A stretch of DNA of 64,000 nucleotides, taken from an uncultured Actinomycetota bacterium. Lineage in GTDB: Bacteria > Actinomycetota > Geothermincolia > Geothermincolales > RBG-13-55-18. Each line of letters opens with the position of its first letter. Within the stretch, counting starts at the first letter, position 1. Shown here in pieces: positions 1 through 64,000 of the stretch. The notes under the pieces were generated by a model. The model saw nothing but the letters and a program-made list of their open reading frames with translations. It had not been told where the DNA came from and ran no database searches. Made by a program: the position numbers and the translations under genes. The stretch covers positions 100,503-164,502 of the forward strand of contig CAZEAU010000001.1 in the NCBI GenBank assembly GCA_964510515.1, in the 5' to 3' direction.

Positions 1-12
1 AAGGATGACCTG

Positions 13-696
13 GTGGAGAGGACCTGGAACGTAAACGAGGGGCTGAGGAGGTTTTCCAGCGCGGTCTTCCACCCCCTGGGCTGGGTGTTGGGACGCGCCA
101 TGTCCCCCAACCTCATCACCACCCTCTCCATCTTCGCGGCGGCGGGGGCCGCGTACTGCTTCGCGCTCGGGCGCTTCGTCCTCGGGCCCTGGATACTCCT
201 GCTGGCGGGCCTGCTCGACATCTGGGACGGCCAGGTGGCCAAGATGACCGGCCGCGTGACCACCTACGGGTCCTTCCTCGATTCCACCGCCGACCGCGTC
301 GCCGACTTTCTCTTCTCCCTGGGGACGCTCTACTGGTTCGCCTCCCAGGAGATATACGACGTGGCCTTCATGGTCGCCGGTTACATGGTGCTCTCCTCGC
401 TCATCAGCTACGTGAAGGCGCGGGCCGAGGGGCTGGGCGTGGCCTGCGACGTGGGCCTGCTGGCGCGGCCGCTGCGTCTGCTCATCTTCGCGCTGCCGCT
501 CTTCGTTTACGGCCTCACCGAGAACGTGTGGGTGTTCCGGGGCCCCCTCTATCTCCTGCTCGTGCTGGGGGTGGAGACCCTGACCCATCGCATGATCGTC
601 ATCTACAGGGGCGCCGCGGAGGTGGACGCCTCCGCGGCGCAAAAAGCCCTCGCGGCCACGGCGGAAGCGGACGCCCCGGCCGCCGGCGAGGCTTGA
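13..696 (+). CDS. pgsA: CDP-alcohol phosphatidyltransferase (phosphatidylinositol-phosphate synthase PgsA1-like); GTG start at 13, true 5' end may lie at or just beyond the window edge
   Basis: Translation carries the CDP-OH phosphotransferase signature (DIWDGQVAKMTGR...SFLDSTADRVAD) and multiple predicted TM helices; followed by htrB-like and pimA-like genes as in the mycobacterial PI/PIM operon. Confidence 0.8.
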   Translation: MERTWNVNEGLRRFSSAVFHPLGWVLGRAMSPNLITTLSIFAAAGAAYCFALGRFVLGPWILLLAGLLDIWDGQVAKMTGRVTTYGSFLDSTADRVADFLFSLGTLYWFASQEIYDVAFMVAGYMVLSSLISYVKARAEGLGVACDVGLLARPLRLLIFALPLFVYGLTENVWVFRGPLYLLLVLGVETLTHRMIVIYRGAAEVDASAAQKALAATAEADAPAAGEA

Positions 697-708
697 GCGA
701 GGCCGCAC

Positions 709-1614
709 ATGCCCGAGCGAGAGCGCTTCCGCGACGATGTCCCTGGATATCTCAAGTACTTTTTCTTCCGCGCTTCCTGCGGGCTGGTGGGAGCGCTGCC
801 CGTGCGCTTGACCCACGGCATCGGGGTGGGCATCGCGGAGGTCGCCTACCGCCTTTCCCGGCGCAAGCGCGAGGCGGTTTACGGGAACATGCGCCGCGTG
901 CGCCCCGAGGGGGGAGCGCGGGAGTGGCGGCGCCTCTCCCGCCGCAGCTTCCATAACTATGCCCGCTACTGGGTGGACTTCCTGCGCTGCTACCATCTCA
1001 CGGGGGAGGAGATAATCGAGGACCTGGTGGTGCCGCACGGCACGGAGTGGTTCGACCGCTCGCTGGAGAAAGGGCGCGGCGTAGTGCTGGCCCTTCCCCA
1101 TTACGGCAGCTGGGACATGATCGGGGGATGGGTGGGTCACAGCTACCCCTCCTTCTGGGCGGTGGCCGAGGTGCTCAAGCCCCTGCCCATGTACGAGTTC
1201 CACACCGAGCTGCGCCGGCGCATGGGCATCCGCATCATCCCGCTGGCGGAGAACACGGTGGAGAAGGTCATCGAGGTGCTGCTGGCCAACGGCATGGTCT
1301 GCCTGCTCTCCGACCGTCTCATCGCCGGCAGCGGGGTCGAGGTGGAGTTCTTCGGCGAGAAGGTGCTCATGCCCGTCGGTCCCGCCCTGCTGGGGGTGAA
1401 GCTGGGCACCGCGGTCATCCCCTGCCTGACCATCAAGAAGCACGGCCGCTACCACGGTTACGTCGGCCCGCCGCTGGACATCGAGGTCAGCGGCGATACC
1501 CGACGCGACGTGCAGGTCAACACCCAGAAGATGGCCAGGGTGTTCGAGGACTTCATCCGCGAGGACCCCACGCAATGGCACATGTTTCAGCCCATCTTCG
1601 ATGAGCAGGGCTGA
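709..1614 (+). CDS. HtrB/LpxL-family lysophospholipid acyltransferase (PIM acyltransferase-like)
   Basis: 301-aa ORF 13 nt after pgsA; LpxL/HtrB-like acyltransferase sequence; conserved position between pgsA and pimA. Confidence 0.75.
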   Translation: MPERERFRDDVPGYLKYFFFRASCGLVGALPVRLTHGIGVGIAEVAYRLSRRKREAVYGNMRRVRPEGGAREWRRLSRRSFHNYARYWVDFLRCYHLTGEEIIEDLVVPHGTEWFDRSLEKGRGVVLALPHYGSWDMIGGWVGHSYPSFWAVAEVLKPLPMYEFHTELRRRMGIRIIPLAENTVEKVIEVLLANGMVCLLSDRLIAGSGVEVEFFGEKVLMPVGPALLGVKLGTAVIPCLTIKKHGRYHGYVGPPLDIEVSGDTRRDVQVNTQKMARVFEDFIREDPTQWHMFQPIFDEQG

Positions 1615-1634
1615 ACGTGGTGTAGAATTGCGGC

Positions 1635-2726
1635 ATGAACATAGGCATGGTGTCGCCATATTCCTGGGACGTCCCCGGGGGGGTCAACCGCCACGTCGAG
1701 CAGCTGTCCAGCCACCTGCGCCGGCGCGGGCACGAGGTCGCGGTGCTCGCGCCCGGCGGGCGCAGCGGCGAGGGGTTCTTCTCCGTGGGGCGCTCCTTCG
1801 CTGTCTCCGCCAATCAGTCCACGGCCAACATCTCCTTCTTCCCCGGGACCGCCCGCAGGATCAGGCGCCTGTTGCGGGATACGCCCTTCGACGTGCTGCA
1901 CCTGCACGAGCCGCTCATCCCCAGCGCCTCCCTGCTGGCCCTCCTCTTCTCCCCCTGCGCCACCCTGGCCACCTTTCACGCCGCGAGGGAGAAGGGGGCC
2001 TTGGGCTATCGCCTGGCCAGGCCGCTGCTCGCCCCCCCGGCGAGGAGGATAGACGTGCGGGCGGTGGTCAGCCCCGCCGCCCGGGAGCTGGTGTCGCGCT
2101 ATTTCCCCGGCGACTATCGCATCCTGCCCAACGGCGTGGACACGGGCATCTTCTCCCCCCACGGCCCGCGCCTGGAGGGCCTGGAGGAGGGGGCCTTTCA
2201 CCTCGTATTCGTGGGCAGGGCGGAGCCGCGTAAGGGCCTGGAGGTGCTGCTGCGGGCGCTTCCCCTGGTGCGGGAGCGGCATGCGGAGGTGCGCCTGCTG
2301 GTGGCGGGGGCGGAAGAGCCGCAGCGCGGATGGGAGGGCGTGACCTGGCTGGGCAGGCTGCCGGACGGCCTCATCCCCGCCGCCTACCGTTCCGCGCAGG
2401 TGATGGTGTCGCCCGCCCTGGGCATGGAGAGCTTCGGCATCGTGCTCGTCGAGGCCATGTCCTGCGGGGTGCCGGTGGTGGCCTCGGACATCCCCGGATA
2501 TCGCGCGGTGCTGGAGGGGGGCGCGGCGGGGATGCTCTTCCCCCCCGGCGACCATGCGGCCCTGGCCCGCTTGCTGTTGCGCCTGGTGGAGGACGCCGCG
2601 GAGCGGGAGAGGATGGCCGCCGCCGCGCGGGAGAGGGCGCAGGGGTTTGCCTGGGAGAACCTGGTGGGAGAGGTGGAGGCCGCTTACGCTGAGGCCGTGG
2701 AGATATACGGGAGGAAGAGGAGATGA
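1635..2726 (+). CDS. pimA: GT4 glycosyltransferase, phosphatidylinositol mannosyltransferase PimA-like
   Basis: N-terminus MNIGMVSPYSWDVPGGVNRHVEQL closely matches the PimA N-terminus (MRIGMVCPYSFDVPGGVQSHV); GT4 C-terminal EX7E-type region; operon context. Confidence 0.85.
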   Translation: MNIGMVSPYSWDVPGGVNRHVEQLSSHLRRRGHEVAVLAPGGRSGEGFFSVGRSFAVSANQSTANISFFPGTARRIRRLLRDTPFDVLHLHEPLIPSASLLALLFSPCATLATFHAAREKGALGYRLARPLLAPPARRIDVRAVVSPAARELVSRYFPGDYRILPNGVDTGIFSPHGPRLEGLEEGAFHLVFVGRAEPRKGLEVLLRALPLVRERHAEVRLLVAGAEEPQRGWEGVTWLGRLPDGLIPAAYRSAQVMVSPALGMESFGIVLVEAMSCGVPVVASDIPGYRAVLEGGAAGMLFPPGDHAALARLLLRLVEDAAERERMAAAARERAQGFAWENLVGEVEAAYAEAVEIYGRKRR

Positions 2727-3685
2727 GGTTGGAGGAGGTCATCGGGCTCTGCCGCGAGCTCTGCGGCGAGGTGCGCGACATGGTACGGCCTCACCTGGGA
2801 GAGAGGTCGTCGCGGGAGATGCGGGGCCGGGGCGCCAGCGGCGATTCCACCTTCGCCATCGACGAGGTGGCGGAGGAGAGGGTGGAGAGCAGGCTGGCGG
2901 AGGTCCCCGGGGTAGCTTATTTCTCCGAGGACCGTGGCCTGGTGGGCGCGGAGGGCGCGGAATGGGTATTGGTGGTGGACCCCATAGACGGCACGCGCCC
3001 GGCCGCGGCGGGGTTGGAGGCCTGCTGCGTGTCCATAGCGGCAGCGCCTTATCACCCCGTGCGCAACCCCTCCCCCACCCACGCAGACGTGGTCTACGGC
3101 CTCCTGCGCGAGATCAAGAACGAAGCGTGGTTCGAGGCGGAGCGAGGCAAGGGGGCCCTCATGGCCGTGGGCGGGGCGGAGAAAGACATCATCATCCGCC
3201 CCCACGAGGATATCTCCACCCTCTTCTGGACCCTGGGCTTCCGGGGCCGGCCGGCTCTGCCCACCATCCTGGTGCTGGACGAGCTTATCGACCTCTCCAG
3301 CGTGGACGGGGGCGTCTTCGACCTGGGCAGCGCGACCTTCTGCATATCCCGCCTGCTCACCGGGCAGCTGGACGCCTACGTGGATGTGGGGGACCGCATG
3401 ATGCGCGAGGCCCCCCCGGTGGAGGAGATGTTTTTGCGCGCCGGCCACGGTCATGTCCTCAACAACTCCTCCTACGACCTCGCCGCCGCGGGCCTCATCG
3501 CCGCCGAGGCGGGCCTGGCGGTGAGCGACGCTTTCGGCAACCCTCTCGACGGCTATCCCCTGCTGGCCCCGGGCCGCGACGGCCAGCTCTCCTGCGTGGC
3601 GGCGGTGAGCGAGGACCTGCTGCGCGCCCTGGTCGCGCACATAGACGCGGGCATGGAGCGCATGCGCCGCCATTACGGATGGTGA
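2723..3685 (+). CDS. inositol monophosphatase family phosphatase
   Basis: IMPase signature WVLVVDPIDGTRPAAAG plus an upstream metal-binding Glu/Asp region; overlaps pimA stop by 4 nt (translationally coupled). Confidence 0.75.
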   Translation: MRLEEVIGLCRELCGEVRDMVRPHLGERSSREMRGRGASGDSTFAIDEVAEERVESRLAEVPGVAYFSEDRGLVGAEGAEWVLVVDPIDGTRPAAAGLEACCVSIAAAPYHPVRNPSPTHADVVYGLLREIKNEAWFEAERGKGALMAVGGAEKDIIIRPHEDISTLFWTLGFRGRPALPTILVLDELIDLSSVDGGVFDLGSATFCISRLLTGQLDAYVDVGDRMMREAPPVEEMFLRAGHGHVLNNSSYDLAAAGLIAAEAGLAVSDAFGNPLDGYPLLAPGRDGQLSCVAAVSEDLLRALVAHIDAGMERMRRHYGW

Positions 3686-3688
3686 GGC

Positions 3689-4324
3689 ATGAGCCTGGCG
3701 AGCATCTTCTTCATCTCCATGGGCGTGGGGCTGTCCGGCGCGGTCATGCCGGGACCCCTGCTCACGGCGACCATCAACGAGTCCTACCGCCGGGGCTTCA
3801 TCGCCGCGCCGCTGCTGGTGGCGGGCCATGCCGTGCTGGAGGGGGCCCTCATCGTGCTGCTCATGCTGGGGCTGGACCGGGTGGTGGGAAACGACATCTT
3901 CTTCGGCGTCGTGGGGGTGGCGGGAGGGGCCTTCCTCTTCTGGACGGGCCTGGGCATGGCCCTGGAGGTGCGGGACGGCGGGCTCTACGTCGATCTCGAG
4001 CGGCAGGGCAGGACCCGCACCGGCCCCTTCGTGGCCGGGCTGACCGCCTCCGTCTCCAGCCCCTACTGGTTCCTGTGGTGGGCGACCTTCGGGCTGAGCT
4101 GGCTGCTGCGCTCCGTGGAACGCGGGGCGGCGGGTGTGCTGGCCTTCGTGAGCGGGCATATCGCCTCCGACCTGCTGTGGTATTTTCTGGTGGCATTCCT
4201 GGTGGTCACGGGCAAGAGGTTCATCTCCGTCCGCGCCTACAATTGCGTCATCCTGGCCTGCGGGGCTTTCCTGCTCATCCTGGGTGCCCGCTTCGTCGGC
4301 GACGGCCTCTTCCACCTTCTGTGA
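3689..4324 (+). CDS. LysE/RhtB-family amino-acid efflux translocator
   Basis: 211-aa polytopic membrane protein with a LysE-type N-terminus (GPLLTATINESYRRGFIAAPLLVAGHAVLE). Confidence 0.7.
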   Translation: MSLASIFFISMGVGLSGAVMPGPLLTATINESYRRGFIAAPLLVAGHAVLEGALIVLLMLGLDRVVGNDIFFGVVGVAGGAFLFWTGLGMALEVRDGGLYVDLERQGRTRTGPFVAGLTASVSSPYWFLWWATFGLSWLLRSVERGAAGVLAFVSGHIASDLLWYFLVAFLVVTGKRFISVRAYNCVILACGAFLLILGARFVGDGLFHLL

Positions 4325-4638
4325 AGGGACGGTCGGCTTCCCTCTCCCCTCTCCTTCTGCTGCGCTCGGGCTCCATGGCGGGGGAGGCGTAAGGGGGATT
4401 GCACCCGGGCAATCGCGGTCGCGCGAGGCGCATCGCCGGGCATCGGCCTGCGCGCCGCGGAGGGACCCCGCCCATGCCGGGCGGGCGGCTGCCGCACGGG
4501 CCTGAAGGTGGTCAGGGCGCAGGCGGCGATTATCGCGTATAGTTAGGTGGAAGCGTCAGCTTCGGGATACGGAGAAAAGGCTTAACCGCCCGCCGGGCCC
4601 GCGCCGGTGAGGAGGGAAGAGAAAAGGAGGTCACGGCG

Positions 4639-5202
4639 GTGGTATTGGTAGCGATAATCATCGCGGCGATAGTGCTCCTCGCCATCGTGGGGATCATCGC
4701 CATCTACAACAGGCTGATCCGCAACCGCAACCGCGTGGACAACGCCTGGCATCAGATCGACGTGCAGCTGAAGAGGAGGTACGACCTCATCCCCAACCTG
4801 GTGGAGACGGTCAAGGGCTACGCTACGCATGAGAAAGAGGTCTTCGAGAAGGTCACCCAGGCGCGCAACATGGGCCTCGGCGCCCAGACGCCCGGGCAGG
4901 CCGCGCAGGCGGACAACATGATCACCGGGGCCCTCAAGAGCCTCTTCGCGGTGGCCGAGGCCTATCCCGACCTCAAGGCCAACCAGAACTTCCTCATGCT
5001 GCAGGAGGAGCTCTCCGGCACGGAGTCCAAGATCGCCTTCGCGCGGCAGTTCTACAACGACAGCGTGATGTCCTACGACAACTCGCGCCAGAGGTTCCCG
5101 GCCAATATCATCGCCGGCACCTTCTCCGGTAGTTTCGCCGCCCGCGAGTACTTCGAGGTGGAGGCGGCGGCGGAGCGCGAGGCCCCCAAGGTGCAGTTCT
5201 AA
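4639..5202 (+). CDS. lemA: LemA family membrane protein
   Basis: GTG start after RBS AAAAGGAGG; single N-terminal TM then conserved LemA core ([42 protein letters not shown]). Confidence 0.9.
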
Positions 5203-5304
5203 GCGCGAGGCGGGAGGGCGGAACGGGAAAGGCGCGGGCGGCCGCGTGGCGGGAGAGGGGTGTGCTGCGGCGTGACCTTCTACGATCAGATAGAGAAGAA
5301 CAAG

Positions 5305-6258
5305 ATGAAGTCGGCGCTGCTGGTGAGCGTGTTCATCGCGCTCATACTCGCGCTCGGATTCTTCGTGGGCTATATCTGGGGCACCGGGTACGCCATCGTG
5401 GGCCTGCTCATCGCTTCCGTGCTGGCCGTGGTCATGACCTTCACCAGCTACTACGGCAGCGACAGGATCGCCCTGGCCACGGCGGGCGCGAGGGAGGCCA
5501 CGCGCGAGGAGTTCCCCTATTACGTGAACACCGTGGAGGGGCTGGCCATCGCCGCCGGCATCCCGGTGCCGCGCGCCTATATCGTGGATACCCCGGCCAT
5601 GAACGCCTTCGCCACCGGGAGGGACCCCGAGCACGCGGCCATCGCCGTGACCAGGGGGCTGCTGGAGAGGTGCAATCGCCTGGAGCTGGAGGGGGTGCTG
5701 GCCCACGAGATGTCCCATATCGGGAATTACGACATACGCTACATGAGCATGGTGGTGGTACTGGTGGGGCTGCTGGTCATCTTCGCCAACGTGGTCACGC
5801 GCCTGGTCTTCTTCGGAGGCATGTTCGGGGACCGCGACCGCGGCCGCCGTGGGGGCGGAGAGGGAGGGGGCGTATTGCAGATCATCCTCCTCGCGGTGGG
5901 GCTGGTCTTCCTCATTCTCTCGCCCATCATCGGGCAGCTTCTGCAGCTCTCCATCTCGCGCAAGCGCGAGTTCCTGGCCGACGCCACCGGGGCCAAGCTC
6001 ACCCGCTATCCCGAGGGGCTGGCCTCCGCCCTGGAGAAGCTCAGCGACGAGGCCCGGCCTTTCGAGGCCACCAGCCAGGCCACGGCGCACCTGTGGATAG
6101 TCCAGCCCTTCAAGAAGGAGGCGCAGGCGAGCCGGGCCAGGAAGTCCAGCCTGTGGTCCACCCATCCCCCCATCGAGGAGCGCGTAAGGCGCCTGCGCGC
6201 CATGTCCAGCCTGGAGGGTATGTACAATCAGGCCATGATGGAGGCCAGGCGGGCCTGA
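5305..6258 (+). CDS. htpX: M48-family zinc metalloprotease HtpX
   Basis: HEMSH zinc motif (LAHEMSHIGNYD), 4 TM segments, classical lemA-htpX pairing; in-frame upstream start at 5260 also possible. Confidence 0.85.
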   Translation: MKSALLVSVFIALILALGFFVGYIWGTGYAIVGLLIASVLAVVMTFTSYYGSDRIALATAGAREATREEFPYYVNTVEGLAIAAGIPVPRAYIVDTPAMNAFATGRDPEHAAIAVTRGLLERCNRLELEGVLAHEMSHIGNYDIRYMSMVVVLVGLLVIFANVVTRLVFFGGMFGDRDRGRRGGGEGGGVLQIILLAVGLVFLILSPIIGQLLQLSISRKREFLADATGAKLTRYPEGLASALEKLSDEARPFEATSQATAHLWIVQPFKKEAQASRARKSSLWSTHPPIEERVRRLRAMSSLEGMYNQAMMEARRA

Positions 6259-6517
6259 GCCCGCCCGCGCGACCAGCCCCCGACGCGCTGCCGCTCGCGG
6301 GGCCCCGCCCATGCCGACCCGGCAGCCGACATGCTCGTCGCGGCGCGGGCATATCGCCCTTCCGAAGCCCGGTGCGCAGGGCCCTGCGGGTCAATAGAGG
6401 GGGGCGGCGCCCGTGCCCAGCCCGTATTGCCGCAGGCGCGCCTCGCGCGCCGTTCCCTTTCCCGCACGGACAGGCCCTCGCCTCCCGGACAGGTGGCCGC
6501 GCAGGCGCCGGGTTTCG

Positions 6518-6546
6518 TTGATGGGGGTCAGGCTATGAGCTATAGT
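6518..6546 (+). promoter_or_regulatory. candidate sigma70-type promoter for pdxS (TTGATG-17 nt-TATAGT), followed by a 5'UTR hairpin (about 6553-6579)
   Basis: Hexamers with 17-nt spacer about 60 nt upstream of the pdxS ATG in an otherwise GC-rich gap; GGGAAACCCC...GGGGGCTTTCCC inverted repeat just downstream. Confidence 0.3.
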
Positions 6547-6604
6547 AAAGCCGGGAAACCCCGTCGGGGGGCTTTCCCATACGGCGGGTCTGGAGGACCA
6601 TAAA

Positions 6605-7489
6605 ATGGAAGAAAAAGGGGCTTTGCGGGAGAAGGCCGCCCGGGCGGACAGCCTCAAGGGCGGCGTGATCATGGATGTCACCAGCGCCGAGCAGGCGCGC
6701 ATCGCCGAGGAGGCCGGAGCGGTGGCGGTGATGGCGCTGGAGCGGGTCCCCGCGGACATCCGCGCGGATGGGGGGGTGGCCCGGATGGCCGACGCCAGGG
6801 TCATCGAGGCCATCATGGCCGCGGTGAGCATCCCGGTGATGGCCAAGGCGCGCATCGGGCACTTCGTAGAGGCACAGATATTGCAGGCGCTGGGGGTCGA
6901 TTACGTGGACGAGAGCGAGGTGCTGACCCCCGCCGACGAAAGTTTCCACATAGAAAAGTGGCGCTTTTCCGTCCCCTTCGTCTGCGGCGCCATCAACCTC
7001 GGCGAGGCGCTGCGCCGCATCGGGGAGGGGGCGGCCATGATCCGCACCAAGGGAGAGGCGGGGACCGGCAACGTGGTCGAGGCGGTAAGGCATATGCGCA
7101 CCATCAACAGGGAGATACGGCGCCTGACCGCGGTCCCCCGCGAGGAACTGATGGCGGTGGCCAAGGAAATGGGGGCCCCCTACCACCTGGTATGCGCGGT
7201 GGCGGAGAGCGGCCGCCTGCCGGTCACCAATTTCTCCGCGGGAGGCATTGCCACCCCCGCGGATGCCGCCCTGATGATGCAGCTGGGCGCGGAAGGCGTC
7301 TTCGTGGGTTCCGGCATCTTCAAATCGGAGGACCCCGAGGCGCGGGCCCGGGCCATCGTCAGCGCCACCGCCCGTTTCGCCGACCCCGAGGCGTTGGCGG
7401 AGGTCTCGCGCGGTATCGGGCAGGCCATGGCGGGCCAGGAGATAGCCGCTATCGGGCACGAGAACCTCATACAGTTCCGCGGCTGGTGA
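6605..7489 (+). CDS. pdxS: pyridoxal 5'-phosphate synthase lyase subunit PdxS
   Basis: Near-full-length match to PdxS/SNZ ([34 protein letters not shown]...[33 protein letters not shown]); RBS GGAGGA upstream. Confidence 0.95.
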
Positions 7490-7766
7490 CGCCGCGCGGC
7501 GATGCGCGGGGAAGGCGGAGGCCACGGCCGTCCGCGCTGGCCTTAGGGGTGTGGAGCTCGGGGGGCGGCCATGGAGGATGCCCGGCCGAGCTCCGCTCTT
7601 GCCGGGGGGGCGCGCCCGCCCAGAGGCGAGGAGGGAAACGGACCGCGACGCCCGCCGGTGCCCGCGCTTTTCCCAGGACGCTCCGTCAGGGGGCGGTGCG
7701 CGGTTGTACGACGGAAGCGGCCGGAAAAGTCCGTGAGGGCCGCGGCAGCCGAGGCAGGAGGAGAGG

Positions 7767-8522
7767 ATGGCCGGACATTCGAAGTGGCATTCCATCAAGC
7801 ACAAAAAGGGAGCCGCGGACGCCAAGCGCGGGCAGATGTTCAGCAAGCTCTCGCGGGCCATCATCGTGGCCGCGAAGGAGGGCGGGGGCAACCCCGAGAT
7901 GAACATCGCGCTGGCCAACGCCATCGAGAAGGCCAAGAGCTATTCCATGCCCAAGGACAATATCGAGCGGGCCGTCAAGCGCGGCAGCGGGGAGGGCTCC
8001 GGAGAGGCTTTCGAGAAGATTATCTACGAGGGATATGCGCCCGGCGGGGTGGCGGTCATGGTGGATGTCATGACCGACAACCGCAACCGCGCCGCCGCGG
8101 ATATCAGGCGCATCTTCTCCCGCACCGGCGGCAGCTTGGGGACCTCCGGGTCGGTGGCGTGGATGTTCGAGAAAAAGGGCAGCATCATCGTCAACCGGGA
8201 GACGGGAGCGGGCGAGGATGCCCTGCTGGAGACGGCGCTGGAGGCGGGCGCCGAGGACATGACCGCGGAGGAGGGCCACTGGGAGGTGGTCACCGACGCG
8301 GAGTCCTTCCGCGGCGTGGTGGAGGCCCTCAAGGGCGCGGGCTTCGAGCTGGCCTCGGCGGAGGTCACCATGCTGCCGCAGAACACCGTGCAGCTGGACA
8401 TGGGCACGGCCAAAAAAGTGCTGCGCCTGCTGGACGCGCTGGAGGACAACGAGGACGTGCAGGAGGTTTACGCCAATTTCGATATCCCCGACGACGTGAT
8501 GCAGGAGATATCCGAGGAGTGA
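7767..8522 (+). CDS. yebC: YebC/PmpR-family transcriptional regulator
   Basis: N-terminus MAGHSKWHSIKHKKGAADAKRGQMFSKLSRAI is the YebC hallmark; precedes ruvCAB as usual. Confidence 0.95.
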   Translation: MAGHSKWHSIKHKKGAADAKRGQMFSKLSRAIIVAAKEGGGNPEMNIALANAIEKAKSYSMPKDNIERAVKRGSGEGSGEAFEKIIYEGYAPGGVAVMVDVMTDNRNRAAADIRRIFSRTGGSLGTSGSVAWMFEKKGSIIVNRETGAGEDALLETALEAGAEDMTAEEGHWEVVTDAESFRGVVEALKGAGFELASAEVTMLPQNTVQLDMGTAKKVLRLLDALEDNEDVQEVYANFDIPDDVMQEISEE

Positions 8523-8538
8523 GGCGCGCTTCAGAGAG

Positions 8539-9087
8539 ATGATCATCATGGGGATAGATCCCGGGCTCGCTTCCAGCGGCTACGGGGTGGTGGAGAAGCA
8601 AAAGGGGCGGCTGCGCCCCCTCGGCTTCGGGGGGATCGATACCTCCCCCCGGGAGCCCTTGTCGGCACGCCTTGATAAGATATACAGCGAGGTCAGGGAG
8701 CTCATAGCGGGCTATCAACCGGATCTCGTGGTGTTGGAGGAGCTTTTCTTCAACAAGAACGCGCGCAGCGCCATGGTCGTGGGACAGGCCAGGGGGGGGA
8801 TCATACTGGCCGCGGCGCATGCGGGGGTAGGCGTGGAGGAATACACGCCCCTGCAGGTCAAACAGACCCTGGTGGGGTATGGGCGCGCCGACAAGAGGCA
8901 GGTAGAGTACATGGTCCGCACCCTGCTGCACATCGATGAGGAGATAGGGTCGACGCATGCCAGCGACGCCTTGGCCCTGGCGATATGCCATGCCCACAGC
9001 GAGAGGATGCGCGGGCGGCTCGACGAGGCCATGGCCGAGAAGGGCGCGGTGAAGAAGCCGCCGCACAAGAAGAGGCAGGTGCGCTAG
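8539..9087 (+). CDS. ruvC: crossover junction endodeoxyribonuclease RuvC
   Basis: MGIDPGLASSGYGVV...LEELFFNKNARSAMVVGQARG...ASDALALAICHA catalytic-residue pattern. Confidence 0.93.
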   Translation: MIIMGIDPGLASSGYGVVEKQKGRLRPLGFGGIDTSPREPLSARLDKIYSEVRELIAGYQPDLVVLEELFFNKNARSAMVVGQARGGIILAAAHAGVGVEEYTPLQVKQTLVGYGRADKRQVEYMVRTLLHIDEEIGSTHASDALALAICHAHSERMRGRLDEAMAEKGAVKKPPHKKRQVR

Positions 9088-9120
9088 CGAGCCTCCCCGC
9101 CGCGACCCCGCGGCGGCGGG

Positions 9121-9789
9121 ATGCCGGGAGCGCCGGCCGCGCGCCTGGAAGGAGGCATTTGTGTCGCTTATGGGAGGCGGGTTACGGTCGCCGTGATAGA
9201 TAACGTCGAAGGCGTGCTGGTGGAGAAGCGCGAGGACAGCGCGGTGGTCGGGGTCGGAGGCCTGGGGCTGGCCCTTTTTATCTCCCACCCTACGCTGCAG
9301 GGACTTCCCTCGGTGGGGGGAAAGGTCAGGCTCCTCAGCTACCTCCACGTCAAGGAGGACTCCCTGCAGCTCTACGGGTTCTCGAGCAGCGGGGAGAGGG
9401 ACATCTTCCTCAAGCTCATTGCGGTGACCGGTATCGGCCCCAAGGTGGCCATGGCGGTGCTCTCCGCCTACGCTCCGGATGCCTTCGTGCGCATCGTGGC
9501 CTCGGAGGACCTGGAGGCCATGACCGCGGTCCCGGGGGTGGGCAAAAAGAGCGGCCAGAGGATCATTCTCGAGCTCAAGGACAAGCTCGCCCCCCTGGCG
9601 GGGGAGCTGGGCACGGCGGCGGCAGGCGTTCTTGGCGGCGGCCTCCTGCGCGAGGCGCGCGAGGCCCTCAAGGGCCTGGGATACAGCGCGGCGGAGTCGG
9701 GCCGCGCGCTGGAGGGATATGCGGCGGAGGAACCGAGCCTGGAGGACATGTTGAAGCATGCCCTGCGGAGGCTGGGAGGTAGCGGGTAA
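9121..9789 (+). CDS. ruvA: Holliday junction branch-migration protein RuvA (exact start uncertain; strong RBS at about 9149-9158 suggests a start about 12 codons downstream of 9121)
   Basis: OB-fold N-domain, two HhH motifs ([35 protein letters not shown]) and C-terminal RuvB-binding domain; between ruvC and ruvB. Confidence 0.88.
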
Positions 9790-9791
9790 AG

Positions 9792-10847
9792 ATGAAGGAC
9801 GACCGCGAGGAGCTGACCGGCGACCTGGAGATAGGGGATGAGAGGCTGCTCGACCCCGAGGCTCGGGAGGACGAACAGGAGCTGGACCTCACCCTGCGGC
9901 CGCGCCGGATAGCGGAGTTCGTCGGGCAGGACCGCATCCGCGAGCACCTGGATATCTTCATTGCCGCCGCGCGCGAGCGCCAGGAGTCTCTCGACCACGT
10001 CATCCTCTCCGGGCCGCCGGGGCTGGGCAAGACCACGCTGGGCGGCATCATCGCCAACGAGATGGGGGTGGCCTGCAAACAGACGTCGGGACCGGCGCTG
10101 GAGCGCGCGGGCGATCTCGCCTCCATCCTCACCAACCTGGAGCCGGGCGACGTCCTCTTCATCGACGAGATCCACCGTCTCAACCGCGTGGTGGAGGAGG
10201 TCCTCTATCCCGCCATGGAGGACTTCAAGCTGGATATCGTGGTGGGGAAGGGGCCGGCCGCGCGCTCCATACGCCTGGACCTGCCGCCGTTCACCCTGGT
10301 GGGCGCCACCACGCGCGCGGGCCTCCTCACCTCGCCTCTGCGCGACCGCTTCGGGGTACAGAGCCGCCTGGACTATTACCGCCAGGGCGAGATCGAGCAG
10401 ATCATCAGGCGCTCGTCGCAAATACTCGGCGTGGAGGTCGATGCCGGGGGAGGCAGGGAGCTGGCGCGGCGTTCGCGGGGGACTCCGCGTATAGCCAACC
10501 GCCTGCTGCGCCGCGTGCGCGATTACGCCCAGGTGAGGGCGGGGGGCGCCATAACCTTCCAGGTCGCCTGCGAGGCGCTGGCCCTCTTCGAGGTGGACGA
10601 GATGGGCCTGGACAAGGTGGAGAAGATGATCCTGCGCACCATCATCGAAAAGTTCGGCGGCGGCCCGGTGGGGGTGAACACGCTGGCCGTCTCGGTGGGC
10701 GAGGAGATCGACACCATCGAGGAGGTCTACGAGCCCTACCTGCTGCAGATAGGGTTCATGCAGCGCACGCCGCGAGGGAGGGTCGCCACCGAGAACGCCT
10801 GCCGCCACCTCGGCCTGAGTAAAGAAAGCGGGGATACCCTGTTCTGA
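9792..10847 (+). CDS. ruvB: Holliday junction DNA helicase RuvB
   Basis: Walker [10 protein letters not shown], Walker [10 protein letters not shown], full-length RuvB similarity. Confidence 0.95.
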
Positions 10848-11401
10848 TGCGCGGGATGCTCATCGATACCTGCTGCGGCCCCTGCGCCCTGCCGGCGCTG
10901 CGTCTCTTCCCGCCCTCCCGCCGCGGGGCGCATTTCCTCTTCTACAATCCCAACGTGCATCCTTTCCGGGAGTACTGCAGGAGGCTGCAGAGCTTCGAGC
11001 AGCTCATGTTGCGGGAAAGACGGCCCTACACCGTCGTGCCCTACGAGCCCGAGGAGTGGATACGGGCGGTGGCCTTCCGGGAGGAGAGCCGCTGCGAGTT
11101 CTGCTATCGCCTGCGCCTGCGCAAGGCGGCGGATATCGCCCTGGAAGAGGGCTGCGAAGCCATCACCACTACCCTCTTCGCCAGTCCCTACCAGGACCAT
11201 GAGCTGGTGACCCTGCTGGGCAACTCCATATGCCGCAGCCGGGGCCTGCAGTTCGTGACCTGGGACGGCAGAGAGGTCTACCGCGACACCATCGCCTCCG
11301 CGCGCGAGAGGGGCCTCTATACCCAGCCCTATTGCGGATGCCTGCTCAGCGAGCGGGAGCGCTACGATCGCGCTCGGCGCGGCGCGGGCAAAGGCGATTG
11401 A
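10847..11401 (+). CDS. queH: epoxyqueuosine reductase QueH (DUF208)
   Basis: CCGPC and LFYNPN(V/I)HP motifs of QueH; directly upstream of queA-tgt. Confidence 0.8.
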   Translation: MRGMLIDTCCGPCALPALRLFPPSRRGAHFLFYNPNVHPFREYCRRLQSFEQLMLRERRPYTVVPYEPEEWIRAVAFREESRCEFCYRLRLRKAADIALEEGCEAITTTLFASPYQDHELVTLLGNSICRSRGLQFVTWDGREVYRDTIASARERGLYTQPYCGCLLSERERYDRARRGAGKGD

Positions 11402-11407
11402 CGCTCC

Positions 11408-12490
11408 ATGCGGGCGCAACTCTTCGACTATCACCTGCCCCCTGGGCTCATCGCCCAGCGGCCCGCGGCGAGCCGGGAGGGCTCGCGCCTGCTGGTGGTG
11501 GATTGTGAGAGCGGAGAGGTCTCCCACCGCTTTTTTTCGCACCTGGAGACCTGTCTCCACGCGGGGGACTGCCTGGCCCTCAACGCCAGCCGGGTGCGCC
11601 GCGCCCGCCTGCGCGGGCGGCGCGCCGAGGGCGGCGGGGCGGTCGAGCTCCTGTTGCTCTCCCCCCGCGCCGACGCCGGCTGGGATGCCCTGGCCCGGCC
11701 CGCGCGGCGCATCAAGCCCGGCACGGTGCTCAGTTTTGCGCAAGGGGAGCTGACGGCGGAGGTGGTGGAGAAAGGCGAGCGGGGCGAGGTGCGCGTGCGC
11801 CTCGTCCCCGGCGAGCTCTCCGCGTTGGAGGAGGTCCTGGAGAGGGTGGGGGAGATGCCGCTCCCTCCCTATATCCGGGAGAGGCCCCGCGACCCCGAAA
11901 GATATCAGACCGTCTATGCGCGCGAGACCGGCTCGGCCGCGGCCCCCACCGCGGGGTTGCATTTCGAGCTCTCCACCCTGCGCAGGCTGGAGGAAAAGGG
12001 CGTGCGGCTGGCCTTCCCGCGCCTGGACGTGGGCCTGGACACCTTCCGTCCCATAGAGGCGGAGGAGATAGAGGACCACCGCATCCACAGCGAGGCGGTA
12101 TACGTGGACGAGGCGGCCTGCGCGGCGGTAAACCAGGCCCGGCGCGCGGGCGGGAAGGTGGTGGCGGTGGGGACCACGGCGGTGCGCGCCCTGGAGAGCG
12201 CCGCGGACGAGGCGGGGAGCATGGCCCCCTTCTCCGGGGCCACGGACCTCTATATCCACCCCGGCTTCCGCTTCCGCGCCGTGGACGGCATGCTCACCAA
12301 CTTCCACCTGCCGCGCTCGAGCCCGCTGGTCATGGTATGCGCCTTCGCGGGAAGGGAGACGGTGCTGGAGGCCTACCGGCGGGCGGTGGAGGAGGGCTAC
12401 CGCTTCCTCAGTTTCGGAGACGCCTGCTATTTCCACTATCCACGCGCAGGCGGGCCGGGCAGCAAAGGAAAGGAAGGCCTGGGTCGGTGA
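11408..12490 (+). CDS. queA: S-adenosylmethionine:tRNA ribosyltransferase-isomerase QueA
   Basis: MRAQLFDYHLPPGLIAQRPAASREGSRLLVV... and C-terminal conserved HxP(R/K)S and YRFLSFGDA motifs. Confidence 0.92.
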   Translation: MRAQLFDYHLPPGLIAQRPAASREGSRLLVVDCESGEVSHRFFSHLETCLHAGDCLALNASRVRRARLRGRRAEGGGAVELLLLSPRADAGWDALARPARRIKPGTVLSFAQGELTAEVVEKGERGEVRVRLVPGELSALEEVLERVGEMPLPPYIRERPRDPERYQTVYARETGSAAAPTAGLHFELSTLRRLEEKGVRLAFPRLDVGLDTFRPIEAEEIEDHRIHSEAVYVDEAACAAVNQARRAGGKVVAVGTTAVRALESAADEAGSMAPFSGATDLYIHPGFRFRAVDGMLTNFHLPRSSPLVMVCAFAGRETVLEAYRRAVEEGYRFLSFGDACYFHYPRAGGPGSKGKEGLGR

Positions 12491-12662
12491 CGTCCGCCAT
12501 CCACGCGAGCAGCCGGACCGCGGCGGAGGGGGAGGAGCGCCGGGGCGGAGGCTGCGCGTGCGCGGAGGGGGGAGTCCGCGGCATGGCGCGGCGCGGGCCT
12601 GCCGCGAGCCCGGCGGGCGGGCCGGCGCGGGAGGGCTTTAAGGCGGAGAGGAGGAGTAAGCG

Positions 12663-13787
12663 GTGCAGGGCTTCGGCTTCGAGATAAGCGCGCGGGACCG
12701 CGCCTGCGGGGCGCGCGCGGGACGCCTGTTCACCACTCGCGGCGAGGTGTTCACCCCCGCCTTCCTGCCCGTGGGCACGCGGGGGACGGTGAAGGCCATG
12801 GCGCCGTGGGAGCTCGAGCACATCGGCTACGATATGCTCCTCGCCAATACCTATCACCTCTACCTGCGCCCCGGCTCGAGCCTCATCGCGGAGGCGGGCG
12901 GCCTGCACTCCTTCATGGCCTGGCGCCGCCCCATTCTCACCGACAGCGGGGGCTTTCAGGTCTTCTCGCTCTCTCCCACCCTGCGGGTAGAGGAGGAGGG
13001 GGTGCGTTTCCGCTCCGTGTACGACGGCAGCGAGCATCTGCTGACCCCGGAAAAGGCGGTCGCGGTGCAGGAGGAGCTGGGTTCGGACATAGCCATGGCC
13101 CTGGACCACTGCGTGGCTTACCCCGCCTCCCGGGAGGAGGCGGAGGGAGCGCTGGGCCTGACCCTGCGCTGGGCCGCCCGCTGCCGGGCGTCGGCGGCCC
13201 CCGGCGGACCGACCCTCTTCGGCATCGTGCAGGGGGGGACCTATCCCGACCTGCGCGCGCTGAGCGCGGAGGAGACCGCGGCCATGGGGTTCGCCGGTTA
13301 CGGCATCGGGGGCCTGTCGGTGGGGGAGCCGCGGGAGGCCATGCTGCAATGCCTGGAGGCGCAGACGCGGATACTGCCGCCGGAGAGGCCGCGTCACCTG
13401 CTCGGCATCGGCGACCCCGAGGGGGTCACGGCGGCGGTGGCCCTGGGGGTGGACCTCTTCGACTGCGTGCTCCCCACCCGCATGGCCCGCAACGGGGTGG
13501 CCTGGACGAGGCGGGGCAAGCTGAACCTGCGCCATGCCCGCTACCGCGAAGACCTGCGGGCACTGGAGGAGGGTTGCCCGTGTCCGGCCTGCGGCGGCTT
13601 CACCCGGGCCTACCTGCGCCACCTGCACACCCTCAACGAGATCACCGCGCACCGCCTGCTCACCTGGCATAACCTGGTCTTCATGCGGCGCCTGATGCTC
13701 GATTGCAGAGCCGCGATAGAGGCTGGTAGAATGGTGCAGTTGGCCCGGGAATGGAGGGGCTGGAACGAGCTTATACCCGGGGATTGA
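12663..13787 (+). CDS. tgt: queuine tRNA-ribosyltransferase Tgt
   Basis: Full-length Tgt similarity including the zinc site CPCPAC...H and LTDSGGFQVFSL catalytic region. Confidence 0.95.
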   Translation: MQGFGFEISARDRACGARAGRLFTTRGEVFTPAFLPVGTRGTVKAMAPWELEHIGYDMLLANTYHLYLRPGSSLIAEAGGLHSFMAWRRPILTDSGGFQVFSLSPTLRVEEEGVRFRSVYDGSEHLLTPEKAVAVQEELGSDIAMALDHCVAYPASREEAEGALGLTLRWAARCRASAAPGGPTLFGIVQGGTYPDLRALSAEETAAMGFAGYGIGGLSVGEPREAMLQCLEAQTRILPPERPRHLLGIGDPEGVTAAVALGVDLFDCVLPTRMARNGVAWTRRGKLNLRHARYREDLRALEEGCPCPACGGFTRAYLRHLHTLNEITAHRLLTWHNLVFMRRLMLDCRAAIEAGRMVQLAREWRGWNELIPGD

Positions 13788-13827
13788 GGGGGCAGATACG
13801 CGGGGTACCGCGGGAAGGCAGGTCGAG

Positions 13828-14211
13828 ATGGATCAGAGCTACATGTCCATTCTGCTCATCGTGGGCTTGATCGCCATCTTCTATTTCATGCTCATCAGGC
13901 CGCAGCAGAAGCGCATGCGCCAGCAGATGGAGCTCATGCACAACCTGCGCGCCGGAGACGAGGTCATGACCTCCGCGGGCATCTACGGCATCATCACCGA
14001 GGTGGAGGAGGAGACCGTCCTGCTCGAGGTCTCCGAGGACGTGGAGATAAGGGTGGCCAAGAGCGCCATCGGGCGCACCTTCACCGTGCGCGATGACCCC
14101 GGCGACGAGGAGGACGCGGAGGGGGAAGCGGCGGAAGAGAGGGAAACGGAGGAAGGCGGGGAGTCCGAGGGTTCCGGGGGCGCGGACGAGGCGTCCAGCG
14201 GCGAGGAATGA
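13828..14211 (+). CDS. yajC: preprotein translocase subunit YajC (acidic C-terminal extension)
   Basis: Single TM plus conserved core LIRPQQKRMRQQMELMHNLRAGDEVMTSAGIYGII; classical tgt-yajC-secD-secF order. Confidence 0.9.
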   Translation: MDQSYMSILLIVGLIAIFYFMLIRPQQKRMRQQMELMHNLRAGDEVMTSAGIYGIITEVEEETVLLEVSEDVEIRVAKSAIGRTFTVRDDPGDEEDAEGEAAEERETEEGGESEGSGGADEASSGEE

Positions 14212-14273
14212 GGCGACGTAATGCGCCGTGACCGCCCGCCCTGCGGGCGGCGCGATATAAATGGAGGCATGCA

Positions 14274-15653
14274 GTGAAGACGGGAAGAGCCCTGGTTTAC
14301 CTGGCGGTGGTGGCGGTGCTGCTGCTCGCCATGTACATCCCCATCGTCGTCGGCGGTTACGGGCCCAAACTGGGCCTCGATCTCGAGGGCGGCATGAGCG
14401 TCACCCTGCAGGCCATCGGGGAGGCCACCGCGGAGCAGATGGGGGTGGCCGCGGACATCGTGCGCAACCGCGTCAACGCCCTGGGGCTGGCCGAGCCGGT
14501 GGTGGCCGTGCAGGGCAACAATCGCATCCTGGTGCAGATACCGGGCATACAGGACACGGAGAGGGTCCTCAACATCATCCGCACCACGGCGCAGTTGCAG
14601 TTCCGCGAGGTCCTGGATGTGTTGCAGCCGGGGCAGGAGGGCTATGAAGAGCTTGCGTTGACGGTGCCGGACCCCGAGGATATCGAGACCTACCATGCCC
14701 TCAAGGACGAGGAGATCGTGCTCACCTACAAGGGAGAGGAGATGAAGGTGCGCATGGGGCCCACCCGCCTCACCGGCGACATCATCGCCTCCGCCGACGC
14801 CGCGGTGGACCGGGAGAAGGGCGGCTATCAGGTGGCCTTCAAGCTCACCGACGAGGCCACCCCGGAGTTCGCCGCCCTCACCCAGGAGCTGCTGGGCAGG
14901 CAGCTGGCCATCGTGCTCGACTACACCCTGAAATCGTTTCCCACCGTGCAGTCTCCCATCGATTCGGGCGAGGGGGTCATAACCGGGGACTTCAGCCGCG
15001 ATGAGACGCGCGACCTGGCCATGGTGCTCAAGATGGGCGCCCTGCCGGTGGAGTTCCAGCCCGACCCCCTGGTGGAGAGCATCAGCGCCACCCTGGGGCG
15101 GGACTCGCTGCGCCAGGGGCTCATCGCCGGCTTTGTGGGCCTGGTCCTGGTCATCCTCTACATGCTGTTCATGTACCGGGGACTGGGCGTGGCGACCACC
15201 CTCTCCCTCATGGTTTTCGGGCTCTTCGTCTACGGCATCGTCTGCCTGCTCGGCCAGTTCCTCTTCTGGAAGCTCACCCTGGCGGGCATCGCCGGAGTGG
15301 TGGTCTCCATCGGCATCTCCGCCGACTCCAGCGTGGTCTATTTCGAACGCATCAAGGAGGAGGTGCGGGAGGGCAAGAGCCTGCGCGTTTGCGCGGACCG
15401 CGCCTACAAGTCCGCCTTCCGCACCATCATCGCCGCCGATGCCGCCACCTTCATCACCGCCTTCATCCTCTGGGTGCTGGCCATGGGCTCGGTGAAGGGC
15501 TTCGCTTTCACCCTGGGCATCGCCACCATCCTCGACGTCTTCCTCTCCTACTTCATGACCCATCCCCTGGTCTCGCTGCTCTCCCGCCTCGAGTTCTACG
15601 CCAAGCCGCGCATGGTCGGGGTGGGGCGCGAAGCGAGCGGGGGTGAAGCCTGA
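14274..15653 (+). CDS. secD: protein translocase subunit SecD
   Basis: GTG start; periplasmic P1 domain plus C-terminal 6-TM RND-like domain; full-length SecD similarity. Confidence 0.93.
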   Translation: MKTGRALVYLAVVAVLLLAMYIPIVVGGYGPKLGLDLEGGMSVTLQAIGEATAEQMGVAADIVRNRVNALGLAEPVVAVQGNNRILVQIPGIQDTERVLNIIRTTAQLQFREVLDVLQPGQEGYEELALTVPDPEDIETYHALKDEEIVLTYKGEEMKVRMGPTRLTGDIIASADAAVDREKGGYQVAFKLTDEATPEFAALTQELLGRQLAIVLDYTLKSFPTVQSPIDSGEGVITGDFSRDETRDLAMVLKMGALPVEFQPDPLVESISATLGRDSLRQGLIAGFVGLVLVILYMLFMYRGLGVATTLSLMVFGLFVYGIVCLLGQFLFWKLTLAGIAGVVVSIGISADSSVVYFERIKEEVREGKSLRVCADRAYKSAFRTIIAADAATFITAFILWVLAMGSVKGFAFTLGIATILDVFLSYFMTHPLVSLLSRLEFYAKPRMVGVGREASGGEA

Positions 15654-16873
15654 TGTACGTACGCGGTCGCGAAGTCAAGTTCGACCTCATCGGCGCCAGG
15701 CCCTTCGCGCGCCCCAACATCATCTGGTTCGGCATCTCCAGCGCGTTGATAGTGATCTCCATCGTCATCCTGCTCACCATGGGGGTAAACCTGGGTCTCG
15801 AGTTCAGGGGGGGCTACCTGCTCAAGGTGCGGCTGGCGGAGCCGGCCGGGGTCGAGGAGGTGCGCGGGGTGCTGAGCGCGCACGCGGGCTGGGGGCTCGA
15901 GAAGACCATCGTGCAGTCGGGGGAGTCGGAGGACGGGCCGGTGCTCATGCTGCGCATGCCCTATATCGAGGACAGCGGGCAGCGCGAGAGCGCCATCGAC
16001 GCGGTCACGCGGGAGATCGGCGCGCTCTACGGCATCGAGGAGATATTGCAGGAGGAGCAGGTGGGCTCGGAGTGGGGGCGCGAGGTCAGCATCAAAGCCC
16101 TCATCGCCCTCGCCGTCTTTCTGGGGGTCATCCTCATCTACATCACCCTGCGCCTGGAGTTCAAGATGGCGGTGACGGCCATCATCGCCCTCATCCACGA
16201 CACCCCCATAACCTTGGGCATATACTCCCTCACCGGCCGGGAGGTGACGCCGGTCACGGTGATCGCCTTTCTGACTATCCTCGGCTATTCGCTCTACGAC
16301 ACCATCGTCGTCTTCGACCGCGTGGAGGAGAACGCCAACCTCATGGCCCGCTCCGCGCGCATGTCCTACGACGAGATGGTCAACGAGAGCGTCAACCAGG
16401 TGCTCATGCGCTCCATCGGCACCACCATCACCACCCTGCTGCCCATCATCACCATCCTCATCTTTGGAGGAGAGACCCTGAAGGACTTCGCCTTCGCACT
16501 CTTTTTGGGGGTCTTCCTCGGGGCCTACTCCTCGCTTTTCGTGGCCGCCCCGCTGCTCTCCCTGTGGAAAGGGAGGGAGCCGCGCTACGCTGCCATGCAC
16601 GCCAAGGCGAGAGCGAAAAGCGCGCGCGAGGCCATACTCGCGGCTCCCTCCCGCGCGCAGGCGCAGCCGGCGCCCAAGGGCCGGACGGTGAAGGCGGGAG
16701 CCGGCGCGCCGCGGGGAGAGGAGGCGGGAGGGCCGCGGGCGGCCTCGCCCGCACCCGCCGCGGGCGGGAAGGCAGCGCCCTCCGCGCAGCGCCCCAAGGC
16801 GCAGGCCACCAAGGGGCCCGGCGGGGGCAAGAAGAAGAAGAAGAAGAAGAAAAAGAAGAAAAAGAAGAAGTAG
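15653..16873 (+). CDS. secF: protein translocase subunit SecF with about 110-aa low-complexity C-terminal extension ending in 14 consecutive lysines
   Basis: SecF core (LEFRGGYLLKV...RLEFKMAVTAIIALIHD...) starts at the secD stop; tail A/P/G-rich then GGGKKKKKKKKKKKKKK. Confidence 0.92.
   Translation: MYVRGREVKFDLIGARPFARPNIIWFGISSALIVISIVILLTMGVNLGLEFRGGYLLKVRLAEPAGVEEVRGVLSAHAGWGLEKTIVQSGESEDGPVLMLRMPYIEDSGQRESAIDAVTREIGALYGIEEILQEEQVGSEWGREVSIKALIALAVFLGVILIYITLRLEFKMAVTAIIALIHDTPITLGIYSLTGREVTPVTVIAFLTILGYSLYDTIVVFDRVEENANLMARSARMSYDEMVNESVNQVLMRSIGTTITTLLPIITILIFGGETLKDFAFALFLGVFLGAYSSLFVAAPLLSLWKGREPRYAAMHAKARAKSAREAILAAPSRAQAQPAPKGRTVKAGAGAPRGEEAGGPRAASPAPAAGGKAAPSAQRPKAQATKGPGGGKKKKKKKKKKKKKK
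16829..16870 (+). repeat. (AAG)14 trinucleotide microsatellite (two AAA interruptions) encoding the SecF poly-lysine tail
   Basis: Visible as aagaagaag...aaaaagaagaaaaagaagaag immediately before the secF TAG stop. Confidence 0.9.
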
Positions 16874-17004
16874 GCGCCGCGACCCTCGCACGACCGGCAC
16901 CGCGCGGCGGCGGCGCGAGGCCTCGCCTGCGTGAGCCGCATCCCCAGGCCCGCGCGGCGGGGCGGGAAAGAAGCGGGGGTGAGCGGCATGGAGGAAGGGG
17001 CCTG

Positions 17005-17847
17005 ATGGCAGGCAGGGCAATGCTCGGCGACTGGGAGCTCATCGCGCTCTCGGACGGATGTTTCCGCCTGGATGGCGGCTCCATGTTCGGGGTCGTCCCC
17101 AAGACGCTGTGGGAGAAGAAAAAACCGGCGGACGAGAGGAACCGCATCAGGCTGGGTTTGAATTCGCTGCTGGTAAGGACGCCGCAGGCCCTGGTGCTGG
17201 TGGAGACGGGCATCGGAGACAAGCTGAACGCCAGGGAGAGGGACATCTACGGCCTGGAGAGGGAGAGCGACCTCCTGCAGGCCCTGCGGGCGGAGGGCTT
17301 CACCCCCCGGGATGTCGATTACGTCATCCATTCCCACCTCCACCTGGATCACTGCGGCTGGGCGACCAGGGAGCTCGAAGGATGCCTGCAGCCCACCTTC
17401 CCCAATGCACGATACATCGTGCAGGGCGCGGAGTGGGAGGCCGCCGCGCACCCGGACCCGAGGAGCCGCCCCTCCTACGACCGGCGCAACTTCTCCCTCC
17501 TGGAGCGGGAGGGCCTGCTGGTCGTGGTCGGCGCGGAAAGTGAAGTGATCCCGGGAATAAGGGTGCTGCGCACCGGCGGCCATACCCGCGGCCATCAGGT
17601 GGTCTATATAGAGAACGGCGGGTCGCGCTGCCTGTTTCTGGGAGACCTGGTGCCCACCAAGGCGCACATGCGGACGAATTGGCATATGGGCTGGGACCTT
17701 TTTCCCCTGCAGCTCATGCAGGCCAAAGAAAGCATCCTCGCCGCGGCGTCGCGCTCTGGCGAGATGCTCTTCTTCACCCACGAAGACGGAGACCCCTTCG
17801 CGCGCCTGGCGGGCGGCGAGGGTGAGCTCCGCCCCCTGGACGGGTAG
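17005..17847 (+). CDS. MBL-fold metallo-hydrolase
   Basis: HSHLHLDH zinc motif (HxHxDH) and downstream His/Asp ligands; lies at the in-frame tail of a spurious 734-aa ORF; ATG at 17005 after GGAGGAAGGGG. Confidence 0.7.
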   Translation: MAGRAMLGDWELIALSDGCFRLDGGSMFGVVPKTLWEKKKPADERNRIRLGLNSLLVRTPQALVLVETGIGDKLNARERDIYGLERESDLLQALRAEGFTPRDVDYVIHSHLHLDHCGWATRELEGCLQPTFPNARYIVQGAEWEAAAHPDPRSRPSYDRRNFSLLEREGLLVVVGAESEVIPGIRVLRTGGHTRGHQVVYIENGGSRCLFLGDLVPTKAHMRTNWHMGWDLFPLQLMQAKESILAAASRSGEMLFFTHEDGDPFARLAGGEGELRPLDG

Positions 17848-17980
17848 CGGCAGGCCGCCGCGGAGCCGGATTCGCCTGCCCACCCGCCGGCGTGGGCGCG
17901 CCATGCGGCGCGCGGGGCTCTGGCAATCCTCGGCGCGGATATGGCAGTATCATGGGTGAGAGGAGAGGTTCAGGCATCGG

Positions 17981-20170
17981 GTGGGAGGAGCCGGCTTGTC
18001 CCAGTCCATCGAATCCCTGATACAGAAGGCGCGCTCGTACAACGGCAAGGGCGACATCAGGATCATCCGCGAAGCCTATGAGTTCGCGCGCGCCCAGCAC
18101 GCCGAGCAGATGCGGCGCAGCGGTGAGGAGTTCATCCTTCACCCCTTGGGCGTGGCGCACATCCTGGCCGACATGCAGATGGACGAGGTGACCCTGGCGG
18201 CGGCCCTCCTGCACGACGTGGTCGAGGACACCGACATCTCCCTGGAGGAGATCAAGCGCAGGTTCGGTCCCGCGGTGGCGGAGATCATCGACGGGGTGAC
18301 CAAGCTGGACCGCATCTCCTTCGCCAACCGCGAGCAGGCGCAGGCGGAGAACTTCCGCAAGATGTTCGTGGCCATGGCCCGCGACATACGCGTGGTCATC
18401 ATCAAGCTCGCCGACCGCCTGGACAACATGAAGACCATCGGGCACCTCTCCGAGGACAGGCAGCGCGCCAAGGCGCGTGAGACCCTGGAGATATACGCGC
18501 CCCTGGCCCACCGCCTGGGCATCTCGCAGCTGAGGTGGCGGCTGGAGGACCTCTCCTTCGCCACCCTCTATCCCCTGCGCTTCCAGGAGGTAGTGCAGAT
18601 GGTCGATCAGCGCCGCCCCGAGCGCGAGCAATTCATACAGCAGGCCAAGAAGGAATTGCAGGCCCAGCTCAAACAGGCCCACATCAAGGCGGAGATCGGC
18701 GGGCGGGTGAAGCACTATTACAGCATCTACTCCAAGATGAAGGACCGGGGCAAGCAGTTCGACGAGATCTACGACCTCCTGGCGGTGAGGGTGATCGTCG
18801 CCAGCAAGGAGGACTGCTACACGGTGATGGGCATCGTGCACGCGCTCTGGCACCCGGTGCCGGGGCGCATCAAGGACTATATCGCCAAGCCGCGCTTCGG
18901 CATCTACCAGAGCCTGCACACCACGGTCATCGGGCCGCAGGGCAAGCCCCTGGAGATACAGATACGCACCCAGGACATGCACCACACGGCGGAGTACGGC
19001 ATCGCCTCCCACTGGCGCTACAAGGAGGCGCAGCGCTCCCAGGAGCGCATCCGCGAGAGGCTGGCGTGGATAAGGAGGATCGTGGACTGGCAGCGCGATC
19101 TCTCCGACCCCCAGGAGTTCCTGGAGAGCCTGAAGATAGACCTCTTCGAGGACGACGTCTTCGTCTTCACCCCCAAGGGCGACGTCATCGACCTGCCCCA
19201 GGGATCGACCCCCATCGACTTCGCCTATTCCATCCACACCGAGATCGGGCACCGCTGCGTGGGGGCCAAGGTCAACGACCGCCTCGTCCCCCTGGAGTAC
19301 AAGCTGCGCAACGGAGACATCGTCTCCATCATCACCTCCAAGACCTCCCCCGGCCCCTCCAGGGACTGGATGAACATCGTGCAGACGGCCCGGGCCAGGA
19401 GCAAGATCAGGCAGTGGTTCTCCAAGGAGAGGCGCATCGAGGACACCCAGGAGGGCAGGGAGTCGCTGGTCAAGAAGATGCGCAAGTCCCGCCTCCCGGT
19501 CCAGAAGATAATGGGCGCGGGCCTCCTGGACGAGATCGCGCGCGAGGAATACTCCTTCGTGGGCCTGGACGACCTCTACGCCAGCATCGGAGCGGGGAAG
19601 ACCTCCGCGCAGCAGGTGGTCAACCACCTGCTCACCCGCCTCGGTCCCGAGGTGGAAGAGGTGGAGGAGAAGCCGCCCGCGGCGCGCAAGCGCAGGAAGC
19701 CGCTCGCCTATACCAAGGGGGTGAGGGTCGAGGATGTGGACAACGTCCTGGTGCGCATCGCGCATTGCTGCAACCCCGTGCCCTACGACGCCATCGTGGG
19801 CTTCGTGACGCGCGGCCGGGGCGTGTCCGTGCACCGCGCCGACTGCCCCAATGCCGTGCATATGGGGGAGAGCGGCTACCGCGGCATCGAGGTCAGCTGG
19901 GACACGGAGCAGCCCACCTCCTTCCAGGTGGAGATCGGGGTGGAGGCCATGGACAGGCCGAGGCTGCTGCGCGACGTCACCACCGTGATGGGGGAGTATC
20001 ACGTAAACATCATCACCGCCACCATGAACATCAACCGCGAGAACGTGAACACCAGCCGCTTCGTCTTCGAGCTCTCCAACATCGCCCACCTCGAGGACAT
20101 CCTGCGCAACGTACGCAAGGTTGAATCGGTCTATAACGCCTACCGGGTGGTGCCGGGGAGGATGACGTGA
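17981..20170 (+). CDS. relA: bifunctional (p)ppGpp synthetase/hydrolase RelA/SpoT
   Basis: HD hydrolase domain (HPLGVAHILADMQMDEVTLAAALLHDVVEDT), synthetase domain, TGS and ACT regions; 729 aa. Confidence 0.95.
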   Translation: MGGAGLSQSIESLIQKARSYNGKGDIRIIREAYEFARAQHAEQMRRSGEEFILHPLGVAHILADMQMDEVTLAAALLHDVVEDTDISLEEIKRRFGPAVAEIIDGVTKLDRISFANREQAQAENFRKMFVAMARDIRVVIIKLADRLDNMKTIGHLSEDRQRAKARETLEIYAPLAHRLGISQLRWRLEDLSFATLYPLRFQEVVQMVDQRRPEREQFIQQAKKELQAQLKQAHIKAEIGGRVKHYYSIYSKMKDRGKQFDEIYDLLAVRVIVASKEDCYTVMGIVHALWHPVPGRIKDYIAKPRFGIYQSLHTTVIGPQGKPLEIQIRTQDMHHTAEYGIASHWRYKEAQRSQERIRERLAWIRRIVDWQRDLSDPQEFLESLKIDLFEDDVFVFTPKGDVIDLPQGSTPIDFAYSIHTEIGHRCVGAKVNDRLVPLEYKLRNGDIVSIITSKTSPGPSRDWMNIVQTARARSKIRQWFSKERRIEDTQEGRESLVKKMRKSRLPVQKIMGAGLLDEIAREEYSFVGLDDLYASIGAGKTSAQQVVNHLLTRLGPEVEEVEEKPPAARKRRKPLAYTKGVRVEDVDNVLVRIAHCCNPVPYDAIVGFVTRGRGVSVHRADCPNAVHMGESGYRGIEVSWDTEQPTSFQVEIGVEAMDRPRLLRDVTTVMGEYHVNIITATMNINRENVNTSRFVFELSNIAHLEDILRNVRKVESVYNAYRVVPGRMT

Positions 20171-20213
20171 GAGCCCGGGTGTCGAGCTCCGCGGCCGGCC
20201 GGGGAGGAGCGCC

Positions 20214-20696
20214 GTGAGGGCGCTGCTGCAGCGCGTATCACGCTGCGCGGTGCGGGTGGGCGGGCGCGAGGTCTCGCGCATCGGGCCGGGCCTGCTGGTG
20301 CTCCTGGGGATAAGCGCGGCCGACGGCGAGGACGACGTCGACCTCATCGTGGGCAAGGTCATACACCTGCGCATCTTCGACGATGCCGCGGGAAAGCTGA
20401 ACCTCTCCCTCCGCGACGTCGGCGGCGAGCTGATGCTGGTCTCGCAGTTCACCCTCTACGGCGACGCGCGCCGGGGCCGGCGGCCCAGCTATACGAGGGC
20501 TGCCCCGCCGCAGAGGGCGCAGGAACTGTACCTGCTGGCATGCGAGAGGTTCGCCGCCGCCGGGTTCCCGCCGCAGAGAGGCGTTTTTCAGGCCCACATG
20601 GAGGTGGAGCTGGTCAACGATGGCCCGGTGAGCATACTGCTGGAAAGCGAGCGAGGCGCCTCCGGCCGGACCTCTCCCCCGGCGCGCGCCACCTGA
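20214..20696 (+). CDS. dtd: D-aminoacyl-tRNA deacylase Dtd
   Basis: MRALLQRVSRCAVRVGG...VSQFTLYGDARRGRRPSY with the SQFTL motif; usual relA-dtd neighbourhood. Confidence 0.9.
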   Translation: MRALLQRVSRCAVRVGGREVSRIGPGLLVLLGISAADGEDDVDLIVGKVIHLRIFDDAAGKLNLSLRDVGGELMLVSQFTLYGDARRGRRPSYTRAAPPQRAQELYLLACERFAAAGFPPQRGVFQAHMEVELVNDGPVSILLESERGASGRTSPPARAT

Positions 20697-20770
20697 CACA
20701 GATGCCCTTGCGCTAGGCGTTTTATGGCCAAGCACTCGATATTCGAGACCCGACCCCCTATACTTTACGC

Positions 20771-21421
20771 ATGTTCCTGGACGTTTTGAGCATCGGCATG
20801 CTGGCCACCAACTGCTATATCGTGGCCGCGAAGAGGCATGCGCCGGCGCTGGTGATAGATCCCGCCGGGGAGGTCAAGAGGATAATCTCCCGCCTGCGCG
20901 AGGCCGAGCTGGAGTGCACGGGCATACTCTGCACGCATGGCCACGCGGATCATGTGGCGGGCGCGGGCGCGCTCGGCGAGGCCCTTGATGTGCCCGTGCA
21001 TATACACGAGGCGGATGCCGCGGGCCTTGCCGGCCCTCGCGTCAAGCTCATGGGTCTGGCGGGAGGGGTGCTGGCCACGCGCGCCCGGCAGTTGCGCTAC
21101 CTGGAGGACGGGGAGCTCATAGAGGCCGGAGAGCTGAGCCTCGGGGCCCTGCACACCCCGGGGCACACCCCCGGCGGCATGAGCTTCTACACGCCGGGAT
21201 ATCTGTTCTGCGGAGACCTCATCTTCCAGGGCTCCATAGGCAGGACGGACCTGCGGGGCGGATCGCTGCAGGAGTTGCTGCGGGCGGTGAGGGAGAAGAT
21301 ATGGGATCTGCCCGGCGAGACCCGCGTCCTCCCCGGGCATGGCCCGCAGACCACCCTGGGGCGGGAGAGAAGAGAGAACCCCTTCCTGCGGGGGCTGGGC
21401 CCGCCCCGCCGCGGCGATTGA
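20771..21421 (+). CDS. MBL-fold metallo-hydrolase (glyoxalase II-like)
   Basis: CTHGHADHVAGAGAL motif (THxHxDH), 216 aa; TATACT -10-like hexamer ends about 6 nt before the ATG. Confidence 0.75.
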   Translation: MFLDVLSIGMLATNCYIVAAKRHAPALVIDPAGEVKRIISRLREAELECTGILCTHGHADHVAGAGALGEALDVPVHIHEADAAGLAGPRVKLMGLAGGVLATRARQLRYLEDGELIEAGELSLGALHTPGHTPGGMSFYTPGYLFCGDLIFQGSIGRTDLRGGSLQELLRAVREKIWDLPGETRVLPGHGPQTTLGRERRENPFLRGLGPPRRGD

Positions 21422-21525
21422 GGGGCGCGGGGAGGTCCGCGGGGTCGGCGTCGGCGCCGCGGGCGGGACGCGTGCGGGAGCAGGAGGCGGGCGAACAGGA
21501 CGAGGGAACGGAGCTGAGACGGCCA

Positions 21526-22785
21526 TTGGAGATCAAAGCCCCCCGGGGCACGGTGGATATACTGCCTCCACACAGCGATGACTGGCGGAGGGCGGCGGAG
21601 AGGGGCACGGCCCTTTTCCGCTCCTACGGCTACCGCGAGATAGTGCTCCCCATCATGGAGCACACGGAGCTCTTCGCGCGCGGCATCGGGCAGGGCACGG
21701 ACATCGTGCAGAAGGAGATGTTCACCTTCGAGGACAAGGGGGGGCGCAGCCTCACCCTGCGCCCCGAGGCCACGGCGGGGGTGGTGCGCGCCTTCAATCA
21801 GCATCGCCTCGCCGCCGCCGGGCTGCCGGTGAAGCTCTATTATCAGGGCCCCATGTTCCGGCACGAACGCCCGCAGGCGGGCCGCTATCGCCAGTTCAAC
21901 CAGCTGGGGGTGGAGCTCATCGGCTCCCCCTTTCCCGCCGCGGACGCGGAGGTGATCATGCTCTGCGCGCATTTCCTGAACGAGCTGGGCATAGCCGCAG
22001 ACCTGGTGGTGAACAGCGTGGGCGATGCCGAATGCCGCCCCGCCTATGTGGCGCAGCTGAGGGAATACCTTGAGGAGAGGCGGGAGAGCCTCTGCGCGGA
22101 TTGCCGCCGCCGGGCGGTGGAGAACCCGCTGCGGGTGCTGGATTGCAAGGCGGAGGGCTGCGCCGGGGTCATCGCCGCGGCGCCGCTCATCGAGGATTTC
22201 CTCTGCGCGCCCTGCCGCGAGCATCAGCGGGAGGTCGAGGGTCTGCTCGCCGCGGCAGCGCTGTCCTTCCGCCGCGAGGCCCGCCTGGTGCGGGGGCTGG
22301 ATTACTATACCAGAACGGTCTTCGAGTTCCAGGACCCGCGGCTGGGGGGACAGAATACCCTCGCCGCGGGGGGCAGGTATGACAACCTGGTGCAGGAACT
22401 GGGGGGCAAGCCCACGCCGGCGACCGGCTTCTCCATCGGCATGGAGAGGGTCATGCTCGCCGGGCCGCGTCTCGGCGAGCGCGAGGCGGGATGGGTATTC
22501 GTCGTGGCCATCGGGGACGAGGCGAGGGGCAAAGCGTTCGCCGCGGCGCAGGAATTAAGGGACGCGGGCATCGCCGCCGACCTCGATCATCTGCGCCGCA
22601 GCCCCAAGGCACAGATGCGCGAGGCGGACCGCGGCGGATGTTCCTTGAGCCTGATCATCGGCGGGGACGAGCTGGCGGGCGGGTACTACACCCTGCGCGA
22701 TATGCGCGCCGCGACGCAGGAGCGCGTGGAGGGGCCGCAACTGGTGGAGACGGTCAAGCGGCGCCTGGCGGAGCCCGGCGCCTGA
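21526..22785 (+). CDS. hisS: histidine--tRNA ligase HisS (TTG start at 21526 chosen over the upstream in-frame extension that overlaps the previous gene)
   Basis: IKAPRGTVDILPP N-terminal motif, class II motifs 1-3, C-terminal anticodon-binding domain. Confidence 0.88.
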   Translation: MEIKAPRGTVDILPPHSDDWRRAAERGTALFRSYGYREIVLPIMEHTELFARGIGQGTDIVQKEMFTFEDKGGRSLTLRPEATAGVVRAFNQHRLAAAGLPVKLYYQGPMFRHERPQAGRYRQFNQLGVELIGSPFPAADAEVIMLCAHFLNELGIAADLVVNSVGDAECRPAYVAQLREYLEERRESLCADCRRRAVENPLRVLDCKAEGCAGVIAAAPLIEDFLCAPCREHQREVEGLLAAAALSFRREARLVRGLDYYTRTVFEFQDPRLGGQNTLAAGGRYDNLVQELGGKPTPATGFSIGMERVMLAGPRLGEREAGWVFVVAIGDEARGKAFAAAQELRDAGIAADLDHLRRSPKAQMREADRGGCSLSLIIGGDELAGGYYTLRDMRAATQERVEGPQLVETVKRRLAEPGA

Positions 22786-22798
22786 GGATGGGGAGAAG

Positions 22799-24568
22799 AT
22801 GAAAGAGAGAGGATGGAGCAAGCGCACGCGGATGTGCGGTTCCCTGCGCGCCGCGGACGTGGGGAGCGAGGTAACCCTGAACGGATGGGTGCAGAGGCGG
22901 CGCGATCACGGCGGGGTCATCTTCATCGACCTGCGCGACGTGAGCGGCCTGGTGCAGGTGGTCTTCAACCCCGGGCTCGACCCCGGGGCTCACGCCGCCG
23001 CGGGGGAGGTGCGCGGGGAATACGTCCTCTCCTGCCGCGGCATGGTCAGGGCCCGCCCCGAGGAGTCGGTCAACCGCGTCCTTCCCACCGGGGAGGTCGA
23101 GGTCATGGCGGAGGAGATAACGGTGATCAGCGCGTCGCTCACCCCGCCCTTCGAGATCGAGGAGGGATCGGATGCGGGGGAGGGCCTTCGCCTGCGCTAC
23201 CGTTACCTCGACATCCGCCGCCCCGACCTGCGCGACGCCCTCATCCTGCGCAGCCGCGTCAGCGCCGAGGTGCGCGGCTTCCTGGCCTCACGCGGCTTCG
23301 TGGAGGTCGAGACGCCCATCCTCACCAAGAGCACCCCGGAGGGCGCGCGCGATTTCGTGGTGCCATCGCGCCTGCAGCCGGGCAGCTTCTATGCCCTGCC
23401 GCAGTCGCCTCAGCTTTTCAAGCAGTTGCTCATGGTGGCCGGCCTCGACCGCTATTATCAGATAGCGCGCTGCTTCCGCGATGAGGACATGCGCGCCGAC
23501 CGCCAGCTCGAGTTCACCCAGATCGACCTGGAGATGTCCTTCGTGGACTCGGGCGACGTCATCTCGCTCATGGACGAGATGTTCGCCCACGTCTTCGCGC
23601 GTACGCTGGGCGTGGAAGTGGCGCTCCCCATACCCCGCATGACCTGGCATCAGGCCATGGAGCGCTACGGCAGCGACCGCCCGGACACGCGCTTCGGCAT
23701 GGAGCTGCAGGACCTTTCCGGCATCTTTTCGCACAGCGATTTCAAGGTCTTCCGCGCCGCCCTGGAGGGAGGCGGCGGGGTGCGGGGCTTCAGGGTGGAC
23801 GGGCTCGTCTCCCCGCCGCGGCGCGAGCTCGACGGCCTGGTGGAGGAGGCGCAGCGGCTGGGCGCCTCCGGGCTGGTGTGGCTGGTGCGCGAGGGCGAGG
23901 CGCTGAAGTCGCCGGTGGCGAAGTTCCTCTCCCCGCAGGAGACGAGCGCGCTCATCGCCGGGACCGGCCTGGCGGAGGGCGAGGTGGCGGTGCTGGCTGC
24001 AGGCGGCGCGGAGACGAGCGCCGTGCTCTGCGGCATCAGGGACTATTGCGTGCGCCGTTTCTCCCCGCCGCCGCGGGAGAGGTTCTCCTTCGCCTGGATA
24101 ACGGACTTTCCGCTCTTCGACTGGGACGAGGAAGAGAAGAGGTATAAGAGCAACCACCATCCCTTCACCGCGCCTTCGCGGAGATGCCTCGACCACCTCG
24201 AGGAGCGCCCCCTGGAGGTCGTCTCCGACTCCTACGACATGGTGCTCAACGGCGTCGAGTTGGGGGGAGGGAGCATAAGGATACACCGCGCCGATCTGCA
24301 GGAACGTATATTCCGCCTCCTGGGGCTGGGGCGGGAGGAGGTGGAGGACAAGTTCGGTTTTCTGCTGGAGGCGCTGCGCTACGGCCCGCCCCCTCACGGC
24401 GGCATCGCCTACGGCCTGGACCGCATGGTCATGCTCATGGCGGGAAGGGAATCCATAAGGGACGTTATCGCCTTTCCCAAGACGCAATCGGGCGCGGACA
24501 TCATGAGCGGCGCGCCCGGCAGCGTGTATGCGCAGCAGCTCAGGGAGCTGCGCCTGCGCCCGCTCTAG
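22799..24568 (+). CDS. aspS: aspartate--tRNA ligase AspS
   Basis: OB anticodon-binding N-domain, class IIb catalytic core (FYALPQSPQLFKQLLM...QIARCFRDEDMRADRQLEFTQIDLEMSF), GAD insertion; 589 aa. Confidence 0.95.
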   Translation: MKERGWSKRTRMCGSLRAADVGSEVTLNGWVQRRRDHGGVIFIDLRDVSGLVQVVFNPGLDPGAHAAAGEVRGEYVLSCRGMVRARPEESVNRVLPTGEVEVMAEEITVISASLTPPFEIEEGSDAGEGLRLRYRYLDIRRPDLRDALILRSRVSAEVRGFLASRGFVEVETPILTKSTPEGARDFVVPSRLQPGSFYALPQSPQLFKQLLMVAGLDRYYQIARCFRDEDMRADRQLEFTQIDLEMSFVDSGDVISLMDEMFAHVFARTLGVEVALPIPRMTWHQAMERYGSDRPDTRFGMELQDLSGIFSHSDFKVFRAALEGGGGVRGFRVDGLVSPPRRELDGLVEEAQRLGASGLVWLVREGEALKSPVAKFLSPQETSALIAGTGLAEGEVAVLAAGGAETSAVLCGIRDYCVRRFSPPPRERFSFAWITDFPLFDWDEEEKRYKSNHHPFTAPSRRCLDHLEERPLEVVSDSYDMVLNGVELGGGSIRIHRADLQERIFRLLGLGREEVEDKFGFLLEALRYGPPPHGGIAYGLDRMVMLMAGRESIRDVIAFPKTQSGADIMSGAPGSVYAQQLRELRLRPL

Positions 24569-24664
24569 GCCGCCGCGCGGAGGGAGCGCGCCCGCCGCCC
24601 CGTGGCGGTATAATGTCTGTGGGCCGCCGGTGAGAGGGTGCGGGCACGGCGAGAGCGGGAGACG

Positions 24665-25567
24665 ATGGAGATAACCGTAGCCAGATACGTGGGCTTCTGT
24701 CCCGGGGTCAAGCGGGCCATCAGGATGGCCGAGGAGACCCTGCAGGATTTCCAGGGCCGGGTGTACACGCTGGGGCCCATCATCCACAACCCCGGGGTGG
24801 TCGGGGACCTGAGGAGCCGGGGGCTGGAGATACTCCCCGACGACGTGGGCGCGCTGCAGGGCTGTGACCTGGCCGCCAGCAAGGTGGTCATCAGGTCGCA
24901 CGGCATCTCCCCCTCGCTCACCGAGTCCCTGCTGGAGAAGGGCGCCGACCTGGTGGATGCCACCTGTCCCACGGTGAAGAAGGCCCAGCGGGCGGCCATG
25001 CGCCTGGTGGGGGAGGGCTACAAGCTCTTCATCATCGGGAACCTCGACCATCCGGAGGTGAAGGCCATCCTCGGCCACATCAACGGCGAGGCGGTGGTGA
25101 TCAAGGAGACCAGTGAGCTCAAGGAGTGGTGGGAGAACAACTTCCGCGAGGTGCGCAAGGTTGGGCTCATCGCGCAGACCACGGTGGACCTGCTCATGTT
25201 CCGCAGCCTGGTCGACGGGCTCATCAACGAGGTCCCGGAGCTGATCCGCGAGGTGCTGGAGCTCAAGATCATCAATACCCTGTGCCGCAATACCCTTGCG
25301 CGCCAGGCGGAGGCCCTGCAGCTGGCGCTGGCATCAGACCTGGTGGTGGTGGTGGGGGGGAGGAACAGCTCCAACACCGAGTTCCTGCGTAAGATCTGCG
25401 AGGCTGCCGGGACAGCCACGACGAAGATCGAGAACGCAGGCGAGCTCGACATCTCCCTCCTGGCCGGAGTGGAGAAGTTGGCCATCCTGGGGGGGGCCTC
25501 CACCCCGGGGTCCGTCGTGGGCGCCGTCAAGGACAGGATAGAGAGCTGGATTTCCCGCGCTCCATAA
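24665..25567 (+). CDS. ispH: 4-hydroxy-3-methylbut-2-enyl diphosphate reductase IspH
   Basis: GFCPGVKRAI, TCPTVKK and LCRNT cysteine motifs of IspH; alternative in-frame start at 24638. Confidence 0.9.
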   Translation: MEITVARYVGFCPGVKRAIRMAEETLQDFQGRVYTLGPIIHNPGVVGDLRSRGLEILPDDVGALQGCDLAASKVVIRSHGISPSLTESLLEKGADLVDATCPTVKKAQRAAMRLVGEGYKLFIIGNLDHPEVKAILGHINGEAVVIKETSELKEWWENNFREVRKVGLIAQTTVDLLMFRSLVDGLINEVPELIREVLELKIINTLCRNTLARQAEALQLALASDLVVVVGGRNSSNTEFLRKICEAAGTATTKIENAGELDISLLAGVEKLAILGGASTPGSVVGAVKDRIESWISRAP

Positions 25568-25592
25568 ACACTTTTCGACACCCCGTAAAATA

Positions 25593-25622
25593 TTTACATC
25601 CTCCCCCCCGATTAGATATAAT
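25593..25622 (+). promoter_or_regulatory. candidate sigma70 promoter for acs (TTTACA-18 nt-TATAAT)
   Basis: AT-rich island in a GC-rich gap about 100 nt upstream of the acs ATG (25722); hexamers read directly. Confidence 0.35.
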
Positions 25623-25721
25623 CCTTCGCTGGATGGCACAAAGCGCACAGCACCTTGACCGGGAGGGGGGCCGGCGAAGTCACCCTTTTTCACCAAAGAC
25701 GCTTATGATAGGAGGCGGCAG

Positions 25722-27707
25722 ATGACGCAGCATGGTGCCGCGGGCGCCGACGGGAGGGAAATCATCTATCCACCCGAGGAACTGAGCAAGAACGCCTACA
25801 TCAAGAGCATGGACCAGTACCGGGAGATGCATCGGCGCTCTCTCGAGGACATAGACGGCTTCTGGTCGGAGATGGCCGAGACCTTGGACTGGCAGAAGAA
25901 ATGGGACGGCGTTTACAGCTGGGACGAGAAGGGGTGCCGGTGCACCTGGTTTGAAGGCGGCAGGCTCAACGTCTCCTTCAACTGCCTGGACCGCCACGTC
26001 AACGCCGGCAGGGCGGACCGCACGGCCATCATCTGGGAGCCCGACGAGCCCGGGGAGAGCAGGACTTATACCTACGGGGAGCTGCTTGACCAGGTATGCA
26101 GGTTCGCCAACGCGCTCAAGAAGCACGGGGTCAGGAAAGGCGACCGCGTGTGCATCTACCTGCCCATGATACCGGAGCTCCCGATCGCCATGCTGGCCTG
26201 CACGCGCATCGGCGCCGTGCACAGCGTGGTCTTCGGCGGCTTCTTATCCGATGCCCTGCGCGACCGCATCCTGGACAGCGACTGCGGAACCCTGGTCTGC
26301 GCCGATTCCGGTTATCGCAGCGGCAAGACGGTGCCCTCGAAAAAATACGCGGACGTCTCGCTGGAGGAATGCCCGGGCGTAACCGACGTGTTCGTGGTCA
26401 GGCACAGCGGGGCGGAAGTGAACATGGTCGAGGGGCGGGATTACTGGTGGCACGAGGAGCTGGCGGCGCCGGACGTCGCGGGAGGGTGTCCCGCGGAGGA
26501 GATGGACGCCGAGGACCCGCTCTTCATCCTCTACACCAGCGGCAGCACCGGCAAGCCCAAGGGCGTGCTGCACAGCACGGCGGGATACCTGCTGCACACC
26601 TCCCTCTCCCTGAAATGGATCTTCGATATCCATGACGACGACATCTGGTGGTGTACAGCCGACATCGGCTGGGTTACCGGGCACAGCTACATCGTCTATG
26701 CCCCGCTGGCCAACTGCTTCACCCAGGTCATGTTCGAGGGCGTGCCCACCTATCCGCAGCCCGATCGTTTCTGGAAGGTGGTGGAGAAGCACAAGGTGAC
26801 CGTCTTCTACACCGCGCCCACGGTTATCCGCTCCCTCATACGGGAGGGCGAGGAATGGACGAAGACCGCCGACCTCTCCACCCTGCGCGTCCTGGGGACG
26901 GTGGGCGAGCCCATAAACCCCGAGGTGTGGTTGTGGTACTACGATCATATCGGAGGAGGCCGCTGCCCCGTCCTGGATACCTGGTGGCAGACGGAGACCG
27001 GCGCCATCCTCATCAGCCCCCTGGCGGGGGCCACGCCCATGAAGCCCGGCTCGGCGAGCTTCCCCTTCCTCGGGGTCGACCCCGTCATCCTCAATCAGGA
27101 CGGCAAGGAGGAAGCCGCCGGCGACAGCGGCTTTCTGTGCATCCGCAGGCCCTGGCCGGGCATGATGCGTACCGTTTACGGCAACCACGAGCTCTTCGTC
27201 AACACCTACTGGTCCATGTTCCCGGGCTATTACGTGACCGGGGACGGCTGCCGCAGGGACGCCGGGGGGTTCTATTGGCTGCAGGGCCGCATCGACGACG
27301 TCATCAACGTCTCCGGGCACCGCATCGGCACCGCCGAGGTGGAGAGCGCGCTGGTGAGCCACGATTACGTCTCCGAGGCGGCGGTGGTGGGCATGCCCCA
27401 CGACATCAAGGGACAGGGCATCTATGCCTATGTCACCCTCAAGGCGGAGTTCGAGGACCTGGACCAGGATGAACTGCGCAAGATGCTGGTGGCGCACGCT
27501 CGCAAGGAGATCGGACCCATAGCGACACCGGACGTCATCCACTTCACCCCCGCACTGCCCAAGACGCGCAGCGGTAAGATCGTGCGCCGCATCCTGCGCA
27601 AGATAGCGGAGGGGACCCCGGATACCCTTGGCGACACCAGCACCCTCGCCGACCCCTCCGTGGTCTTCTCCCTCATCGAGGGAGACCGGGCACTGAGGGG
27701 TAAATAA
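25722..27707 (+). CDS. acs: acetyl-CoA synthetase (AMP-forming) Acs
   Basis: YTSGSTGKPKGV AMP-binding motif, full-length Acs similarity, conserved C-terminal acetylatable lysine region (PKTRSGKIVRR). Confidence 0.95.
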   Translation: MTQHGAAGADGREIIYPPEELSKNAYIKSMDQYREMHRRSLEDIDGFWSEMAETLDWQKKWDGVYSWDEKGCRCTWFEGGRLNVSFNCLDRHVNAGRADRTAIIWEPDEPGESRTYTYGELLDQVCRFANALKKHGVRKGDRVCIYLPMIPELPIAMLACTRIGAVHSVVFGGFLSDALRDRILDSDCGTLVCADSGYRSGKTVPSKKYADVSLEECPGVTDVFVVRHSGAEVNMVEGRDYWWHEELAAPDVAGGCPAEEMDAEDPLFILYTSGSTGKPKGVLHSTAGYLLHTSLSLKWIFDIHDDDIWWCTADIGWVTGHSYIVYAPLANCFTQVMFEGVPTYPQPDRFWKVVEKHKVTVFYTAPTVIRSLIREGEEWTKTADLSTLRVLGTVGEPINPEVWLWYYDHIGGGRCPVLDTWWQTETGAILISPLAGATPMKPGSASFPFLGVDPVILNQDGKEEAAGDSGFLCIRRPWPGMMRTVYGNHELFVNTYWSMFPGYYVTGDGCRRDAGGFYWLQGRIDDVINVSGHRIGTAEVESALVSHDYVSEAAVVGMPHDIKGQGIYAYVTLKAEFEDLDQDELRKMLVAHARKEIGPIATPDVIHFTPALPKTRSGKIVRRILRKIAEGTPDTLGDTSTLADPSVVFSLIEGDRALRGK

Positions 27708-27778
27708 AAGCGCACGCCGCGTCGGTGGCGAAAGAGTCATGGCAGGACAGGGAGAAAAAAGGAGAGTGAGAGTAAAAG

Positions 27779-28384
27779 ATGGCTGATGACGTCAAGTTGG
27801 CTAATCCGGCGGTCCTGGGGCTTACCTGCTTCGGCATGACCACCGTCTTGTTGAACCTGCATAACGCGGGCCTCTTCAAGATGGACATGAGCATCCTGGC
27901 GATGGGGCTCTTTCTGGGGGGCGCCGCCCAGATAATCGCGGGCGCCATGGAGTTCAAGAAGGGCAACAGCTTCGGGCTGGTGGCCTTCAGCGCCTACGGG
28001 GCATTCTGGCTCACCCTGGTCTTCATCCTCATAGGGGGCCCGTATCTGATGGCGGAAGGAGCGCCGCTCGCATCCGGCCTGGAGGCCAGCTATCGGGGCA
28101 TGGGCTGGTACCTGTTCATCTGGGGGGTTTTCAGCTGCTTCATGTTCATCGGCACCTTCAAGGCCAACCGCGTCCTGCAGGCCATATTCGCCACGCTCAT
28201 CGTGCTCTTCTTCCTCCTGGCCATATTCTACGGCTGGGGGGCGACCTCCGCTGGGCTCCTCAAGGTCGCCGGCATCATCGGCATCGTGTGCGGCTCTCTT
28301 GCCATTTATCTGGCCATGGCCGAGCTGCTGAACGAGATGTATGGGCGGACCATATTCCCCATCGGGCCCATGAGCGGGAAGTAG
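27779..28384 (+). CDS. satP: GPR1/FUN34/YaaH-family acetate/succinate-proton symporter SatP
   Basis: NPAVLGLTCFGMTT N-terminal signature and 6 TM helices. Confidence 0.85.
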   Translation: MADDVKLANPAVLGLTCFGMTTVLLNLHNAGLFKMDMSILAMGLFLGGAAQIIAGAMEFKKGNSFGLVAFSAYGAFWLTLVFILIGGPYLMAEGAPLASGLEASYRGMGWYLFIWGVFSCFMFIGTFKANRVLQAIFATLIVLFFLLAIFYGWGATSAGLLKVAGIIGIVCGSLAIYLAMAELLNEMYGRTIFPIGPMSGK

Positions 28385-28730
28385 CCGCGCAAGGGGCAGA
28401 AGGGGTCGCGGCCGCGGCGGGGAGGCAAACGCGGCGATGAGAGGCCGAGGCGGCCGGGCGAGAGATCGTCCCGGCCGCTTTTTCTCGCCCGCGAACTGGA
28501 GCGGCGGGGGCCAGGCATCCCTTCCCGCATGGTCGCCGGCTCGGGGAGAGCGGGGGCGGGGAGATGAGGGCCGCGGGCGGCGGGAAGGCCGCGCGCCGCC
28601 CGCTTTGAAAGCGGCGGGGATTAGGGGCATACTGAAAGGGGTTAGCGAGCGGGCGGCGCGGGGACCTCGCCCGCACAAGCTTCCTTCGGCGCGAGAGGAT
28701 CGGAAGATGAGAAGGAGGGAGGGAGCAGGC

Positions 28731-30620
28731 ATGGAGGGAGCCCGGACTATAGGAGACGATCTCAAGCAGCGCTATCCGGAGAAATTCGCGGCGGAGAAAA
28801 GGGTCTTCGCGAGGATTCGCCGCGGGGCGCATCTCTTTGTCGGCACCGGCTGCGGCGAGCCCCAGCAGCTGGTCGCCTCCCTCGCGGATTACGCCGCGGC
28901 CCACCCCAAGGCGGTTTTCGACGCCGAGGTCTTCCATGTGTGGAGCCTGGGGGTCGCCCCCTACGCCGACGAGAAACTGCAGCAGAACTTCCGCCACAAC
29001 TCCTTCTTCATCGGGGAGACCACCAGGGCGGCCGTGAACGAGGGCCTCGCGGATTACACCCCCATTTTTCTCTCCGAGGTGCCGGACCTTTTCCGCCGGG
29101 AGTTCATCCCCATCGACGTGGCGCTGGTGCAGACCTCGCCTCCGGATCGCAATGGCTACATGAGCCTCGGGGTCAGCGTGGACATCACCAAGGCGGCGGT
29201 GGAGAAAGCGTCGCTCGTCATCTGCCAGGTGAATTCTTTCATGCCGCGCGTCCACGGCGACACCTTCGTGCACGCGGACGACGTGGATTACATCCTCTGT
29301 TGCAATGAGCCGCTCCTGGAGTACAGCCCCACCATCTCCGACGAACTCGCGGAGCGCATCGGCAAGCACGTCGCCCACCTCATCGAGGACGGCGACACCA
29401 TACAGGTCGGGTACGGGAGCATACCCAACGCCATCCTCGCCAACCTGGAGGGCAGGAAGCATTTGGGCGTGCATACCGAGCTCCTCAGCGACGGCATCGT
29501 CAACCTCATCAAGAAGGGCGTGATCGACAACACCCTGAAGACCCTGGACCGCGGAAAGACGGTGGCTACCTTCTGCATGGGGTCCAAGGAGACCTACGAT
29601 TTCCTGGACGACAACCCGTGCATCGAGTTCAGGACCATAGACTACACCAACAACCCCCTCAACATCGCCCGGCAGAGGGGGATGACGGCCATCAACAGCG
29701 CGCTGGAGATCGACCTCACGGGGCAGGCCTCGGCGGAGTCTTTGGGCAAGATCTTCTACAGCGGCATCGGCGGGCAGGCGGACTTCATGCGCGGCGCGGT
29801 CCTCGCTCCCGGGGGGATGAGCATACTGGCGCTCCCCTCCACCGCCGAGCAGGGCAAGGTCTCCAGGATAATCCCCATGCTCAGGGAGGGGGCGGGCGTA
29901 ACCCTGAGCCGCGGCGACGCCCATTACGTGGTCACCGAGTTCGGCATCGCCTACCTCCACGGCAAGAACGTGCGCGAGAGGGCCATGGAGCTCATCGCCA
30001 TCGCGCACCCCGATTTCCGTCCCTGGCTCATCGACGAGGCCAAGCGCAACAATATCATCTACCGCGACCAGGCCTTCATACCCGGCAAGGAGGGGGAATA
30101 CCCGGCGGAGCTGGAGACCTACCGCACCACCAAGAGGGAGATCGAGATCATGCTCAGGCCGGTGAGGATAAGCGACGAGCCCCTGCTCAAGGACTTCTTC
30201 TACTCCCTTTCCGACAAGAGCCTCTACCGCCGTTTCGTCTCCACGCGCCAGGACATGCCCCACGACCGCCTGCAGGAGTTCGTGGTCATCGACTACACCA
30301 AGGAGATGGTCATCCTGGCCATGCTCGTGGGGGAGGAGGGGGAGGGACTGGCGGGGGTGGGCCAGTACAGCATCAATGCGGGCACCCACCATGCCGAGGT
30401 GGCCTTCGTGGTCAGGGACGAGTATCAGAACCTGGGCATCGGCACCTCCCTGCTGGCATACCTGGCGCAGCTGGCGAGGAGGCAGGGCCTGCACGGTTTC
30501 ACCGCGGAGGTGCTCTCCGAGAACGTGCCCATGATGCGCATGTTCGAGCAGGCGGGGTTCGATATCGAGAGGTCGGTCTCCTCGGGGGTGTGCGAGCTGG
30601 TCATGGGCTTCAGGGATTAG
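28731..30620 (+). CDS. fusion protein: acetyl-CoA hydrolase/CoA-transferase family domain (N) plus Pat-like GNAT acetyltransferase domain (C)
   Basis: C-terminal AcetylCoA_hyd_C-type region (IGGQADFMRGAVLAPGGMSILALPSTAEQGKVSRIIP...VVTEFGIAYLHGKNVRERAMELIAIAHPDFRPWL); last about 150 aa resemble the Salmonella Pat GNAT domain; ATG at 28731 after GAAGGAGGG. Confidence 0.75.
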   Translation: MEGARTIGDDLKQRYPEKFAAEKRVFARIRRGAHLFVGTGCGEPQQLVASLADYAAAHPKAVFDAEVFHVWSLGVAPYADEKLQQNFRHNSFFIGETTRAAVNEGLADYTPIFLSEVPDLFRREFIPIDVALVQTSPPDRNGYMSLGVSVDITKAAVEKASLVICQVNSFMPRVHGDTFVHADDVDYILCCNEPLLEYSPTISDELAERIGKHVAHLIEDGDTIQVGYGSIPNAILANLEGRKHLGVHTELLSDGIVNLIKKGVIDNTLKTLDRGKTVATFCMGSKETYDFLDDNPCIEFRTIDYTNNPLNIARQRGMTAINSALEIDLTGQASAESLGKIFYSGIGGQADFMRGAVLAPGGMSILALPSTAEQGKVSRIIPMLREGAGVTLSRGDAHYVVTEFGIAYLHGKNVRERAMELIAIAHPDFRPWLIDEAKRNNIIYRDQAFIPGKEGEYPAELETYRTTKREIEIMLRPVRISDEPLLKDFFYSLSDKSLYRRFVSTRQDMPHDRLQEFVVIDYTKEMVILAMLVGEEGEGLAGVGQYSINAGTHHAEVAFVVRDEYQNLGIGTSLLAYLAQLARRQGLHGFTAEVLSENVPMMRMFEQAGFDIERSVSSGVCELVMGFRD

Positions 30621-30949
30621 CCCCGAGGCCGGGTTCGGGAGCGGGGAAGCGGAGATGACGCAGCTCAAGGGCGGACCTGGCGCGGGTTGTGTTAAGATAG
30701 ACGCGAAGAGAGGAAATACGGGCCCGACCTTGTGCGTTTAACGCCGCAACGTATCGTTGAGCCAACACTTCGATTAAGGGAGCCGTTTTCCGGAGGTGGA
30801 CGCAATGCCCCGAACCCGGGTTGGGGACTGCGGAGACCCGAGGTAGGTGCCCACCTGCGAGGACGCAGGTTCAAGATAGCGGCGATGACGGCAAGGTGGA
30901 GCCCATTTTCCTGGCCTCAAGGGCCCCCTGAAGAGACGCCCTTGCGGGC

Positions 30950-32299
30950 GTGAGGTCCGCGAGGGGGAGAGGCGGTCGCTTGGATCTCTTCGAATCCGCC
31001 AGGGAGGATATCAGGCGCAGGGAGTCGCCCCTCGCCGTGCGCATGCGCCCGCGAACCCTGCAGGAGTTCGTGGGGCAGGACGAGGTGGTGGGCGAGGGCA
31101 CCTATCTGCGCCGCGCCATCGAGGAGGACCGCCTGCAGACGGCCATCTTCTGGGGGCCGCCGGGCTCCGGCAAGACCACGCTGGCGGGCATCATCGCCGG
31201 GGTCTCCGCGGCACACTTCCAGCAGATATCCGCGGTGATCAGCGGGGTCGCCGAGGTGCGCGGGATCATCCGCGAGGCCGGCGACCGCCGGGTCATGCAG
31301 GGCAGGCGCACCATCCTCTTCATCGACGAGATACACCGTTTCAACAAGGCGCAGCAGGACGCTCTCCTGCCAGCGGTGGAGGAGGGCACGATCGTGCTCG
31401 TCGGCGCGACCACCGAGAACCCCTATTTCGAGGTCAACTCGGCCCTGGTCTCGCGCGCCAAGATATTCCGCCTCTCCCCGCTCAGCGGGGAGGAGGTGCG
31501 CACGGTGGTGCGCAGGGCGCTGGCCGACCGCGAACGCGGCCTGGCGGGGCTGGCCCTGGCGGTGGAGGACGAGGCCATAGACCACGTCGTGAGCATGGCG
31601 GGAGGAGATGCCCGGGTGGCGCTCAACATACTGGAGGCCGCGGCGCTGCTGGCGGGGATGCAGGCGGGCGGGGGGCGCATCGACCTCGGCATCGCCGAGG
31701 AGGCGGCCCAGCGCAAGGCTCTCCTCTACGACAAGGCGGGAGACGCGCATTACGACACCGTGTCCGCCTTCATCAAGTCCCTGCGGGGCTCGGACCCCCA
31801 CGCCGGCGTGTACTGGCTGGCGCGCATGCTCCAGGCGGGGGAGGACCCGCGTTTCATCGCCAGGCGCATGGTCATCTTCGCGTCCGAGGACATCGGCCTG
31901 GCCGACAGCCGGGCCCTGCTGGTGGCCGATGCCGCGGCGAGGGCGGTGGAGTTCGTGGGCTTGCCGGAATGCCGCCTCAACCTGGCGCAGGCCGTGCTCT
32001 ACATGGCCCTGGCGCCGAAGAGCAACTCCGCCACGCGGGCCATCGCGGCGGCGCAGGCCGCGCTCGAGGACGGGGCGGCACCCACCGTCCCCGCCCACTT
32101 GAGAGATGCGAGCTATGCGGGCGCCGGGGAGCTCGGGCACGGCAGGGGATACCGCTATCCCCACGATTTCGCGGGCGGCTACGTGCCGCAGCAGTACCTG
32201 CCCGACGGCCTGGAGGGCCGGCAGCTATATGAGCCCGGAGACGCGGGGGAGGAGGAGGGCATGGCCGCGGAGTGGAGGAAACGCCGCGGGCGGATTTGA
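30950..32299 (+). CDS. rarA: replication-associated recombination protein A (RarA/MgsA AAA+ ATPase)
   Basis: LAVRMRPRTLQEFVGQDEVVGEGTYLRRAIEEDRLQTAIFWGPPGSGKTTLA Walker A, Walker [14 protein letters not shown]-terminal MgsA domains. Confidence 0.93.
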   Translation: MRSARGRGGRLDLFESAREDIRRRESPLAVRMRPRTLQEFVGQDEVVGEGTYLRRAIEEDRLQTAIFWGPPGSGKTTLAGIIAGVSAAHFQQISAVISGVAEVRGIIREAGDRRVMQGRRTILFIDEIHRFNKAQQDALLPAVEEGTIVLVGATTENPYFEVNSALVSRAKIFRLSPLSGEEVRTVVRRALADRERGLAGLALAVEDEAIDHVVSMAGGDARVALNILEAAALLAGMQAGGGRIDLGIAEEAAQRKALLYDKAGDAHYDTVSAFIKSLRGSDPHAGVYWLARMLQAGEDPRFIARRMVIFASEDIGLADSRALLVADAAARAVEFVGLPECRLNLAQAVLYMALAPKSNSATRAIAAAQAALEDGAAPTVPAHLRDASYAGAGELGHGRGYRYPHDFAGGYVPQQYLPDGLEGRQLYEPGDAGEEEGMAAEWRKRRGRI

Positions 32300-32364
32300 C
32301 ACCCCGGAAGAGCTGGTGCTATTCTCGAAAACGTTGTTATACCTGCATATACGGGAGATGAAGC

Positions 32365-32754
32365 ATGTATTCGGACAAGGTCATCGAACACTTCCAGAAC
32401 CCGCGCAACGTGGGTGAGATCGCGGACCACGACGGCAAGGGCGAAGCGGGGAGCGAGACCTGCGGGGACATGATGGAGGTATACATCAAGGTCGCCGACG
32501 GGCGCATAGAGGACGTTAAGTACAAGACCTTCGGATGCGGGGCGGCGGTGGCCTCGGGGAGCATGGGCACCGAGATGGCGAAGGGCAAGACCATCGAGGA
32601 GGCCTCGCGCATCACGGACGAGCAGGTGGCGGAGGCCCTGGGCGGCCTGCCGGAGGAAAAACTGCACTGTTCGAACCTGGCCGCCGAGGGCATCAGGGCG
32701 GCCATAGCGGATTACCTCTCCAGAAACGGCGGCGGAGAGGCGGACTTGGGTTAG
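32365..32754 (+). CDS. iscU: Fe-S cluster assembly scaffold IscU/NifU-like
   Basis: HFQNPRNVGEI...GSETCGDMMEV...FGCGAAVAS...LHCSNLA cysteine triad pattern of U-type scaffolds. Confidence 0.88.
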   Translation: MYSDKVIEHFQNPRNVGEIADHDGKGEAGSETCGDMMEVYIKVADGRIEDVKYKTFGCGAAVASGSMGTEMAKGKTIEEASRITDEQVAEALGGLPEEKLHCSNLAAEGIRAAIADYLSRNGGGEADLG

Positions 32755-32763
32755 GCGGGGAAC

Positions 32764-33150
32764 ATGGCAGGCGTGGCGGCGCTCATCTGCGCCATTTCTT
32801 TTGCGCTCTTGATGCTGGCGCTGCTCGTGGTGGTGCTGAAACTGGCGCGCACCATGGCCATAACCAACAGGCTCCTCAACGATATCCGCAAGGAAACCCT
32901 CCCGCTCATGGGCAGGATACAGACGACCATCGATCACATCAATAACGAGATGGGCTACGTCGACGGCGTGCTCAAGTCGCTGGAAAACGTCGCCGCGCGG
33001 GTCAATTCCACCGCCCAGGCGGCGCAGGCATTCGTCACCTCACCCCTGGCGAGGGTGCTCGCAATGGGGCTGGGGGCGTGGAGGGCGCTGGAGCTGTCCG
33101 CGCCGTGGAAGGGGAGCGCAGGGCGCGAAGGGGGAGACGGGAGGGAATAG
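32764..33150 (+). CDS. DUF948-family membrane protein
   Basis: N-terminal TM followed by coiled-coil region typical of DUF948. Confidence 0.55.
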   Translation: MAGVAALICAISFALLMLALLVVVLKLARTMAITNRLLNDIRKETLPLMGRIQTTIDHINNEMGYVDGVLKSLENVAARVNSTAQAAQAFVTSPLARVLAMGLGAWRALELSAPWKGSAGREGGDGRE

Positions 33151-33405
33151 GCCCCGCGCGCCGTCACCTCCCCGCCCGCACGGGGAACGCAAGCAGCGGG
33201 CACCCGGGCATGGGCAGGCCGCCGCCGCGGCCCGCCGCGACCACCAGGGGCCGAGACCGCGTCCCGCAGCGCCCGCCATGACGTTGGCGATGGACTTTGC
33301 GGGGCATAACCTGTTCAATGATGAGGGCGCACGGGCTCGCCGGCAGCGGGAAAGGCGGCCGCCCGGCGAGATGAAGCGCTCGCCGCGGGGCGCGGGAGGA
33401 GAGGG

Positions 33406-36057
33406 ATGAAGAGCGACGAGATAAGAGCCAGGTTCCTCGAATATTTTCAGGGCAGGGGACACCGCCTGGTCAAGAGCTCTTCGCTCATACCCGACGACCC
33501 CACCCTTTTGCTCACCAACGCCGGCATGGTGCAGTTCAAGCCCTATTTCCTGGGCAGCGCCAGGCCGGATTTCAGCCGTGCCGTCACCTGCCAGAAGTGC
33601 GTGCGCACCACGGACGTGGAGAGGGTCGGTCACACCGCCCGCCACCTCACCTTCTTCGAGATGCTCGGCAATTTCAGCTTCGGGGACTATTACAAGAGCG
33701 AGGCCATCTCCTGGGGGTGGGACTTCCTGACCGCGGACATGGGGCTGGAGCCCACCCGCATGTACTGTTCCGTGTTCGAGGAGGACGACGAGGCTTACGG
33801 CATCTGGCGGGACGTGGTCGGCGTTCCCGAGGAGCGCCTGGTGCGGCTGGGGGCCGAGGACAACTTCTGGGACATGGGCGCCACGGGCCCCTGCGGGCCG
33901 TGCTCGGAGATACTCTATGACCTGGGCGACGCATTCGGTTGCGGCGGGCCCGAGTGCGGGCCCGGCTGCGAGTGCGACCGCTATCTGGAGCTGTGGAATC
34001 TCGTCTTCATGCAGTACAACCGCGACGAGCGGGGAGAGCTGACCCCCCTGCCCGCCAAGAGCATTGATACCGGCCTCGGGCTGGAGAGGCTGGCTTCGGT
34101 GCTGCAGGGGGCGGCCAGCAACTTCGAGACCGACGCCCTGGCGGCGGTGCTGCATACCGCCGCGGAGCTGTGTGGGGTGGGCTACGGCGAGGAAGAGGAC
34201 AGCGATATCTCATTGAAGATAGTGGCCGACCATTCCCGGGCGGTGACCTTCCTGGTCGGTGACGGCGTGCTGCCCTCGAACGAGGACCGCGGCTACATCC
34301 TGCGCAGGATCATACGCCGCGCCGTGCGCCACGGCCGCCGCCTGGGCGCGGGCGAGGTATTTTTGCCCCGCATGGTGGCCACGGTTGTCGAGACCATGGG
34401 CGCCGCCTACCCCGACCTCGTGCACAACGCGGCTTTTATCACCTCCATCGTGCGCAGCGAGGAGGAGCGATTCACCCAGACGCTGCGCGGCGGCCTCGCC
34501 TATTTCGAGGAAGCCGTGACCGCCGCCCGCGCGCAGGGGGAGAGCACGCTGCCCGGAGACGTGGTTTTCCACCTGCACGACACGCTGGGGTTCCCCCTCG
34601 ACCTCACGCGCGAACTGGCGAATGAGCGCGGCGTGGGGCTCGACGAGATGCGCTTCGAGGTGCTCATGCGGCAGCAGCGGGAGCGGGCCAGGGCGGCGAG
34701 GGTCGAGGAGGGATATGCGCCGCAGGCGCAGGAGGTTTACCTGCAGATACTGGATAATTTCGGCCAGAGCAGCTTCATAGGTTACGAGGAGCTGAGCGCA
34801 AGGGCCACCCTGGTGGCGGTGGTCAAAGACGGCCGTGCCGTGGCGGCGGCCACGGCCGGCGACGAGGCGGAGATATTCCTCGACCATACCCCGTTCTATG
34901 GGGAGATGGGGGGGCAGGTGGGGGACACGGGCAGGCTGCTCTCCGAGGAGGGCGAGGCCGAGGTCCTGGAGACATCGCGGCCCGCGAGCGGCCTCATCTC
35001 CCACCGCTGCCGCATCCTGCGGGGAGAGCTTTCGGCAGGAGCAGAGGTTGAAGCCGTGGTGGACGGGGAGAGGCGCAACGCCATCCGCCGCAACCATACC
35101 GCCACCCATATCATCCACTGGGCTCTCAGGCAGGTGCTGGGCGAACACGCAAAACAGGCGGGGTCCATGGTCGATGCCAGACATTTGCGCTTCGACTTCA
35201 CCCATTTCCAGCCCCTGTCGGGGGAGGAGCTGACGCGGATCGAAGAGCTCGCCAACCGCAAGGTCCTGGAGGACCTGCCGGTGAGGGCGTACGTTACCAC
35301 CTACGAGTACGCCGCCAGCATCGACGCCGTGGCCCTCTTCGGGGAGAAGTACGAGGACTACGTGCGGGTGGTGGAGGTGGACGAGATAAGCCGCGAGCTC
35401 TGCGGGGGCACCCATGTGGGCCGCACGGGTGAGATAGGCCTGCTGGTCATCGCGGGGGAGAGCGGTATCGGGGCAAATATGCGCAGGATAGAGGCCCTGA
35501 CCGGCATGGAGGCCTACGGCTGTTTCCGCACTCACCGCGAGATGGTCGAGCGCGTGGCCGCGTCGCTGAAGGTGGAGACGGCGGAGCTGCCGCAGAGGGT
35601 CGACCGGCTGCTGCAGCGGGTGAAGGAGCTGGAATCCGAGAACAGAAAGCGGGAGAGGGAGGGCATCGTCTCGCTGGCGGGAGAGGGGATAGCCTGGGAG
35701 GAGAAGCGGTCAGCGGGAGGACAGGCAGTGGTCAGCGCCAGCGTGGAGGGACTGGATGCGCAATCCCTGCGCGAACTGGCGGAGCGCACCCTTAAGGGCC
35801 GGAAGGCGGCCGTCGTGGCCATCGTCAGCGTGCTGGGAGAAAAGGCCAACCTGGTGGTGGCCCTCTCCGGGGAAGCGGCGAGGGCGGGCCTGGACGCCGT
35901 GGGGCTGGCCAAAAGAGCGGGGCGCCTGCTGGGAGGAGGGGGAGGCGGCAGGGCGGAGATGGCGGTCGGGGGAGGCTCCGACACCTCGCGCACCGCGGAC
36001 GCCCTGGCGCAGGTGGTGCAGGAGGCGGGATCGCGCCTGGAAAGAGGACATGCGTAG
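33406..36057 (+). CDS. alaS: alanine--tRNA ligase AlaS
   Basis: 883 aa; FLEYFQGRGHRLVKSSSLIP... class II core, editing domain zinc motif (HTATHIIHWALR; CGGTHV), C-terminal DHHA1 region. Confidence 0.96.
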   Translation: MKSDEIRARFLEYFQGRGHRLVKSSSLIPDDPTLLLTNAGMVQFKPYFLGSARPDFSRAVTCQKCVRTTDVERVGHTARHLTFFEMLGNFSFGDYYKSEAISWGWDFLTADMGLEPTRMYCSVFEEDDEAYGIWRDVVGVPEERLVRLGAEDNFWDMGATGPCGPCSEILYDLGDAFGCGGPECGPGCECDRYLELWNLVFMQYNRDERGELTPLPAKSIDTGLGLERLASVLQGAASNFETDALAAVLHTAAELCGVGYGEEEDSDISLKIVADHSRAVTFLVGDGVLPSNEDRGYILRRIIRRAVRHGRRLGAGEVFLPRMVATVVETMGAAYPDLVHNAAFITSIVRSEEERFTQTLRGGLAYFEEAVTAARAQGESTLPGDVVFHLHDTLGFPLDLTRELANERGVGLDEMRFEVLMRQQRERARAARVEEGYAPQAQEVYLQILDNFGQSSFIGYEELSARATLVAVVKDGRAVAAATAGDEAEIFLDHTPFYGEMGGQVGDTGRLLSEEGEAEVLETSRPASGLISHRCRILRGELSAGAEVEAVVDGERRNAIRRNHTATHIIHWALRQVLGEHAKQAGSMVDARHLRFDFTHFQPLSGEELTRIEELANRKVLEDLPVRAYVTTYEYAASIDAVALFGEKYEDYVRVVEVDEISRELCGGTHVGRTGEIGLLVIAGESGIGANMRRIEALTGMEAYGCFRTHREMVERVAASLKVETAELPQRVDRLLQRVKELESENRKREREGIVSLAGEGIAWEEKRSAGGQAVVSASVEGLDAQSLRELAERTLKGRKAAVVAIVSVLGEKANLVVALSGEAARAGLDAVGLAKRAGRLLGGGGGGRAEMAVGGGSDTSRTADALAQVVQEAGSRLERGHA

Positions 36058-36484
36058 CCTGGGCCTGGACATCGGAGACCGCCGCATCGGGGTCGCCGTC
36101 TCCGACGCGCTCGGGGTCAGCGCCTCCCCCCTGGAGGTGCTGCACGGTCTTGCTCCCCCCCAGCTGCGCGCATACGTCGAGGGCAGGGTCGAGGAGGGCG
36201 TCGGGGTGATCGTGGTGGGGTTGCCGCTGACCCAGGCCGGCCGGGAGGGCGAACAGGCCCGCAAGACAAGGGAGTTCGCGCGTGCCCTGGAGGGTTTGCC
36301 GGGGGTGGAGGTGGTCCTCTGGGACGAGAGGCTGTCCACCGTGGAGGCGACGAGGAGGCTGCGCGAGGCCGGACATGTGGTGAAGGGAAGAAGGGTGGAT
36401 GCGGAGGCGGCGGCGGTGGTCCTCCAGTCCTACCTGGAGTACGGGCAGCGCGGAGACGAAAGCGGGAGACGGGAAGACGCTTGA
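36050..36484 (+). CDS. ruvX: Holliday-junction resolvase-like putative pre-16S rRNA nuclease RuvX/YqgF
   Basis: MRSLGLDIGDRRIGVAVSD N-terminus; overlaps alaS stop by 8 nt. Confidence 0.9.
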   Translation: MRSLGLDIGDRRIGVAVSDALGVSASPLEVLHGLAPPQLRAYVEGRVEEGVGVIVVGLPLTQAGREGEQARKTREFARALEGLPGVEVVLWDERLSTVEATRRLREAGHVVKGRRVDAEAAAVVLQSYLEYGQRGDESGRREDA

Positions 36485-36485
36485 T

Positions 36486-37499
36486 ATGAACCCGGGCGGC
36501 AAAGATCGCAGAAAGTGGATGATCATCGGCATCTTGTGCGGCAGCGTGCTCCTGGTCGTCCTCTTCCTCTCCCTCTTCCTGCACTACTTCTATCCCACGC
36601 GGGGCGATGAGCCCATAGTCGTGGTCATCGAGGAAGGCGATTCCTCGGCCCGCATAGCCGCCAAACTGCACGGCCAGGGAGTGATCACCTCCGCCACCAT
36701 TTTCCGCTTCCTCTCCTGGCTGCAGGGCAAGCAGGGCGACTTCAAACCCGGCAGCTACGTCTTCTACGGGGGGATGCACTTCGGCGAGACCTTCGCCGTG
36801 CTGCAGGCGGGCCCGAATAACTATGTGCGAGTGACGCTGCCCGAAGGGCTGACGGTCGGGCAGACGGCGGCGAGGGTGGCGGAGTCCCTGGCCTTCAGCG
36901 AGGAGGACTTCATGGCCGTGGCCCGTGCCGGCGATTACGCCGTGGACATCATACCCGCGGACAAGCAGGACAACCTCGAGGGATTTCTCTTCCCCAAGAC
37001 CTATGAGTTCCAGGCCGCGGCCCCGCCCCGCGAGGTGGTGACGACGCTCCTGCGCCAGTTCGCTGCGGAGACCGCCAACCTCGATTGGTCGCGGGCGGAA
37101 AGGTTGGGCATCACCCCCCATGGGGCGGTAGTGGCGGCCTCGCTGATCGAAAGGGAGGCGGTGCTGGCGGAGGAGAGGCCACTCATCGCCGCGGTCATAT
37201 TCAACCGCCTGCGTCTGGGCATGCCCCTGCAGATAGACGCCACCGTGCAATACGCCCTTCCGCGGTGGAAGGAAGTGCTCACCTACGAGGACTTGAAGAC
37301 GCCCTCGCCCTACAACACCTACCTGCACAAGGGATTGCCCCCCGCGCCCATCTGCAGCCCGGGGCTCGAGAGCATCAAGGCCGTGTTGGCCCCCGCGGAC
37401 GTCGATTACCTCTACTATGTGGCCACGGGCGACGGGGGCCATTTCTTCACCGCCGACTACGGCGAGTTCCTGAGGGTGAAGGAAGAGGTGCAGAGGTAG
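36486..37499 (+). CDS. mltG: endolytic murein transglycosylase MltG (YceG-like)
   Basis: N-terminal TM, LysM-like region, YceG catalytic domain (NTYLHKGLPPAPICSPGLESIKAVLAP); alaS-ruvX-mltG synteny. Confidence 0.9.
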   Translation: MNPGGKDRRKWMIIGILCGSVLLVVLFLSLFLHYFYPTRGDEPIVVVIEEGDSSARIAAKLHGQGVITSATIFRFLSWLQGKQGDFKPGSYVFYGGMHFGETFAVLQAGPNNYVRVTLPEGLTVGQTAARVAESLAFSEEDFMAVARAGDYAVDIIPADKQDNLEGFLFPKTYEFQAAAPPREVVTTLLRQFAAETANLDWSRAERLGITPHGAVVAASLIEREAVLAEERPLIAAVIFNRLRLGMPLQIDATVQYALPRWKEVLTYEDLKTPSPYNTYLHKGLPPAPICSPGLESIKAVLAPADVDYLYYVATGDGGHFFTADYGEFLRVKEEVQR

Positions 37500-37774
37500 G
37501 CCGCAGCCAGGGCGAGCCGCGCGAAAGAGCGTGGGGCCACGTCTTGCAAGCCCGCGGCAGAACCCCGGGTGCGAACTGGGAAGATATCCGAGAATGTAAA
37601 GATCAAGACTTGACCCCATGCTTTGCCGTGCTATGGCGCGGGCGGGGGGTGTTCATGTTTAATGGGGAAAGGACGAAGTATGAGCAGAAGGCCGCGGATG
37701 CAAGGCGCAGCCCGCCGCGACCCTGCAGGGGCCTGCCGGCGGCGGCGTGGGGCCGAAGGGGAGACCGCGTGGAG

Positions 37775-38263
37775 ATGAGCGAAGGAAGCGAGATACAGGG
37801 GGAACGCCTGCGCGCGCTTGCGGAGGCGTTGGGGATCATGAGCGAAGCCGGAAGGGAGATGACCGGCGATTCCGCCCCGCGGCTGATGTATTTCGCGGGC
37901 AAGGACATGGGATTGAAGGAGGCGGCCGCCTGCGATAACACGGACGACATCGAGCGCGCCCTGAGGTCCGTTTTCCCGGGCAGCGAGGAGGTGTGGAAGG
38001 TAACCCTCTGGAAGAACATGGAGGATGACGACTTCTGGGTGTACGAGCCGGAGGGGATGTTCATACGCCTCCTCTTCGAGCGATGCCCGGTGCGCGATGC
38101 CTGCCTCTCGGCGGGAGTCAGCCTGGACGGGGTCGCATGTCAGGCGGTGCACGGTTACGCCGCCGGCATGCTGGAGAGCATATTCGAACGCAGGGTGGAC
38201 TTGCGCACGGAGCACTCGGGCCCCGGAGCCTGCCTGGTGATGCTGATGACGACCCTGGAGTGA
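37775..38263 (+). CDS. V4R (vinyl-4-reductase) domain protein; alternative longer start at 37655
   Basis: C-terminal ...FERCPVRDACLSAGVSLDGVACQAVHGYAAGMLESIF resembles the V4R CxxxC...C hydrocarbon/ligand-binding domain; stop 4 nt before the hydrogenase-like small subunit. Confidence 0.5.
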   Translation: MSEGSEIQGERLRALAEALGIMSEAGREMTGDSAPRLMYFAGKDMGLKEAAACDNTDDIERALRSVFPGSEEVWKVTLWKNMEDDDFWVYEPEGMFIRLLFERCPVRDACLSAGVSLDGVACQAVHGYAAGMLESIFERRVDLRTEHSGPGACLVMLMTTLE

Positions 38264-38266
38264 GCG

Positions 38267-39169
38267 ATGCGGATAGCGATAACGTCTCTGAGTTCATGCC
38301 TGGGGTGCCAGCTGGTTTTTCTCAGCCTGGAGGATTTTCTCCTGGCGATGATAGGCGAGAACAGCGTGCTCTACGCCCCGCTTCTCGTGGACGCCAAGGA
38401 GCTCCCCGAGGCGGACCTCATCCTGGTCGAGGGGGCGGTGCGGAACGGAGACGATTATCGGCGGGCGAGGGAGGCGCGGGAGAGGGCGGGAAACCTTGTC
38501 GCCCTGGGCACCTGCGCCTGTTACGGGGGCGTGCAGGGAATGGCGAACATGGTTTCGGAACAGAGGCTGATGCGGGGCCGCTTCGGCGCGGAAGCTCGTT
38601 TCGAGGGGGAGCCCCCGGGCACGGGGCGCCTGCTGCCGCTGGACGCTTGCGTCAAGGTGGACGCCTACCTCCCCGGCTGCCCGCCTCCGCTCGGGCTCCT
38701 GAGGTCCTTCCTCGACCTCGCCCTCTCGGCTGATTCCCCCTCGCGCAGGGCCTCCAGCGTATGCGCCGAGTGCGCGGTTTCCGGGGCATCCCTGCCCCAG
38801 CCGGGCCCGCGCCGGACCGTTGAGGCGGCGGGGGAGGCGGGCAAGTGCCTGCTGGAGCAGGGTTTTCTTTGCATGGGCCCGCTGACCAGGGACGGATGCG
38901 GCGCCTTGTGCGTGAACGAGCTCGGCATACCTTGTCACGGCTGCAGGGGCCCGAGCGACGCGGTGCTTGCCGGCGGGGCCGCCGACCCCTGTGCGGAAAC
39001 GCTGCGCCGCCTGGCGAGGGCGACGGGAAGGAAGCGGGGGGATTTGCGGGAGGAGGTCGCAGACCCCGCCCACACCTTTTACAAGTTCTGCCTGGCGGAG
39101 CCGCTTCTGCGCCGCCGCAGGCCCGGGGGCACGGCGCCTTTTCTCCATCGCCTGGGGAGGAAGGGATGA
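38267..39169 (+). CDS. [NiFe]-hydrogenase small-subunit-like Fe-S protein (FrhG/MvhG/NuoB-type, three predicted clusters)
   Basis: Proximal-cluster ligand pattern SSCLGCQ...GTCACYGG...YLPGCPP (NuoB/oxidored_q6 type) plus 8 more Cys in the C-terminal half (CAECAVSG...CLLEQGFLCMGPLTRDGCGALCVNELGIPCHGCRGP). Confidence 0.7.
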   Translation: MRIAITSLSSCLGCQLVFLSLEDFLLAMIGENSVLYAPLLVDAKELPEADLILVEGAVRNGDDYRRAREARERAGNLVALGTCACYGGVQGMANMVSEQRLMRGRFGAEARFEGEPPGTGRLLPLDACVKVDAYLPGCPPPLGLLRSFLDLALSADSPSRRASSVCAECAVSGASLPQPGPRRTVEAAGEAGKCLLEQGFLCMGPLTRDGCGALCVNELGIPCHGCRGPSDAVLAGGAADPCAETLRRLARATGRKRGDLREEVADPAHTFYKFCLAEPLLRRRRPGGTAPFLHRLGRKG

Positions 39170-39208
39170 GCATGGGCGGCACGATGATGAGACGGAGCTG
39201 CTGACGGC

Positions 39209-40528
39209 ATGGCGGAGATAGTCATCGCGCCGCTGACCCGCATCCATGGAAACGCGGCCGTGAGGGTTGTCCTGGACGAGGCCGGAGTGCCGCGTGAGGC
39301 CCACTTCCAGGCATTCGGCTATCGCGGCTTCGACCATATCGCGAGGGGCGCCCACATCGACAACCTGTGCTCGCTGGTTTCGCGCATCTGCGGGGGCGAT
39401 TCCCTCTTTCACCAGCTGGCAGCGGCCATGGCGGTGGAGAACGCGCTGGCGGTGGAGGTCCCCGAGGAAGCGAAGAGGCTGCGGGAGGCGGCCTTGTGGG
39501 GACAGCTCTTCGAGCGCCATGCCGTCTCCCTCACCGTGCACAGCCTGCCGGACCTGCTCTTTCCTTCATCGCACCCCGGCCTGCGCAACATCGTCAGCAT
39601 GCACCGCGTGGACGAGGAGATAGTGAAAAGGTTCATGGCGCTGAAGTCCCTGGGGACCAGGGTGGTGGAGGAGATCGGGGGCAGGGCGGTGCACCCGCTG
39701 AACTTCATGCCCGGCGGTGCGGCCAGGGACATCGATGCGGGGCGCAGGGAGGACTTGACGGCGCGGCTCAAACAGGCCATGCCCCCGCTCATAGAGACGG
39801 GACGCCTGGTCAAGCTGCTGCTGCGCAGGAACGAGGAAGCCGTCCACTCCCTGGGCGGGGAGGCGGCGCCTTGCCTTGCCCTGCGGGGAGAGAGGGGGGT
39901 GGCGGTGAGCGCGCCCCTGCTGGCGGTCACGGGCGCCGCCGGGAAAGACGTGGACTCGGTCGGGCCGGATGAGGCGGCGGGGAGGCTGGTGGAGAGCAAT
40001 TCCGCCCACTCCCACATCAGGAGGGTCGAGATCTCCGGGCTGGGCCGGGTCAGGGTGGGGCCGCTGGCGAGGCTCAACGTCAACCGCCGCTACGGGACCC
40101 CCCGCGCGGACGAAGAGCTGGAGGAGGTCAAGGCCCACTGGGGCTTCCCGCTTCACCGCAACATGACCTCGCACGCGGCGAGGATCCTGGAGATGATCCA
40201 TGCCTGCGAGAGGATGGTCGAACTCCTCGCATTTCCCGCCGCGAAGAGGACGCGGGAGACGCTTTCCCCCGGCGCCGGAAGCGGCGTGGCGGCGCTGGAG
40301 ACGCCGGAGGGGACGCTCGTCTACGCCGTTGCCCTGGACGACGCGGGGATGGTCAAGCGGCTGGCCATAACCTCTCCGCTTCAGTTCAACCTCTGGGCTC
40401 TGGAGAAAGCGGTGCTGGAGAGCGCGCGCAACGTCCCGGGGGGGGCGCAGGCGGGTGAGGGGGTGAGCGTCCTGCTGGAGACGGCGGTGCGCGCCTTCGC
40501 GCCCTGCGTTCCATGCGGGGTGCAGTGA
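39209..40528 (+). CDS. [NiFe]-hydrogenase large-subunit homologue with divergent metal-ligand motifs
   Basis: N-terminus IAPLTRIHGNAAVRV (in place of TRIEGH); L1 motif is SRICGGDSLFH (second Cys of RxCGxCxxxH replaced by Asp); C-terminus is FAPCVPCGVQ-stop (CxxC retained, Asp to Ala, no terminal His, no C-terminal extension); 439 aa. Confidence 0.65.
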   Translation: MAEIVIAPLTRIHGNAAVRVVLDEAGVPREAHFQAFGYRGFDHIARGAHIDNLCSLVSRICGGDSLFHQLAAAMAVENALAVEVPEEAKRLREAALWGQLFERHAVSLTVHSLPDLLFPSSHPGLRNIVSMHRVDEEIVKRFMALKSLGTRVVEEIGGRAVHPLNFMPGGAARDIDAGRREDLTARLKQAMPPLIETGRLVKLLLRRNEEAVHSLGGEAAPCLALRGERGVAVSAPLLAVTGAAGKDVDSVGPDEAAGRLVESNSAHSHIRRVEISGLGRVRVGPLARLNVNRRYGTPRADEELEEVKAHWGFPLHRNMTSHAARILEMIHACERMVELLAFPAAKRTRETLSPGAGSGVAALETPEGTLVYAVALDDAGMVKRLAITSPLQFNLWALEKAVLESARNVPGGAQAGEGVSVLLETAVRAFAPCVPCGVQ

Positions 40529-40561
40529 GCGGACGCGGGGAGGATAAGGAGAGATGACGGC

Positions 40562-40861
40562 GTGGAGGGCGCGAAGAGCATGAGCGCGGAGCAGGCACTG
40601 ATAGAGATCGACCGCGTGAGGTGCGTCGGATGCTTTGAATGCATCGATGTCTGCCCTCAGGTGGCCGACCTCGAGTTCCCGGTATTCGAGCCGGGACGCG
40701 ACGGCTTTCCCAAGGTGGTCAACGAGGGCAGCTGCATACGCTGCCTGAGCTGCGAGTACGCCTGCCGCGCGGAGGCGATAAGGGTCGGGGGCGGAAGCCG
40801 CGCCGACCGTCCCGGCAGGCTGGAGGCAGGGGCGGAGCGGAAATGCCGCTCCACGTTCTGA
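40562..40861 (+). CDS. 2x[4Fe-4S] ferredoxin
   Basis: Two CxxCxxCxxxCP motifs (CVGCFECIDVCP; CIRCLSCEYAC); GTG start after AGGATAAGGAGAG. Confidence 0.75.
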   Translation: MEGAKSMSAEQALIEIDRVRCVGCFECIDVCPQVADLEFPVFEPGRDGFPKVVNEGSCIRCLSCEYACRAEAIRVGGGSRADRPGRLEAGAERKCRSTF

Positions 40862-40973
40862 GCGCGCCGGGCCGCTGCCCGCCCGGGGTGCCGGGGGCGC
40901 GACCGGCGGCCGCGGCGCAGGCGGGTGAGGGGGTTCCGGTCAAGAATAACGGCGAAATGACGATACCTATCCA

Positions 40974-41002
40974 TTGGAGCCATGATTTAACTTTAGTATA
41001 AT
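40974..41002 (+). promoter_or_regulatory. candidate sigma70 promoter (TTGGAG-17 nt-TATAAT) for the Roadblock-PATAN-GTPase operon
   Basis: Consensus -10 TATAAT in an AT-rich island inside the 285-nt gap between the ferredoxin and the first Roadblock gene. Confidence 0.35.
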
Positions 41003-41145
41003 CATGCAACAGAATTAACGGATTAAAACCGCGATAAGGTAATGTCGATAGTAGTTGTGAGGACCGGGCACGGAATTGCCGGAAGGCCTGAGCGAGAAAA
41101 AAGGGGGAAAGGCCTCTTTCTCCCCGGGGCAGGAGGTGGTATGGA

Positions 41146-41499
41146 TTGCCCGATTTGAGAAAAGCCCTTGAGGAACTGGTCGCCACCGGGACCGTGCGTG
41201 CCGCCCTGGTGGTGGGGAGGGACGGCTTCATCATCGAGACGGCGGGAGAAGATGCGGCCCAACTCGAGGCCGTCGGCGCCATCGCGCCCAGCTCCCTGGG
41301 CGCCGCCGAGGTCATAGGCCTGGAGTTGGCGCAGGGCCCCATGGCCCAGGCGATGTTCGAGTTCGAGAAGGGCGCGATACTCATGAGCGCGGTGAGCGTG
41401 GATGCCATCCTCGTCTCCATCCTTCCCACGAGCGCGAACCTGGGCAAGGCGAGATACGAGATCCGCAAATATCTCCCCGCGATAGAGGCGTCCCTGTGA
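41146..41499 (+). CDS. Roadblock/LC7 (MglB/CvnB-like) domain protein 1
   Basis: 117 aa; TTG start after AGGAGG; LVVGRDGFIIETAGED...AAEVIGLELAQG...GAILMSAVSVDAILVSIL pattern of the Roadblock/LC7 fold. Confidence 0.75.
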   Translation: MPDLRKALEELVATGTVRAALVVGRDGFIIETAGEDAAQLEAVGAIAPSSLGAAEVIGLELAQGPMAQAMFEFEKGAILMSAVSVDAILVSILPTSANLGKARYEIRKYLPAIEASL

Positions 41500-41557
41500 G
41501 CACGACGGACAGCCCTCTTCGTCTGGGGAGGCGTCCCGCATTGTCTCTGGAGGTCAG

Positions 41558-41941
41558 ATGGTTTCGGAAAGAATAGAGAGGATGAACGCCGCCCTCAGGG
41601 ATCTGCGCTCGGGGATGCAGGAGATCGAGGCGGCCGTCCTCATCAGCGCGGACGCCATGGCCCTGGCTTCGGATATCTCCGACGAGGCCGACGAGGAGAT
41701 GATCGGCGCGCTTTCCGCCTCGGTGCTCGGCATGGGCGAGCGGGCGGCGCGCGACCTGAGGAGGGGTGAGCTCGAGCAGGTGTATATAAAGGGGGACCAG
41801 GGCTACCTTCTGCTCCTGCAATGCGGGCCCGATGCCCTTCTCTCCCTTCTGGTCAGGCCGGAAGCGAAGCTGGGCGTGGTCTTCATGGAGGGAAAACGGA
41901 CCGCCGAGGAGCTGGCAAGGCTTTTCGAGCGGGAGATTTGA
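41558..41941 (+). CDS. Roadblock/LC7 domain protein 2
   Basis: 127 aa; same architecture (AAVLISADAMALASDI...YIKGDQGYLLLLQCGPDALLSLLV). Confidence 0.75.
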   Translation: MVSERIERMNAALRDLRSGMQEIEAAVLISADAMALASDISDEADEEMIGALSASVLGMGERAARDLRRGELEQVYIKGDQGYLLLLQCGPDALLSLLVRPEAKLGVVFMEGKRTAEELARLFEREI

Positions 41942-41973
41942 CGCGACTGCTATTCGTATGGGAGGTCGATCGC

Positions 41974-42372
41974 TTGGCGGGTTCTAGGGAGGAGAGACTC
42001 AGGAGCGCTCTCAACGAACTGGTTTCGAGGTCCGCCGAAGTGGATGCGGCGGCCGTGGTGAGCATGGACGGCCTGGTCATGGCCTCGGTTCTTCCCAATA
42101 CCCTCGAGGAGGACAGGCTGGGGGCCATGTCGGCCGCGCTGCTCAGCCTCGGAGAGAGGACCTCCGAGGAGCTGGGCAGGGGAGAGCTCGCGCAGGTTTT
42201 CGTGGAGGGCAACGCGGGATACGTCTTCCTCATGGCCGCCGGGGAAGACGCGGTCCTGACCGCGCTGGTGCGCAAGGGGAGCAAGCTGGGCCTGGTCCTC
42301 TACGACGTCAAGGGGGCGGCTAAAAGGATAGCGGAGATCATAAAAGCGGAATTCCGCATCGAATACGATTGA
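41974..42372 (+). CDS. Roadblock/LC7 domain protein 3 (TTG start inferred; ORF track shows a longer frame from 41821)
   Basis: AAVVSMDGLVMASVLPN...VFVEGNAGYVFLMAAGEDAVLTALV; GGGAGG RBS 8 nt before the TTG at 41974. Confidence 0.65.
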   Translation: MAGSREERLRSALNELVSRSAEVDAAAVVSMDGLVMASVLPNTLEEDRLGAMSAALLSLGERTSEELGRGELAQVFVEGNAGYVFLMAAGEDAVLTALVRKGSKLGLVLYDVKGAAKRIAEIIKAEFRIEYD

Positions 42373-42468
42373 GGCGTTCCCCGGCGCGGAGCGCACGCGG
42401 GAGCGGGCGGCAGCGAAGAGTGGCAAGCCGGCTGGGATGAACGGCGCCAGGACGAGAGATGGTGTTGC

Positions 42469-45400
42469 ATGGCTTTGAAAGGTAGCTTGAAGGACTTCAG
42501 CATCCCCGACCTCTTCCAGTTGTTGAACTTCGGGAAGAAGAACGGGACGCTCAACCTCACGCGGGGACAGGCAAGAGGGTACATATGTTTCCGCAATGGC
42601 GAGGTCTTCTTCGCCACTACCAACTGGAAGAGGCAATCGCTTGGCCTCAAGCTGCTCAACGCCGGGATAGTGAGCAAGGCCCAGATCGACGAGGCGTTGC
42701 AGCTCCAGAGGACCTCGGCACGGGGGCAGCGCCTGGGGCAGCTGCTCATCCGCGAGGGCCATATCACCATGTCCCAGCTGGAAGTCTTTATAGAGGAACA
42801 AATACAGGATGCGGTTTTCGAGATGCTGCGCTGGACGGACGGCGACTTCGATTTCCAGCCGGGCGCAGTCTTCCCGGAAGAGGATATCGGCCTCTCCATA
42901 AGCACCGAGGAACTGATCATGGAGGGATCGAGGCGCCTGGACGAGTGGAACCGCATCGAGAAGAAGATCCCCAGCCTGGAGGCCGTGTTCAGGATGACAT
43001 CCATGCACGGAAGGGAGGCGGCGCAGATAAGCCTCACTCCCGAGGAGTGGATGGTCCTCACCCACGTGGACGGCGATAAGGACGTCAGGCAGATAGTCGA
43101 ACTCACCGGCATGAGCACTCTGCATGCCTGCAAGATACTCTACGGTCTCCTGGGGGCAGGGTTGCTGGAGAGTGTCGCCCCCGTCCAGGACGAGAAGGAG
43201 GCCGACCTCAGGCTGGGGAGGCTGGCGGAGGAATTGGAAAGAGCGGAGGAGGGGGCTGGAGAGCCGCCCGCCCCGGGCGAGGTCCCGGAGCTGGAGCCAG
43301 AACAGCTCGAGGTGCTCGCTCACGGGGGAGGCGCGGTGGCGGAAACGAAGGAGTCTGTGCCCCCCGCGACCACGGGAGAGGAATGGGAGGTAGCGGACGC
43401 CCTGGGCGAGGTGTTCGAAAGGCTGGAGGTGGCCGCGCAGGAGGATGTGCTCACGGCGGCTGACAGGGACGAGGCGGCGGAGCCCCACACTGCGGCGCCC
43501 GATGCGGAGGAAGCCGGGGCGCTCGCAATCGAGATAGGGGCCGAGGCGGGGGAGGAGATACTCGTCGAGGAGATCGTCTTTTCTCCGCCCGACGCGGGCC
43601 CCATTGAGGTGGAGGAAGCGGATGAGGCGGTGAGGGAGAGCGCGGCCGGCCTGCCTCCTGCCGGGGGGCCGGCCGAGGCGGGGATGCCGACCGCCGTGCC
43701 CTGGCTCCCGGGCTCGCGGCGCATCCTGGAGGAGGAGAAGCGGAAAGAGGAAGAGTATATCCGCAGGATGAAGGAAGCTGCCCTGGAGGACTCGGTGGAG
43801 TCGCAGGAGACGCTCAGGATCGACCGCAAGGAGGCCGAGCTGGAGGAGCTGAAAAAGAAGATCAGCTCTCTTCTCCCCGAGGGCATGGGGTTGGACGAGG
43901 TTGAGGAGGAGCCGCGCGAGGAGGCGCCGCAGCGGGCGCTCGACGAGAGCGCACAGAAGATCACGGGGGAGAGCGTTGAGGCCCGGGAAGCCAAGAGGGA
44001 GTACCTGGAGAAGAAATTCGGAAAAGCGGAGAAGCTTGCCGGGGAGGGCGAGATCGCGGGATCCGAACCCGAGGAGATCCCCGAGGAGTGGAAAAGCCAC
44101 CTGGAGAAGAGCGCGCCGAGGGAGCAAGGGGCCGACCTTTACGGGGCTCCGGCCGGGCGAGAAGGCGTGGGCATCGACTTGGAGAAGATCCTGGGCGGCG
44201 CCTTCCGGGGAGCGGCGGTCGCGGAGGGGGAAGGGGCGGAGCCGCAGGGGTTCACCGCCGCATGGGAGCCGCTGGAGGCCCCGAGGCAACCCGAGTGGAG
44301 CGGGGATGCTCCCGGTGGCGAGCACGCCGCGGCAGGAATCCTGGCGGAAGCGTGGGAGAGGCCCGCCGGGGGCGACGAAACCCTCGAGGACGCCATGATG
44401 ACCCCCGCCCTGGAGAGCATAATGCTCGAGGACCTGCCCGAGGGCACGGCCGCAGGCGTTGCCCCTATGGATGCCGCCGCGCTTCCAGCGGAGGCGGAGG
44501 AGGGAGCGGGAGAGCCGCCCATGGCGGCACCCCGGGATGCCTTGACCGAGCCCCCGGCGATGTCCATGCTCGAGAGGGCCATGCTGGAGGACATCTCCGC
44601 GGCCGAGACGCCGCTGCCGGGGGAGGACGTTTTTGCGCCGCAAGCGCAGCCGGAGGCGCTGTCGTCGGCCTCGCAGGAAACATTTTTCGAGATTGACGAG
44701 GACGTGCGGGCGGGCGTGGGGGGCGCGGCGGAAGCCCCACTGGAGGAGTCGTTCGCCGGGGAGCCGCATGAACTGCAGGTGGAGGCGGCGGGTGAGGGCC
44801 TCGAGTCACCGGGCTGCGTGGACTTCGCGGACGAGATAGCCGCCCTGGAAAAGGAGATGCTCGCCGAGCACGCCCTGCCGCATGAACTGAAGATGGAGGT
44901 GCCGCGGGAGGCGATGCCGCCCCAGACGATATTGCGCGGCGATGTGCCGCCCTCCCTGGAGGAACTGGACAAAGTGATCACCGCAGGCGAGGAGGAGACG
45001 CTGCCGGCAACCGAACCGGATGTGGCATCGCATGATGCATGGGGGAGGATGGCCGAGGAGGTGCGCGAAACGGGTTGGCCGCAAGGCGAGACCGATGCGC
45101 CTGCCCCTTACCGCCTTCTGGAGGAGCTGGCGGAGGCGGCCCCCGAGGACATATACATACCGCCGCCGCCTTTCGAGAGCGCCGAGCCCACCTATGCGCC
45201 GCCCATGCAGCAGATGCCGGAGCTAGAGATAAGCGAGCCGGAGTATGCGCCGCCGCCCATGCAGCAGATGCCGGAGCTCGAGGTGAGCGAGCCGGAGTAT
45301 GCGCCGCCCATGCAGCAGATGCCGGAGCTCGAGATGCCCGAGCCCATAGAGCGGCTGGAAGCGCTGGCGGAGGCCTCGGAGGTATCCCCCGAGGAGGCGT

Positions 45401-46020
45401 ATGTGCCGCCGCTGCTTCTGGAGAGCGCCGAGCCCACATATGCTGAGCCGGCGCAAGCGATGCCGGAGCTCGAGGCAAGCGAGCCGGAGTATGCGCCGCC
45501 ACCCATGCAGCAGATGCCGGAGCTCGAGATGCCCGAGCCCATAGAGCGGCTGGAAGCGCTGGCGGAGGCCTCGGAGGTATCCCCCGAGGAGGCGTATGTG
45601 CCGCCGCTGCTTCTGGAGAGCGCCGAGCCCACATATGCTGAGCCGGCGCAAGCGATGCCGGAGTTCGAGGTGAGCGAGCCGGAGTATGCGCCGCCGCCCC
45701 AAGGCCGCGAGACCGCGCCGGCCGCGGCCCCCACCGTGCCCCGCGAGGAAGGAGCGGGCGGGTATGCGGAGGAAGAGGGCTACGGCGAGGATCACGAATT
45801 TGATATGGGCAATTATTCCCTGGAGAGGGAGCTTGCGGAGCTCACCGGGGCCTCGATGCCGCAGCCGACAAAGAAAATAAAGATCCCGCTGAAGCCGAAA
45901 GGAGAAGACGGCGATGTGGAGGAAATAGATAAGGGCAAGCCGCTCCCGAAGGTTAAGCGGGATAAGGCGGTGACGAAGAGCATAATCATGCGCATCATTG
46001 ACGGCATCAAAAGACTGTAA
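42469..46020 (+). CDS. PATAN/DUF4388-domain protein with about 850-aa acidic Glu/Pro/Ala-rich low-complexity tail containing tandem repeats
   Basis: N-terminal about 110 aa ([49 protein letters not shown]) match DUF4388/PATAN; remainder E-rich with repeated EYAPP(P)MQQMPELE and two 65-aa near-identical units. Confidence 0.7.
45331..45720 (+). repeat. in-frame tandem direct repeat, 2 x 195 nt (about 95% identical over the first 170 nt), preceded by three 51-54-nt sub-repeats (about 45180-45340)
   Basis: gagatgcccgagcccatagagcggctggaagcgctggcggaggcctcggaggtatcccccgaggaggcgtatgtgccgccgctgcttctggagagcgccgagcccacatatgctgagccggcgcaagcgatgccggag occurs at 45331 and again at 45526. Confidence 0.85.
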
Positions 46021-46023
46021 GGG

Positions 46024-46566
46024 GTGGGTGCTCAATTGCGATCCTTCAAAATCGTAGTCACCGGGCCGTTCAGCGCGGGCAAGACGACCTTCATCAAGAG
46101 CGTGAGCGAGATATCCATCGTCTCCACGGAGAGGTCGATATCCGATTCCACGCGGCGCGTGAAAGCCGAGACGACGGTGGCCATGGACTTCGGCAGGATC
46201 ACCATCTCCAAAGACATCGTGCTCTATCTTTTCGGGACGCCGGGCCAGGAACGTTTCGATTTCATGTGGCAGATCCTTTCCGAAGGCATGCTGGGCTACA
46301 TCCTGATGCTCGACGCGAGCCGCCCGGAGACCTACGAGGAGGGAAAGCGCATACTGGAGTTTTTCGCAACTCTCTCGGAGGCGCCTTTCGTCGTCGGGGT
46401 GACCCGCATCGGGAGCGAGGGCGATGCCGCCGCGGTGGAGAGGATAAGGCAGGATATGAGCGTTGATGGAGATGTCCAGATCATACCCTGCGATACCAGA
46501 CAGAAAGAGGACGTGAAGAGAGTCCTCCTCAGCCTGCTCTACGACATACTCAAGACCCTCGACTGA
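46024..46566 (+). CDS. small Ras-like GTPase of the MglA/CvnD (conservon subunit D) family
   Basis: P-loop GPFSAGKTTF, TTVAMDFGRI switch I region, LFGTPGQERF switch II (DxxGQ); 180 aa; start 4 nt after the PATAN gene stop. Confidence 0.8.
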   Translation: MGAQLRSFKIVVTGPFSAGKTTFIKSVSEISIVSTERSISDSTRRVKAETTVAMDFGRITISKDIVLYLFGTPGQERFDFMWQILSEGMLGYILMLDASRPETYEEGKRILEFFATLSEAPFVVGVTRIGSEGDAAAVERIRQDMSVDGDVQIIPCDTRQKEDVKRVLLSLLYDILKTLD

Positions 46567-46641
46567 TCGGGCCCTCGCCCGGGATAGGCTGGCGCGGCAT
46601 GAGGCGCCGGGGGTAATGGCATGGGGGGACGCGGGGGGCAT

Positions 46642-47502
46642 ATGAGGATCAACGGCGAAACCCGACTGGTAGGCATCATCGGCCACGAGATCGGCTACAC
46701 CATGTCACCGGCGATGCACAATGCCGCGTTCGACGCACTGGGCATGAACTGGGCCTACGTCCCCCTGCGCGTCCCCCCGCAGCAGTTGCAGCCCGCCCTG
46801 CACGGTCTGCGCGCCTGCGGCTTCAGGGGATTCAACGTGACTATCCCCCACAAGGTGGAGAGCGTGCGTTATCTGGATGAGACCAGGGGGCCGTCTGCCT
46901 TGCTTGGGGCGGTCAACACCGTGGTCAACGAGGGGGGAAGGCTGCTCGGCTACAATACCGACGTCGAGGGCTTTCGCTCCTTCCTGGCTGAGGCCGGCGT
47001 GCCCGCGGGCGGCTCATGCGCGCTGCTCTTGGGCGCGGGCGGCGCGGCGCGCGCCGTCGCGCTCGCGCTGGCGCAGGCGGGAGCCGGGCGCATCTACGTC
47101 ATCAATCGCACGCCGCAGCGTGCGCAGGAGCTGGCGGCCCTGTTAAAGAGGGCGGCGCCGGGGACCGAGATATCTGTAAGGACGTACGACAGCGTGGGCT
47201 CGCTGGTCCTGCGGGAATGTGACCTGGCGATCAACTGTATCCCCGCCGCCGGCTCTGGGGGGGTGGCCCTGCCCCTGGACTACGAGGCTTTTGGCGAGGG
47301 GAAGTGGGCGATAGACATCGGGTATGCGGGGGCGGGGTCGGCATTCCTGAGGGAAGCCGCCGCTCGGGGGGCGAAGACGGCCGACGGCGCGGGCATGCTC
47401 GTCCACCAGGCCGCCGCCTCCTTTCGCCTGTGGACGGGAAGGCCGGCCCCGCTGGGCGAGATGAAGAGCGCCTGCCTCGGCGAGCCGGCCGGAGAAGGAT
47501 AA
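46642..47502 (+). CDS. aroE: shikimate dehydrogenase AroE
   Basis: LVGIIGHEIGYTMSPAMHNAAF...GFNVTIPHK...GYNTDVEGF...LLGAGGAARAV Rossmann motif. Confidence 0.92.
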   Translation: MRINGETRLVGIIGHEIGYTMSPAMHNAAFDALGMNWAYVPLRVPPQQLQPALHGLRACGFRGFNVTIPHKVESVRYLDETRGPSALLGAVNTVVNEGGRLLGYNTDVEGFRSFLAEAGVPAGGSCALLLGAGGAARAVALALAQAGAGRIYVINRTPQRAQELAALLKRAAPGTEISVRTYDSVGSLVLRECDLAINCIPAAGSGGVALPLDYEAFGEGKWAIDIGYAGAGSAFLREAAARGAKTADGAGMLVHQAAASFRLWTGRPAPLGEMKSACLGEPAGEG

Positions 47503-47521
47503 CGGCAAGAGGATAAGCGGT

Positions 47522-49189
47522 ATGCAGAAACCGAAGAAAGAAAAGCTGGGACAGATACTCATCAGGAACCGCATCATCGATGAAGAGCAGCTCCGGCAGG
47601 CCTTGGAGCGGCAGGCGGAGACGGGCGAATCGTTGGGCAGGGTTCTCATCGAATTGAAGATGGTGAGCGAGGGCGCCCTGACCTCCGTGCTCGCCCGCCA
47701 GATAGGGTTGAAATTCGCCGACCTCGGAACCTTCGACGTTGACATCTCCGCCTGCTCCCTGGTGAGCGCGGAGGTAGCCAGGCGCTACACCCTCATCCCG
47801 GTGGGCTTCAACGGGGACCGCCTGATGGTGGCCATGGCCGACCCCACCAACGTCTTCGCCCTGGACGACGTCCGTATCATGACCGGGATGCAGGTCGAGC
47901 CGCTCGTGGCCACCAAGGAGGATATCGTCGCCGCCATCAACCGCTACTGCCGCTCGGATACGGACATGGACATAACCACGGAAGATTTGGTGGAGGGCGA
48001 GGTGGAGGAGGACGTCGAAGCGGTTGTCGATGACGCTCCCATAGTGAAGTACGTGAACCTGCTCATCTCCGAGGCGGTCAACGACCGCGCCGCGGACGTG
48101 CACATAGAGCCCATGGAGCATGACGTGAGGGTGCGCTTCCGCATCGACGGGGTGCTGCACGAGATACGCAGGAATCCCAGGCAGATCCACCCCGGCGTGG
48201 TGGCCAGGATAAAGGTCATGGCGGACATGAACATAGCGGAGAAGCGCCTGCCCCAGGACGGCAGGGCTTCGGTGGACATCAGGGGCAAACAGATCGACCT
48301 GCGCGTGGCCTCGCTTCCCACCATACACGGCGAAAAGGTGGTGCTGCGCGTCCTCGACAAGAGCGCATCGCTGATGAGCCTGCAGGACCTGGGTTTCAGC
48401 GAGGACATCCTGGAGGTGTATTCGCGCAGCTTCCACAAGCCCTACGGCACCATCCTGGTCACCGGCCCCACCGGCAGCGGCAAGACCACCACCCTCTACG
48501 CCACCCTCAACGTGCTCAACAGCATCAAGCAGAACATCATCACCGTGGAGGACCCGGTGGAGTATCGCCTGCCCCTCATCAATCAGGTGCAGGTGCATTA
48601 CAAGGCCGGCCTGACCTTCAGCGCCGCGCTGCGCTCCATCCTGAGATGCGACCCCGATATCGTCATGATCGGCGAGATCCGCGACCCGGAATCAGCCCAG
48701 ATAGCCATCGAGTCGGCGCTTACCGGGCATCTCGTCCTCTCAACCCTGCATACCAACGACGCCCCCAGCGCGCTGACCCGCCTGCTGGAGATGGGCATAG
48801 AGCCTTTCCTCATCGCATCGGCGGTGGACTGCGTGAGCTCGCAGAGGCTGGCGCGAAAGCTGTGCGAGCGCTGCAAGGAGGCCTATGAGCCCGACCCGGA
48901 ATACCTGGAGAAGGTCAGGTTCAGCTGGGAAAACGGGCAGGAAAGAGTCCTTTACCGGCCCAGAGGCTGCCCCGCCTGCAACAACACCGGCTACAAGGGA
49001 AGGGTGGGCGTTTACGAGGTGCTGGAGGTTACGGAGGATATAGAACGCCTGGTGGCCAAGAACGCCCCCCACGTCGAGATCGCCGCGGCGGCGCGCGCGG
49101 AGGGGATGAGGACCATGCGTGAAGAGGGCTTCGTCAAGGTCAGGGAGGGCATGACTTACATCGACGAGGTCTTGAGGGTCATCATGTGA
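47522..49189 (+). CDS. pilB: type IV pilus assembly (extension) ATPase PilB/GspE family
   Basis: N-terminal GSPII domain, Walker A GPTGSGKTT, Asp/His boxes, C-terminal tetracysteine CPAC...zinc motif. Confidence 0.92.
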   Translation: MQKPKKEKLGQILIRNRIIDEEQLRQALERQAETGESLGRVLIELKMVSEGALTSVLARQIGLKFADLGTFDVDISACSLVSAEVARRYTLIPVGFNGDRLMVAMADPTNVFALDDVRIMTGMQVEPLVATKEDIVAAINRYCRSDTDMDITTEDLVEGEVEEDVEAVVDDAPIVKYVNLLISEAVNDRAADVHIEPMEHDVRVRFRIDGVLHEIRRNPRQIHPGVVARIKVMADMNIAEKRLPQDGRASVDIRGKQIDLRVASLPTIHGEKVVLRVLDKSASLMSLQDLGFSEDILEVYSRSFHKPYGTILVTGPTGSGKTTTLYATLNVLNSIKQNIITVEDPVEYRLPLINQVQVHYKAGLTFSAALRSILRCDPDIVMIGEIRDPESAQIAIESALTGHLVLSTLHTNDAPSALTRLLEMGIEPFLIASAVDCVSSQRLARKLCERCKEAYEPDPEYLEKVRFSWENGQERVLYRPRGCPACNNTGYKGRVGVYEVLEVTEDIERLVAKNAPHVEIAAAARAEGMRTMREEGFVKVREGMTYIDEVLRVIM

Positions 49190-49408
49190 GGGGTCATCAT
49201 CTGAGCGCGCCCGCATATTGGGGTGAAAGAATCGGCGTCCGCGGCCGATATCAAGATGGGACGGGCAGGCAGGCGGCCGCGCAGCACAACCTGGGAACAT
49301 GGAGCGGGGCGGGTGGGAGGAGCGCTCTTCCCCACACGGCCCAAGGGTACGGCCCGAGCACACGGCCCGAGCGCACGGTACGGGAGGAACGGGAGAGGAG
49401 GAAGGGCT

Positions 49409-50473
49409 TTGACCAAGCTTGATATCAATGAGCTTCTGGAAGAGGTGCTGGTGAGGGGGGCCTCCGACCTGCACCTCACCGTCGGGACCCCGCCGGTCAT
49501 GCGCATCAACGGCACCCTTATGCGCCTGGAGGAATATCCTCGCCTTACATCCAACGATACCCGCGACATGGTCTACAGCATACTCGCCGCGAGGCAGAGG
49601 GAGCAGTTGGAGAGCAACCTCGAATACGATCTCTCCTACTCGGTGCCCGGAAGCGCGCGTTTCCGCGTCAACGCCTATTTTCAGAGGAACAGCATCGGGG
49701 CGGCCTTCCGCATCATCCCCTATCGCATCAAGTCGGTGGAGGAGCTGCAGCTCCCCCAGGTCATCCACGAGTTCTGCATGCTGCCGCGCGGCTTCGTCCT
49801 CGTCACCGGGCCGACCGGTCAGGGCAAGTCCACCTCGCTCGCGGCCATGATCAACATCATCAACGAGACCCGCAACCTGCATATCATCACCGTCGAGGAC
49901 CCCATTGAGTTCCTGCACGTGCACAAGAGTTGCATCGTGAACCAGAGGGAGGTGGGGGGGGACACGCATTCCTTTTCCAATGCTCTCAAGTACGTCCTGC
50001 GCCAGGATCCGGACGTCATCCTGGTGGGCGAGATGAGGGACCTGGAGACCATCTCCACCGCGCTCACCGCGGCGGAGACCGGGCACCTGGTGTTCGCGAC
50101 CCTGCATACCCAGGACGCTCCGCAGACCATAGACCGCATCATCGACGTCTTTCCCACCTATCAGCAGCAGCAGGTGCGTATGCAGCTGGCCAGCACCATA
50201 CAGGCCATTGTCACCCAACAGCTCCTGCCCACTAAGGACGGGCAGTCCCGCATACCGGCGGTGGAGGTGATGGTGGCGACCTCGGCCATCCGCAACCTCA
50301 TCCGCGAGGCCAAGGCGCACCAGATATATTCCTCCATGCAGGCGGGAGGGCAGTACAAGATGCAGACCATGGACCACTCCATCGCGGCGCTCTTCAAGCG
50401 CGGGCTGGTCTCCTACGAGGTGGCCATGGCGAGGTGCAGCAACCGCGAGGAGATGGAGCGGCTGATCGGCTGA
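49409..50473 (+). CDS. pilT: type IV pilus retraction ATPase PilT (TTG start after GGAGAGGAGGAAGGG)
   Basis: LEEVLVRGASDLHLTVGTPPVMRINGTL, Walker A GPTGQGKST, AIRNLIRE motif. Confidence 0.92.
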   Translation: MTKLDINELLEEVLVRGASDLHLTVGTPPVMRINGTLMRLEEYPRLTSNDTRDMVYSILAARQREQLESNLEYDLSYSVPGSARFRVNAYFQRNSIGAAFRIIPYRIKSVEELQLPQVIHEFCMLPRGFVLVTGPTGQGKSTSLAAMINIINETRNLHIITVEDPIEFLHVHKSCIVNQREVGGDTHSFSNALKYVLRQDPDVILVGEMRDLETISTALTAAETGHLVFATLHTQDAPQTIDRIIDVFPTYQQQQVRMQLASTIQAIVTQQLLPTKDGQSRIPAVEVMVATSAIRNLIREAKAHQIYSSMQAGGQYKMQTMDHSIAALFKRGLVSYEVAMARCSNREEMERLIG

Positions 50474-50540
50474 CGGCGGCATGTCCGCCGCGGGAGGTCC
50501 CCGTTCGCCGGGGAAGGTGATCGGCGGGGCGTGCTAGAAT

Positions 50541-50549
50541 CTCTTTGAA
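50541..50549 (+). promoter_or_regulatory. candidate extended -10 promoter element (TGcTAGAAT) upstream of pilC
   Basis: Read directly in the pilT-pilC gap. Confidence 0.2.
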
Positions 50550-50715
50550 AGGAAAGCTTCGCCGGGGGTAAAGAAATGGGGCGCCGGGAACGATACTAAT
50601 TGCGGTCGGTTGACGGCGGCGGCGGTGCGGAGATAGAAGCGGCCCGGATGCGCGCGAGATGACGGCGAAAGGATGTCCTCAAGCGTTCGGAAGCGCCGAG
50701 AAAAGGAGAGAGGCG

Positions 50716-51939
50716 GTGGCTCAAACCTATTCATACAAGGTGAGGGACCGGCAGGGCAAGGTCATCTCCGGCAAGCTCGAGGCGGAAAACGTGAGCACCG
50801 TATCGCAGCGCCTGCGCGAGATGGGCTATTTCGTCATCGAGGTCGAGGAGGAGAAGGTATCCCTGGGCAAGAAGGAGCTGCACATCTTCAAGCCCAAGGT
50901 CAAGGGCAAGGACATCACCATCTTCACCCGCCAGTTCGCGACCATGATCAACGCCGGCCTGCCCCTGGTGAAATGCCTGAACATCCTCTCGGAGCAGACG
51001 GAGAGCCCGGTGCTCACGGAGGTCATCTCGGACGTGCAGCACGAGGTGGAGATGGGGCGCTCCCTCTCTGAGGCCATGGCCAAGCACCCCGAGGTCTTCA
51101 AGGAGCTGTACTCCAGCATGGTCAAGGCGGGAGAGATAGGCGGCGTGCTCGACGACGTGCTGCTGCGCATAGCCACCACCCTGGAGAGCGAGGACGAGAT
51201 CCGGCGCCGCATCAAATCGGCATTGACCTATCCCATAGCCATGCTGGGCATATCCGCCCTGCTCCTGGTGGTGATGCTCGTCTTCGTGGTGCCCACCTTC
51301 GAGAAGATGTTCGCGGACATGGGGGCGACGATGCCCATCCTGACCAGGGTTATCATGAGCTTCAGCAATTTCCTGGTGAGCTGGAAGGGGGCGCTGTTCA
51401 TACTGGCCGTGATAGGGGGCGTGTTGCTCCTGCGCCGCTGGATCAAGACGCCGGGCGGCCGCAAGAAACTCGACGCCGTGAAGCTGAAGATGCCCGTATT
51501 CGGGGACCTGTTCCACAAGATGTCCCTCTCCCGCTTCTCCCGCACCCTGGGGACACTGGTGGCCAGCGGCGTGCCCATTCTGCAGGCCCTGGAGATAACC
51601 TCGAAGACGGTGGGGAATGTGCTGGTGGCGGAGGCCGTGGACAACGTTCGTGCGGGGGTCAAGGAGGGGGACTCCATCGCCAGGCCCCTGGGCCAGAGCG
51701 ATCTCTTCCCCCCCATGGTGACCCAGATGCTGGCCATCGGGGAGGAGACCGGAGCCCTGGATACCATGCTCAACAAGGTCTCGGACTTCTACGACTCGGA
51801 GATCTCCTCGACCGTCGAGGCGCTGACCTCCCTGCTGGAGCCGCTGATGATCGTCGTTCTGGGCCTGGTCGTGGGGATCATCGTCATCGCCCTCTATATG
51901 CCGATATTCTCGATGATAACCCAGTTTACCGGGGAGTAG
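50716..51939 (+). CDS. pilC: type IV pilus inner-membrane platform protein PilC/GspF family (GTG start)
   Basis: Two T2SSF repeats, full-length PilC similarity. Confidence 0.9.
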   Translation: MAQTYSYKVRDRQGKVISGKLEAENVSTVSQRLREMGYFVIEVEEEKVSLGKKELHIFKPKVKGKDITIFTRQFATMINAGLPLVKCLNILSEQTESPVLTEVISDVQHEVEMGRSLSEAMAKHPEVFKELYSSMVKAGEIGGVLDDVLLRIATTLESEDEIRRRIKSALTYPIAMLGISALLLVVMLVFVVPTFEKMFADMGATMPILTRVIMSFSNFLVSWKGALFILAVIGGVLLLRRWIKTPGGRKKLDAVKLKMPVFGDLFHKMSLSRFSRTLGTLVASGVPILQALEITSKTVGNVLVAEAVDNVRAGVKEGDSIARPLGQSDLFPPMVTQMLAIGEETGALDTMLNKVSDFYDSEISSTVEALTSLLEPLMIVVLGLVVGIIVIALYMPIFSMITQFTGE

Positions 51940-52008
51940 CGAGCGACCTTGCCGGCGGGCCCGCGGCGGGGGAAGGTTTCGGACGAAGGTTGTTGAAAGA
52001 GTATATTA

Positions 52009-52038
52009 TTGACAACTAAATTTTATTACTTATAGAAT
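52009..52038 (+). promoter_or_regulatory. candidate strong sigma70 promoter (TTGACA-18 nt-TAGAAT) in an approximately 130-nt AT-rich island
   Basis: Perfect -35 hexamer; island (gttgttgaaagagtatattattgacaactaaattttattacttatagaatattgatg...) contrasts with the roughly 68% GC background; upstream of the HTH gene and pilMNO. Confidence 0.4.
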
Positions 52039-52172
52039 ATTGATGAAGAGTGAAGAAATTCAAATGAAGCTAAAGTTGGTTGAAGATGTTGGCGATGAAG
52101 TATATTGGCCTGTGGAGTTGGGTATTGTTGAGGTGGGCCGGGGCGGAGAGGCTATCGCTGACAGGAGGATAG

Positions 52173-52361
52173 GTGCCGGGGGACAGGTTCAGCAACAAAC
52201 TGCTAACGGTGAACGAGGTCGCCGATATCTTGAGGGTGTCGAACATGACGGTGTACCGCCTGGTGAAGAGCGGGCAGATACCAGCCATACGGGTAGGCAA
52301 GAACTACCGCATCAAGGAAAGCGACGTCAACGATTACCTGACCAGAGGGACGCAGAGTTAG
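52173..52361 (+). CDS. small helix-turn-helix DNA-binding protein (excisionase/MerR-type HTH_17 family)
   Basis: 62 aa; LLTVNEVADILRVSNMTVYRLVKSGQIPAIRVGKNYRIKESDVNDYL is the excisionase-family HTH signature; GTG start after AGGAGG. Confidence 0.6.
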   Translation: MPGDRFSNKLLTVNEVADILRVSNMTVYRLVKSGQIPAIRVGKNYRIKESDVNDYLTRGTQS

Positions 52362-52383
52362 GGCCTGGAGCGGGGGGTATGGC

Positions 52384-53445
52384 ATGAGTCCAAGGAAGGC
52401 CGCGGTATCGCTGGGGCTGGATATAAGCACGAGTTCGCTCAAGGTGGCCGAGGTGACGGCGGGCAAGGGCGAGCCCGTCCTCTCCAACCTGGGCATGGTA
52501 CGCATCCCGGACGGCGTGGTGCGAGACGGCGAGGTCGAGGACGGCGTGACCCTGGCCGAATCACTGAAGGAGCTGTGGTCCCAGGCCGGCATCAGGGGGA
52601 AAACGGTCATACTTGGCATCGCCAACCAGAGGGTCATCGTGCGCCCCATCGAGCTGCCCTACATGGAGAGAGAGGAGCTGGACAGCGCCCTGCGCTTCCA
52701 GGTGCAGGAGTTCATCCCCATCCCCATCGAGGACGCCATCCTGGACTTCGACATCATCGAGGAGTTCATGACCGCGGAAGAGGAGCGCATGCTGACGGTG
52801 CTCCTGGTGGCCGCGCACAAGGAGATGATACAGAGTTTCATCGAGGTCTTGAAGGCGGCCGGATTGTCGCTTTCCGCCATCGACCTCAAGGCCTTCGCCG
52901 TTCCGCGCGCCTTGATCCCCCTGGGGGTGCTGCAGGCGGGGTACGAGGAGCGCGAGGCGGAATGCATGATCAACGTGGGCGCGGGCATGACCAATATAAC
53001 CATCCTCAAGGACAACGTGCCGCGTTTCGCCAGGTTCCTCCTCAGGGGTGGGGACGATTTCGTGCGCGCCATGGTCAACCGCCTGGACATGGAGTGGGAG
53101 GAGGCGGAAGCGATCAGGCTGGGCAGGGTGGTGCACGATGAGGGCGGCAAGGTGCTGGAGCAGGAGATCCTCAACTTCGTGGGTGAGATCAGGCGCTCCA
53201 TAGATTATTATATAGCCCAGACCCAGGAGAGGGCCTTTTCCAAGGTGGTGCTCTCCGGCAGCGGCTCGGTCACGGTCAACCTGGTGCAGGAGATGGGCAA
53301 GGGGCTCAGGCTCCCCATGGAGGTGGGGAGGCCCCTTCAGAACCTGCAGCTGGGCAGGTTGCCCTATAGCGCGGAGGAGTTGATGGAGATAGAACCCTCG
53401 CTCGCGGTCAGCGTCGGGCTTGCGCTGCGGGAGGTAGTGGAATGA
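52384..53445 (+). CDS. pilM: type IV pilus assembly protein PilM (actin-like ATPase fold)
   Basis: Full-length PilM similarity (SLGLDISTSSLKVAEV...VILGIANQRVIVRPIELP). Confidence 0.88.
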   Translation: MSPRKAAVSLGLDISTSSLKVAEVTAGKGEPVLSNLGMVRIPDGVVRDGEVEDGVTLAESLKELWSQAGIRGKTVILGIANQRVIVRPIELPYMEREELDSALRFQVQEFIPIPIEDAILDFDIIEEFMTAEEERMLTVLLVAAHKEMIQSFIEVLKAAGLSLSAIDLKAFAVPRALIPLGVLQAGYEEREAECMINVGAGMTNITILKDNVPRFARFLLRGGDDFVRAMVNRLDMEWEEAEAIRLGRVVHDEGGKVLEQEILNFVGEIRRSIDYYIAQTQERAFSKVVLSGSGSVTVNLVQEMGKGLRLPMEVGRPLQNLQLGRLPYSAEELMEIEPSLAVSVGLALREVVE

Positions 53446-54293
53446 CCAGGATAAACCTGCTCCCACCGGAGATAAGGGAGAAGGCCGGGCGAGTCCGGCT
53501 CGCGCCGTGGTACATACTCATGGGCGTGATCACCGTGGCCGTCGTCGTGGGGCTCTTCCTGCTCTTCAGCGCCCAGGAAGCGGGCAAAGAGGATACGCTG
53601 AAGGAGAGGGAACAGGAGCTCTCGGACCTGCAGAAACAGACCAAGCCCATGGAGAAGTTCGAGGCGCAGCAGGGCGAGCTGCAGGCGCTGGAGGGCCTGT
53701 ACAAGCAGGCCAACGCGGGCAGGGTGGCCTGGGCGCAGATGCTGAACGACCTGGCCATGTACGTGCCGGAGGGCCTGGCCACGGCGTCCAACCCCAGGGC
53801 GCCGGCCATCTGGCTGGTGCACATGACCATCGACGCCCAGCCGCTGGAGGCGCTGGCGGGGGCGCCGGAAGGCCAGGCGACGGGCGGCGGCACGCCGATA
53901 GTGCTGGAGGGCTACGCCACCCCGGCCTGGCTGAGCGTGCAGACCTGGCTGCCGCGGGCGAGCGATTTCAAGGCGAGGGGCTTCCTGGACTCCTACCCCT
54001 ACTACTACTATTTCCGCGGCCACCCCAAGGTGGCGGAGTTCTTCGTCAGGCTGCAGGGCATGGAGCAATGGGCCGACATCTGGATAGTGAGCTCCACCCA
54101 GGCCACCATCAGCGAGACGAGGCATGTGACTAATCCCGAGAGCGGGGAGCGGGAGGAAGAGAGCTTCTCGGACTGGGCCGTCAGCTTCGCCATCAACGCC
54201 GATTGGAATCCCGACAGCGCCATCTGGCACGGGACCGCGGGCGGGGAGGACGCGGTCGCGCCGAGCGAGGAGACGGGGGGTGGCGAGCGATGA
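53442..54293 (+). CDS. pilN: PilN-like fimbrial assembly protein (elongated, 283 aa)
   Basis: MTRINLLPPEIREK N-terminus, single TM, coiled coil; overlaps pilM and pilO by 4 nt. Confidence 0.75.
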   Translation: MTRINLLPPEIREKAGRVRLAPWYILMGVITVAVVVGLFLLFSAQEAGKEDTLKEREQELSDLQKQTKPMEKFEAQQGELQALEGLYKQANAGRVAWAQMLNDLAMYVPEGLATASNPRAPAIWLVHMTIDAQPLEALAGAPEGQATGGGTPIVLEGYATPAWLSVQTWLPRASDFKARGFLDSYPYYYYFRGHPKVAEFFVRLQGMEQWADIWIVSSTQATISETRHVTNPESGEREEESFSDWAVSFAINADWNPDSAIWHGTAGGEDAVAPSEETGGGER

Positions 54294-54868
54294 AGATCAA
54301 GGCCGGCTCGGGGATATGGCTGCTGGCGGGGGTGCTGGTGTGCATAATCATCCTCGTCCTCGCGCTTTTCCTCATCGTCTTTCCCCAGAAGAACAAGGTG
54401 GGCGAGACCGAGGAGGAGATAAACAGGGTGGAGCAGAGCATAGTCCTGGAGCGCAACCGCCTGGTGCAGTTAAAGCAGTACGAGCAAGACCCGGAGCAGT
54501 TCATCCGCCAGATAGAGGTCTTCAAGGAACGCATGCCGGAGAACGTGGGGCTCGCCGACATCATCGAGTACATAGATCGCGCCGCGGAGGAGGCGGGACT
54601 GGACTTCGTCTCCATAACGCCGCAGCTCCCGGTGTCCGCGGGGGGCTTCTACACCGTCAGCTTGGAGACCGTTTTCAACGGGCGCTATTTCAACCTGGTG
54701 GAGTTCTTCAACCGCATCGAGAGGCTTCCGCGCTCCTTCAAGGCCGTCTATGTAGATATCGCGGCCGGCGATGCCGGCCTGCCTTATATCCAGGTGAACG
54801 TGCGTTTCAGGGCTTTTTTCACCACCAACCAGGGGATAGAGGGCCTGGCTGGGGCAGCGGCGGGCTAA
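54290..54868 (+). CDS. pilO: PilO-like pilus assembly protein
   Basis: N-terminal TM plus coiled coil plus C-terminal ferredoxin-like PilO domain; position after pilN. Confidence 0.7.
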   Translation: MKIKAGSGIWLLAGVLVCIIILVLALFLIVFPQKNKVGETEEEINRVEQSIVLERNRLVQLKQYEQDPEQFIRQIEVFKERMPENVGLADIIEYIDRAAEEAGLDFVSITPQLPVSAGGFYTVSLETVFNGRYFNLVEFFNRIERLPRSFKAVYVDIAAGDAGLPYIQVNVRFRAFFTTNQGIEGLAGAAAG

Positions 54869-54872
54869 AAGG

Positions 54873-55610
54873 GTGACCACGATGAGAAAGAGATGCGAGA
54901 TGGCGGAGAGGGGACGGGCCGGAGGGCCGGGTGCCGGAGACGGCAGGGCGGAGGACGCCTCTGGGCAGCGGGTGCGCCTGCTGGCCGGGATGGTGCTGGC
55001 CACGCTGGTCATCGCCGTGCTGGTGATGGCGGCGAACCCCGGCGCGGGGGGGAAGAAGGGCGTGCTGCTCTCCCAGGCCATGCCCGCGGAGAAGGCGGCG
55101 CTGGTGATCGACTCCCAGGCCCTGGCGACCAGGGTGGTGGAGCAGAAGTTCCAGCTGCGCACGGAGGAGGCGGACGGGCAGCTGGAGGAGATACCCTACG
55201 TGGAGGTGTGGGTGCTCAACGACCCCTTCTACCCCCTCATGGGAGAGGCCGGGGACCTGAGGAGCTCCGAGGGCGCCCTGGCGAGCAAGGAATGGCAGAT
55301 GCGCGGCTTTCCCGATTACGAGGCGGGGCAGGGGACGGGTTCCGGAGCGCCCGCAGCGGCGCCCTCCGGCAGCCTGCCCGTGACCGCGAGCGTGCCGCAG
55401 AGGGTGGTGCTGGTGCAGGAGATATACGAGATAAGGGGCATACGCTACGCCAACCTGAAGGTGAACGACCAGGTTTACGACAAGCTGAAGGCGGGGAGCG
55501 ATTTCGGCGAGGTCTTCAGGGTGCAGGAGATAAAGGACGCCCGCACGGTGGTCGTGCTCTGCGGGGACGAGAACTACGAGCTCAAGCTCAATCAGCTGAG
55601 AAAGATCTGA
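54873..55610 (+). CDS. hypothetical protein, possible PilP analogue (TM/signal-anchor plus Gly/Ala-rich linker plus beta-rich C-domain)
   Basis: Position immediately after pilO; no recognisable catalytic motifs. Confidence 0.4.
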   Translation: MTTMRKRCEMAERGRAGGPGAGDGRAEDASGQRVRLLAGMVLATLVIAVLVMAANPGAGGKKGVLLSQAMPAEKAALVIDSQALATRVVEQKFQLRTEEADGQLEEIPYVEVWVLNDPFYPLMGEAGDLRSSEGALASKEWQMRGFPDYEAGQGTGSGAPAAAPSGSLPVTASVPQRVVLVQEIYEIRGIRYANLKVNDQVYDKLKAGSDFGEVFRVQEIKDARTVVVLCGDENYELKLNQLRKI

Positions 55611-55682
55611 GGAGATGTCGGGAGGGGGGCGGCTTCCCGCCGCCCCCCCTTTGCATTTAAGGGAGGGAAGACGGACGCGGCC

Positions 55683-56840
55683 ATGTTGAGGTACCTGGAT
55701 GCGGGGGAATCCCACGGCAAGGGTATGGCGTGCGTGGTGGAGGGGATGCCGCACGGCGTGCCCCTGCGCGCCGCGCACATAGAGCGCGAGCTGGCGCGAA
55801 GGAGGCTGGGCTACGGACGGGGGCCGCGCATGGCCCTGGAGGAGGACCGGGTGGAGCTCTTCAGCGGGGTGAGGGCGGGGATGACCCTGGGAAGCCCCAT
55901 CGCCATGCTCGTGCGCAACGCCGAACGCGCGAAATGGGAGAGCGTGATGGCGGCGGAGGGCGAGCCCGCCGCCCCTCCCCTGACCGCCCCCAGGCCGGGC
56001 CATGCCGACCTGGCGGGGGCCTTGAAATACGGCACGCGCGACCTGCGCGACATACTCGAGCGGGCCTCGGCGCGCGAGACCGTGGGCAGGGTCTGCGCCG
56101 GGGCGGTGGCCGGGCGCCTCCTCGGCGAGCTGGGAATGGAAGTCTGTTCCCACGTGCTGGCGGTGGGCGCTGTGCGCTCGCGGGAGGCGCCGGGCGGGCT
56201 CACCCCCCAGCTTTTGCGGGAGGCGGATTCCGACCCCATGCGCTGCGTGGACGGGGAGGCCTCGCTGCGCATGCGCGCGGAGGTGGACGCGGCGCGCGAG
56301 GCCGGGGATTCCCTGGGGGGCATCTTCCAGGTGGTGGCCTTCGGCGTTCCCGCGGGACTGGGGAGCCACGCGCACTGGGACCGGCGCCTGGACGCCAGGC
56401 TGGCCGCGGCGGTGATGGGCATCCAGGCGGTGAAGGGAGTGGAGACGGGGAGCGGGTTCGCCCTCGCCGCCATGCGGGGATCGCGGGCCGCGGACGAGAT
56501 ATTCCATGAAAAAGGGCGCGGGCTCTACCGCGGCAGCAACCACGCCGGGGGCATAGAGGGCGGCATGAGCAACGGGGAGCCCATAGTGCTGCAGGCGGCC
56601 ATGAAGCCCATCCCCACGCTGCGCAGCCCCCTGCGCTCGGTGGACATCGCCAGCGGGGAGGCGGTGGAGGGAGCGGTGGAGCGCGCGGACGTATGCGCCG
56701 TGCCCGCGGCGGCGGTGGTGGCGGAGGCCTGCGTGGCCTTCGTCCTCGCGCAGGCGCTGCTGGAGAAGACGGGCGGAGACGCCATGCGGGAGATAGAGGA
56801 GCGCTTCCGGGCCATGGCGGAGAGGCAGGCCGGCCTGTGA
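55683..56840 (+). CDS. aroC: chorismate synthase AroC
   Basis: MLRYLDAGESHGKGMACVVEGMPHGVPL and conserved RSSARETV-like and GGxSNGE motifs. Confidence 0.95.
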   Translation: MLRYLDAGESHGKGMACVVEGMPHGVPLRAAHIERELARRRLGYGRGPRMALEEDRVELFSGVRAGMTLGSPIAMLVRNAERAKWESVMAAEGEPAAPPLTAPRPGHADLAGALKYGTRDLRDILERASARETVGRVCAGAVAGRLLGELGMEVCSHVLAVGAVRSREAPGGLTPQLLREADSDPMRCVDGEASLRMRAEVDAAREAGDSLGGIFQVVAFGVPAGLGSHAHWDRRLDARLAAAVMGIQAVKGVETGSGFALAAMRGSRAADEIFHEKGRGLYRGSNHAGGIEGGMSNGEPIVLQAAMKPIPTLRSPLRSVDIASGEAVEGAVERADVCAVPAAAVVAEACVAFVLAQALLEKTGGDAMREIEERFRAMAERQAGL

Positions 56841-57436
56841 GGCGGGGGGCGGACTCGGGCGAAAGCGGGCCTCGCCCCCGCCAGGCACGGCCGCGCAACC
56901 TGGCCCTCGTCGGCTTCATGGGAGCGGGGAAGAGCAGCGTGGGACCGCTGCTGGCGCGGGAGCTGGGCCTGCATTTCGTGGAGCTGGACGAGGAGGTAGC
57001 GGCGAGGGCGGGAGCGAGTATAGCGGAGATATTTGAGCGCGAGGGAGAGGGGGGCTTCCGGGAGCGCGAGAGCGAGGCCTTGCGGGAAGCGCTGGGGGAG
57101 GGAGGCAGGGTAATCTCCTGCGGCGGGGGCATCGTCACGCGGGAGGAGAACGTGCGGTTGCTGCGCTCCGCATGCCGCGTCTACCTGCTCGAGGTGTCGC
57201 CTGCCACGGCCGTGCGCAGGCTGCGCGGCGGGAGCGCAAGGCCGCTCCTGGGGGGCGCCGACCCGCGGGGAGAGGTGGAGAGGTTGATGGGCGAGAGGGC
57301 GGGCAGGTATGCGGCTGCGGCGCACGAGGTCGTGGCGACCGATGCGGGCAGCCCGCAGGAGATAGCGGAGGAGATAGCGGCGAGATGGCGCAGGTACAGG
57401 TGCGGGCGGGAGGGAGAGAATACCCCGTCCTCATAG
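56837..57436 (+). CDS. aroK: shikimate kinase AroK (GTG start overlapping the aroC stop; start approximate)
   Basis: Walker A LVGFMGAGKSSVG, LID region; between aroC and aroB. Confidence 0.8.
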   Translation: MRRGADSGESGPRPRQARPRNLALVGFMGAGKSSVGPLLARELGLHFVELDEEVAARAGASIAEIFEREGEGGFRERESEALREALGEGGRVISCGGGIVTREENVRLLRSACRVYLLEVSPATAVRRLRGGSARPLLGGADPRGEVERLMGERAGRYAAAAHEVVATDAGSPQEIAEEIAARWRRYRCGREGENTPSS

Positions 57437-58506
57437 GGCGAAACCTTCTGGAGGGCGAGCTTTCCCGCCACGTGGCGGGCATGCGGCCGCGCATGCTGAC
57501 CGTGGTCAGCCATCCCGCGATAAAGGAGCTGCACGGCAGGAGGCTGTCGGCGGCCCTCGCGGCGGCGAGGGGAGGCGGCGCCCGGGCGGCATGGTTTCTC
57601 TTCCCCCACGGGGAGGAGAACAAGACCCTGGCGACGCTCGAGCGCGGCCTGCGCGCGCTGCTCGCGTACGGCATGACCAGGGAGGACCTGCTGCTGGCCT
57701 TCGGGGGCGGCGTGGTGGGCGACCTGGGCGGTTTCCTCGCCGCCACCTATATGCGCGGCATACGCTACCTGCAGGTGCCCACCACGCTCATGGCCATGGT
57801 GGACTCCTCCATAGGGGGCAAGACGGGCGTGGACCTGCCGGGAGCGAAGAACGCCGCGGGCGCCTTCTATCAGCCCTGGGGGGTGTATGCCGACACCGGC
57901 CTGCTGGGCACCCTGCCGCGGCGCGAACTTCGCAGCGGTATGGCCGAGGTGGCCAAGTACGGCTTCCTCTACGATGAGGCGATACTCGAGGAGGTGGAGG
58001 GCTGGGTGGCCGCCCCCCCCGCCGGCGCGGAAGGCCTGGAGGGCATGGTGGCCAGATGCGCCGCCCACAAGGCGAGGGCGGTGGCCGCGGACGAGCGCGA
58101 CCTCGGCGGGGAGCGGGCCATGCTCAACTACGGCCACACCTTCGGGCACGCCATCGAATCGTCCTGCGGATACGGGAGGCTGCGCCACGGCGAGGCGGTG
58201 GCTGCGGGCATGCTCATGGCAGCGAGGCTCTCCGAGCTCCTCGGCCTCGCCGGGGAGGGCCTGTGTGCGCTCCACGCGCGCGCGTTGCTGCCCATGCTCG
58301 ACGAGGGCGCGCTGGGCCTCGGGTACGAGCGCGGCCGCATCATGGCCGACATGCGCGCGGACAAAAAGAGGGGCCGGAGCATGAGATTCGTGCTCCTGGA
58401 GGGGCCGCGGGCGCCCCGCCTGATGGAGGTGGGCGACGAGAAGGTGGTGGAGGCGGCGGTGGACGATGTCCTGGAGATGCTGAAGGGGGCGGAGAGATGC
58501 CTTTAG
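57385..58506 (+). CDS. aroB: 3-dehydroquinate synthase AroB
   Basis: GGGVVGDLGGFLAATYMRGIRYLQVPTTL NAD-binding and metal-binding motifs; start approximate (overlaps aroK frame). Confidence 0.9.
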   Translation: MAQVQVRAGGREYPVLIGRNLLEGELSRHVAGMRPRMLTVVSHPAIKELHGRRLSAALAAARGGGARAAWFLFPHGEENKTLATLERGLRALLAYGMTREDLLLAFGGGVVGDLGGFLAATYMRGIRYLQVPTTLMAMVDSSIGGKTGVDLPGAKNAAGAFYQPWGVYADTGLLGTLPRRELRSGMAEVAKYGFLYDEAILEEVEGWVAAPPAGAEGLEGMVARCAAHKARAVAADERDLGGERAMLNYGHTFGHAIESSCGYGRLRHGEAVAAGMLMAARLSELLGLAGEGLCALHARALLPMLDEGALGLGYERGRIMADMRADKKRGRSMRFVLLEGPRAPRLMEVGDEKVVEAAVDDVLEMLKGAERCL

Positions 58507-58937
58507 TGGCGGTGGTGAACGGGCCCAACCTCAACCTGCTCGGCGCGAGGGAGCCGGGCGTCTACGGGCGCGCGACCTGGGAGGAGGCGAGGGCGGGCAT
58601 GGAGCAAAGAGCGCGCGCGCTGGGCCTGGAGGTGGAGTTCTTCCAGAGCAATCACGAGGGGGGCCTCATCGACCACCTGCAGGGCTTGCGGGGGCGCGCC
58701 GCGGCGCTCGTCATCAACCCCGGCGCGCTCACCCACTACAGCTATGCCCTGCGCGACGCCGTGGCCGACCTGGGATTGCCCACCGCCGAGGTGCATATAA
58801 GCAACATCTTCGCGCGCGAGGACTGGCGGTCCGTCTCCGTCATCTCCCCCGCGGCCACGGGACTCGTGGCCGGCTTCGGGGTTTTCGGCTACGAGCTCGC
58901 GCTCGAGGCCGTTGCGAGCGCGCTGCGCGGAGGCTGA
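58497..58937 (+). CDS. aroQ: type II 3-dehydroquinate dehydratase AroQ
   Basis: MPLVAVVNGPNLNLLGAREPGVYG...HISNIFARE motifs. Confidence 0.93.
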   Translation: MPLVAVVNGPNLNLLGAREPGVYGRATWEEARAGMEQRARALGLEVEFFQSNHEGGLIDHLQGLRGRAAALVINPGALTHYSYALRDAVADLGLPTAEVHISNIFAREDWRSVSVISPAATGLVAGFGVFGYELALEAVASALRGG

Positions 58938-59162
58938 TGCGCAAGGCCCGCCGAGGCGGCGAAACAGCCTGGCGGAAAAGGTATATTCGCAGGCAGATGG
59001 CCCTGCGTAACATTACCGTAACAACATTCACACATATTTATCTTGGCATGCCTAAAGGGCGGCCTTACAATTTTCGATAGACGGATTGAAGCATTCCTGC
59101 CTTCCGCGGCCTGTGCGGGCACCGGGCAGGGATGGGGATGCGCGGAGCGAGAGAGACCTTTT

Positions 59163-59738
59163 ATGGAAGCGAAGGGTTCGAGAAGGAGGAAAGGCTGCCT
59201 GGCGAGGCCGGGGGCGGAAGGGCCGCTCCGCACCTCCCAGGAGGGCTTCACGCTCATCGAGCTGTCCATCGTGGTGATGATACTGGGCATCATCCTGACC
59301 ATCGCGGGGCTGAACTACGCCAACATCAGCAGAGGGATCAACATGGACGGCGCAAAGAAACAGATAGAGGCCGCCCTGAACCAGGCGAAGACGGCCGCGC
59401 GGCAGGAGAATGTCAGCTATCGCATGATGGTCTATCCCTCCAGTCATGCCTCTCACCCCAACAGTTACGAATTCCTGCATAACGTCGAGGACGGAGGTAC
59501 GTGGGAGATGACCGCAGTGGACCTGACCGCATCCGGCGAGAGGGTCAACGGCGGGTCCGACCGCTGGCTGGTGCAACTGGAGGGCAACGTCCAGATAAGC
59601 GGCGGCGAGGTGATGGAGATAACCTTCAGGCCCGTAGGTACAATCATGGATGTCACTCCGGCGACAATCGAGCTGAGGAGCGGGAACCAGGCGGGGAGCG
59701 TCTCCGTAGACGCGCTGGGGAGGGTAACGTTGCATTGA
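59163..59738 (+). CDS. type IV pilin-like protein with long (about 28-aa) leader and prepilin-peptidase-type N-terminus
   Basis: ...QEG|FTLIELSIVVMILGIILTIAGL class III signal/N-methylation motif. Confidence 0.7.
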   Translation: MEAKGSRRRKGCLARPGAEGPLRTSQEGFTLIELSIVVMILGIILTIAGLNYANISRGINMDGAKKQIEAALNQAKTAARQENVSYRMMVYPSSHASHPNSYEFLHNVEDGGTWEMTAVDLTASGERVNGGSDRWLVQLEGNVQISGGEVMEITFRPVGTIMDVTPATIELRSGNQAGSVSVDALGRVTLH

Positions 59739-59840
59739 CGGATATGAGATATGAGAAGAGATTTTGATGACAAACGGGGTTATCGTGCAGGCAAACATCA
59801 GCATCGGGGGCTTCGGGCAAAAAGGGAGGCGGTTCCTTTG

Positions 59841-61943
59841 ATGTGGCTGCGAAGGAGAGGCGGCAAAGAAGGCGGCTTCACTCTAGCGGAGATACTCGTG
59901 GCGGGCCTGATACTCGTGGTCGCCCTTATACCCATAGTGAGGATGTTCGACACCTCGTTCGCGGGCATAAGGTCTTTATCAGGCGTGCATAAAAGCGTCG
60001 CCTTGGGACAGAAGGTCATGGAGGAAATAAAGTCCATGCCCTACTATGTCCCCTGCGATGAGGAGCAGGGAAAAGTAGACATCGATGACCATTTCTGGGG
60101 TGACCGCAGCCCCGTCAACTACAATCCAGCGAGCGGTGATGAGCCGGACTGGGAAAGCATACCCGAGGTCACGATCCCGAAATACGCCTACGGGAACATC
60201 GATAAACACCACGAGTACCGCGTCGGGGTGAAGCTGTCCTACATGGGCGAGAACATGAAGCCAGTGGAGATGAAGGAGGACTGGGGGCCCATGAAGGTTG
60301 CTTATGACCACCCCCGGGACAAGGATAACAGGAGCATCCAACTCCTGCTCGTCCAGGTGAACGTTTACACCATGAAGGGACAGGACGAGGTCGAGGAGCA
60401 TCGCGTGGAGGCCATCGTTACCGCCACTGAAGCGGTGTACGGCTTGGGGATTACACGCATCATTGTCGACGGCCCAGACGAAATACTGGGAAGCCGCAGC
60501 GACGCGGCGGCCCACGATCCCAATAAAACCATCGACGTCACCATCGAGGGATGGGGCTTCATGCCCACTAACGACCCCAATAAGAAATTCGAAGTCCAGC
60601 TGGAAAGGCCCGATTTCAACCCCGTGGAGATCACCATCCCCAATATCAACGCCTGTACGGATACCGTCATCAAGGGCAAGGTGACGCTTGGCACAAGCAA
60701 AAATAACAACGACGCAAAGAACAAATGGAAGCCAAGAGAACCGATCGGGTACTGGTCCGTGAAAGTAAGGCAGGACATAACGTCCACCTACCTCTACAAC
60801 GGCTTCATCTGTGAATACCCCGCCCCAAGGATATCTGACTACGGGAACGATGCCAATCATCCCAACCTACCGTTCAAGCTTCCCGCCATGTCGAAGGTGG
60901 GTTACAAGGGATGGGGCACGCTGCATCTCAAGGTGCAGGGAGGATACTTCATAAATATCTCCGGGGTCGCCAGCGGTCCCACCGTCAGGCTCGTCGAGGA
61001 CGTGGAGGGGAGCCCTCACGCTGTTACTGGAGTCATCACCAGCCTGAACACCACGGATAATGGCTACAGCAGTTCGGGATGCGAGATGCTGGTGGAATTC
61101 GACATCACTGGAGAGGATGTACCACCCGGCGACTACAGGCTGGAGGTCATCAACACCCAGCCCGAGGTGGTCGGGCATGTTTCCTCGGGGTTGAGCGAGC
61201 AAGCCTACAGGATAGAGGAGGCCCCCGCCTGGCAGGCCACCATAGACGACTTCAGCCCCGACTCCGGATACGGGTTCTACGAGAATTACTACGATGTCCC
61301 GTCCACCATCACCGGCACCAACCTCTCGGAGGTGAGCATGGTGGTCATCCGCAGCGGGGACGGCGTGCTCTACGACATAACTGACGACTGCACCCTCGGA
61401 GAAGACGGGCAGATCCCGGTGAACCTCAATCTCATAGGCTGCGACCACGAGAAGGGCTGGGAGATGAGGGCCTACCACTCCTCGGGGGCTTACGCCGCCA
61501 GGGATTTCGACGTGACACTGGGCAGGGCGGTGATGCTCGAGAAGGGCGACCCAAAGAAGCCGGTGAGGATAGAGCGGTATGAAAAGAACATTTTGGGGAA
61601 TTGGGTCTACAATAGCGTGAGTGAGGAGACTGGCACGGAACCCGCGAACCTGGCTTATGCCCGCAAGTCCGCTATTTTCACGGAAAGGGCTGCCATTTTC
61701 GAGGTGAAGGGCATGGGCTTTCCCATGAACGGCACCACCTATCTGGAGATGTACGGGGGCGGGAAGGTGTGGGCCGGAAACTACAACGTGCAGACCGACA
61801 GGGAAAGCAAGCTGGTCTGGATAAGGTCCGACAGGTTCATCATGCCCAATACCACCTGGGACGACGGGGGAATAAAGGTACGGAACGGCGTCGGGCAGGA
61901 ACACAATGTCGTGTCGCGCTGGAGGCTCATGGATACATGGTAG
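59841..61943 (+). CDS. large (700-aa) prepilin-type N-terminal domain protein (minor pilin / tip-associated candidate)
   Basis: GGFTLAEILVAGLILVVALIP prepilin motif after RBS AAAGGGAGG; beta-rich remainder. Confidence 0.65.
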   Translation: MWLRRRGGKEGGFTLAEILVAGLILVVALIPIVRMFDTSFAGIRSLSGVHKSVALGQKVMEEIKSMPYYVPCDEEQGKVDIDDHFWGDRSPVNYNPASGDEPDWESIPEVTIPKYAYGNIDKHHEYRVGVKLSYMGENMKPVEMKEDWGPMKVAYDHPRDKDNRSIQLLLVQVNVYTMKGQDEVEEHRVEAIVTATEAVYGLGITRIIVDGPDEILGSRSDAAAHDPNKTIDVTIEGWGFMPTNDPNKKFEVQLERPDFNPVEITIPNINACTDTVIKGKVTLGTSKNNNDAKNKWKPREPIGYWSVKVRQDITSTYLYNGFICEYPAPRISDYGNDANHPNLPFKLPAMSKVGYKGWGTLHLKVQGGYFINISGVASGPTVRLVEDVEGSPHAVTGVITSLNTTDNGYSSSGCEMLVEFDITGEDVPPGDYRLEVINTQPEVVGHVSSGLSEQAYRIEEAPAWQATIDDFSPDSGYGFYENYYDVPSTITGTNLSEVSMVVIRSGDGVLYDITDDCTLGEDGQIPVNLNLIGCDHEKGWEMRAYHSSGAYAARDFDVTLGRAVMLEKGDPKKPVRIERYEKNILGNWVYNSVSEETGTEPANLAYARKSAIFTERAAIFEVKGMGFPMNGTTYLEMYGGGKVWAGNYNVQTDRESKLVWIRSDRFIMPNTTWDDGGIKVRNGVGQEHNVVSRWRLMDTW

Positions 61944-61960
61944 GTCAAGGAGATGGAAGA

Positions 61961-62503
61961 ATGGACTTACGGGACAGGGTGAGGGGCGCGGGCGGCGAAG
62001 GCGGTTTCACCCTTGCCGAGCTCCTCGTTTTCCTGGCGATAATGGTGATATTCCTGATAGGGGTCGGGAGCATGATATCGTCGGGAGCCAGGAGTTCCGC
62101 CGCATCCCAGGGCCTTATCAGGATGGAGAACCAGGCCAACGAAGCCATGGTGGCCATAACCAGGCAGATAAGGGTCGCCAACGACATCGATGCCGCGAGC
62201 GGCACGCACTCGATAACCTTCAGCGGCTACCTTGACGGCTCAGTGCTGGAAACGGTGACCCTGTCGGTGCAGGAAGGGTACCTGATGCGAGGAGAAGACC
62301 CCTGGATAGCGGGCGTGGAGAGCATGCACCTCTCTTACTACGACGACAGGGGGAACCTGCTGGGTGCGGGAACCCCAGGTTGGAACACAAAGGTGAACAG
62401 GGTGGGGTTGGAGCTGGTTTTTGCCAGGGAGTCCATGGGGATCAGGCTGTCGAGAATATTCCAGGGCAGCGCCACCCTGAGGAACGACCTCGACGGGACT
62501 TGA
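61961..62503 (+). CDS. prepilin-type minor pilin
   Basis: GGFTLAELLVFLAIMVIFLIGV motif; about 180 aa; alternative in-frame start at 61937. Confidence 0.65.
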   Translation: MDLRDRVRGAGGEGGFTLAELLVFLAIMVIFLIGVGSMISSGARSSAASQGLIRMENQANEAMVAITRQIRVANDIDAASGTHSITFSGYLDGSVLETVTLSVQEGYLMRGEDPWIAGVESMHLSYYDDRGNLLGAGTPGWNTKVNRVGLELVFARESMGIRLSRIFQGSATLRNDLDGT

Positions 62504-62520
62504 CGAGGAGTTGATGGCAT

Positions 62521-64000
62521 ATGACGGGCGCGGTCAGGCGGCTTGTGAAGGGGGAGCGCGGCGGAACCCGGGACGAGGGAGGGTTCGCCATCATCATAGT
62601 GCTGGTCGCGCTGGTGATGCTGTCGGTCCTGGGGGCAATGAGTTTGCTGGTGATGGTCTCAGCCCTGCGGGGTGTGAGCAACCTGAAACCGGAGGACAAG
62701 GCGTTCCAGGTGGCCGAGGCAGCCCTGCACGTAGCGCATGCGAAGATCGTGAATAACGAGATCGGGGATGATGCGGTTGAACTGAAGGACGAAGGCGACA
62801 TCCTCGATGGCGAATACAACATAAGGATAGAGCGTGTCGTGGGATCTACTACCGATTACGTGGTTTGCTCTGAGGGTATTTACAGGCAGAAGGCAGGCGG
62901 GCAAGGAGAGGAAGAAGGAACGGTTTACCGGCGCAGGATCAGGGAAGAGGTCTCTTACAGCGGCATGCAGGCCTTCGATGTCATGCGCAAATACCTCCTC
63001 TTCGCTAACAATGACATCAACATAACCCTCGACGACCTATTTAACCTAAGCGTGCCGGCGACGGTAAACGGCTCCATCAGGGCGGAGAGGAATGTCAACA
63101 TAAGGAACCAGCCGGCGGTCAGCCTGGGTGACGGCTTGACCTTCAACGGAGATGTCGAGGGCGTAAGCAAGGTGTATGTGGAGACTGCCCCCAAGATCGC
63201 GGGGGGGGTGAACACCAAAATACTGGGAGATATAAAGACCGGGATGGTTGGCGGGCCTAATAACGGGGTAGTTGACCTGTATGTGGATGGCGGATTGGTC
63301 TCCGGCGGTAAGATAGGTGGTGCCGCGAACTTCGCATGGTCGTTGTTGCACGGGTGGCACACGACTGATAAGTGGAAAATATACTGCGGCACGCTTTTGC
63401 AGAGGAAGAACTTTTGGGGAGATCACTTCGTTGGGGATCGCATGAACGAACCGGGCTGCGAGCCTGTCTATGTCCCAGAACCGGATTTCGCCTACTATAA
63501 AGCCTTGGCGCAGGAGCAGCACAAACTGACGGGAAAGAACTATGTCCAGGGAGACCTCAACCTCAACGGCAGAGAAATCAACGAGTTCGTGCCGCCCGGC
63601 TCCTCCGTGGCCGTGATCTACGCGACCGGCAATATAAACCTGCGGGGCTTACTGTGGAACCAGGGCAATGTCAAGGCGACCTTCATCTGCGAGGGCAATT
63701 TCACCTCCACGGAGACGTTCACCGCCCTCTACAACATGCAGTGCCAGGTGATAGCCGGGGGCGACGCTACCTTCAACAACAGCTGGTCGTTTCCGCAGAT
63801 TGTCAGGGATGACACGGCCTTCTTCGTGTGGGCGGGCAACGACGCCAACATCAACATGGGCATGTGGTCGGGGAACTCCATGCAGGTGACGGCCATGAAC
63901 GACGTCAACGTGAGCAGCGCGAACCTGTTCGACCTCTGCTGGGTCAGATACAGGCCTCCCGACGTGGATATCGCCGGCTTTTCCATCGACATCACCGTCA
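62521..64000 (+). CDS. PilX-like minor pilin/pilus-associated protein, 3' end truncated by window edge (not in ORF track because it runs off the end)
   Basis: Own translation from ATG 62521: MTGAVRRLVKGERGGTRDEGGFAIIIVLVALVMLSVLGAMSLLV... (PilX N-terminal type), open to position 64000; RBS GAGGAG 8 nt upstream. Confidence 0.6.
   Translation, partial: MTGAVRRLVKGERGGTRDEGGFAIIIVLVALVMLSVLGAMSLLVMVSALRGVSNLKPEDKAFQVAEAALHVAHAKIVNNEIGDDAVELKDEGDILDGEYNIRIERVVGSTTDYVVCSEGIYRQKAGGQGEEEGTVYRRRIREEVSYSGMQAFDVMRKYLLFANNDINITLDDLFNLSVPATVNGSIRAERNVNIRNQPAVSLGDGLTFNGDVEGVSKVYVETAPKIAGGVNTKILGDIKTGMVGGPNNGVVDLYVDGGLVSGGKIGGAANFAWSLLHGWHTTDKWKIYCGTLLQRKNFWGDHFVGDRMNEPGCEPVYVPEPDFAYYKALAQEQHKLTGKNYVQGDLNLNGREINEFVPPGSSVAVIYATGNINLRGLLWNQGNVKATFICEGNFTSTETFTALYNMQCQVIAGGDATFNNSWSFPQIVRDDTAFFVWAGNDANINMGMWSGNSMQVTAMNDVNVSSANLFDLCWVRYRPPDVDIAGFSIDITV

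Follow-up and report, generated by a model that had tools for sequence, protein, structure and literature searches.

A family I CoA-transferase joined to a Pat-type acetyltransferase domain beside acs and satP: a candidate regulator of acetyl-CoA synthetase

Introduction

What is the role of a 629-aa protein that joins a CoA-transferase to a GNAT acetyltransferase domain and is encoded next to the genes for an acetyl-CoA synthetase of the AMP-forming type (acs) and an acetate uptake transporter (satP)? This question is raised by a locus in a 64-kb stretch of DNA from an uncultured Actinomycetota bacterium, the whole of which is here called the window. A preliminary description had read the three genes as an acetate module, in which the fusion protein would couple the interconversion of acetate and acetyl-CoA directly to acetylation control of Acs. 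Here, the domains and catalytic residues of the fusion protein, the transcription signals of the locus and the neighbourhoods of orthologous genes were analysed. The reading that we favour, with about an even chance of being right, is that of a bifunctional Pat-like protein lysine acetyltransferase that regulates Acs and in which a working CoA-transferase replaces the regulatory domain. This function is inferred from sequence.

Results and discussion

Genes and transcriptional organization of the locus

The features of the locus are collected in Table 1. Acs was identified by the NCBIfam models NF001208 (acetate--CoA ligase; 992 bits, cutoff 657) and TIGR02188 (963 bits, cutoff 725) and carries the Pfam domains ACAS_N, AMP-binding and AMP-binding_C. 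The conserved C-terminal lysine motif that had been described for this protein is present: K619 (codon at nt 27576-27578) lies inside the PX4GK motif and corresponds, matched by motif, to K609 of the E. coli and S. enterica Acs (PMC12184503). K619 is thus the predicted counterpart of the lysine acetylated by Pat-type enzymes in other Acs proteins. SatP was recognized by Pfam Gpr1_Fun34_YaaH (118 bits) and NCBIfam AceTr_1 NF038013 (220 bits, cutoff 50), and scored 218 bits with the E. coli SatP equivalog PRK10659, under its cutoff of 297. The region delimited in the preliminary description begins at 25593, the first position of the putative promoter-like site 5′ of acs, which is a consensus match only.

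All three genes lie on the + strand where they had been placed, but they probably do not form a single transcription unit. A GC hairpin followed by TTTTT is located just 3′ of satP, and comparable hairpins with U-rich tails but differing stem sequences occupy the same place in five related loci (L001-L005). A pattern scan for terminator-like sites reported none around 28447..28486. Further downstream, the promoter-like element GGGCATACT / ACATACT is kept in L001-L003. Because of the conserved hairpin and the promoter-like element between satP and the fusion gene, the module probably consists of two transcription units, with the fusion gene transcribed apart from acs-satP.

Table 1. Features of the acs-satP-fusion locus, with positions in the window.
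Feature	Position	Strand	Basis
Promoter-like site 5′ of acs, TTTACA-18 nt-TATAAT	25593..25622	+	11/12 consensus matches
acs, AMP-forming acetyl-CoA synthetase, 661 aa	25722..27707	+	NCBIfam, Pfam profiles
Acs A10 motif PKTRSGKIVRR, residues 613-623	27558..27590	+	sequence
satP/yaaH-family acetate uptake transporter, 201 aa	27779..28384	+	Pfam, NCBIfam profiles
Intrinsic-terminator-like GC hairpin, then TTTTT	28447..28486	+	-28.4 kcal/mol, z = -4.95
Promoter-like site 5′ of fusion gene, TTGAAA-17 nt-CATACT	28605..28633	+	9/12 consensus matches
Fusion protein, 629 aa, family I CoA-transferase + Pat-type GNAT	28731..30620	+	Pfam/NCBIfam profiles, homologues
CoA-transferase half, AbfT/Cat2/RipA type, residues ~12-445	28764..30065	+	PDB matches
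E250, predicted catalytic glutamate (HTE)	29478..29480	+	alignment
GIGGQADF, CoA-transferase active-site motif, residues 345-352	29763..29786	+	sequence
Pat-type GNAT half, residues 455-629	30093..30617	+	end-to-end PDB alignments
E556, predicted catalytic acidic residue of GNAT	30396..30398	+	alignment
QNLGIG, acetyl-CoA pyrophosphate-binding loop Q/RxxGxG/A, residues 566-571	30426..30443	+	sequence

Domain structure of the fusion protein

The longest open reading frame of the fusion begins at 28437 and encodes 727 aa. Of the 120 closest homologues, almost every one has both domains and a length of 620-640 aa (most commonly 629 aa), and the Shine-Dalgarno sequence GGAGGGAGGGAG lies just 5′ of the ATG at 28731; for these two reasons the 629-aa reading is taken as the right one. 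A Pfam scan of the 727-aa frame found AcetylCoA_hydro (170 bits), AcetylCoA_hyd_C (213 bits) and Acetyltransf_1 (50.8 bits), all over cutoff, and none of the NDP-forming synthetase domains CoA_binding_2, Succ_CoA_lig and ATP-grasp_5. This agrees with the N-terminal CoA-transferase and C-terminal GNAT domain described previously, and the synthetase fold of classical Pat is not present in the N-terminal half.

Within the PDB, the N-terminal half matches the 4-hydroxybutyrate CoA-transferases 9vag (1.3e-124), 3eh7 (7.7e-118) and 3gk7 (9e-108) as well as RipA 3qli (1.6e-87), which places it among the family I CoA-transferases of the 4-hydroxybutyrate/butyryl-CoA:acetate type. Its substrate is not assignable from the equivalog TIGR03948 (butyryl-CoA:acetate CoA-transferase), since it scores 275 bits against a cutoff of 675. 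E250 aligns with position 238 of the 3gk7 chain and with position 264 of the 3qli chain, which is RipA Glu249 provided that the chain has a 15-residue tag; in RipA, the conserved Glu of the catalytic site is Glu249 (PMC3180442). Across 84 close homologues E250 is invariant, as are G345, G347, G348, Q349, D351 and F352 of the active-site motif.

The resemblance of the C-terminal half to Pat, also noted earlier, was confirmed by the ranking of PDB matches: the GNAT of SlPatA (4nxy, 1.9e-19), PatZ (9it0, 4e-16) and MtPat (4ava, 4e-13) come first, and generic GNATs all rank lower. The half aligns end to end with the SlPatA GNAT, with PatZ residues 710-878 and with MtPat 155-293, and contains the Pat-specific leader YPxxLE...RP..DEP...LY.RF. 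The best NCBIfam GNAT model is that of mycobacterial Pat (NF058543, 83 bits, residues 566-712 of the 727-aa frame). By these criteria the GNAT half belongs to the Pat lineage. E556 falls opposite PatZ position 809 and MtPat position 235 in the alignment, and is always acidic in the 84 close homologues (E in 51, D in 33). The loop QNLGIG matches the acetyl-CoA-binding pattern Q/RxxGxG/A, and close homologues show no variation at its residues Q566, G569, I570 and G571. As judged from these alignments, neither half has lost its catalytic or cofactor-binding residues. The AlphaFold model of the fusion is mediocre (pLDDT 70, pTM 0.62, with a disordered linker) and unreliable on communication between the domains.

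The protein could also be a purely metabolic bifunctional enzyme, with the GNAT half N-acetylating a small molecule with acetyl-CoA supplied by the transferase half and with no protein regulation. Small-molecule substrates are common among GNATs, and the names given to the protein by NCBI ('GNAT family N-acetyltransferase') and JGI ('acyl-CoA hydrolase/RimJ/RimL family protein N-acetyltransferase') are only generic. We regard this as very unlikely, since every top structural relative is a protein KAT, the alignment extends over the Pat-specific leader, lysine-deacetylase fusions of the family exist, and Pat or HDAC genes are found at some loci.

Distribution and conservation of the family

A survey of the distribution of the fusion, which the preliminary description had called for, revealed that it is real and widespread: orthologues with 66-87% identity are spread over more than 20 bacterial and archaeal phyla. 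The fusion is therefore a large family over many phyla and not special to the source genome. Two relatives (P0175 and P0179) carry a CoA-transferase, a GNAT and a C-terminal Hist_deacetyl domain in a single chain.

Among 64 divergent representatives of the family, the transferase Glu is kept in 62%, compared with 94% for the GNAT residue G569 and 98% for N598, which marks GNAT activity as the constant part of the family. In the other ~38% the Glu is replaced (by D, Q, C, I, A, G, S, F and others), and GGQxDF is often degraded. This pattern, with persisting GNAT motifs, is what would be expected if the transferase half were a ligand-sensing or scaffolding domain without turnover, like the synthetase-like domain of Pat, and the protein a KAT with one activity and a new type of sensor. 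We assign a rather low probability to this reading. In the clade of the window every catalytic element is invariant (84 sequences, many phyla), the transferase half has active enzymes of solved structure as near relatives (E = 1e-124), and over the 64 divergent representatives it is more conserved than the GNAT half (mean column conservation 0.53 versus 0.42). A regulator with a working CoA-transferase remains the preferred reading.

Genomic context of the orthologues

Neighbourhoods were counted over 80 orthologous loci, with acs linkage defined as within 8 kb. Orthologues repeatedly adjoin enzymes that interconvert acetate and acetyl-CoA, with acs or an ADP-forming acyl-CoA synthetase nearby at 49 of the 80 loci. 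Linkage to acs was found at 12 loci in several unrelated arrangements and orientations. The examples include Actinomycetota loci with the same synteny as the window (L001-L005, L029), a Syntrophaceae MAG in which acs-satP converges on the fusion gene (L063), other Deltaproteobacteria (L055, L058, L069), a MAG of haloarchaeal origin (L042) and two cyanobacteria in culture. In the latter the orders are type I Pat, fusion, acs (Microseira, L018) and acs, MFS, fusion, HDAC-family deacetylase (Lyngbya, L054). The presence of a classical Pat beside the fusion in Microseira argues against simple redundancy of the two.

That acs, satP and the fusion gene are neighbours by descent alone, functionally unconnected in a housekeeping region, appears to be the most improbable of the readings considered. 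The block does lie among hisS, aspS, ispH, rarA, nifU and alaS, a putative terminator and promoter stand between satP and the fusion gene, and at 14 of 43 well-flanked loci both acs and an ADP-forming synthetase are missing. However, each of the three genes has to do with acetate or acetyl-CoA, the trio recurs with changed orientation in the Syntrophaceae MAG, and the linkage to acs in cyanobacteria, the haloarchaeal MAG and Deltaproteobacteria is put far above a background of ~1%, which is an estimate, not a computed statistic, of how often a gene present in one or two copies would lie within 16 kb of a random gene.

The commonest partners are the ADP-forming acyl-CoA synthetase (38/80 loci) and a DRTGG protein (32/80). 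At about 35 loci the synthetase gene starts 2-20 nt 3′ of the fusion gene, and a DRTGG/AAA_26 protein then follows in 32. The neighbouring synthetase is closer to 8wzu (2.5e-142) than to PatZ (7e-72). Because the synthetase is linked at 38 loci and acs at 12, Acs may not be the main or only target of the fusion. The GNAT half might instead acetylate the ADP-forming synthetase, the DRTGG protein, the transferase half of the same chain or a wide range of proteins, with the adjacency to acs being secondary; PatZ itself has many substrates (PMC12184503). We consider a target other than Acs unlikely, though it is the foremost alternative. The 64-kb window contains neither an ADP-forming synthetase nor a DRTGG gene, and acs is the enzyme gene nearest to the fusion gene. 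Moreover, Acs is the named substrate of Pat-type GNATs in most bacteria studied, and the linkage to acs has arisen independently in several arrangements. Within the 64 kb, tblastn with HDAC domains gave no match and no SIR2 was present among the scanned ORFs, so the reversible half of the acetylation cycle is not accounted for locally.

Proposed function

For the favoured regulator of Acs, the GNAT half would transfer acetyl groups from acetyl-CoA to K619 of Acs, and perhaps to further AMP-forming ligases, and thereby switch acetate activation off. The CoA-transferase half would shift CoA between acetate/acetyl-CoA and another short-chain acyl-CoA with no ATP spent. Since it would bind acyl-CoA, CoA and acetate, it could also set the activity or the substrate docking of the GNAT half. 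A parallel may be seen in PatZ, whose regulatory domain binds acetyl-CoA and contributes to the Acs pocket (PMC12184503). In this way the ATP-costly Acs would be shut when acetyl-CoA is plentiful or is made or consumed via ATP-neutral routes, and a futile acetate cycle would be avoided where the fusion gene heads an operon with the ADP-forming synthetase. A separate promoter is probable for the fusion gene and would allow the regulator to be expressed independently of acs-satP.

The coupling of acetate/acetyl-CoA chemistry to Acs acetylation control that had been proposed for this locus is supported by association, through recurrent acs linkage in unrelated lineages, by the Pat or HDAC gene at the two cyanobacterial loci and by the Hist_deacetyl fusions. 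The commonest partner of the orthologues is the ADP-forming synthetase with the DRTGG protein, and not Acs.

Comparison with known systems

None of the published KAT types I-V has this architecture, and an experimental or biochemical study of any fusion member was not found in the literature. With type I Pat/PatZ (S. enterica Pat, E. coli PatZ; 9it0, 9isq) the fusion shares the GNAT lineage, the YPxxLE leader, the acidic residue at the Glu809 position, the Q/RxxGxG/A loop, a large N-terminal domain binding CoA thioesters and the paradigm of Acs regulation. The large domain of type I Pat, however, has the NDP-forming acyl-CoA synthetase fold (CoA_binding, Succ_CoA_lig, ATP-grasp), whereas that of the fusion is a family I CoA-transferase that is apparently catalytically active; the difference in partner domain claimed at the outset is thus reflected in the Pfam domains. 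Furthermore, Microseira has both the fusion and a true type I Pat.

Type II Pat (Streptomyces lividans PatA; 4nxy, 4u5y) provides the best PDB match of the GNAT half (1.9e-19), and its order of GNAT then synthetase is found as separate genes in ~35 orthologous loci. Type II Pat is one polypeptide without a CoA-transferase, whereas the fusion-linked synthetase is a protein of its own, most similar to real ADP-forming ligases and absent from the window. In type III Pat (M. tuberculosis and M. smegmatis Pat with a cAMP domain; ACT- and NADP-regulated forms) a Pat-type GNAT is likewise joined to a metabolite-binding domain, but the partner is a small allosteric sensor and not an enzyme of ~440 aa; the 83 bits of the fusion with NF058543 are under its full-length cutoff of 460.

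In the B. subtilis acsA-acuABC system, the KAT AcuA and the HDAC-type deacetylase AcuC are encoded beside acs, and the Lyngbya locus with acs, the fusion and an HDAC-family gene follows the same logic; the window differs in having neither a deacetylase gene nor AcuB. AcuA differs from the fusion in being a small GNAT that stands alone and belongs to another subgroup.

Characterised CoA-transferases of the AbfT/RipA type are stand-alone enzymes of 430-450 aa without a GNAT. Acetate and acetyl-CoA are one substrate pair of the characterised 4-hydroxybutyrate/butyryl-CoA:acetate CoA-transferases. The first ~445 residues of the fusion align end to end with AbfT 3gk7, RipA 3qli, 9vag and 3eh7 (1e-87 to 1e-124), including the catalytic Glu and GxGGQxDF.

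Annotation of the acetate genes

An acs gene followed by satP and by a gene fusing a CoA-transferase to a Pat-like GNAT domain had been described from the sequence alone, and this preliminary description proved right in every particular when set against Pfam domains, NCBIfam scores and coordinates on the + strand. Acs, an acetyl-CoA synthetase of the AMP-forming kind, scored 992 bits with the NCBIfam model (cutoff 657) and 963 bits with TIGR02188 (cutoff 725), and the A10 lysine motif PKTRSGKIVRR was found at its C-terminus as claimed, with K619 at the position acetylated by Pat enzymes. SatP reached 220 bits with the NCBIfam equivalog AceTr_1 (cutoff 50) and lay below the cutoff of the E. coli-specific model PRK10659 (218 vs 297 bits). 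The start codon of the fusion gene was placed at 28731 and not at 28437 because the homologues are about 629 aa long and a Shine-Dalgarno sequence precedes the ATG at 28731. The longest open reading frame (28437-30620, 727 aa) was rejected on the length of the homologues, which is 620-640 aa in nearly all of the best 120 listed; its additional 98 residues are an Arg/Gly-rich read-through of the GC-rich spacer.

Features of the acetate gene region and its surroundings in the window
Feature	Position	Strand	Description
Upstream housekeeping block	17981-25567		relA/spoT, dtd, metallo-beta-lactamase-fold protein, hisS, aspS, ispH
acs	25722-27707	+	661 aa; both NCBIfam acetate--CoA ligase models passed
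satP	27779-28384	+	201 aa; GPR1/FUN34/YaaH acetate transporter
Predicted terminator	28447-28486	+	GC hairpin followed by TTTTT; -28.4 kcal/mol, z = -4.95 (folding)
Fusion gene	28731-30620	+	629 aa; ATG start, strong Shine-Dalgarno upstream
6S/SsrS RNA gene	30719-30906	+	directly 3' of the fusion gene, 5' of rarA/mgsA
Downstream housekeeping block	30950-36057		rarA/mgsA, nifU-like, DUF948, alaS

The acetate genes are embedded in housekeeping genes, and the five Actinomycetota MAG loci nearest to the window likewise have hisS upstream of them. The 6S/SsrS RNA matched Rfam RF00013 over the full model length with 61.7 bits (gathering 46.4, E = 8.7e-11). Almost all ORFs of the window with coding-like GC3 (>0.8) are located on the + strand and the cumulative GC skew rises near-monotonically over positions 1-64000, which together fit a long co-oriented leading-strand stretch. 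The G+C content falls from about 0.66 to 0.57 in the last 4 kb, the type IV pilus/pseudopilin region.

Transcriptional organization of the satP-fusion spacer

A spacer of 346 nt separates satP from the fusion gene. The hairpin downstream of satP was seen by folding, the pattern scan for terminators having reported none, and hairpins with differing stems and U-rich tails occupy the equivalent spot in the five closest loci (L001-L005). On its 3' side a predicted promoter, TTGAAA-17-CATACT, was found, the -10-like box of which is conserved in L001-L003. Since a predicted terminator is followed by a promoter-like element, the fusion gene is probably transcribed on its own. The idea that the spacer holds a riboswitch or another known RNA was rejected, the only Rfam match being at chance level (mir-207, E = 0.53), and folding of the entire spacer is not clearly better than that of shuffled sequences (z = -1.8).

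The CoA-transferase half

The domain HMM scan that had been proposed as a check returned AcetylCoA_hydro (170 bits, cutoff 24), AcetylCoA_hyd_C (213 bits, cutoff 23.7) and the GNAT domain Acetyltransf_1 (50.8 bits, cutoff 20.7), all above their Pfam cutoffs; no NDP-forming synthetase domain was matched in the fusion ORF, in agreement with the N-terminal half having been read as a CoA-transferase. Residues 10-445 match solved 4-hydroxybutyrate CoA-transferases and Yersinia RipA end to end (E = 1e-124 to 1e-87), and E250, within the sequence HTE, is aligned to AbfT residue 238 and to RipA Glu249, which in family I CoA-transferases is the conserved catalytic glutamate (PMC3180442). Neither E250 nor the GIGGQADF motif varies among 84 orthologues. 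By these alignments the first half is a family I CoA-transferase of the AbfT/Cat2/RipA subgroup. The butyryl-CoA:acetate CoA-transferase equivalog TIGR03948 was missed (275 bits vs cutoff 674.8), so a family is assigned to this half and no substrate is named.

The GNAT half

The acetyl-CoA loop Q/RxxGxG/A, the lack of which in the GNAT domain had been named in advance as a refutation, is present as QNLGIG at residues 566-571 and is invariant among close homologues; N598 is also conserved. Residues 455-629 can be aligned end to end with several Pat-type GNAT domains, namely those of S. lividans PatA, of E. coli PatZ and of the Pat proteins from M. tuberculosis and M. smegmatis. The alignment begins at YPAELE and takes in the Pat-specific leader YPAELE...RPV..DEP...LYRRF. 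The PDB ranking for this half was 4nxy, 4u5y, 9it0, 9isq, 4ava, 4oll/4orf/4onu and 3f8k, with generic GNATs following only after the Pat structures, at 1e-6 or weaker. The Pat GNATs thus stand above every generic GNAT, which bears out the Pat-like character first suggested. E556 is aligned to position 809 of 9it0 (PatZ) and position 235 of 4ava (MtPat), Glu809 of PatZ/Pat and Glu235 of MtPat being the catalytic acidic residues, and each of the 84 orthologues has E or D at position 556.

On this ranking and alignment the GNAT domain of the fusion belongs to the Pat lineage, and from their conserved residues both halves look catalytically competent. A small-molecule acetyltransferase is very unlikely beside this ranking. 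An AlphaFold2 model of the fusion built with 84 close homologues (pLDDT 70, pTM 0.62, linker 445-462 below 50) was too weak for domain contacts.

Distribution and variants of the family

A word-indexed protein search returned at least 8000 candidates, the best 120 of which are 70-87% identical to the fusion. All but one of these 120 carry both CoA-transferase and GNAT domains, the exception being a protein of 555 aa with no recorded GNAT match, and their database names are generic only ('GNAT family N-acetyltransferase' or 'acyl-CoA hydrolase/RimJ/RimL...'). In a species-representative genome set at least 585 related stretches were confirmed, possibly including stand-alone transferases; both halves are covered in all of the best 80, at 66-82% identity. 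By the labels in their record titles, these 80 include Actinomycetota, Bipolaricaulota, Thermodesulfobacteriota/Syntrophales, Spirochaetota, Planctomycetota, Nitrospirota, Chloroflexota, Cyanobacteria, Thermotogae and other bacteria, and about 10 archaeal MAGs (Thermoplasmatota, Theionarchaea, Halobacteria, Woesearchaeota and Iainarchaeum). The identity of 66-74% found even in Archaea and very distant bacterial phyla is unusually high for the distance, which points to horizontal transfer, to very strong constraint or to the two together.

Among the top 150 representatives of an exhaustive HMMER search (50%-identity clusters), 64 are full-length fusions, with identities down to 32%. In these 64 the transferase glutamate is kept in just 62% (replaced in about 38%, for example in P0133, P0136, P0132 and P0211) and GGQxDF is often degraded, while G569 and N598 of the GNAT half are kept in 94% and 98%, respectively. 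With the glutamate often lost and the GNAT motifs kept, the GNAT is the constant function of the family, and the pattern suggests that the transferase half has repeatedly been turned into a non-catalytic domain. In some lineages it has apparently come to be a non-catalytic partner like the synthetase-like domain of Pat; this is not so in the clade of the window's protein. That the transferase half serves for sensing only is accordingly a reading to which the divergent members lend some colour; with the active-site residues intact in the closer orthologues, it is considered rather improbable.

In two distant representatives, P0175 (1013 aa) and P0179 (955 aa), CoA-transferase and GNAT are followed by a third fused domain, Hist_deacetyl at the C-terminus, which places writer and eraser domains of lysine acetylation in a single chain. 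P0126 (967 aa) and P0130 (960 aa) have about 340 additional N-terminal aa, bearing 4Fe-4S dicluster motifs, ahead of CoA-transferase and GNAT, and in P0238 (703 aa) an enoyl-CoA hydratase, not a GNAT, is fused to the CoA-transferase. Tandem pairs of fusion genes occur in L067 (8001-11849) and L074 (8001-11754), the second copies being 53% and 67% identical to the window's protein, respectively.

Gene neighborhood of the orthologues

The context of 80 orthologous loci was surveyed with flanks of up to ±8 kb. An acs gene lies nearby in 12 of the 80, with a background rate of such linkage that is an estimate and not a computed value, and satP in 6 of the 80. The order acs-satP-fusion of the window recurs in L001-L005. 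In L029 acs is directly 5' of the fusion gene, and in a Syntrophaceae MAG (L063) acs-satP lies on the opposite strand, convergent with it; further linkages to acs were found in three other deltaproteobacterial MAGs, a haloarchaeal MAG and two cultured cyanobacteria. In Microseira wollei NIES-4236 (L018, 5781-13046) a type I Pat (915 aa), the fusion and acs follow in order, and in Lyngbya sp. CCY1209 (L054, 4199-11052) acs, an MFS transporter gene and the fusion gene are followed, on the opposite strand, by a gene for an HDAC-family deacetylase. Both cyanobacteria are possible experimental systems.

The commonest arrangement, present in about 35 loci (within L006-L080), is a gene for an ADP-forming acyl-CoA synthetase 2-20 nt 3' of the fusion gene. 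The synthetase (about 700-705 aa; CoA_binding_2, Succ_CoA_lig, Ligase_CoA_2 and ATP-grasp_5) has an ADP-forming 4-hydroxybutyrate-CoA ligase as best PDB match (2.5e-142). Because the catalytic-His motif SHTGS is present in the type I Pat of L018 as well, the motif is no test of real synthetases and the PDB ranking was used instead. A third gene, found in 32 loci, codes for a protein of about 344 aa (AAA_26+DRTGG) that is similar to the N-terminal regulatory part of Pta, and the three-gene operon occurs in bacterial and archaeal MAGs (e.g. L024 8001-13100, L060 and L008). Neither an ADP-forming synthetase nor a DRTGG gene was found in the 64-kb window.

Altogether, a gene for an enzyme interconverting acetate and acetyl-CoA stands beside the fusion gene in 49 of the 80 loci, and in 29 of the 43 loci flanked on either side by 3 kb or more. 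The fusion is repeatedly associated with genes for Acs, ADP-forming synthetase, Pat and HDAC; mere adjacency, to which the loci without such a neighbor might be referred, is highly improbable. A protein target other than Acs, a reading to which the many loci with an ADP-forming synthetase in place of acs give room and the recurrent acs linkage does not, is unlikely; if the GNAT half did act on something else, the strong link to the synthetase/DRTGG operon would still mark an unstudied conserved module.

An eraser accompanying the writer was found beside the fusion gene in L054 and fused to it in P0175 and P0179. In the window no HDAC domain was matched by tblastn and no SIR2 or Hist_deacetyl domain was among the scanned ORFs, so that no eraser was found together with the writer there; an eraser could be encoded elsewhere in the source genome.

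Proposed mechanism

The textbook example of lysine acetylation as a means of metabolic control in prokaryotes is that of Acs, acetylated by Pat-type enzymes. In the composite mechanism proposed here, to which we give an even chance on the domain content and gene context, the GNAT half would acetylate K619 of Acs and thereby inactivate it, the transferase half would exchange CoA between acetate/acetyl-CoA and another short-chain acyl-CoA, and occupancy or turnover of the transferase half may, by analogy, tune the GNAT. The regulatory domain of PatZ binds acetyl-CoA, mediates cooperative activation and forms part of the Acs pocket (PMC12184503). Physiologically, the proposed control would serve to stop acetate activation, which costs ATP, at times when acetyl-CoA is in ample supply or passes through routes that are neutral in ATP or yield it. 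It could explain how anaerobes that employ ADP-forming synthetases or CoA-transferases escape a futile cycle of acetate, and a Pat-like GNAT joined to an acetate/acyl-CoA enzyme would be a new answer to how lysine acetyltransferases (KATs) sense metabolism.

Comparison with known types of lysine acetyltransferases

A recent survey of bacterial GNAT KATs by structure and phylogeny distinguishes type I with a synthetase-like domain followed by the GNAT, type II with the reverse order, type III with cAMP, ACT or NADP+ regulation, type IV consisting of the GNAT only and type V with tandem domains; a CoA-transferase partner is missing from these published types I-V (PMC12184503). Types I and II contain NDP-forming synthetase domains, whereas the fusion is without CoA_binding_2, Succ_CoA_lig and ATP-grasp_5. 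With the model for mycobacterial type III Pat (NF058543) it scored 83 bits vs a cutoff of 460, only the GNAT part being aligned, and both the full-length score and the cNMP-binding domain of that type are missing. Since both the architecture of types I/II and the score for type III failed, the fusion is not to be filed under types I-III, although the GNAT lineage is shared. Full-text searching, in which subscription journals are thinly covered, retrieved no paper describing a CoA-transferase/GNAT fusion; the sequences are already in databases under generic names.

We tentatively consider it possible, with the odds somewhat against it, that the fusion represents an unrecognised, ancient and widespread KAT class beyond types I-V, in which a Pat-type GNAT has a working CoA-transferase as its regulatory partner and turnover at the transferase site, via the acyl-CoA/acetate ratio, directly gates protein acetylation. 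It would be a control element of the 'acetate switch' in more than 20 bacterial phyla and in Archaea, whose GNAT KATs are described as typically single-domain, and in evolution a relative of type II Pat or its precursor. To the regulated KATs catalogued so far, of the cAMP, amino-acid, NADP and synthetase-like types, it would add a form whose identity stays at 66-87% across very distant phyla, those of the archaea among them. The gene sets of the 'acetate switch' would comprise either Acs or an ADP-forming synthetase with the Pta-N-terminal-like DRTGG protein. A parallel in gene order is type II Pat, whose GNAT-then-synthetase arrangement is mirrored by the separate fusion and synthetase genes in about 35 loci, and under the same reading this order would be a mark of kinship between the two.

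Follow-up and report, generated by a model that had tools for sequence, protein, structure and literature searches.

A hydrogenase-derived module with a remodelled Cys3Asp site and a possible sensory role, encoded beside Roadblock, PATAN, GTPase and pilus genes in Geothermincolia-type Actinomycetota

A four-gene module in the window (the whole 64-kb stretch of DNA analysed) may well encode a hydrogenase-derived sensory complex that has a non-canonical Cys3Asp metal site and feeds a motility switch, and its most likely role is to sense redox state or a gas, not to serve energy metabolism. Genes for a V4R-like protein, a small subunit, a large subunit and a 2x[4Fe-4S] ferredoxin follow one another in this order at 37775-40861 (+), with the small subunit starting 3 nt past the V4R stop; judged from the sequence, they form one operon. 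A preliminary description of this DNA gave the coordinates of the open reading frames and their motifs correctly, and its proposal that the V4R and ferredoxin genes are co-operonic with the subunit pair is upheld by a gene order and tight spacing kept at every orthologous locus. At these loci, spacers of ~190-510 nt flank the operon on both sides and the upstream motifs are conserved. Across seven orthologous loci, the sole invariant block in the mltG-V4R spacer is an AT-rich motif that is a candidate promoter or operator. The features are:

37652..37681, +, candidate promoter/operator of the four-gene operon: conserved AT-rich GTTCATGTTTAAT..GAAATATCAC-like motif, ~100 nt 5' of the V4R start
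37775..38263, +, V4R/Bet3-fold protein (AF2 and Foldseek) encoded by the leading gene of the operon, 162 aa; C104, C122, H147 and C153 are invariant
38267..39169, +, hydrogenase-type small subunit (Pfam, NCBIfam), 300 aa, three [4Fe-4S]-type Cys sets, no Tat signal
39209..40528, +, [NiFe]-hydrogenase-like large subunit, 439 aa, Cys3Asp site, PEG for PRG, no C-terminal extension
40562..40861 (alternative start 40580), +, 2x[4Fe-4S] ferredoxin (Pfam Fer4 families), 93-99 aa

Both subunits are recognizably derived from [NiFe]-hydrogenases. The small subunit matched Pfam Oxidored_q6 at 81 bits and NCBIfam VhuG over its full length (174.1 bits, below the cut-off of 450). The preliminary description had counted a proximal Cys set and eight further Cys; these 12 of the 16 Cys are indeed invariant across 27 family members and 10 canonical relatives. 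They comprise C11, C14, C83 and C138 of the proximal cluster, followed by C166, C169, C194, C202, C211, C215, C223 and C226, and the protein carries the proximal, medial and distal sets of a NuoB/Oxidored_q6 hydrogenase small subunit of the Mvh/Vhu type. The large subunit matched Pfam PF00374 (NiFeSe_Hases) in its N-terminal part only (45.3 bits, cut-off 25.8). Its AF2 model (pLDDT 92.6) superposed on MvhA (5odc_F) with a TM-score of 0.96 in Foldseek, and its nearest PDB sequences were the large subunits of Vhu, Mvh and HydABCSL (phmmer E 7e-54 to 5e-48), whereas NuoD models matched it only at E 3e-7 across 80 residues.

The F420-non-reducing group 3c enzymes (MvhAG/VhuAG; PDB 5ODC, 9SFI) are thus the best match in both sequence and structure; they are cytoplasmic, like the window complex, and the 12 invariant Cys fit their three [4Fe-4S] sites. 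Assignment to group 3c was nevertheless rejected, with VhuA at 198.6 bits against a cut-off of 800, VhuG at 174.1 against 450, and MvhD and Hdr genes missing from every neighbourhood. Unlike Mvh/Vhu, the window module lacks MvhD and HdrABC partners nearby, its large subunit ends without a C-terminal extension, and a protease gene is missing; Asp stands in for the bridging Cys, and other residues have taken the places of the pendant Arg, the relay Glu and the DPC Asp.

The altered motifs TRIHGN, RICGGDSLFH and APCVPCGVQ-stop read as the preliminary description claimed. Mapped onto E. coli HyaB, three of the four Cys of RxCGxCxxxH and DPCxxCxxH are present (C76 as C61, C576 as C433, C579 as C436), but C79 is D64, which makes the metal-site positions C61, D64, C433 and C436. 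The proton-relay Glu of RxEGH is also missing (E28 is H13, at a position that varies within the family), as are D574 (A431) and H582 (Q439). Loss of the Asp of DPC is a family trait, with Ala in 97% of the family; loss of the terminal His applies to the window protein, where it is Gln, but not to the family, in which His is found in 96% and Gln is peculiar to the window species and one other. Further changes had been overlooked: PRG has become PEG, with the pendant Arg R509 replaced by E367 (100% of the family), H514 is Tyr, T532 is Leu (100%) and D118 is Arg (R103, 97%). Among 74 family sequences, with identity falling to 44%, 99% have D64 and 100% have E367, so neither can be ascribed to chance or sequencing error. 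R59, C61, G62, H68, E364, E367, G368, L391, N394, P432, C433 and C436 are invariant, and Mg-site position 42, canonically Glu, is Asp or Glu (Asp in 58%). The metal- and Fe-S-ligand positions therefore appear to be under purifying selection.

These substitutions make it very likely that the module is not a standard H2-turnover enzyme. The C-terminal extension is likewise lacking from the large subunit of group 2b regulatory hydrogenases, and its loss is known among functional sensors and Ech/CooH-type enzymes, which counts in favour of a working hydrogenase. E28 and R509 have been described as the two crucial outer-sphere residues, and an R509K variant keeps ~1% of activity (PMC10430524). The complex has probably given up the standard mechanism of H2 turnover, and the NiFe(CN)2CO chemistry would have been lost. 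A hydrogenase that still activates H2 at an unusual Ni-Fe (or Ni-only) site, with Asp64 in place of the bridging thiolate and E367/R103 in place of the R509/D118 canopy pair, is decidedly improbable. In its favour, H68 and three of four ligands are invariant, most Mg-site residues persist (Asp or Glu at position 42, terminal His in 96% of the family with Gln in the window), the electron relay is complete, and the paired changes R509 to Glu and D118 to Arg resemble an exchange of charges by which a guanidinium might stay close to the site. Against this stand the missing relay Glu, at a position not even conserved, and the replaced pendant Arg, for which a change to Lys alone costs ~99% of activity (PMC10430524); the T532 equivalent is Leu and that of D574 Ala, divergence is accelerated relative to neighbouring genes, and the literature searched offered no example of a characterised [NiFe]-hydrogenase whose bridging Cys is replaced by a carboxylate. 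The preliminary description had left two options, a hydrogenase with a non-canonical site and a non-catalytic redox or sensor module; loss of the pendant Arg and proton-relay Glu (roles in PMC10430524) favours the latter, as does the signalling linkage described below.

As the preliminary description had also noted, no hyp or protease gene was found in the 64 kb by six-frame motif scan, Pfam searches of otherwise unidentified ORFs, synteny-based identities and reading of translations, and no Hyp maturation or endopeptidase genes occur within +-10 kb at orthologous loci. This absence is weak evidence: canonical [NiFe]-hydrogenases occur in relatives of the Geothermincolia-type lineage (PMC7325909), which leaves room for hyp genes elsewhere in the genome, and the consequent probability of Hyp proteins counts in favour of a working hydrogenase.

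The first gene encodes a protein whose V4R assignment in the preliminary description fails by Pfam and stands by fold. The window protein gave no hit to V4R (PF02830; gathering cut-off 31 bits), and four orthologues match below threshold (E 0.017-0.13, 12.8-15.6 bits). An AF2 model (pLDDT 87.8) nonetheless matched the sensor domains of PoxR, MopR and DmpR best (Foldseek probability 1.00, E 1e-5, TM ~0.57), as well as Bet3/TRAPP and YslB. Orthologues are 159-164 aa long, and homologues carry the JGI label 'predicted hydrocarbon binding protein'. The ferredoxin gene lies at the same position in each locus with enough sequence; the CxxCxxCxxxC(P) motif occurs twice in the window protein and in all four translated orthologues, and gene callers place its start at 40580 on identical contigs.

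Distant homologues of the V4R protein (30% identity, profile E ~1e-17) head operons on three unrelated contigs with the order V4R-small-large-ferredoxin, as in the window, in which a canonical large subunit is followed by ferredoxin, a second V4R protein, HycI and a methyl-accepting chemotaxis protein (MCP). Operons of this V4R1-S-L-Fd-V4R2-HycI type, often followed by a soluble MCP, occur in metagenomes and in Geobacter-like or Gemmatimonadota-like MAGs. They share the 12 Fe-S Cys of the window small subunit. Unlike the window protein, 50 of 53 large subunits from these operons have the canonical motifs (TRIEGH, RxCGxCxxxH, PRGxxxH, DPCxxCxxH); an extension of ~25 aa, absent from the window protein, was seen in L029-L031. 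The window operon also lacks both their HycI and their second V4R gene. An MCP gene lies directly 3' in 21 of 45 complete metagenome loci, and at least one of MCP, Roadblock, REC and Ser/Thr kinase is present in 33 of the 45. PATAN and Roadblock neighbours are common to these operons and the window locus: locus L033 reads PATAN-kinase-V4R-S-L-[Fd-V4R2 fusion]-Roadblock, and a REC-PATAN-Roadblock fusion adjoins the module in L086. This recurrent linkage to MCP, PATAN, Roadblock, REC and kinase genes is the second reason to favour a sensor. Counting against a sensor, 12 of the 45 loci have no signalling neighbour, and in a crude NJ tree of large subunits the MCP-linked clade is not sister to the window family. 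A sigma-54 activator and kinase adjoin some canonical loci, where they could instead control hydrogenase expression. From these sequences, the V4R-associated hydrogenase clade, to which the window complex would belong, appears so far undescribed and its canonical members look like signalling hydrogenases; no description of a remodelled V4R-associated module was found in the literature.

Group 2b regulatory hydrogenases (HoxBC/HupUV) offer a parallel, in that a hydrogenase serves as signal input and its genes lie beside signal-transduction genes, as in the window. In these enzymes all four Cys persist, as do the pendant Arg and L0 Glu, and the signal goes to the HoxJ kinase, whereas the window site is remodelled, its lineage is group 3 and its neighbours are Roadblock, PATAN and small GTPase genes. 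Membership of group 2b was rejected on the group 3 affinity of the nearest relatives, the altered site and the lack of an adjacent histidine kinase.

Syntenic orthologues capture intermediates of the remodelled site. P0136/L032 has four Cys and retains PRG..H, P0127/L028 has four Cys and PQG, subclade B has four Cys and PEG, and subclade A and P0122 have Asp at the bridging-Cys position. Because the deeper orthologues keep four Cys, and one of them PRG, the site was remodelled stepwise; a Ni-Fe site is therefore possible in subclade B. The operon product would be a complex that is soluble and derives from a group-3-like (Mvh/Hox-like) [NiFe]-hydrogenase. In Geothermincolia-type Actinomycetota, the module would have shed HycI, its second V4R protein and the C-terminal extension. 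The proton-relay Glu and the Asp of DPC would have gone first, the pendant Arg would then have changed to Gln and Glu, and the bridging Cys to Asp last, with the three-cluster relay and ferredoxin intact all along.

That the module is a relic in decay, or a pseudo-enzyme kept for structure alone as a scaffold with no functional metal site, is very improbable. Several catalytic residues are indeed lost, the module evolves faster than its neighbours (31% identity for the large subunit against 51% for alaS and 67% for Roadblock-3), and metagenomes hold many further degenerate group-3-like large subunits (P0132, P0143, P0153, P0167, P0172, P0175). All four ORFs are, however, intact at each locus inspected (19 GTDB species, ~75 clusters), and there is little or no variation in the remaining ligands, D64, E367, the 12 Fe-S Cys or the ferredoxin motifs, a pattern that argues for selection on a metal-bearing, electron-conducting complex, unlike the ligand-less NuoD-type relatives. 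NuoD/NuoB of complex I and Ehr/Mbx-type modules likewise gave up standard NiFe chemistry and kept the proximal cluster, but in these the Cys ligands have gone, a quinone or other pocket has arisen, and the modules are attached to membrane subunits; the window complex keeps three of four ligands invariant and three clusters and is soluble. Classification as a NuoD/Ehr-type non-hydrogenase derivative was rejected on the invariant ligands and the lack of membrane subunits nearby.

The intact relay and ferredoxin would also suit a neofunctionalised oxidoreductase, in which electrons from ferredoxin travel along the three clusters to a new metal site whose substrate, reduced or oxidised there, is not H+/H2; the V4R protein would bring in a small hydrophobic ligand, and the Roadblock adjacency would be incidental. 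Residues that are newly invariant (D64, E102, R103, H111, E136, E367, Y372, L391) line the former active site, the V4R domains of PoxR, MopR and DmpR bind small aromatic ligands, and the operon has its own conserved upstream motif. This reading is unlikely: no substrate-related or metabolic gene is tied to the module at any locus, MCP, PATAN and Roadblock genes, not metabolic ones, accompany the canonical V4R-type relatives, and fast divergence is atypical of a core metabolic enzyme.

The sensory reading draws on the genes that follow the module:

40939..41050, +, AT-rich block conserved across seven aligned orthologous Fd-Roadblock spacers, containing TATAAT and small hairpins
41146..41499, +, Roadblock/LC7 (MglB-like) protein 1 (Pfam Robl_LC7 E 5e-11; syntenic in all loci)
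41558..41941, +, Roadblock/LC7 protein 2 (Robl_LC7 E 5e-15)
41938..42372, +, Roadblock/LC7 protein 3 (Robl_LC7 E 1.6e-17; gene call on identical contig L001)
42469..46020, +, PATAN (DUF4388) protein whose long acidic tail contains tandem repeats (DUF4388 E 6.8e-37)
46024..46566, +, MglA-like small Ras-superfamily GTPase (ATP_bind_1 E 3.8e-16, Ras E 5.8e-6)
46621-47502, aroE, between the GTPase gene and pilB
47522..51939, +, type IV pilus motor genes pilB, pilT and pilC (synteny with Pfam-annotated loci, T2SSE; T2SSF)

The order alaS-ruvX-mltG-[V4R-S-L-Fd]-Roadblock x3-PATAN-MglA-like GTPase-aroE-pilBT is constant wherever the family occurs (~75 protein clusters, 19 GTDB species of Geothermincolia-type Actinomycetota). 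The module lies immediately 5' of the Roadblock-PATAN-GTPase genes and pilB/pilT in all 19 species and at the other loci, and no genome was found with the module and without these genes. PATAN-MglB-MglA neighbourhoods have been described (PMC4316618), and PATAN regulators are reported to bind the type IV pilus motor (bioRxiv 10.1101/2021.06.11.447907). The genes 3' of the module are of the same kinds, with Roadblock/LC7, DUF4388 and Ras-like GTPase proteins encoded together at all loci; the window differs in its three Roadblock paralogues and giant acidic PATAN protein, and no report of a hydrogenase-like input to such switches was found in the literature. In the sensory reading, the Cys3Asp (ancestrally Cys4) site, wired to ferredoxin, would report redox state or a small ligand, and the V4R protein would pass the state of the site to the adjacent Roadblock x3-PATAN-MglA-like GTPase switch, which would govern type IV pilus motility. 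Two observations weigh against this. The block at 40939..41050 is probably the promoter and leader of the Roadblock unit itself, which would therefore not be co-transcribed with the module; a further hairpin lies at 41104-41125 in the same spacer. Moreover, the entire neighbourhood, including housekeeping genes, is syntenic, so adjacency within the lineage could be inertia. Roadblock protein 3 shares 42% identity with the Roadblock protein adjoining the canonical V4R-type hydrogenase in L033.

The window has a GC content of about 66% and carries nearly all of its genes on the + strand. The four open reading frames (ORFs) of the V4R-S-L-Fd module are packed tightly together, between flanking spacers of 275 and 284 nt.

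Features of the module and its flanking spacers (window coordinates)
37652-37681: invariant motif, some 30 nt long (GTTCATGTTTAAT..GAAATATCAC-like) and about 100 nt ahead of the start of the V4R gene, from spacer alignment
37775-38263, + strand: V4R protein, 162 aa, from ORF translation
38267-39169, + strand: hydrogenase small subunit, 300 aa, from ORF translation, with Pfam Oxidored_q6
39209-40528, + strand: large subunit, 439 aa, from ORF translation, with Pfam NiFeSe_Hases over the N-terminal part only
40562 or 40580 to 40861, + strand: 2x[4Fe-4S] ferredoxin, from ORF translation
40939-41050: strongly conserved AT-rich stretch, about 110 nt long and containing TATAAT and short hairpins, between the ferredoxin and Roadblock genes of this 67% GC genome
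41104-41125: hairpin immediately before the Roadblock-1 ribosome-binding site

NCBIfam matches, the closest structures and an AlphaFold model together establish that the small/large pair truly descends from cytoplasmic [NiFe]-hydrogenases of group-3 type. The best NCBIfam models, VhuG and VhuA, match over their full length at 174 and 199 bits (cut-offs 450 and 800), the nearest solved proteins by sequence are the Vhu/Mvh and HydABCSL large subunits, and the large-subunit model, built from 65 sequences, has a pLDDT of 92.6 and superposes on MvhA with a TM score of 0.96. Assignment to Vhu/Mvh, Frh or sulfhydrogenase was rejected because every NCBIfam score lies far under its cut-off, and assignment to NuoD because the NCBIfam match is only marginal. 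A homologue search returned about 75 clusters at 44-100% identity, followed by an abrupt fall to canonical proteins at about 32%. The named members of this family all come from Actinomycetota MAGs, Candidatus Solincola included, and when GTDB species representatives were scanned it turned up in 19 species, such as Ca. Solincola spp. and Ca. Geothermincola primus. The Anaerolinea “group 3e” of a preprint may or may not be related to it.

To place the active-site residues, the E. coli Hyd-1 large subunit HyaB was aligned with the family and with canonical relatives, using Hyd-1 numbering. C76, H83 and C576/C579 are kept in the window protein (C61, H68 and C433/C436), and the residues replaced are E28 (H13), C79 (D64), D118 (R103), R509 (E367), H514 (Y372), T532 (L391), D574 (A431) and H582 (Q439). 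The preliminary description had reported three altered motifs, TRIHGN, RICGGDSLFH and APCVPCGVQ-stop; all three read exactly as claimed, with no sign of a misreading, and the substitutions prove to be fixed family-wide and more numerous than it listed. When 74 family sequences were compared with 45 canonical group-3 sequences, the residues fixed in the family and unlike the canonical consensus were D64 (99%), E367 (100%), L391 (100%), Y372 (97%) and A431 (97%), together with R103 (97%), E102 (99%), H111 (100%) and E136 (100%). The Glu position of the L0 ligand-region motif shows no conservation even inside the family. The terminal His, described as missing, is indeed Gln in the window protein, but its loss is not a family trait: His is kept in 96% of members, and Gln occurs in the window genome and one relative.

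HyaB T532 lies in the VVPTTWN motif and, by alignment rather than superposition, presumably corresponds to the residue, Ser or Thr, that in Desulfovibrio enzymes forms a hydrogen bond to a cyanide ligand. One ligand and the residues positioning and serving the NiFe(CN)2CO site have been replaced, and the replacements are fixed. Published work names two outer-sphere residues as the crucial ones, the “strictly conserved pendant arginine” and E28, and an R509K variant has about 1% of activity left (PMC10430524). With a Glu and an Arg close by, a Cys3Asp set could accommodate a mononuclear centre or a binuclear one of another type; with the pendant Arg exchanged for Glu, the site is also a natural test of outer-coordination-sphere ideas. 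An unusual yet working hydrogenase seems quite unlikely; the complex probably no longer performs standard H2 turnover.

The active-site changes arose stepwise, and the steps can be followed at a locus of constant order, alaS-ruvX-mltG-[V4R-S-L-Fd]-Roadblock(x2-3)-PATAN-MglA-like GTPase-aroE-pilB-pilT. P0136, the large subunit of locus L032, has four Cys and PRG..H, with Q in L0 and IPC in the L5 motif, and terminates at His; P0127, from L028, has four Cys and PQG; subclade B (Ca. Geothermincola and relatives) has four Cys, PEG..Y, APC and an additional Cys in PLQCN; and subclade A, to which the window belongs, and P0122 have Asp64. The PLQCN Cys of subclade B (L006, L019, L021, L022, L023, P0121), as against PLQFN in subclade A, co-varies with Cys/Asp at position 64. 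No member of the series has a C-terminal extension or an adjacent protease. An exhaustive profile search also found unrelated degenerate group-3-like large subunits, and therefore ligand loss in the [NiFe]-hydrogenase fold is not unique to the family; in P0132, P0143, P0153, P0167, P0172 and P0175, all from metagenomes, at least one Ni-Fe Cys ligand has been lost, by differing changes.

The conservation pattern is that of a metal-bearing, electron-conducting complex under selection and not that of decay, since the ORFs, the remaining ligands, the small-subunit cysteines and the ferredoxin motifs are all preserved. All four module ORFs are intact in every locus examined, and R59, C61, G62, H68, E364, E367, G368, L391, N394, P432, C433 and C436 are invariant in the large subunit. 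The small subunit had been credited with a proximal-cluster Cys set plus eight more, and all 12 are invariant and shared with canonical relatives; the eight would suffice for medial and distal [4Fe-4S] clusters. Both cluster motifs of the ferredoxin are kept. Divergence of the module outpaces that of its neighbours: identity to the syntenic L032 orthologues is 31% for the large subunit, 33% for the small subunit and 30% for the V4R protein, compared with 51% for alaS, 52% for the GTPase and 67% for Roadblock-3. A structural relic, which this faster divergence might suggest, is very unlikely given the intact ORFs and invariant ligands. The reported absence of maturation genes also held: a motif scan of all six frames, Pfam and inspection of the translated sequences revealed no hyp, hycI or hupD gene in the 64-kb window, and there are no hyp genes within ±10 kb in orthologous loci. 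Related clades have canonical group 1/3b/3c/3d hydrogenases (PMC7325909), and the absence of nearby hyp genes therefore says little.

Identification of the first gene product as a V4R protein is right at the level of fold, because its AlphaFold model (pLDDT 87.8) matches the phenol-sensing domains of PoxR/MopR/DmpR (E 1e-5), with Bet3/TRAPP subunits and YslB as the next hits. The call does not stand at the Pfam level, where the window protein has no V4R match and four orthologues are sub-threshold (E 0.017-0.13). Many homologues carry the JGI name “predicted hydrocarbon binding protein”, and C104, C122, H147 and C153 are invariant even among homologues of 30% identity.

The remotest V4R homologues (about 30% identity) lie on three unrelated contigs, in operons ordered V4R1-small-large-Fd-[second, remoter V4R-like protein]-HycI-soluble poly-HAMP MCP, one of them followed by Hpt-REC-kinase; their large subunits are fully canonical, with a C-terminal extension. 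A metagenome scan with distant V4R sequences gave 191 loci, and gene content was taken from 80 of these. V4R1-S-L-Fd-V4R2-HycI was present in each adequately long locus, and large subunits were canonical in 50 of 53 cases. Among the 45 loci with at least 1.5 kb past HycI, an MCP lies directly downstream in 21, and 33 carry one or more genes for MCP, Roadblock, REC or Ser/Thr kinase proteins. One cluster of this canonical type is named as a Geobacter sp. MAG. The order in locus L033 is PATAN-Ser/Thr kinase-V4R-S-L-[Fd fused to V4R2]-Roadblock-...-HycI. Divergently upstream of the module in L086 lie genes for a PAS-GAF histidine kinase, an NtrC-type regulator and a protein in which REC, PATAN and Roadblock are fused. 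The second V4R-like protein is absent from the window operon.

Second V4R-like proteins and the fusion protein in homologous loci
L029 11142-11642: second V4R-like protein, after the ferredoxin
L030 11105-11560: second V4R-like protein, after the ferredoxin
L031 11117-11575: second V4R-like protein, after the ferredoxin
L033 9417-10130: second V4R-like protein, fused to the ferredoxin
L086 2878-4101, - strand: REC, PATAN (DUF4388) and Roadblock/LC7 in a single protein, adjoining a canonical V4R-type hydrogenase operon

Recurrent linkage to proteins of signalling and motility thus marks the wider V4R-type clade. In unrelated genomes, V4R-type hydrogenases are found with the same three kinds of partner, namely a V4R adaptor, PATAN and Roadblock, and adjacency in the window therefore exceeds lineage inertia. 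A neighbour-joining tree separates the syntenic Actinomycetota family from the MCP-linked clade, with branches so long that it is too crude to decide their relationship. PATAN-MglB-MglA neighbourhoods are already known (PMC4316618), and PATAN regulators are reported to act on the type IV pilus motor (bioRxiv 10.1101/2021.06.11.447907). In the window, the GTPase gene is followed by aroE and then by pilB, pilT, pilC, pilM and pilO. The PATAN ORF (42469-46020) has an acidic tail with tandem repeats (195-bp x2.2 and 54-bp x2.9; 45193-45695, +), and its orthologues range from 851 to 1231 aa.

The Roadblock unit probably has its own promoter and leader, since the conserved TATAAT block and hairpins lie in the downstream spacer; the block at 40939-41050 and the hairpin at 41104-41125 could be a promoter plus structured 5' leader. 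Linkage of module and Roadblock unit would then be at the protein level, without co-transcription. The 37652-37681 motif is the sole conserved portion of the upstream spacer across seven orthologous loci. A sigma-54 promoter for the V4R gene was rejected, the motif misfitting GG-N10-GC by eye, and a general promoter/terminator scan was uninformative.

We give an even chance to the complex being a sensory input to the Roadblock-PATAN-GTPase switch, where the signal might be either redox state, conveyed by the ferredoxin, or a small ligand that binds in the remodelled site. Of the two alternatives offered by the preliminary description, a hydrogenase with a non-canonical metal site and a sensor module, the second is the better supported. 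A new oxidoreductase with no tie to signalling is unlikely. A bolder proposal, itself unlikely, is that V4R (Bet3-fold) joins the three Roadblock proteins and the MglA-like GTPase in a prokaryotic assembly that corresponds to the TRAPP/Ragulator-type GTPase regulators of eukaryotes, is gated by a hydrogenase-derived Fe-S complex and switches type IV pilus motility by redox or gas, that the Cys3Asp/Glu site is a metal centre undescribed in the hydrogenase fold, and that the MCP-linked canonical relatives are chemotactic [NiFe] H2 sensors of a class not recognised before. Should the sensory reading hold, it would be a third route for re-use of the [NiFe]-hydrogenase fold, besides complex I and group 2b sensors, and would provide a natural series of step-by-step active-site dismantling, the first candidate input to MglA/Roadblock/PATAN motility switches and, among canonical relatives, a [NiFe] protein that is a candidate for sensing in H2 chemotaxis.

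The module is hydrogenase-derived, with a conserved active-site make-up and a signalling context that are both unreported. In the non-subscription literature, which was also searched for MCP-linked [NiFe] enzymes, hydrogenase-like paralogues and PATAN/Roadblock with hydrogenase, no publication was found that describes the family or V4R-linked [NiFe]-hydrogenases. Hydrogenase surveys usually exclude sequences without four-Cys motifs (e.g. PMC7325909), and the family and the wider V4R-associated clade therefore went unnoticed.

Elsewhere in the window, an (AAG)14 run (16829-16870, +) encodes a 14-lysine C-terminal tail of a SecF-like ORF (15653-16873), and no + strand ORF with the composition of a gene lies in the following 1.1 kb (16874-17980), ahead of a RelA-like gene. 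A 6S/SsrS RNA gene (30719-30906, +; Rfam RF00013 at 61.7 bits, gathering score 46.4) sits between an acetyl-CoA hydrolase/GNAT ORF and an MgsA-like ATPase gene. GC falls to about 57% over 59000-64000. This region, which may encode a variable pilus tip or adhesin, contains a 730-aa ORF with no Pfam match (59751-61943) and, from 62521 to the end of the window, a PilX_N-like ORF.

Follow-up and report, generated by a model that had tools for sequence, protein, structure and literature searches.

Nine genes of the + strand lie between mltG and aroE in the window (the whole stretch of 64,000 nucleotides that was analysed), and they raise the question of whether a hydrogenase-like module, a set of Roadblock proteins and a small GTPase were inserted together and act together. 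The initial annotation had described them as one 9-kb island. All nine were recovered among the ORF calls, as was the interval without gene that separates them into two groups (40861-41146). They are flanked in 5' by mltG (36399-37499, +) and in 3' by the shikimate dehydrogenase gene aroE (46621-47502, +; Pfam), which lies outside the system, 54 nt from the GTPase gene and 19 nt from pilB; its position after the GTPase gene was as described, but the first ATG of its ORF is at 46621 and not at 46642. The genes pilB, pilT, pilC, pilM and pilO of a pilB-pilT-pilC-pilMNO cluster follow aroE. The data presented below indicate that the nine genes are two old modules and not a single inserted island. 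Our preferred reading, with a probability of roughly 0.45, is that of a composite of two ancient modules which are probably functionally connected, in which Module A (37775-40861) would serve as a sensor and Module B (41146-46566) would control the motor of the type IV pilus.

Joint acquisition of the nine genes as a conservon-like unit, with the hydrogenase-like pair replacing the CvnA kinase, would account for the nine (or eight) genes found between mltG and aroE in the related loci of tiers 1 and 2, and for the coincidence of the hydrogenase-like (hyd) genes with an aroE located after the GTPase gene. However, orthologues of Robl3, the PATAN protein and the GTPase were found at the equivalent locus near pilB in clades devoid of hyd (0/18 loci), on the other side of aroE. 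In these clades (tier 3, L021 and L023), aroE directly follows mltG and is thus located between mltG and Robl3, an arrangement that had been announced for other Actinomycetota and that was seen in L021, L023 and 16 tier-3 loci. The possibility that the outgroup triads are paralogues of the triad of the window was also considered, and a NJ tree argues against it. Clade specificity was limited to V4R, hydS, hydL, fdx, Robl1 and Robl2, which have a single origin. The two halves also carry distinct conserved promoter-like elements and evolve at different rates, as described below. Moreover, base composition displayed no island signature, GC values ranging from 0.61 to 0.70 both within and outside the region. 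The term 'conservon-like' proved imprecise: the CvnA kinase is absent, as reported, but so is CvnC/DUF742, and, among the relatives of the GTPase with an inspected neighbourhood, the three closest ones (58-61% identity; L018/L019, L021 and L023) belong to pilus-linked Robl-PATAN-GTPase triads, not to conservons. A joint acquisition is consequently regarded as very improbable.

Module B starts with three Roadblock/LC7 genes, all on the + strand. Robl1 (41146-41499, 117 aa; Pfam Robl_LC7, 42.6 bits) was confined to the Geothermincolia-type clade, and its closest relatives seen were the hydrogenase-linked RoblA/B of locus L112 (37-42% identity, versus 25-32% with the other Roadblocks compared, its own Robl3 among them at 30%); BLASTP produced no alignment between Robl1 and Robl2. 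Robl2 (41558-41941, 127 aa; 55.4 bits) occurred only in clades also carrying the hyd module, its tier-2 orthologue being 41% identical. Robl3 (41998-42372, alternative start 41938, 124 aa; 64.6 bits) is the universal partner of the PATAN protein and the GTPase, with orthologues 54-70% identical in every clade compared. The PATAN (DUF4388) scaffold protein (42469-46020, +, 1183 aa; 126.6 bits) carries its PATAN domain at residues 4-161, in which a c-di-GMP motif of the MshEN type (defined in PMC5013675) is embedded at residues 58-111 (nt 42640-42801). This motif scored 40.5 bits against NCBIfam NF053729 (cutoff 38) and exceeded the curated cutoff in all three clades (40-60 bits). The PATAN domain is followed by a long, acidic, Pro/Glu-rich linker with tandem repeats (45193-45695), and by a conserved, presumably helical motif in the last ~14 residues (nt ~45976-46017), which is kept in all clades but has been shortened or has degenerated in loci with a dead GTPase. 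Three nt past the PATAN stop codon begins the gene of a small Ras-superfamily GTPase of the ATP_bind_1/CvnD-like type (46024-46566, +, 180 aa; Pfam ATP_bind_1 60 bits, Ras 26 bits). It displays the motifs G1 GPFSAGKT and G3 GTPGQ, with TRIG in place of NKxD, and its similarity to Thermus MglA and to Rab12 is low (25 bits each).

The link between this GTPase and pili, which had been raised as a second possibility, is strongly supported for the whole GTPase/Roadblock/PATAN switch. pilB was located at most 2.5 kb 3' of the GTPase gene in 44 of 57 loci, most of the remaining 13 appearing to end at a contig edge. Across Actinomycetota, the Robl3-PATAN-GTPase triad closely precedes pilB in each of the four lineages seen, namely tiers 1, 2 and 3 (Coriobacteriia being part of the third) and L021/L023. 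For Synechocystis, binding of PilB1 by PATAN-REC proteins has been reported (Han 2022 and Jakob 2020, via PMC9090330). The assembly ATPase PilB of the window (47522-49189, +; Pfam T2SSE 470 bits, N-terminal MshEN c-di-GMP domain 81 bits), which with 63 bits also exceeded the NF053729 cutoff, is probably what the switch acts on. On the model of MglA/MglB and of the PATAN-PilB1 pair, the role of the GTP-bound GTPase and the PATAN protein would be to gate PilB or to position it; the Roadblock proteins would be GAP/GEF-type partners of the GTPase, and the scaffold would combine a c-di-GMP site in its N-terminal domain with a C-terminal motif that goes with the GTPase.

Module A is composed of four genes of the + strand. 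The first one (37775-38263) encodes a protein of 162 aa for which searches of Pfam, NCBIfam and PDB sequences gave no match. Its AF2 model (pLDDT 86) matched in Foldseek the V4R sensor domains of PoxR/MopR/DmpR, Bet3/TRAPPC3 and MJ1460 (TM ~0.57), so that the 'V4R' label of the initial annotation holds for the fold and not for the sequence; the JGI COG-based name of its homologues is consistent with this assignment. The family is tiny, with 53 clusters among 1.84 billion (1.84e9) representatives. Positions C104, C110, C122, C153, H126 and H147 were conserved, and the four cysteines probably form a structural Zn site; a ligand cavity is probable as well. The hydrogenase small-subunit-like gene hydS (38267-39169, 300 aa; Pfam Oxidored_q6 81 bits) starts 3 nt past the V4R stop codon. 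HydS reached 174 bits against NCBIfam VhuG (cutoff 450), is devoid of a Tat signal and ends with a basic, conserved tail; its 12 conserved cysteines, all kept in the 18 loci compared, fit three [4Fe-4S] clusters. The group-3-like [NiFe]-hydrogenase large-subunit-like gene hydL (39209-40528, 439 aa) scored 199 bits against NCBIfam VhuA (cutoff 800), with 9sfi_g, 7t2r_D and MvhA 5odc_F as top PDB matches, and its product ends without C-terminal extension. Motif analysis indicated a degenerate active site in this genome: Glu (proton relay) and His are gone from L0 (TRIHGN), the second, bridging Cys of L1 is replaced by Asp (RICGGD), and L2 (APCVPCGVQ) shows Ala for Asp and Gln for the terminal His. 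Because of the loss of the bridging Cys, the L0 Glu/His and the terminal His, HydL of this genome may bind no NiFe centre. The last gene encodes a 2x[4Fe-4S] ferredoxin of 99 aa (40562-40861, several Fer4 Pfam models; start 40580 preferred by the gene caller), and its position after hydL was kept in every related cluster. In the reading that we prefer, these proteins would assemble into a soluble V4R-HydS-HydL-ferredoxin complex that originated from group-3 [NiFe]-hydrogenases and that, with a full Fe-S relay and a degenerate catalytic site, would serve as a redox- or H2-related sensor and not as a metabolic hydrogenase. Its state would be transmitted to Module B through Robl1 and Robl2, paralogues found only where Module A occurs. 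Gene content, motifs, phyletic patterns and the recurrent hydrogenase-Roadblock clusters are observations, whereas the physical interactions, the direction of signalling and the nature of the signal are inferred.

It is less likely, but conceivable, that the two modules are unrelated and merely share a stable stretch of chromosome. Module B would then control pili with a c-di-GMP input, Module A would have a metabolic role, as a cytoplasmic redox enzyme linked to ferredoxin or as the remnant of such an enzyme, and their adjacency would be inherited synteny. As alaS, ruvX, mltG and aroE are equally syntenic, adjacency is uninformative by itself. The hyd module of tiers 1 and 2 has a single origin and descended vertically according to the NJ tree, and the GTPase module was conserved without hyd in at least three lineages (tier 3, L021 and L023 among them), which indicates that hyd is not required for it. 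The difference in evolutionary rate between the modules also favours this explanation. Module B evolves at about the rate of pilB and pilT, which supports its link with the pilus, with median identities to the window of 96% for Robl3 (within tier 1), 90% for Robl1, 86% for the N-terminal part of PATAN and 83% for the GTPase, compared with 82% for pilB, 89% for pilT and 70% for alaS; the hyd genes evolve much faster (55% for hydL and 51% for fdx).

The same explanation draws on distinct conserved promoter-like elements. A GTTCATGTTTAAT element (37651-37663, +), with TGGC ~12 nt upstream, is conserved in nearly all related loci ~110 nt 5' of the V4R-like gene, the rest of the mltG-V4R spacer being unalignable; it may act as a promoter. 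The gap between fdx and Robl1 contains an AT-rich promoter-like block (40956-41050, +) conserved across tier-1 loci, the gap being otherwise variable (180-513 bp). This block includes a AATGACGATA box (40956-40965), a -35 TTGGAG (40974-40979) separated by 17 nt from a -10 TATAAT (40997-41002), and a AATGTCGATA box (41041-41050); its tier-2 counterpart consists of CATAATATAG and CCGATA. The ATGWCGATA motif occurs 3 times in the window, versus 0.32 expected, and its boxes are not shared by the two modules. Neither a + strand terminator nor a Rfam match was detected in the fdx-Robl1 gap. Since Robl1 and Robl2 lie 3' of the internal block, they are apparently transcribed with Robl3-PATAN-GTPase and not with hyd.

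Gene losses point in both directions. Locus L056 underwent a clean deletion of V4R, hydS and hydL while fdx, Robl2, Robl3 and PATAN remained intact, in agreement with independent modules. By contrast, such independence leaves unexplained the joint decay in one lineage (L064, L065 and L066). There, the hyd deletion is accompanied by frameshifted or missing Robl2 and GTPase genes (in L064/L065, hyd is deleted and Robl2 frameshifted) and by a decayed C-terminal motif of PATAN, whereas alaS, aroE, pilB, pilT and pilC are intact. Nor does it explain the additional Roadblock paralogues, which are confined to hyd-bearing clades, or the recurrence of the association elsewhere. V4R-HydS-HydL-Fdx clusters with Roadblock genes were found in distant, non-actinobacterial contexts for four of the five family members looked up, a raw count from a small sample: L106, L110/L111 (two Roadblocks), L112/L113 (two Roadblocks) and L114. 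In L112/L113, genes for a divergent HK and for a regulator of REC-PATAN-Robl architecture are also present. These clusters have GC contents from 0.38 to 0.66 and differing gene arrangements, and they represent an unexpected co-localisation of the hyd module with Roadblocks in unrelated contexts, where its absence would have spoken against a link.

The same clusters contain no detectable Ras-like GTPase nearby, and it is possible, though improbable, that the Roadblocks serve the hydrogenase itself as regulatory, assembly or localisation subunits. Robl1 and Robl2 would then belong to Module A, only Robl3 would belong to the GTPase, and no signal would reach GTPase or pili. The status of Robl3 alone as universal GTPase partner and the resemblance of Robl1 to the L112 Roadblocks would fit. 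On the other hand, Robl1 and Robl2 are apparently cotranscribed with the GTPase genes and evolve at the slow rate of that module, the GTPase decays along with hyd and Robl2 in L064-L066, and the L112 cluster is paired with a PATAN regulator. The suggestion that the hydrogenase-like pair may act as sensor input gains from the distant hyd-Roadblock recurrence, including one REC-PATAN case, and loses from GTPase modules without hyd, from the degenerate HydL and from an alternative c-di-GMP input. As relatives of the hyd module in distant microbes usually adjoin Roadblock genes, the data suggest a route of redox or H2 signalling, not described so far, via the hydrogenase-like module and Roadblocks. 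A second candidate input is c-di-GMP, by way of the PATAN insert; were the modules unrelated, the motifs of PATAN and PilB would provide a sufficient input.

Compared with known systems, the locus shares with the conservons of Streptomyces and Mycobacterium (CvnA-CvnB-CvnC-CvnD) the pairing of an actinobacterial ATP_bind_1-type GTPase with a Roadblock protein (PMC4316618), but has a pilus-linked PATAN scaffold instead of CvnA histidine kinase and CvnC/DUF742. The MglA/MglB polarity switch (with RomR/RomX and MglC) of Myxococcus xanthus and Thermus thermophilus likewise combines a small Ras-superfamily GTPase and Roadblock/LC7 genes with type IV pilus motility as output, and PATAN genes occasionally occur in the vicinity of MglA genes of groups 1 and 5 (PMC4316618). 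The GTPase described here nevertheless differs from MglA in its weak score and its G3 and NKxD positions, and the locus in its three Roadblock paralogues, its upstream hydrogenase-like module and a giant PATAN/c-di-GMP scaffold translationally coupled to the GTPase. As in the PATAN-REC regulators of Synechocystis (PixG, PixE and PilG family), PATAN is encoded beside its presumed target, the PilB ATPase (PMC9090330); unlike them, the protein lacks a receiver domain, has a GTPase partner in place of a phosphorelay, and carries an MshEN-type motif in the PATAN helical insert, followed by a ~900-aa acidic linker and the conserved C-terminal motif.

Both subunits found their best sequence matches among the group 3 [NiFe]-hydrogenases (Mvh/Vhu 3c and Hox 3d types), with which they share the cytosolic location and the three-cluster layout of the small subunit. 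Both subunits however score far below the respective cutoffs, L0 Glu/His are lost, L2 Asp is changed to Ala, C-terminal extension and HycI are both missing here, the bridging Cys and terminal His are substituted by Asp and Gln in the subclade of the window, and the subunits are partnered by a V4R protein and a ferredoxin instead of MvhD/Hdr or a diaphorase. Regulatory H2-sensing [NiFe]-hydrogenases include group 2b (HoxBC-HoxJ) and the putative DGC-linked group 2c in the classification of Greening et al. 2016. They offer the concept of a low-turnover hydrogenase heterodimer coupled as sensor to a signalling protein, and their large subunit also lacks a C-terminal extension, whereas the present module is group-3-like, has neither kinase nor diguanylate cyclase partner, and would be coupled to Roadblock/LC7 proteins, a partnership of which no description was found in the literature searched. 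Finally, eukaryotic and Asgard GTPase regulators of the TRAPP/Ragulator type (Bet3/TRAPPC3 V4R fold and longin/Roadblock) recall the present locus, in which a small GTPase is accompanied by several Roadblock-fold proteins and by one of V4R/Bet3 fold. This resemblance is at fold level only (TM ~0.57), and it is with hydS, not with the GTPase gene, that the V4R gene is tightly coupled; its four-Cys site resembles those of PoxR and Thor-TRAPPC3 (PMC10933270).

The gene content between mltG and aroE was confirmed by an ORF listing and by Pfam and NCBIfam scans of the window. As the initial annotation had described, nine genes, all on the forward strand, separate mltG (36399-37499), itself preceded on the same strand by alaS (33406-36057) and ruvX, from the likewise oriented aroE (46621-47502). 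The first four form module A and encode a V4R-like protein of 162 aa (37775-38263), assigned at the fold level, hydrogenase small- and large-subunit-like proteins (hydS, 38267-39169; hydL, 39209-40528) and a 2x[4Fe-4S] ferredoxin (fdx, 40562-40861). Module B encodes three Roadblock/LC7 proteins (Robl1, 41146-41499; Robl2, 41558-41941; Robl3, 41998-42372), a DUF4388/PATAN protein of 1183 aa (42469-46020) and a small GTPase of 180 aa (46024-46566). Housekeeping genes (queA-tgt-secDF-relA-hisS-aspS-ispH-...-mgsA-nifU-DUF948-alaS) make up the wider window. A gene for a NifU-N/IscU-like Fe-S scaffold (32362-32754) lies just 5' of DUF948-alaS; it is probably an unrelated housekeeping gene, mentioned solely on account of the Fe-S-rich hyd module.

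Every hydL locus of sufficient length displayed the identical order alaS-ruvX-mltG-V4R-hydS-hydL-fdx-Robl1-2-3-PATAN-GTPase-aroE-pilB-pilT, but such conservation within a clade is uninformative by itself because the housekeeping neighbours are equally syntenic. Homologous loci from other genomes and metagenomes (L-numbers) were gathered from GTPase relatives at 58-61% identity and from a metagenome scan with a PATAN alignment, and were divided into three tiers. Tier 1 (36 loci) shared the arrangement of the window. Tier 2 (23 loci, alaS about 50% identical) was organised as mltG-V4R-hydS-hydL-fdx-Robl2-Robl3-PATAN-GTPase-aroE-pilB, with hyd proteins only 29-37% identical to those of the window. 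Tier 3, which includes Coriobacteriia, together with loci L021 and L023, displayed mltG-aroE-(pilB')-Robl3-PATAN-GTPase-x-pilB and no hyd genes. Among loci spanning mltG to PATAN, hyd genes were present in 23/23 of tier 1, 8/12 of tier 2 and none of the 18 from tier 3, L021 and L023. A neighbour-joining tree of Robl3, PATAN and GTPase grouped tiers 1 and 2 in one clade and placed the hyd-less lineages outside it, and pilB was found within 2.5 kb 3' of the GTPase gene at 44 of the 57 loci, the remainder mostly appearing to be truncated by contig ends.

Taken together, the tier comparison and the tree indicate that the Robl3-PATAN-GTPase triad is ancestral at this locus, where it is tied to pilB, and that only V4R, hydS, hydL, fdx, Robl1 and Robl2 are additions, of single origin. 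The origin of the hyd module coincides with the positioning of aroE 3' of the GTPase gene. The proposal of one nine-gene island, gained and lost as a whole, is consequently rejected: outgroup loci possess the synteny and the triad without hyd genes, and the GC content of the window revealed no island signature. The link to the pilus that had been suggested alongside it is strengthened by the same data. In a Coriobacteriia-type clade of tier 3 (L068-L105, L018), a second PilB-like ATPase paralogue lies directly 5' of Robl3, so that the triad is flanked there by two PilB genes.

The distribution of the Roadblock paralogues may be a sign of coupling between the two modules, since it tracks the presence of hyd genes: Robl3 is a universal orthologue (54-70% identity), Robl2 is confined to tiers 1 and 2, and Robl1 to tier 1 alone. 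Natural losses in tier 2 were of several kinds. L056 (2760-2870) bears a clean scar at which the N-terminus of V4R runs directly into the final 10 codons of hydL, and its fdx, Robl2, Robl3 and PATAN genes are intact. In L064/L065 (8524-8969), remnants of the C-terminal part of hydL and of fdx remain, Robl2 and the GTPase gene are frameshifted and the C-terminal motif of PATAN is lost, with alaS, aroE, pilB, pilT and pilC intact. In L066 the GTPase gene is gone entirely. Such loci can serve as natural knock-outs in comparative or metatranscriptomic work.

The main rival explanation, that the modules are merely neighbours without any coupling, retains a substantial probability. Identity to the window was compared on amino acids, synonymous sites being probably saturated over such distances, and its tier 1 medians set the two modules apart: Robl3 96%, Robl1 90%, PATAN_N 86%, GTPase 83% and Robl2 83%, against V4R 67%, hydS 61%, hydL 55% and fdx 51%, with pilT at 89%, pilB at 82% and alaS at 70%. 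The view of the two halves as one unit is also weakened by the non-coding sequences, each half having its own conserved, predicted promoter-like element. Almost every related locus has, 5' of V4R, a TGGC-N12-GTTCATGTTTAAT element (GTTCATGTTTAAT at 37651-37663, with a candidate -10 at 37658-37663), from which the hyd module is probably transcribed. A different element occupies the fdx-Robl1 gap, which varies from 180 to 513 bp among loci and yet retains a conserved AT-rich block (40956-41050) in a genome of 65% GC. This candidate promoter comprises a consensus -10 TATAAT (40997-41002) and, 17 nt upstream, a weak -35 TTGGAG, which matches only 3/6 positions and for this reason escaped the consensus scan. 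Two ATGWCGATA boxes flank it (3 in the window versus 0.32 expected) and could be operator sites for a regulator; an analogous element with a conserved CCGATA box exists in tier 2, the sister clade. Co-regulation of both modules through these boxes was rejected, since the boxes, apart from one site within pilB, are confined to the Robl promoter. The consensus promoter and terminator scan yielded no forward-strand terminator in the fdx-Robl1 gap, and a minus-strand 'terminator' (41104-41125) was treated as a chance occurrence. No Rfam model matched at E<=1 over 36000-53000, hence neither gap contains a riboswitch such as those for c-di-GMP, and folding of the Robl1 leader gave no structured-RNA signal (z = +0.45).

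Sequence searches did not identify the 162-aa protein: it matched nothing in Pfam, NCBIfam or, by profile search, the PDB, and gave no match to the V4R Pfam model PF02830 at E<=10, its relatives L020 and L014 remaining below threshold (17.6 and 13.2 bits; cutoff 31). An AlphaFold (AF2) model built from 25 homologues (pLDDT 86, pTM 0.83) was matched by Foldseek to the V4R sensor domains of PoxR, MopR and DmpR (E ~2e-5), to Bet3/TRAPPC3 and to MJ1460 (2oso), and four conserved Cys residues probably provide the Cys-rich metal site of the V4R/Bet3 fold. In Thor-TRAPPC3, Zn is bound by four cysteines, and PoxR binds Zn at a similar site (PMC10933270). These structural matches, conserved cysteines and comparable Zn sites uphold the V4R assignment at the level of the fold.

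Both hydrogenase-like subunits were closest to group-3 enzymes (VhuA/VhuG, MvhA 5odc, HoxH 5xf9), with scores far under the curated NCBIfam cutoffs for the equivalogs of groups 3c/3d (VhuA 198.6 versus 800; VhuG 174.1 versus 450). HydS (Pfam Oxidored_q6, 81 bits; no Tat signal) has 12 Cys conserved across 18 aligned loci, enough for three [4Fe-4S] clusters, with ligands present for the proximal (four Cys), medial and distal clusters. HydL departs from the canonical motifs. In L1 (RxCGxCxxxH), the window reads RICGGDSLFH, the second, bridging Cys being replaced by Asp. This Asp is fixed throughout the Solincola-type subclade, whereas the CxxC of L1 is kept, with all four Cys, in the basal relatives L014 (Geothermincola), L020, L022, L042 and L044 and in tier 2. 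In L2 (DPCxxCxxH), the window's APCVPCGVQ retains CxxC, with Asp changed to Ala and the terminal His to Gln, and the C-terminal extension is missing. The L0 motif R-x-E-G-H of [NiFe]-hydrogenase large subunits holds the proton-relay Glu; the window has TRIHGN instead of RIEGH, and at this position tier 1 varies and Gln predominates in tier 2, the Glu being absent from basal relatives and sister clade as well. The conserved HydS cysteines combined with the HydL changes indicate an intact electron-transfer chain with a non-canonical catalytic site which, judging from its motifs, is further degenerated in the window genome than in basal relatives. All members of the hydL family, 44-100% identical, came from Actinomycetota MAGs, among them Ca. 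Solincola and Ca. Geothermincola; the next matches, after a gap, were at about 32%.

The V4R-like family is small, comprising only 53 clusters in a profile search of 1.84 billion representative proteins, and five of its distant members could be placed in their genomic context. Roadblock genes were found in four of these five independent V4R-HydSL-Fdx contexts, a proportion estimated, from the general rarity of this domain, to be far above chance. L106 encodes V4R-HydS-HydL-Fdx::V4R-Roadblock-OmpA-coiled-coil protein (with a LAMTOR5-like C-terminus)-HycI; L110/L111, Roadblock-Roadblock-V4R-HydS-HydL-Fdx-V4R2-HycI-STAND ATPases; L112/L113, Roadblock-Roadblock-V4R-HydS-HydL-Fdx-V4R2-HycI with a divergent histidine kinase and a REC-PATAN-Roadblock regulator; and L114 (GC 0.38), V4R-V4R-HydS-HydL-Fdx-x-Roadblock adjoining Mvh-Hdr. 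The fifth, L108/L109, has V4R-HydS-HydL-Fdx and no Roadblock. HydL is canonical in these clusters, with RIEGH (L106, L108, L110, L112, L114), CxxC, DPCxxCxxH and the C-terminal extension, and the HycI protease is encoded in L106, L110 and L112. A second V4R/ATC_hydrolase-like protein follows the ferredoxin in L110 (12135-12587) and L112 (12148-12606), is fused to it in L106 (3422-4141) and is encoded 5' of the first V4R in L114 (8422-8958). The window's clade possesses neither this second V4R nor HycI, and the distant clusters carrying them lie outside Actinomycetota. Robl1 of the window was 37-42% identical to both Roadblocks of L112, compared with 25-32% to the other Roadblocks examined, its own Robl3 (30%) included; it gave no BLASTP alignment with Robl2. 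When the window GTPase was used as a tblastn query, no Ras-like GTPase came to light around the distant hydrogenase-Roadblock clusters. The nearest non-V4R hydrogenase outgroup (P0116/L024), a single negative control, had no Roadblock or GTPase neighbours.

On the side of module B, the GTPase is of the ATP_bind_1/CvnD-like type (Pfam ATP_bind_1, 60 bits; G1 GPFSAGKT, G3 GTPGQ) and only remotely similar to Thermus MglA, its score of 25 bits being no better than that against Rab12; likewise, Robl1 matched the NCBIfam MglB model weakly (23.8 bits, cutoff 200). The guanine-specificity motif NKxD is missing from the GTPase (TRIG in the window, 46024-46566; TRAD in L064), which renders its nucleotide specificity uncertain. 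MglA families and their occasional PATAN neighbourhoods have been described (PMC4316618). The PATAN domain proper (PF14332) spans aa 4-161 (126.6 bits versus a gathering score of 25), and the remainder of the protein consists of an acidic linker, rich in Pro and Glu, that contains tandem repeats. At the DNA level these are near-perfect (45193-45695; period 195 nt x 2.2 with 96% match, and period 54 nt x 2.9); they encode recurring peptide units, and lineages differ in the length of the linker (about 120 to 1230 aa). The protein ends in a presumably helical motif of about 14 residues (nt ~45976-46017), one form of which is RSLLMKIIEGIEKL, shared by all PATAN proteins of the family (loci L003-L085), and the GTPase start codon lies 3 nt past the PATAN stop. 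Truncation of the motif in L064 and its degeneration in L066 coincide exactly with the frameshift or deletion of the GTPase gene, which suggests that the motif is a GTPase-binding element.

A helical insert of PATAN (aa 58-111, nt 42640-42801) contains two tandem MshEN-type c-di-GMP motifs, the reference motif being a tandem 24-residue RLGxx(L/V/I)(L/V/I)xxG(L/V/I)(L/V/I)xxxxLxxxLxxQ (PMC5013675). Model NF053729 scored 40.5 bits on the window protein (NCBI curated cutoff 38) and 43-60 bits in tiers 1 to 3, with two deviations: R is replaced by S at the start of the first motif, and the spacer is lengthened from 5 to 7 residues. The motif is kept in three deep clades, including lineages with a dead GTPase, and is degenerate in L021 and L023. 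PilB carries the same type of motif (47522-47700; NF053729, 63 bits), so that c-di-GMP could address both the motor and its regulator. Binding of PATAN to PilB1 has been reported (via PMC9090330). The downstream genes encode PilB, PilT, PilC, PilM and PilO (Pfam T2SSE, MshEN, T2SSF, PilM_2, PilO). Their order over 46621-58506 is aroE, pilBTC-pilMNO, aroC (55611-56840) and aroB (57037-58506), followed by minor pilins (59022-59738 and 62515 to the window end), and this interleaving places the pilus cluster inside a conserved actinobacterial alaS...aro supercluster. Type IV pili and hydrogenases of Solincola have been described (PMC12917137).

The best-supported interpretation of these sequence comparisons is that a pilus-motor switch, composed of the GTPase, Roadblocks and a putative c-di-GMP/PATAN scaffold, recruited a Roadblock-linked, V4R-partnered hydrogenase module. 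This recruitment would have occurred in one actinobacterial clade, and the loss of catalytic hallmarks since then fits a sensory or regulatory role. The idea that the hydrogenase-like pair supplies the sensor input is thereby partly sustained by the distant Roadblock-linked clusters, the Roadblock tracking and the joint decay; the coupling itself is inferred, as are its direction and its signal, be it H2, redox state or a V4R ligand. The initial annotation thus holds for its observation and, in part, for its interpretation, the sensor and pilus links having gained support and the single island none.

In its full form, to which we give roughly one chance in four, the reading is that of an unrecognised class of sensory [NiFe]-hydrogenases. 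V4R-HydS-HydL-ferredoxin clusters would report H2 or redox state via Roadblock/LC7 proteins and not via kinases or cyclases. In Geothermincolia-type Actinomycetota, the sensor would act through Robl1 and Robl2 on the c-di-GMP-binding PATAN/small-GTPase switch and hence on the PilB motor, so that acetogens would twitch under the guidance of H2 or redox state ('hydrogenotaxis'). A genuine coupling would represent a third mode of hydrogenase sensing, after the kinase-linked and cyclase-linked types, a concrete upstream partner for the widespread, mostly orphan prokaryotic Roadblock proteins and, for uncultured acetogenic Actinomycetota that depend on H2, a testable means of steering pilus motility. 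The open-access literature searched, including work on MglB, V4R and Geothermincolia hydrogenases, contained nothing on a hydrogenase-Roadblock association. Independently of the hydrogenase question, Robl3, PATAN with its predicted c-di-GMP motif and the GTPase form a conserved actinobacterial pilus regulator; it adjoins pilB in over 90 loci spanning four lineages, and no description of it was found in the literature searched. The individual components are already in the literature; the recurrent V4R-HydSL-Fdx-Roadblock cluster and the pilus regulator would be of lasting value.

Comparison with known systems sets the locus apart from regulatory hydrogenases of group 2b (HoxBC-HoxJ), since the best matches of the window's proteins were from group 3 and no kinase gene, of the HoxJ type or any other, is present between 37500 and 47500. 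The likeness to conservons (CvnABCD) that had been proposed is partial: the membrane histidine kinase CvnA is missing, none of the nine proteins having a HisKA or HATPase domain, as is CvnC, the window proteins giving no DUF742 match, whereas CvnB and CvnD have counterparts in the three Robl_LC7 proteins and the ATP_bind_1-type GTPase. Under the full reading, the Bet3-fold V4R protein, the Roadblocks and the GTPase would together constitute a prokaryotic functional analogue of the TRAPP/Ragulator-type GTPase regulators, a combination that may be relevant to the origin of such regulators.
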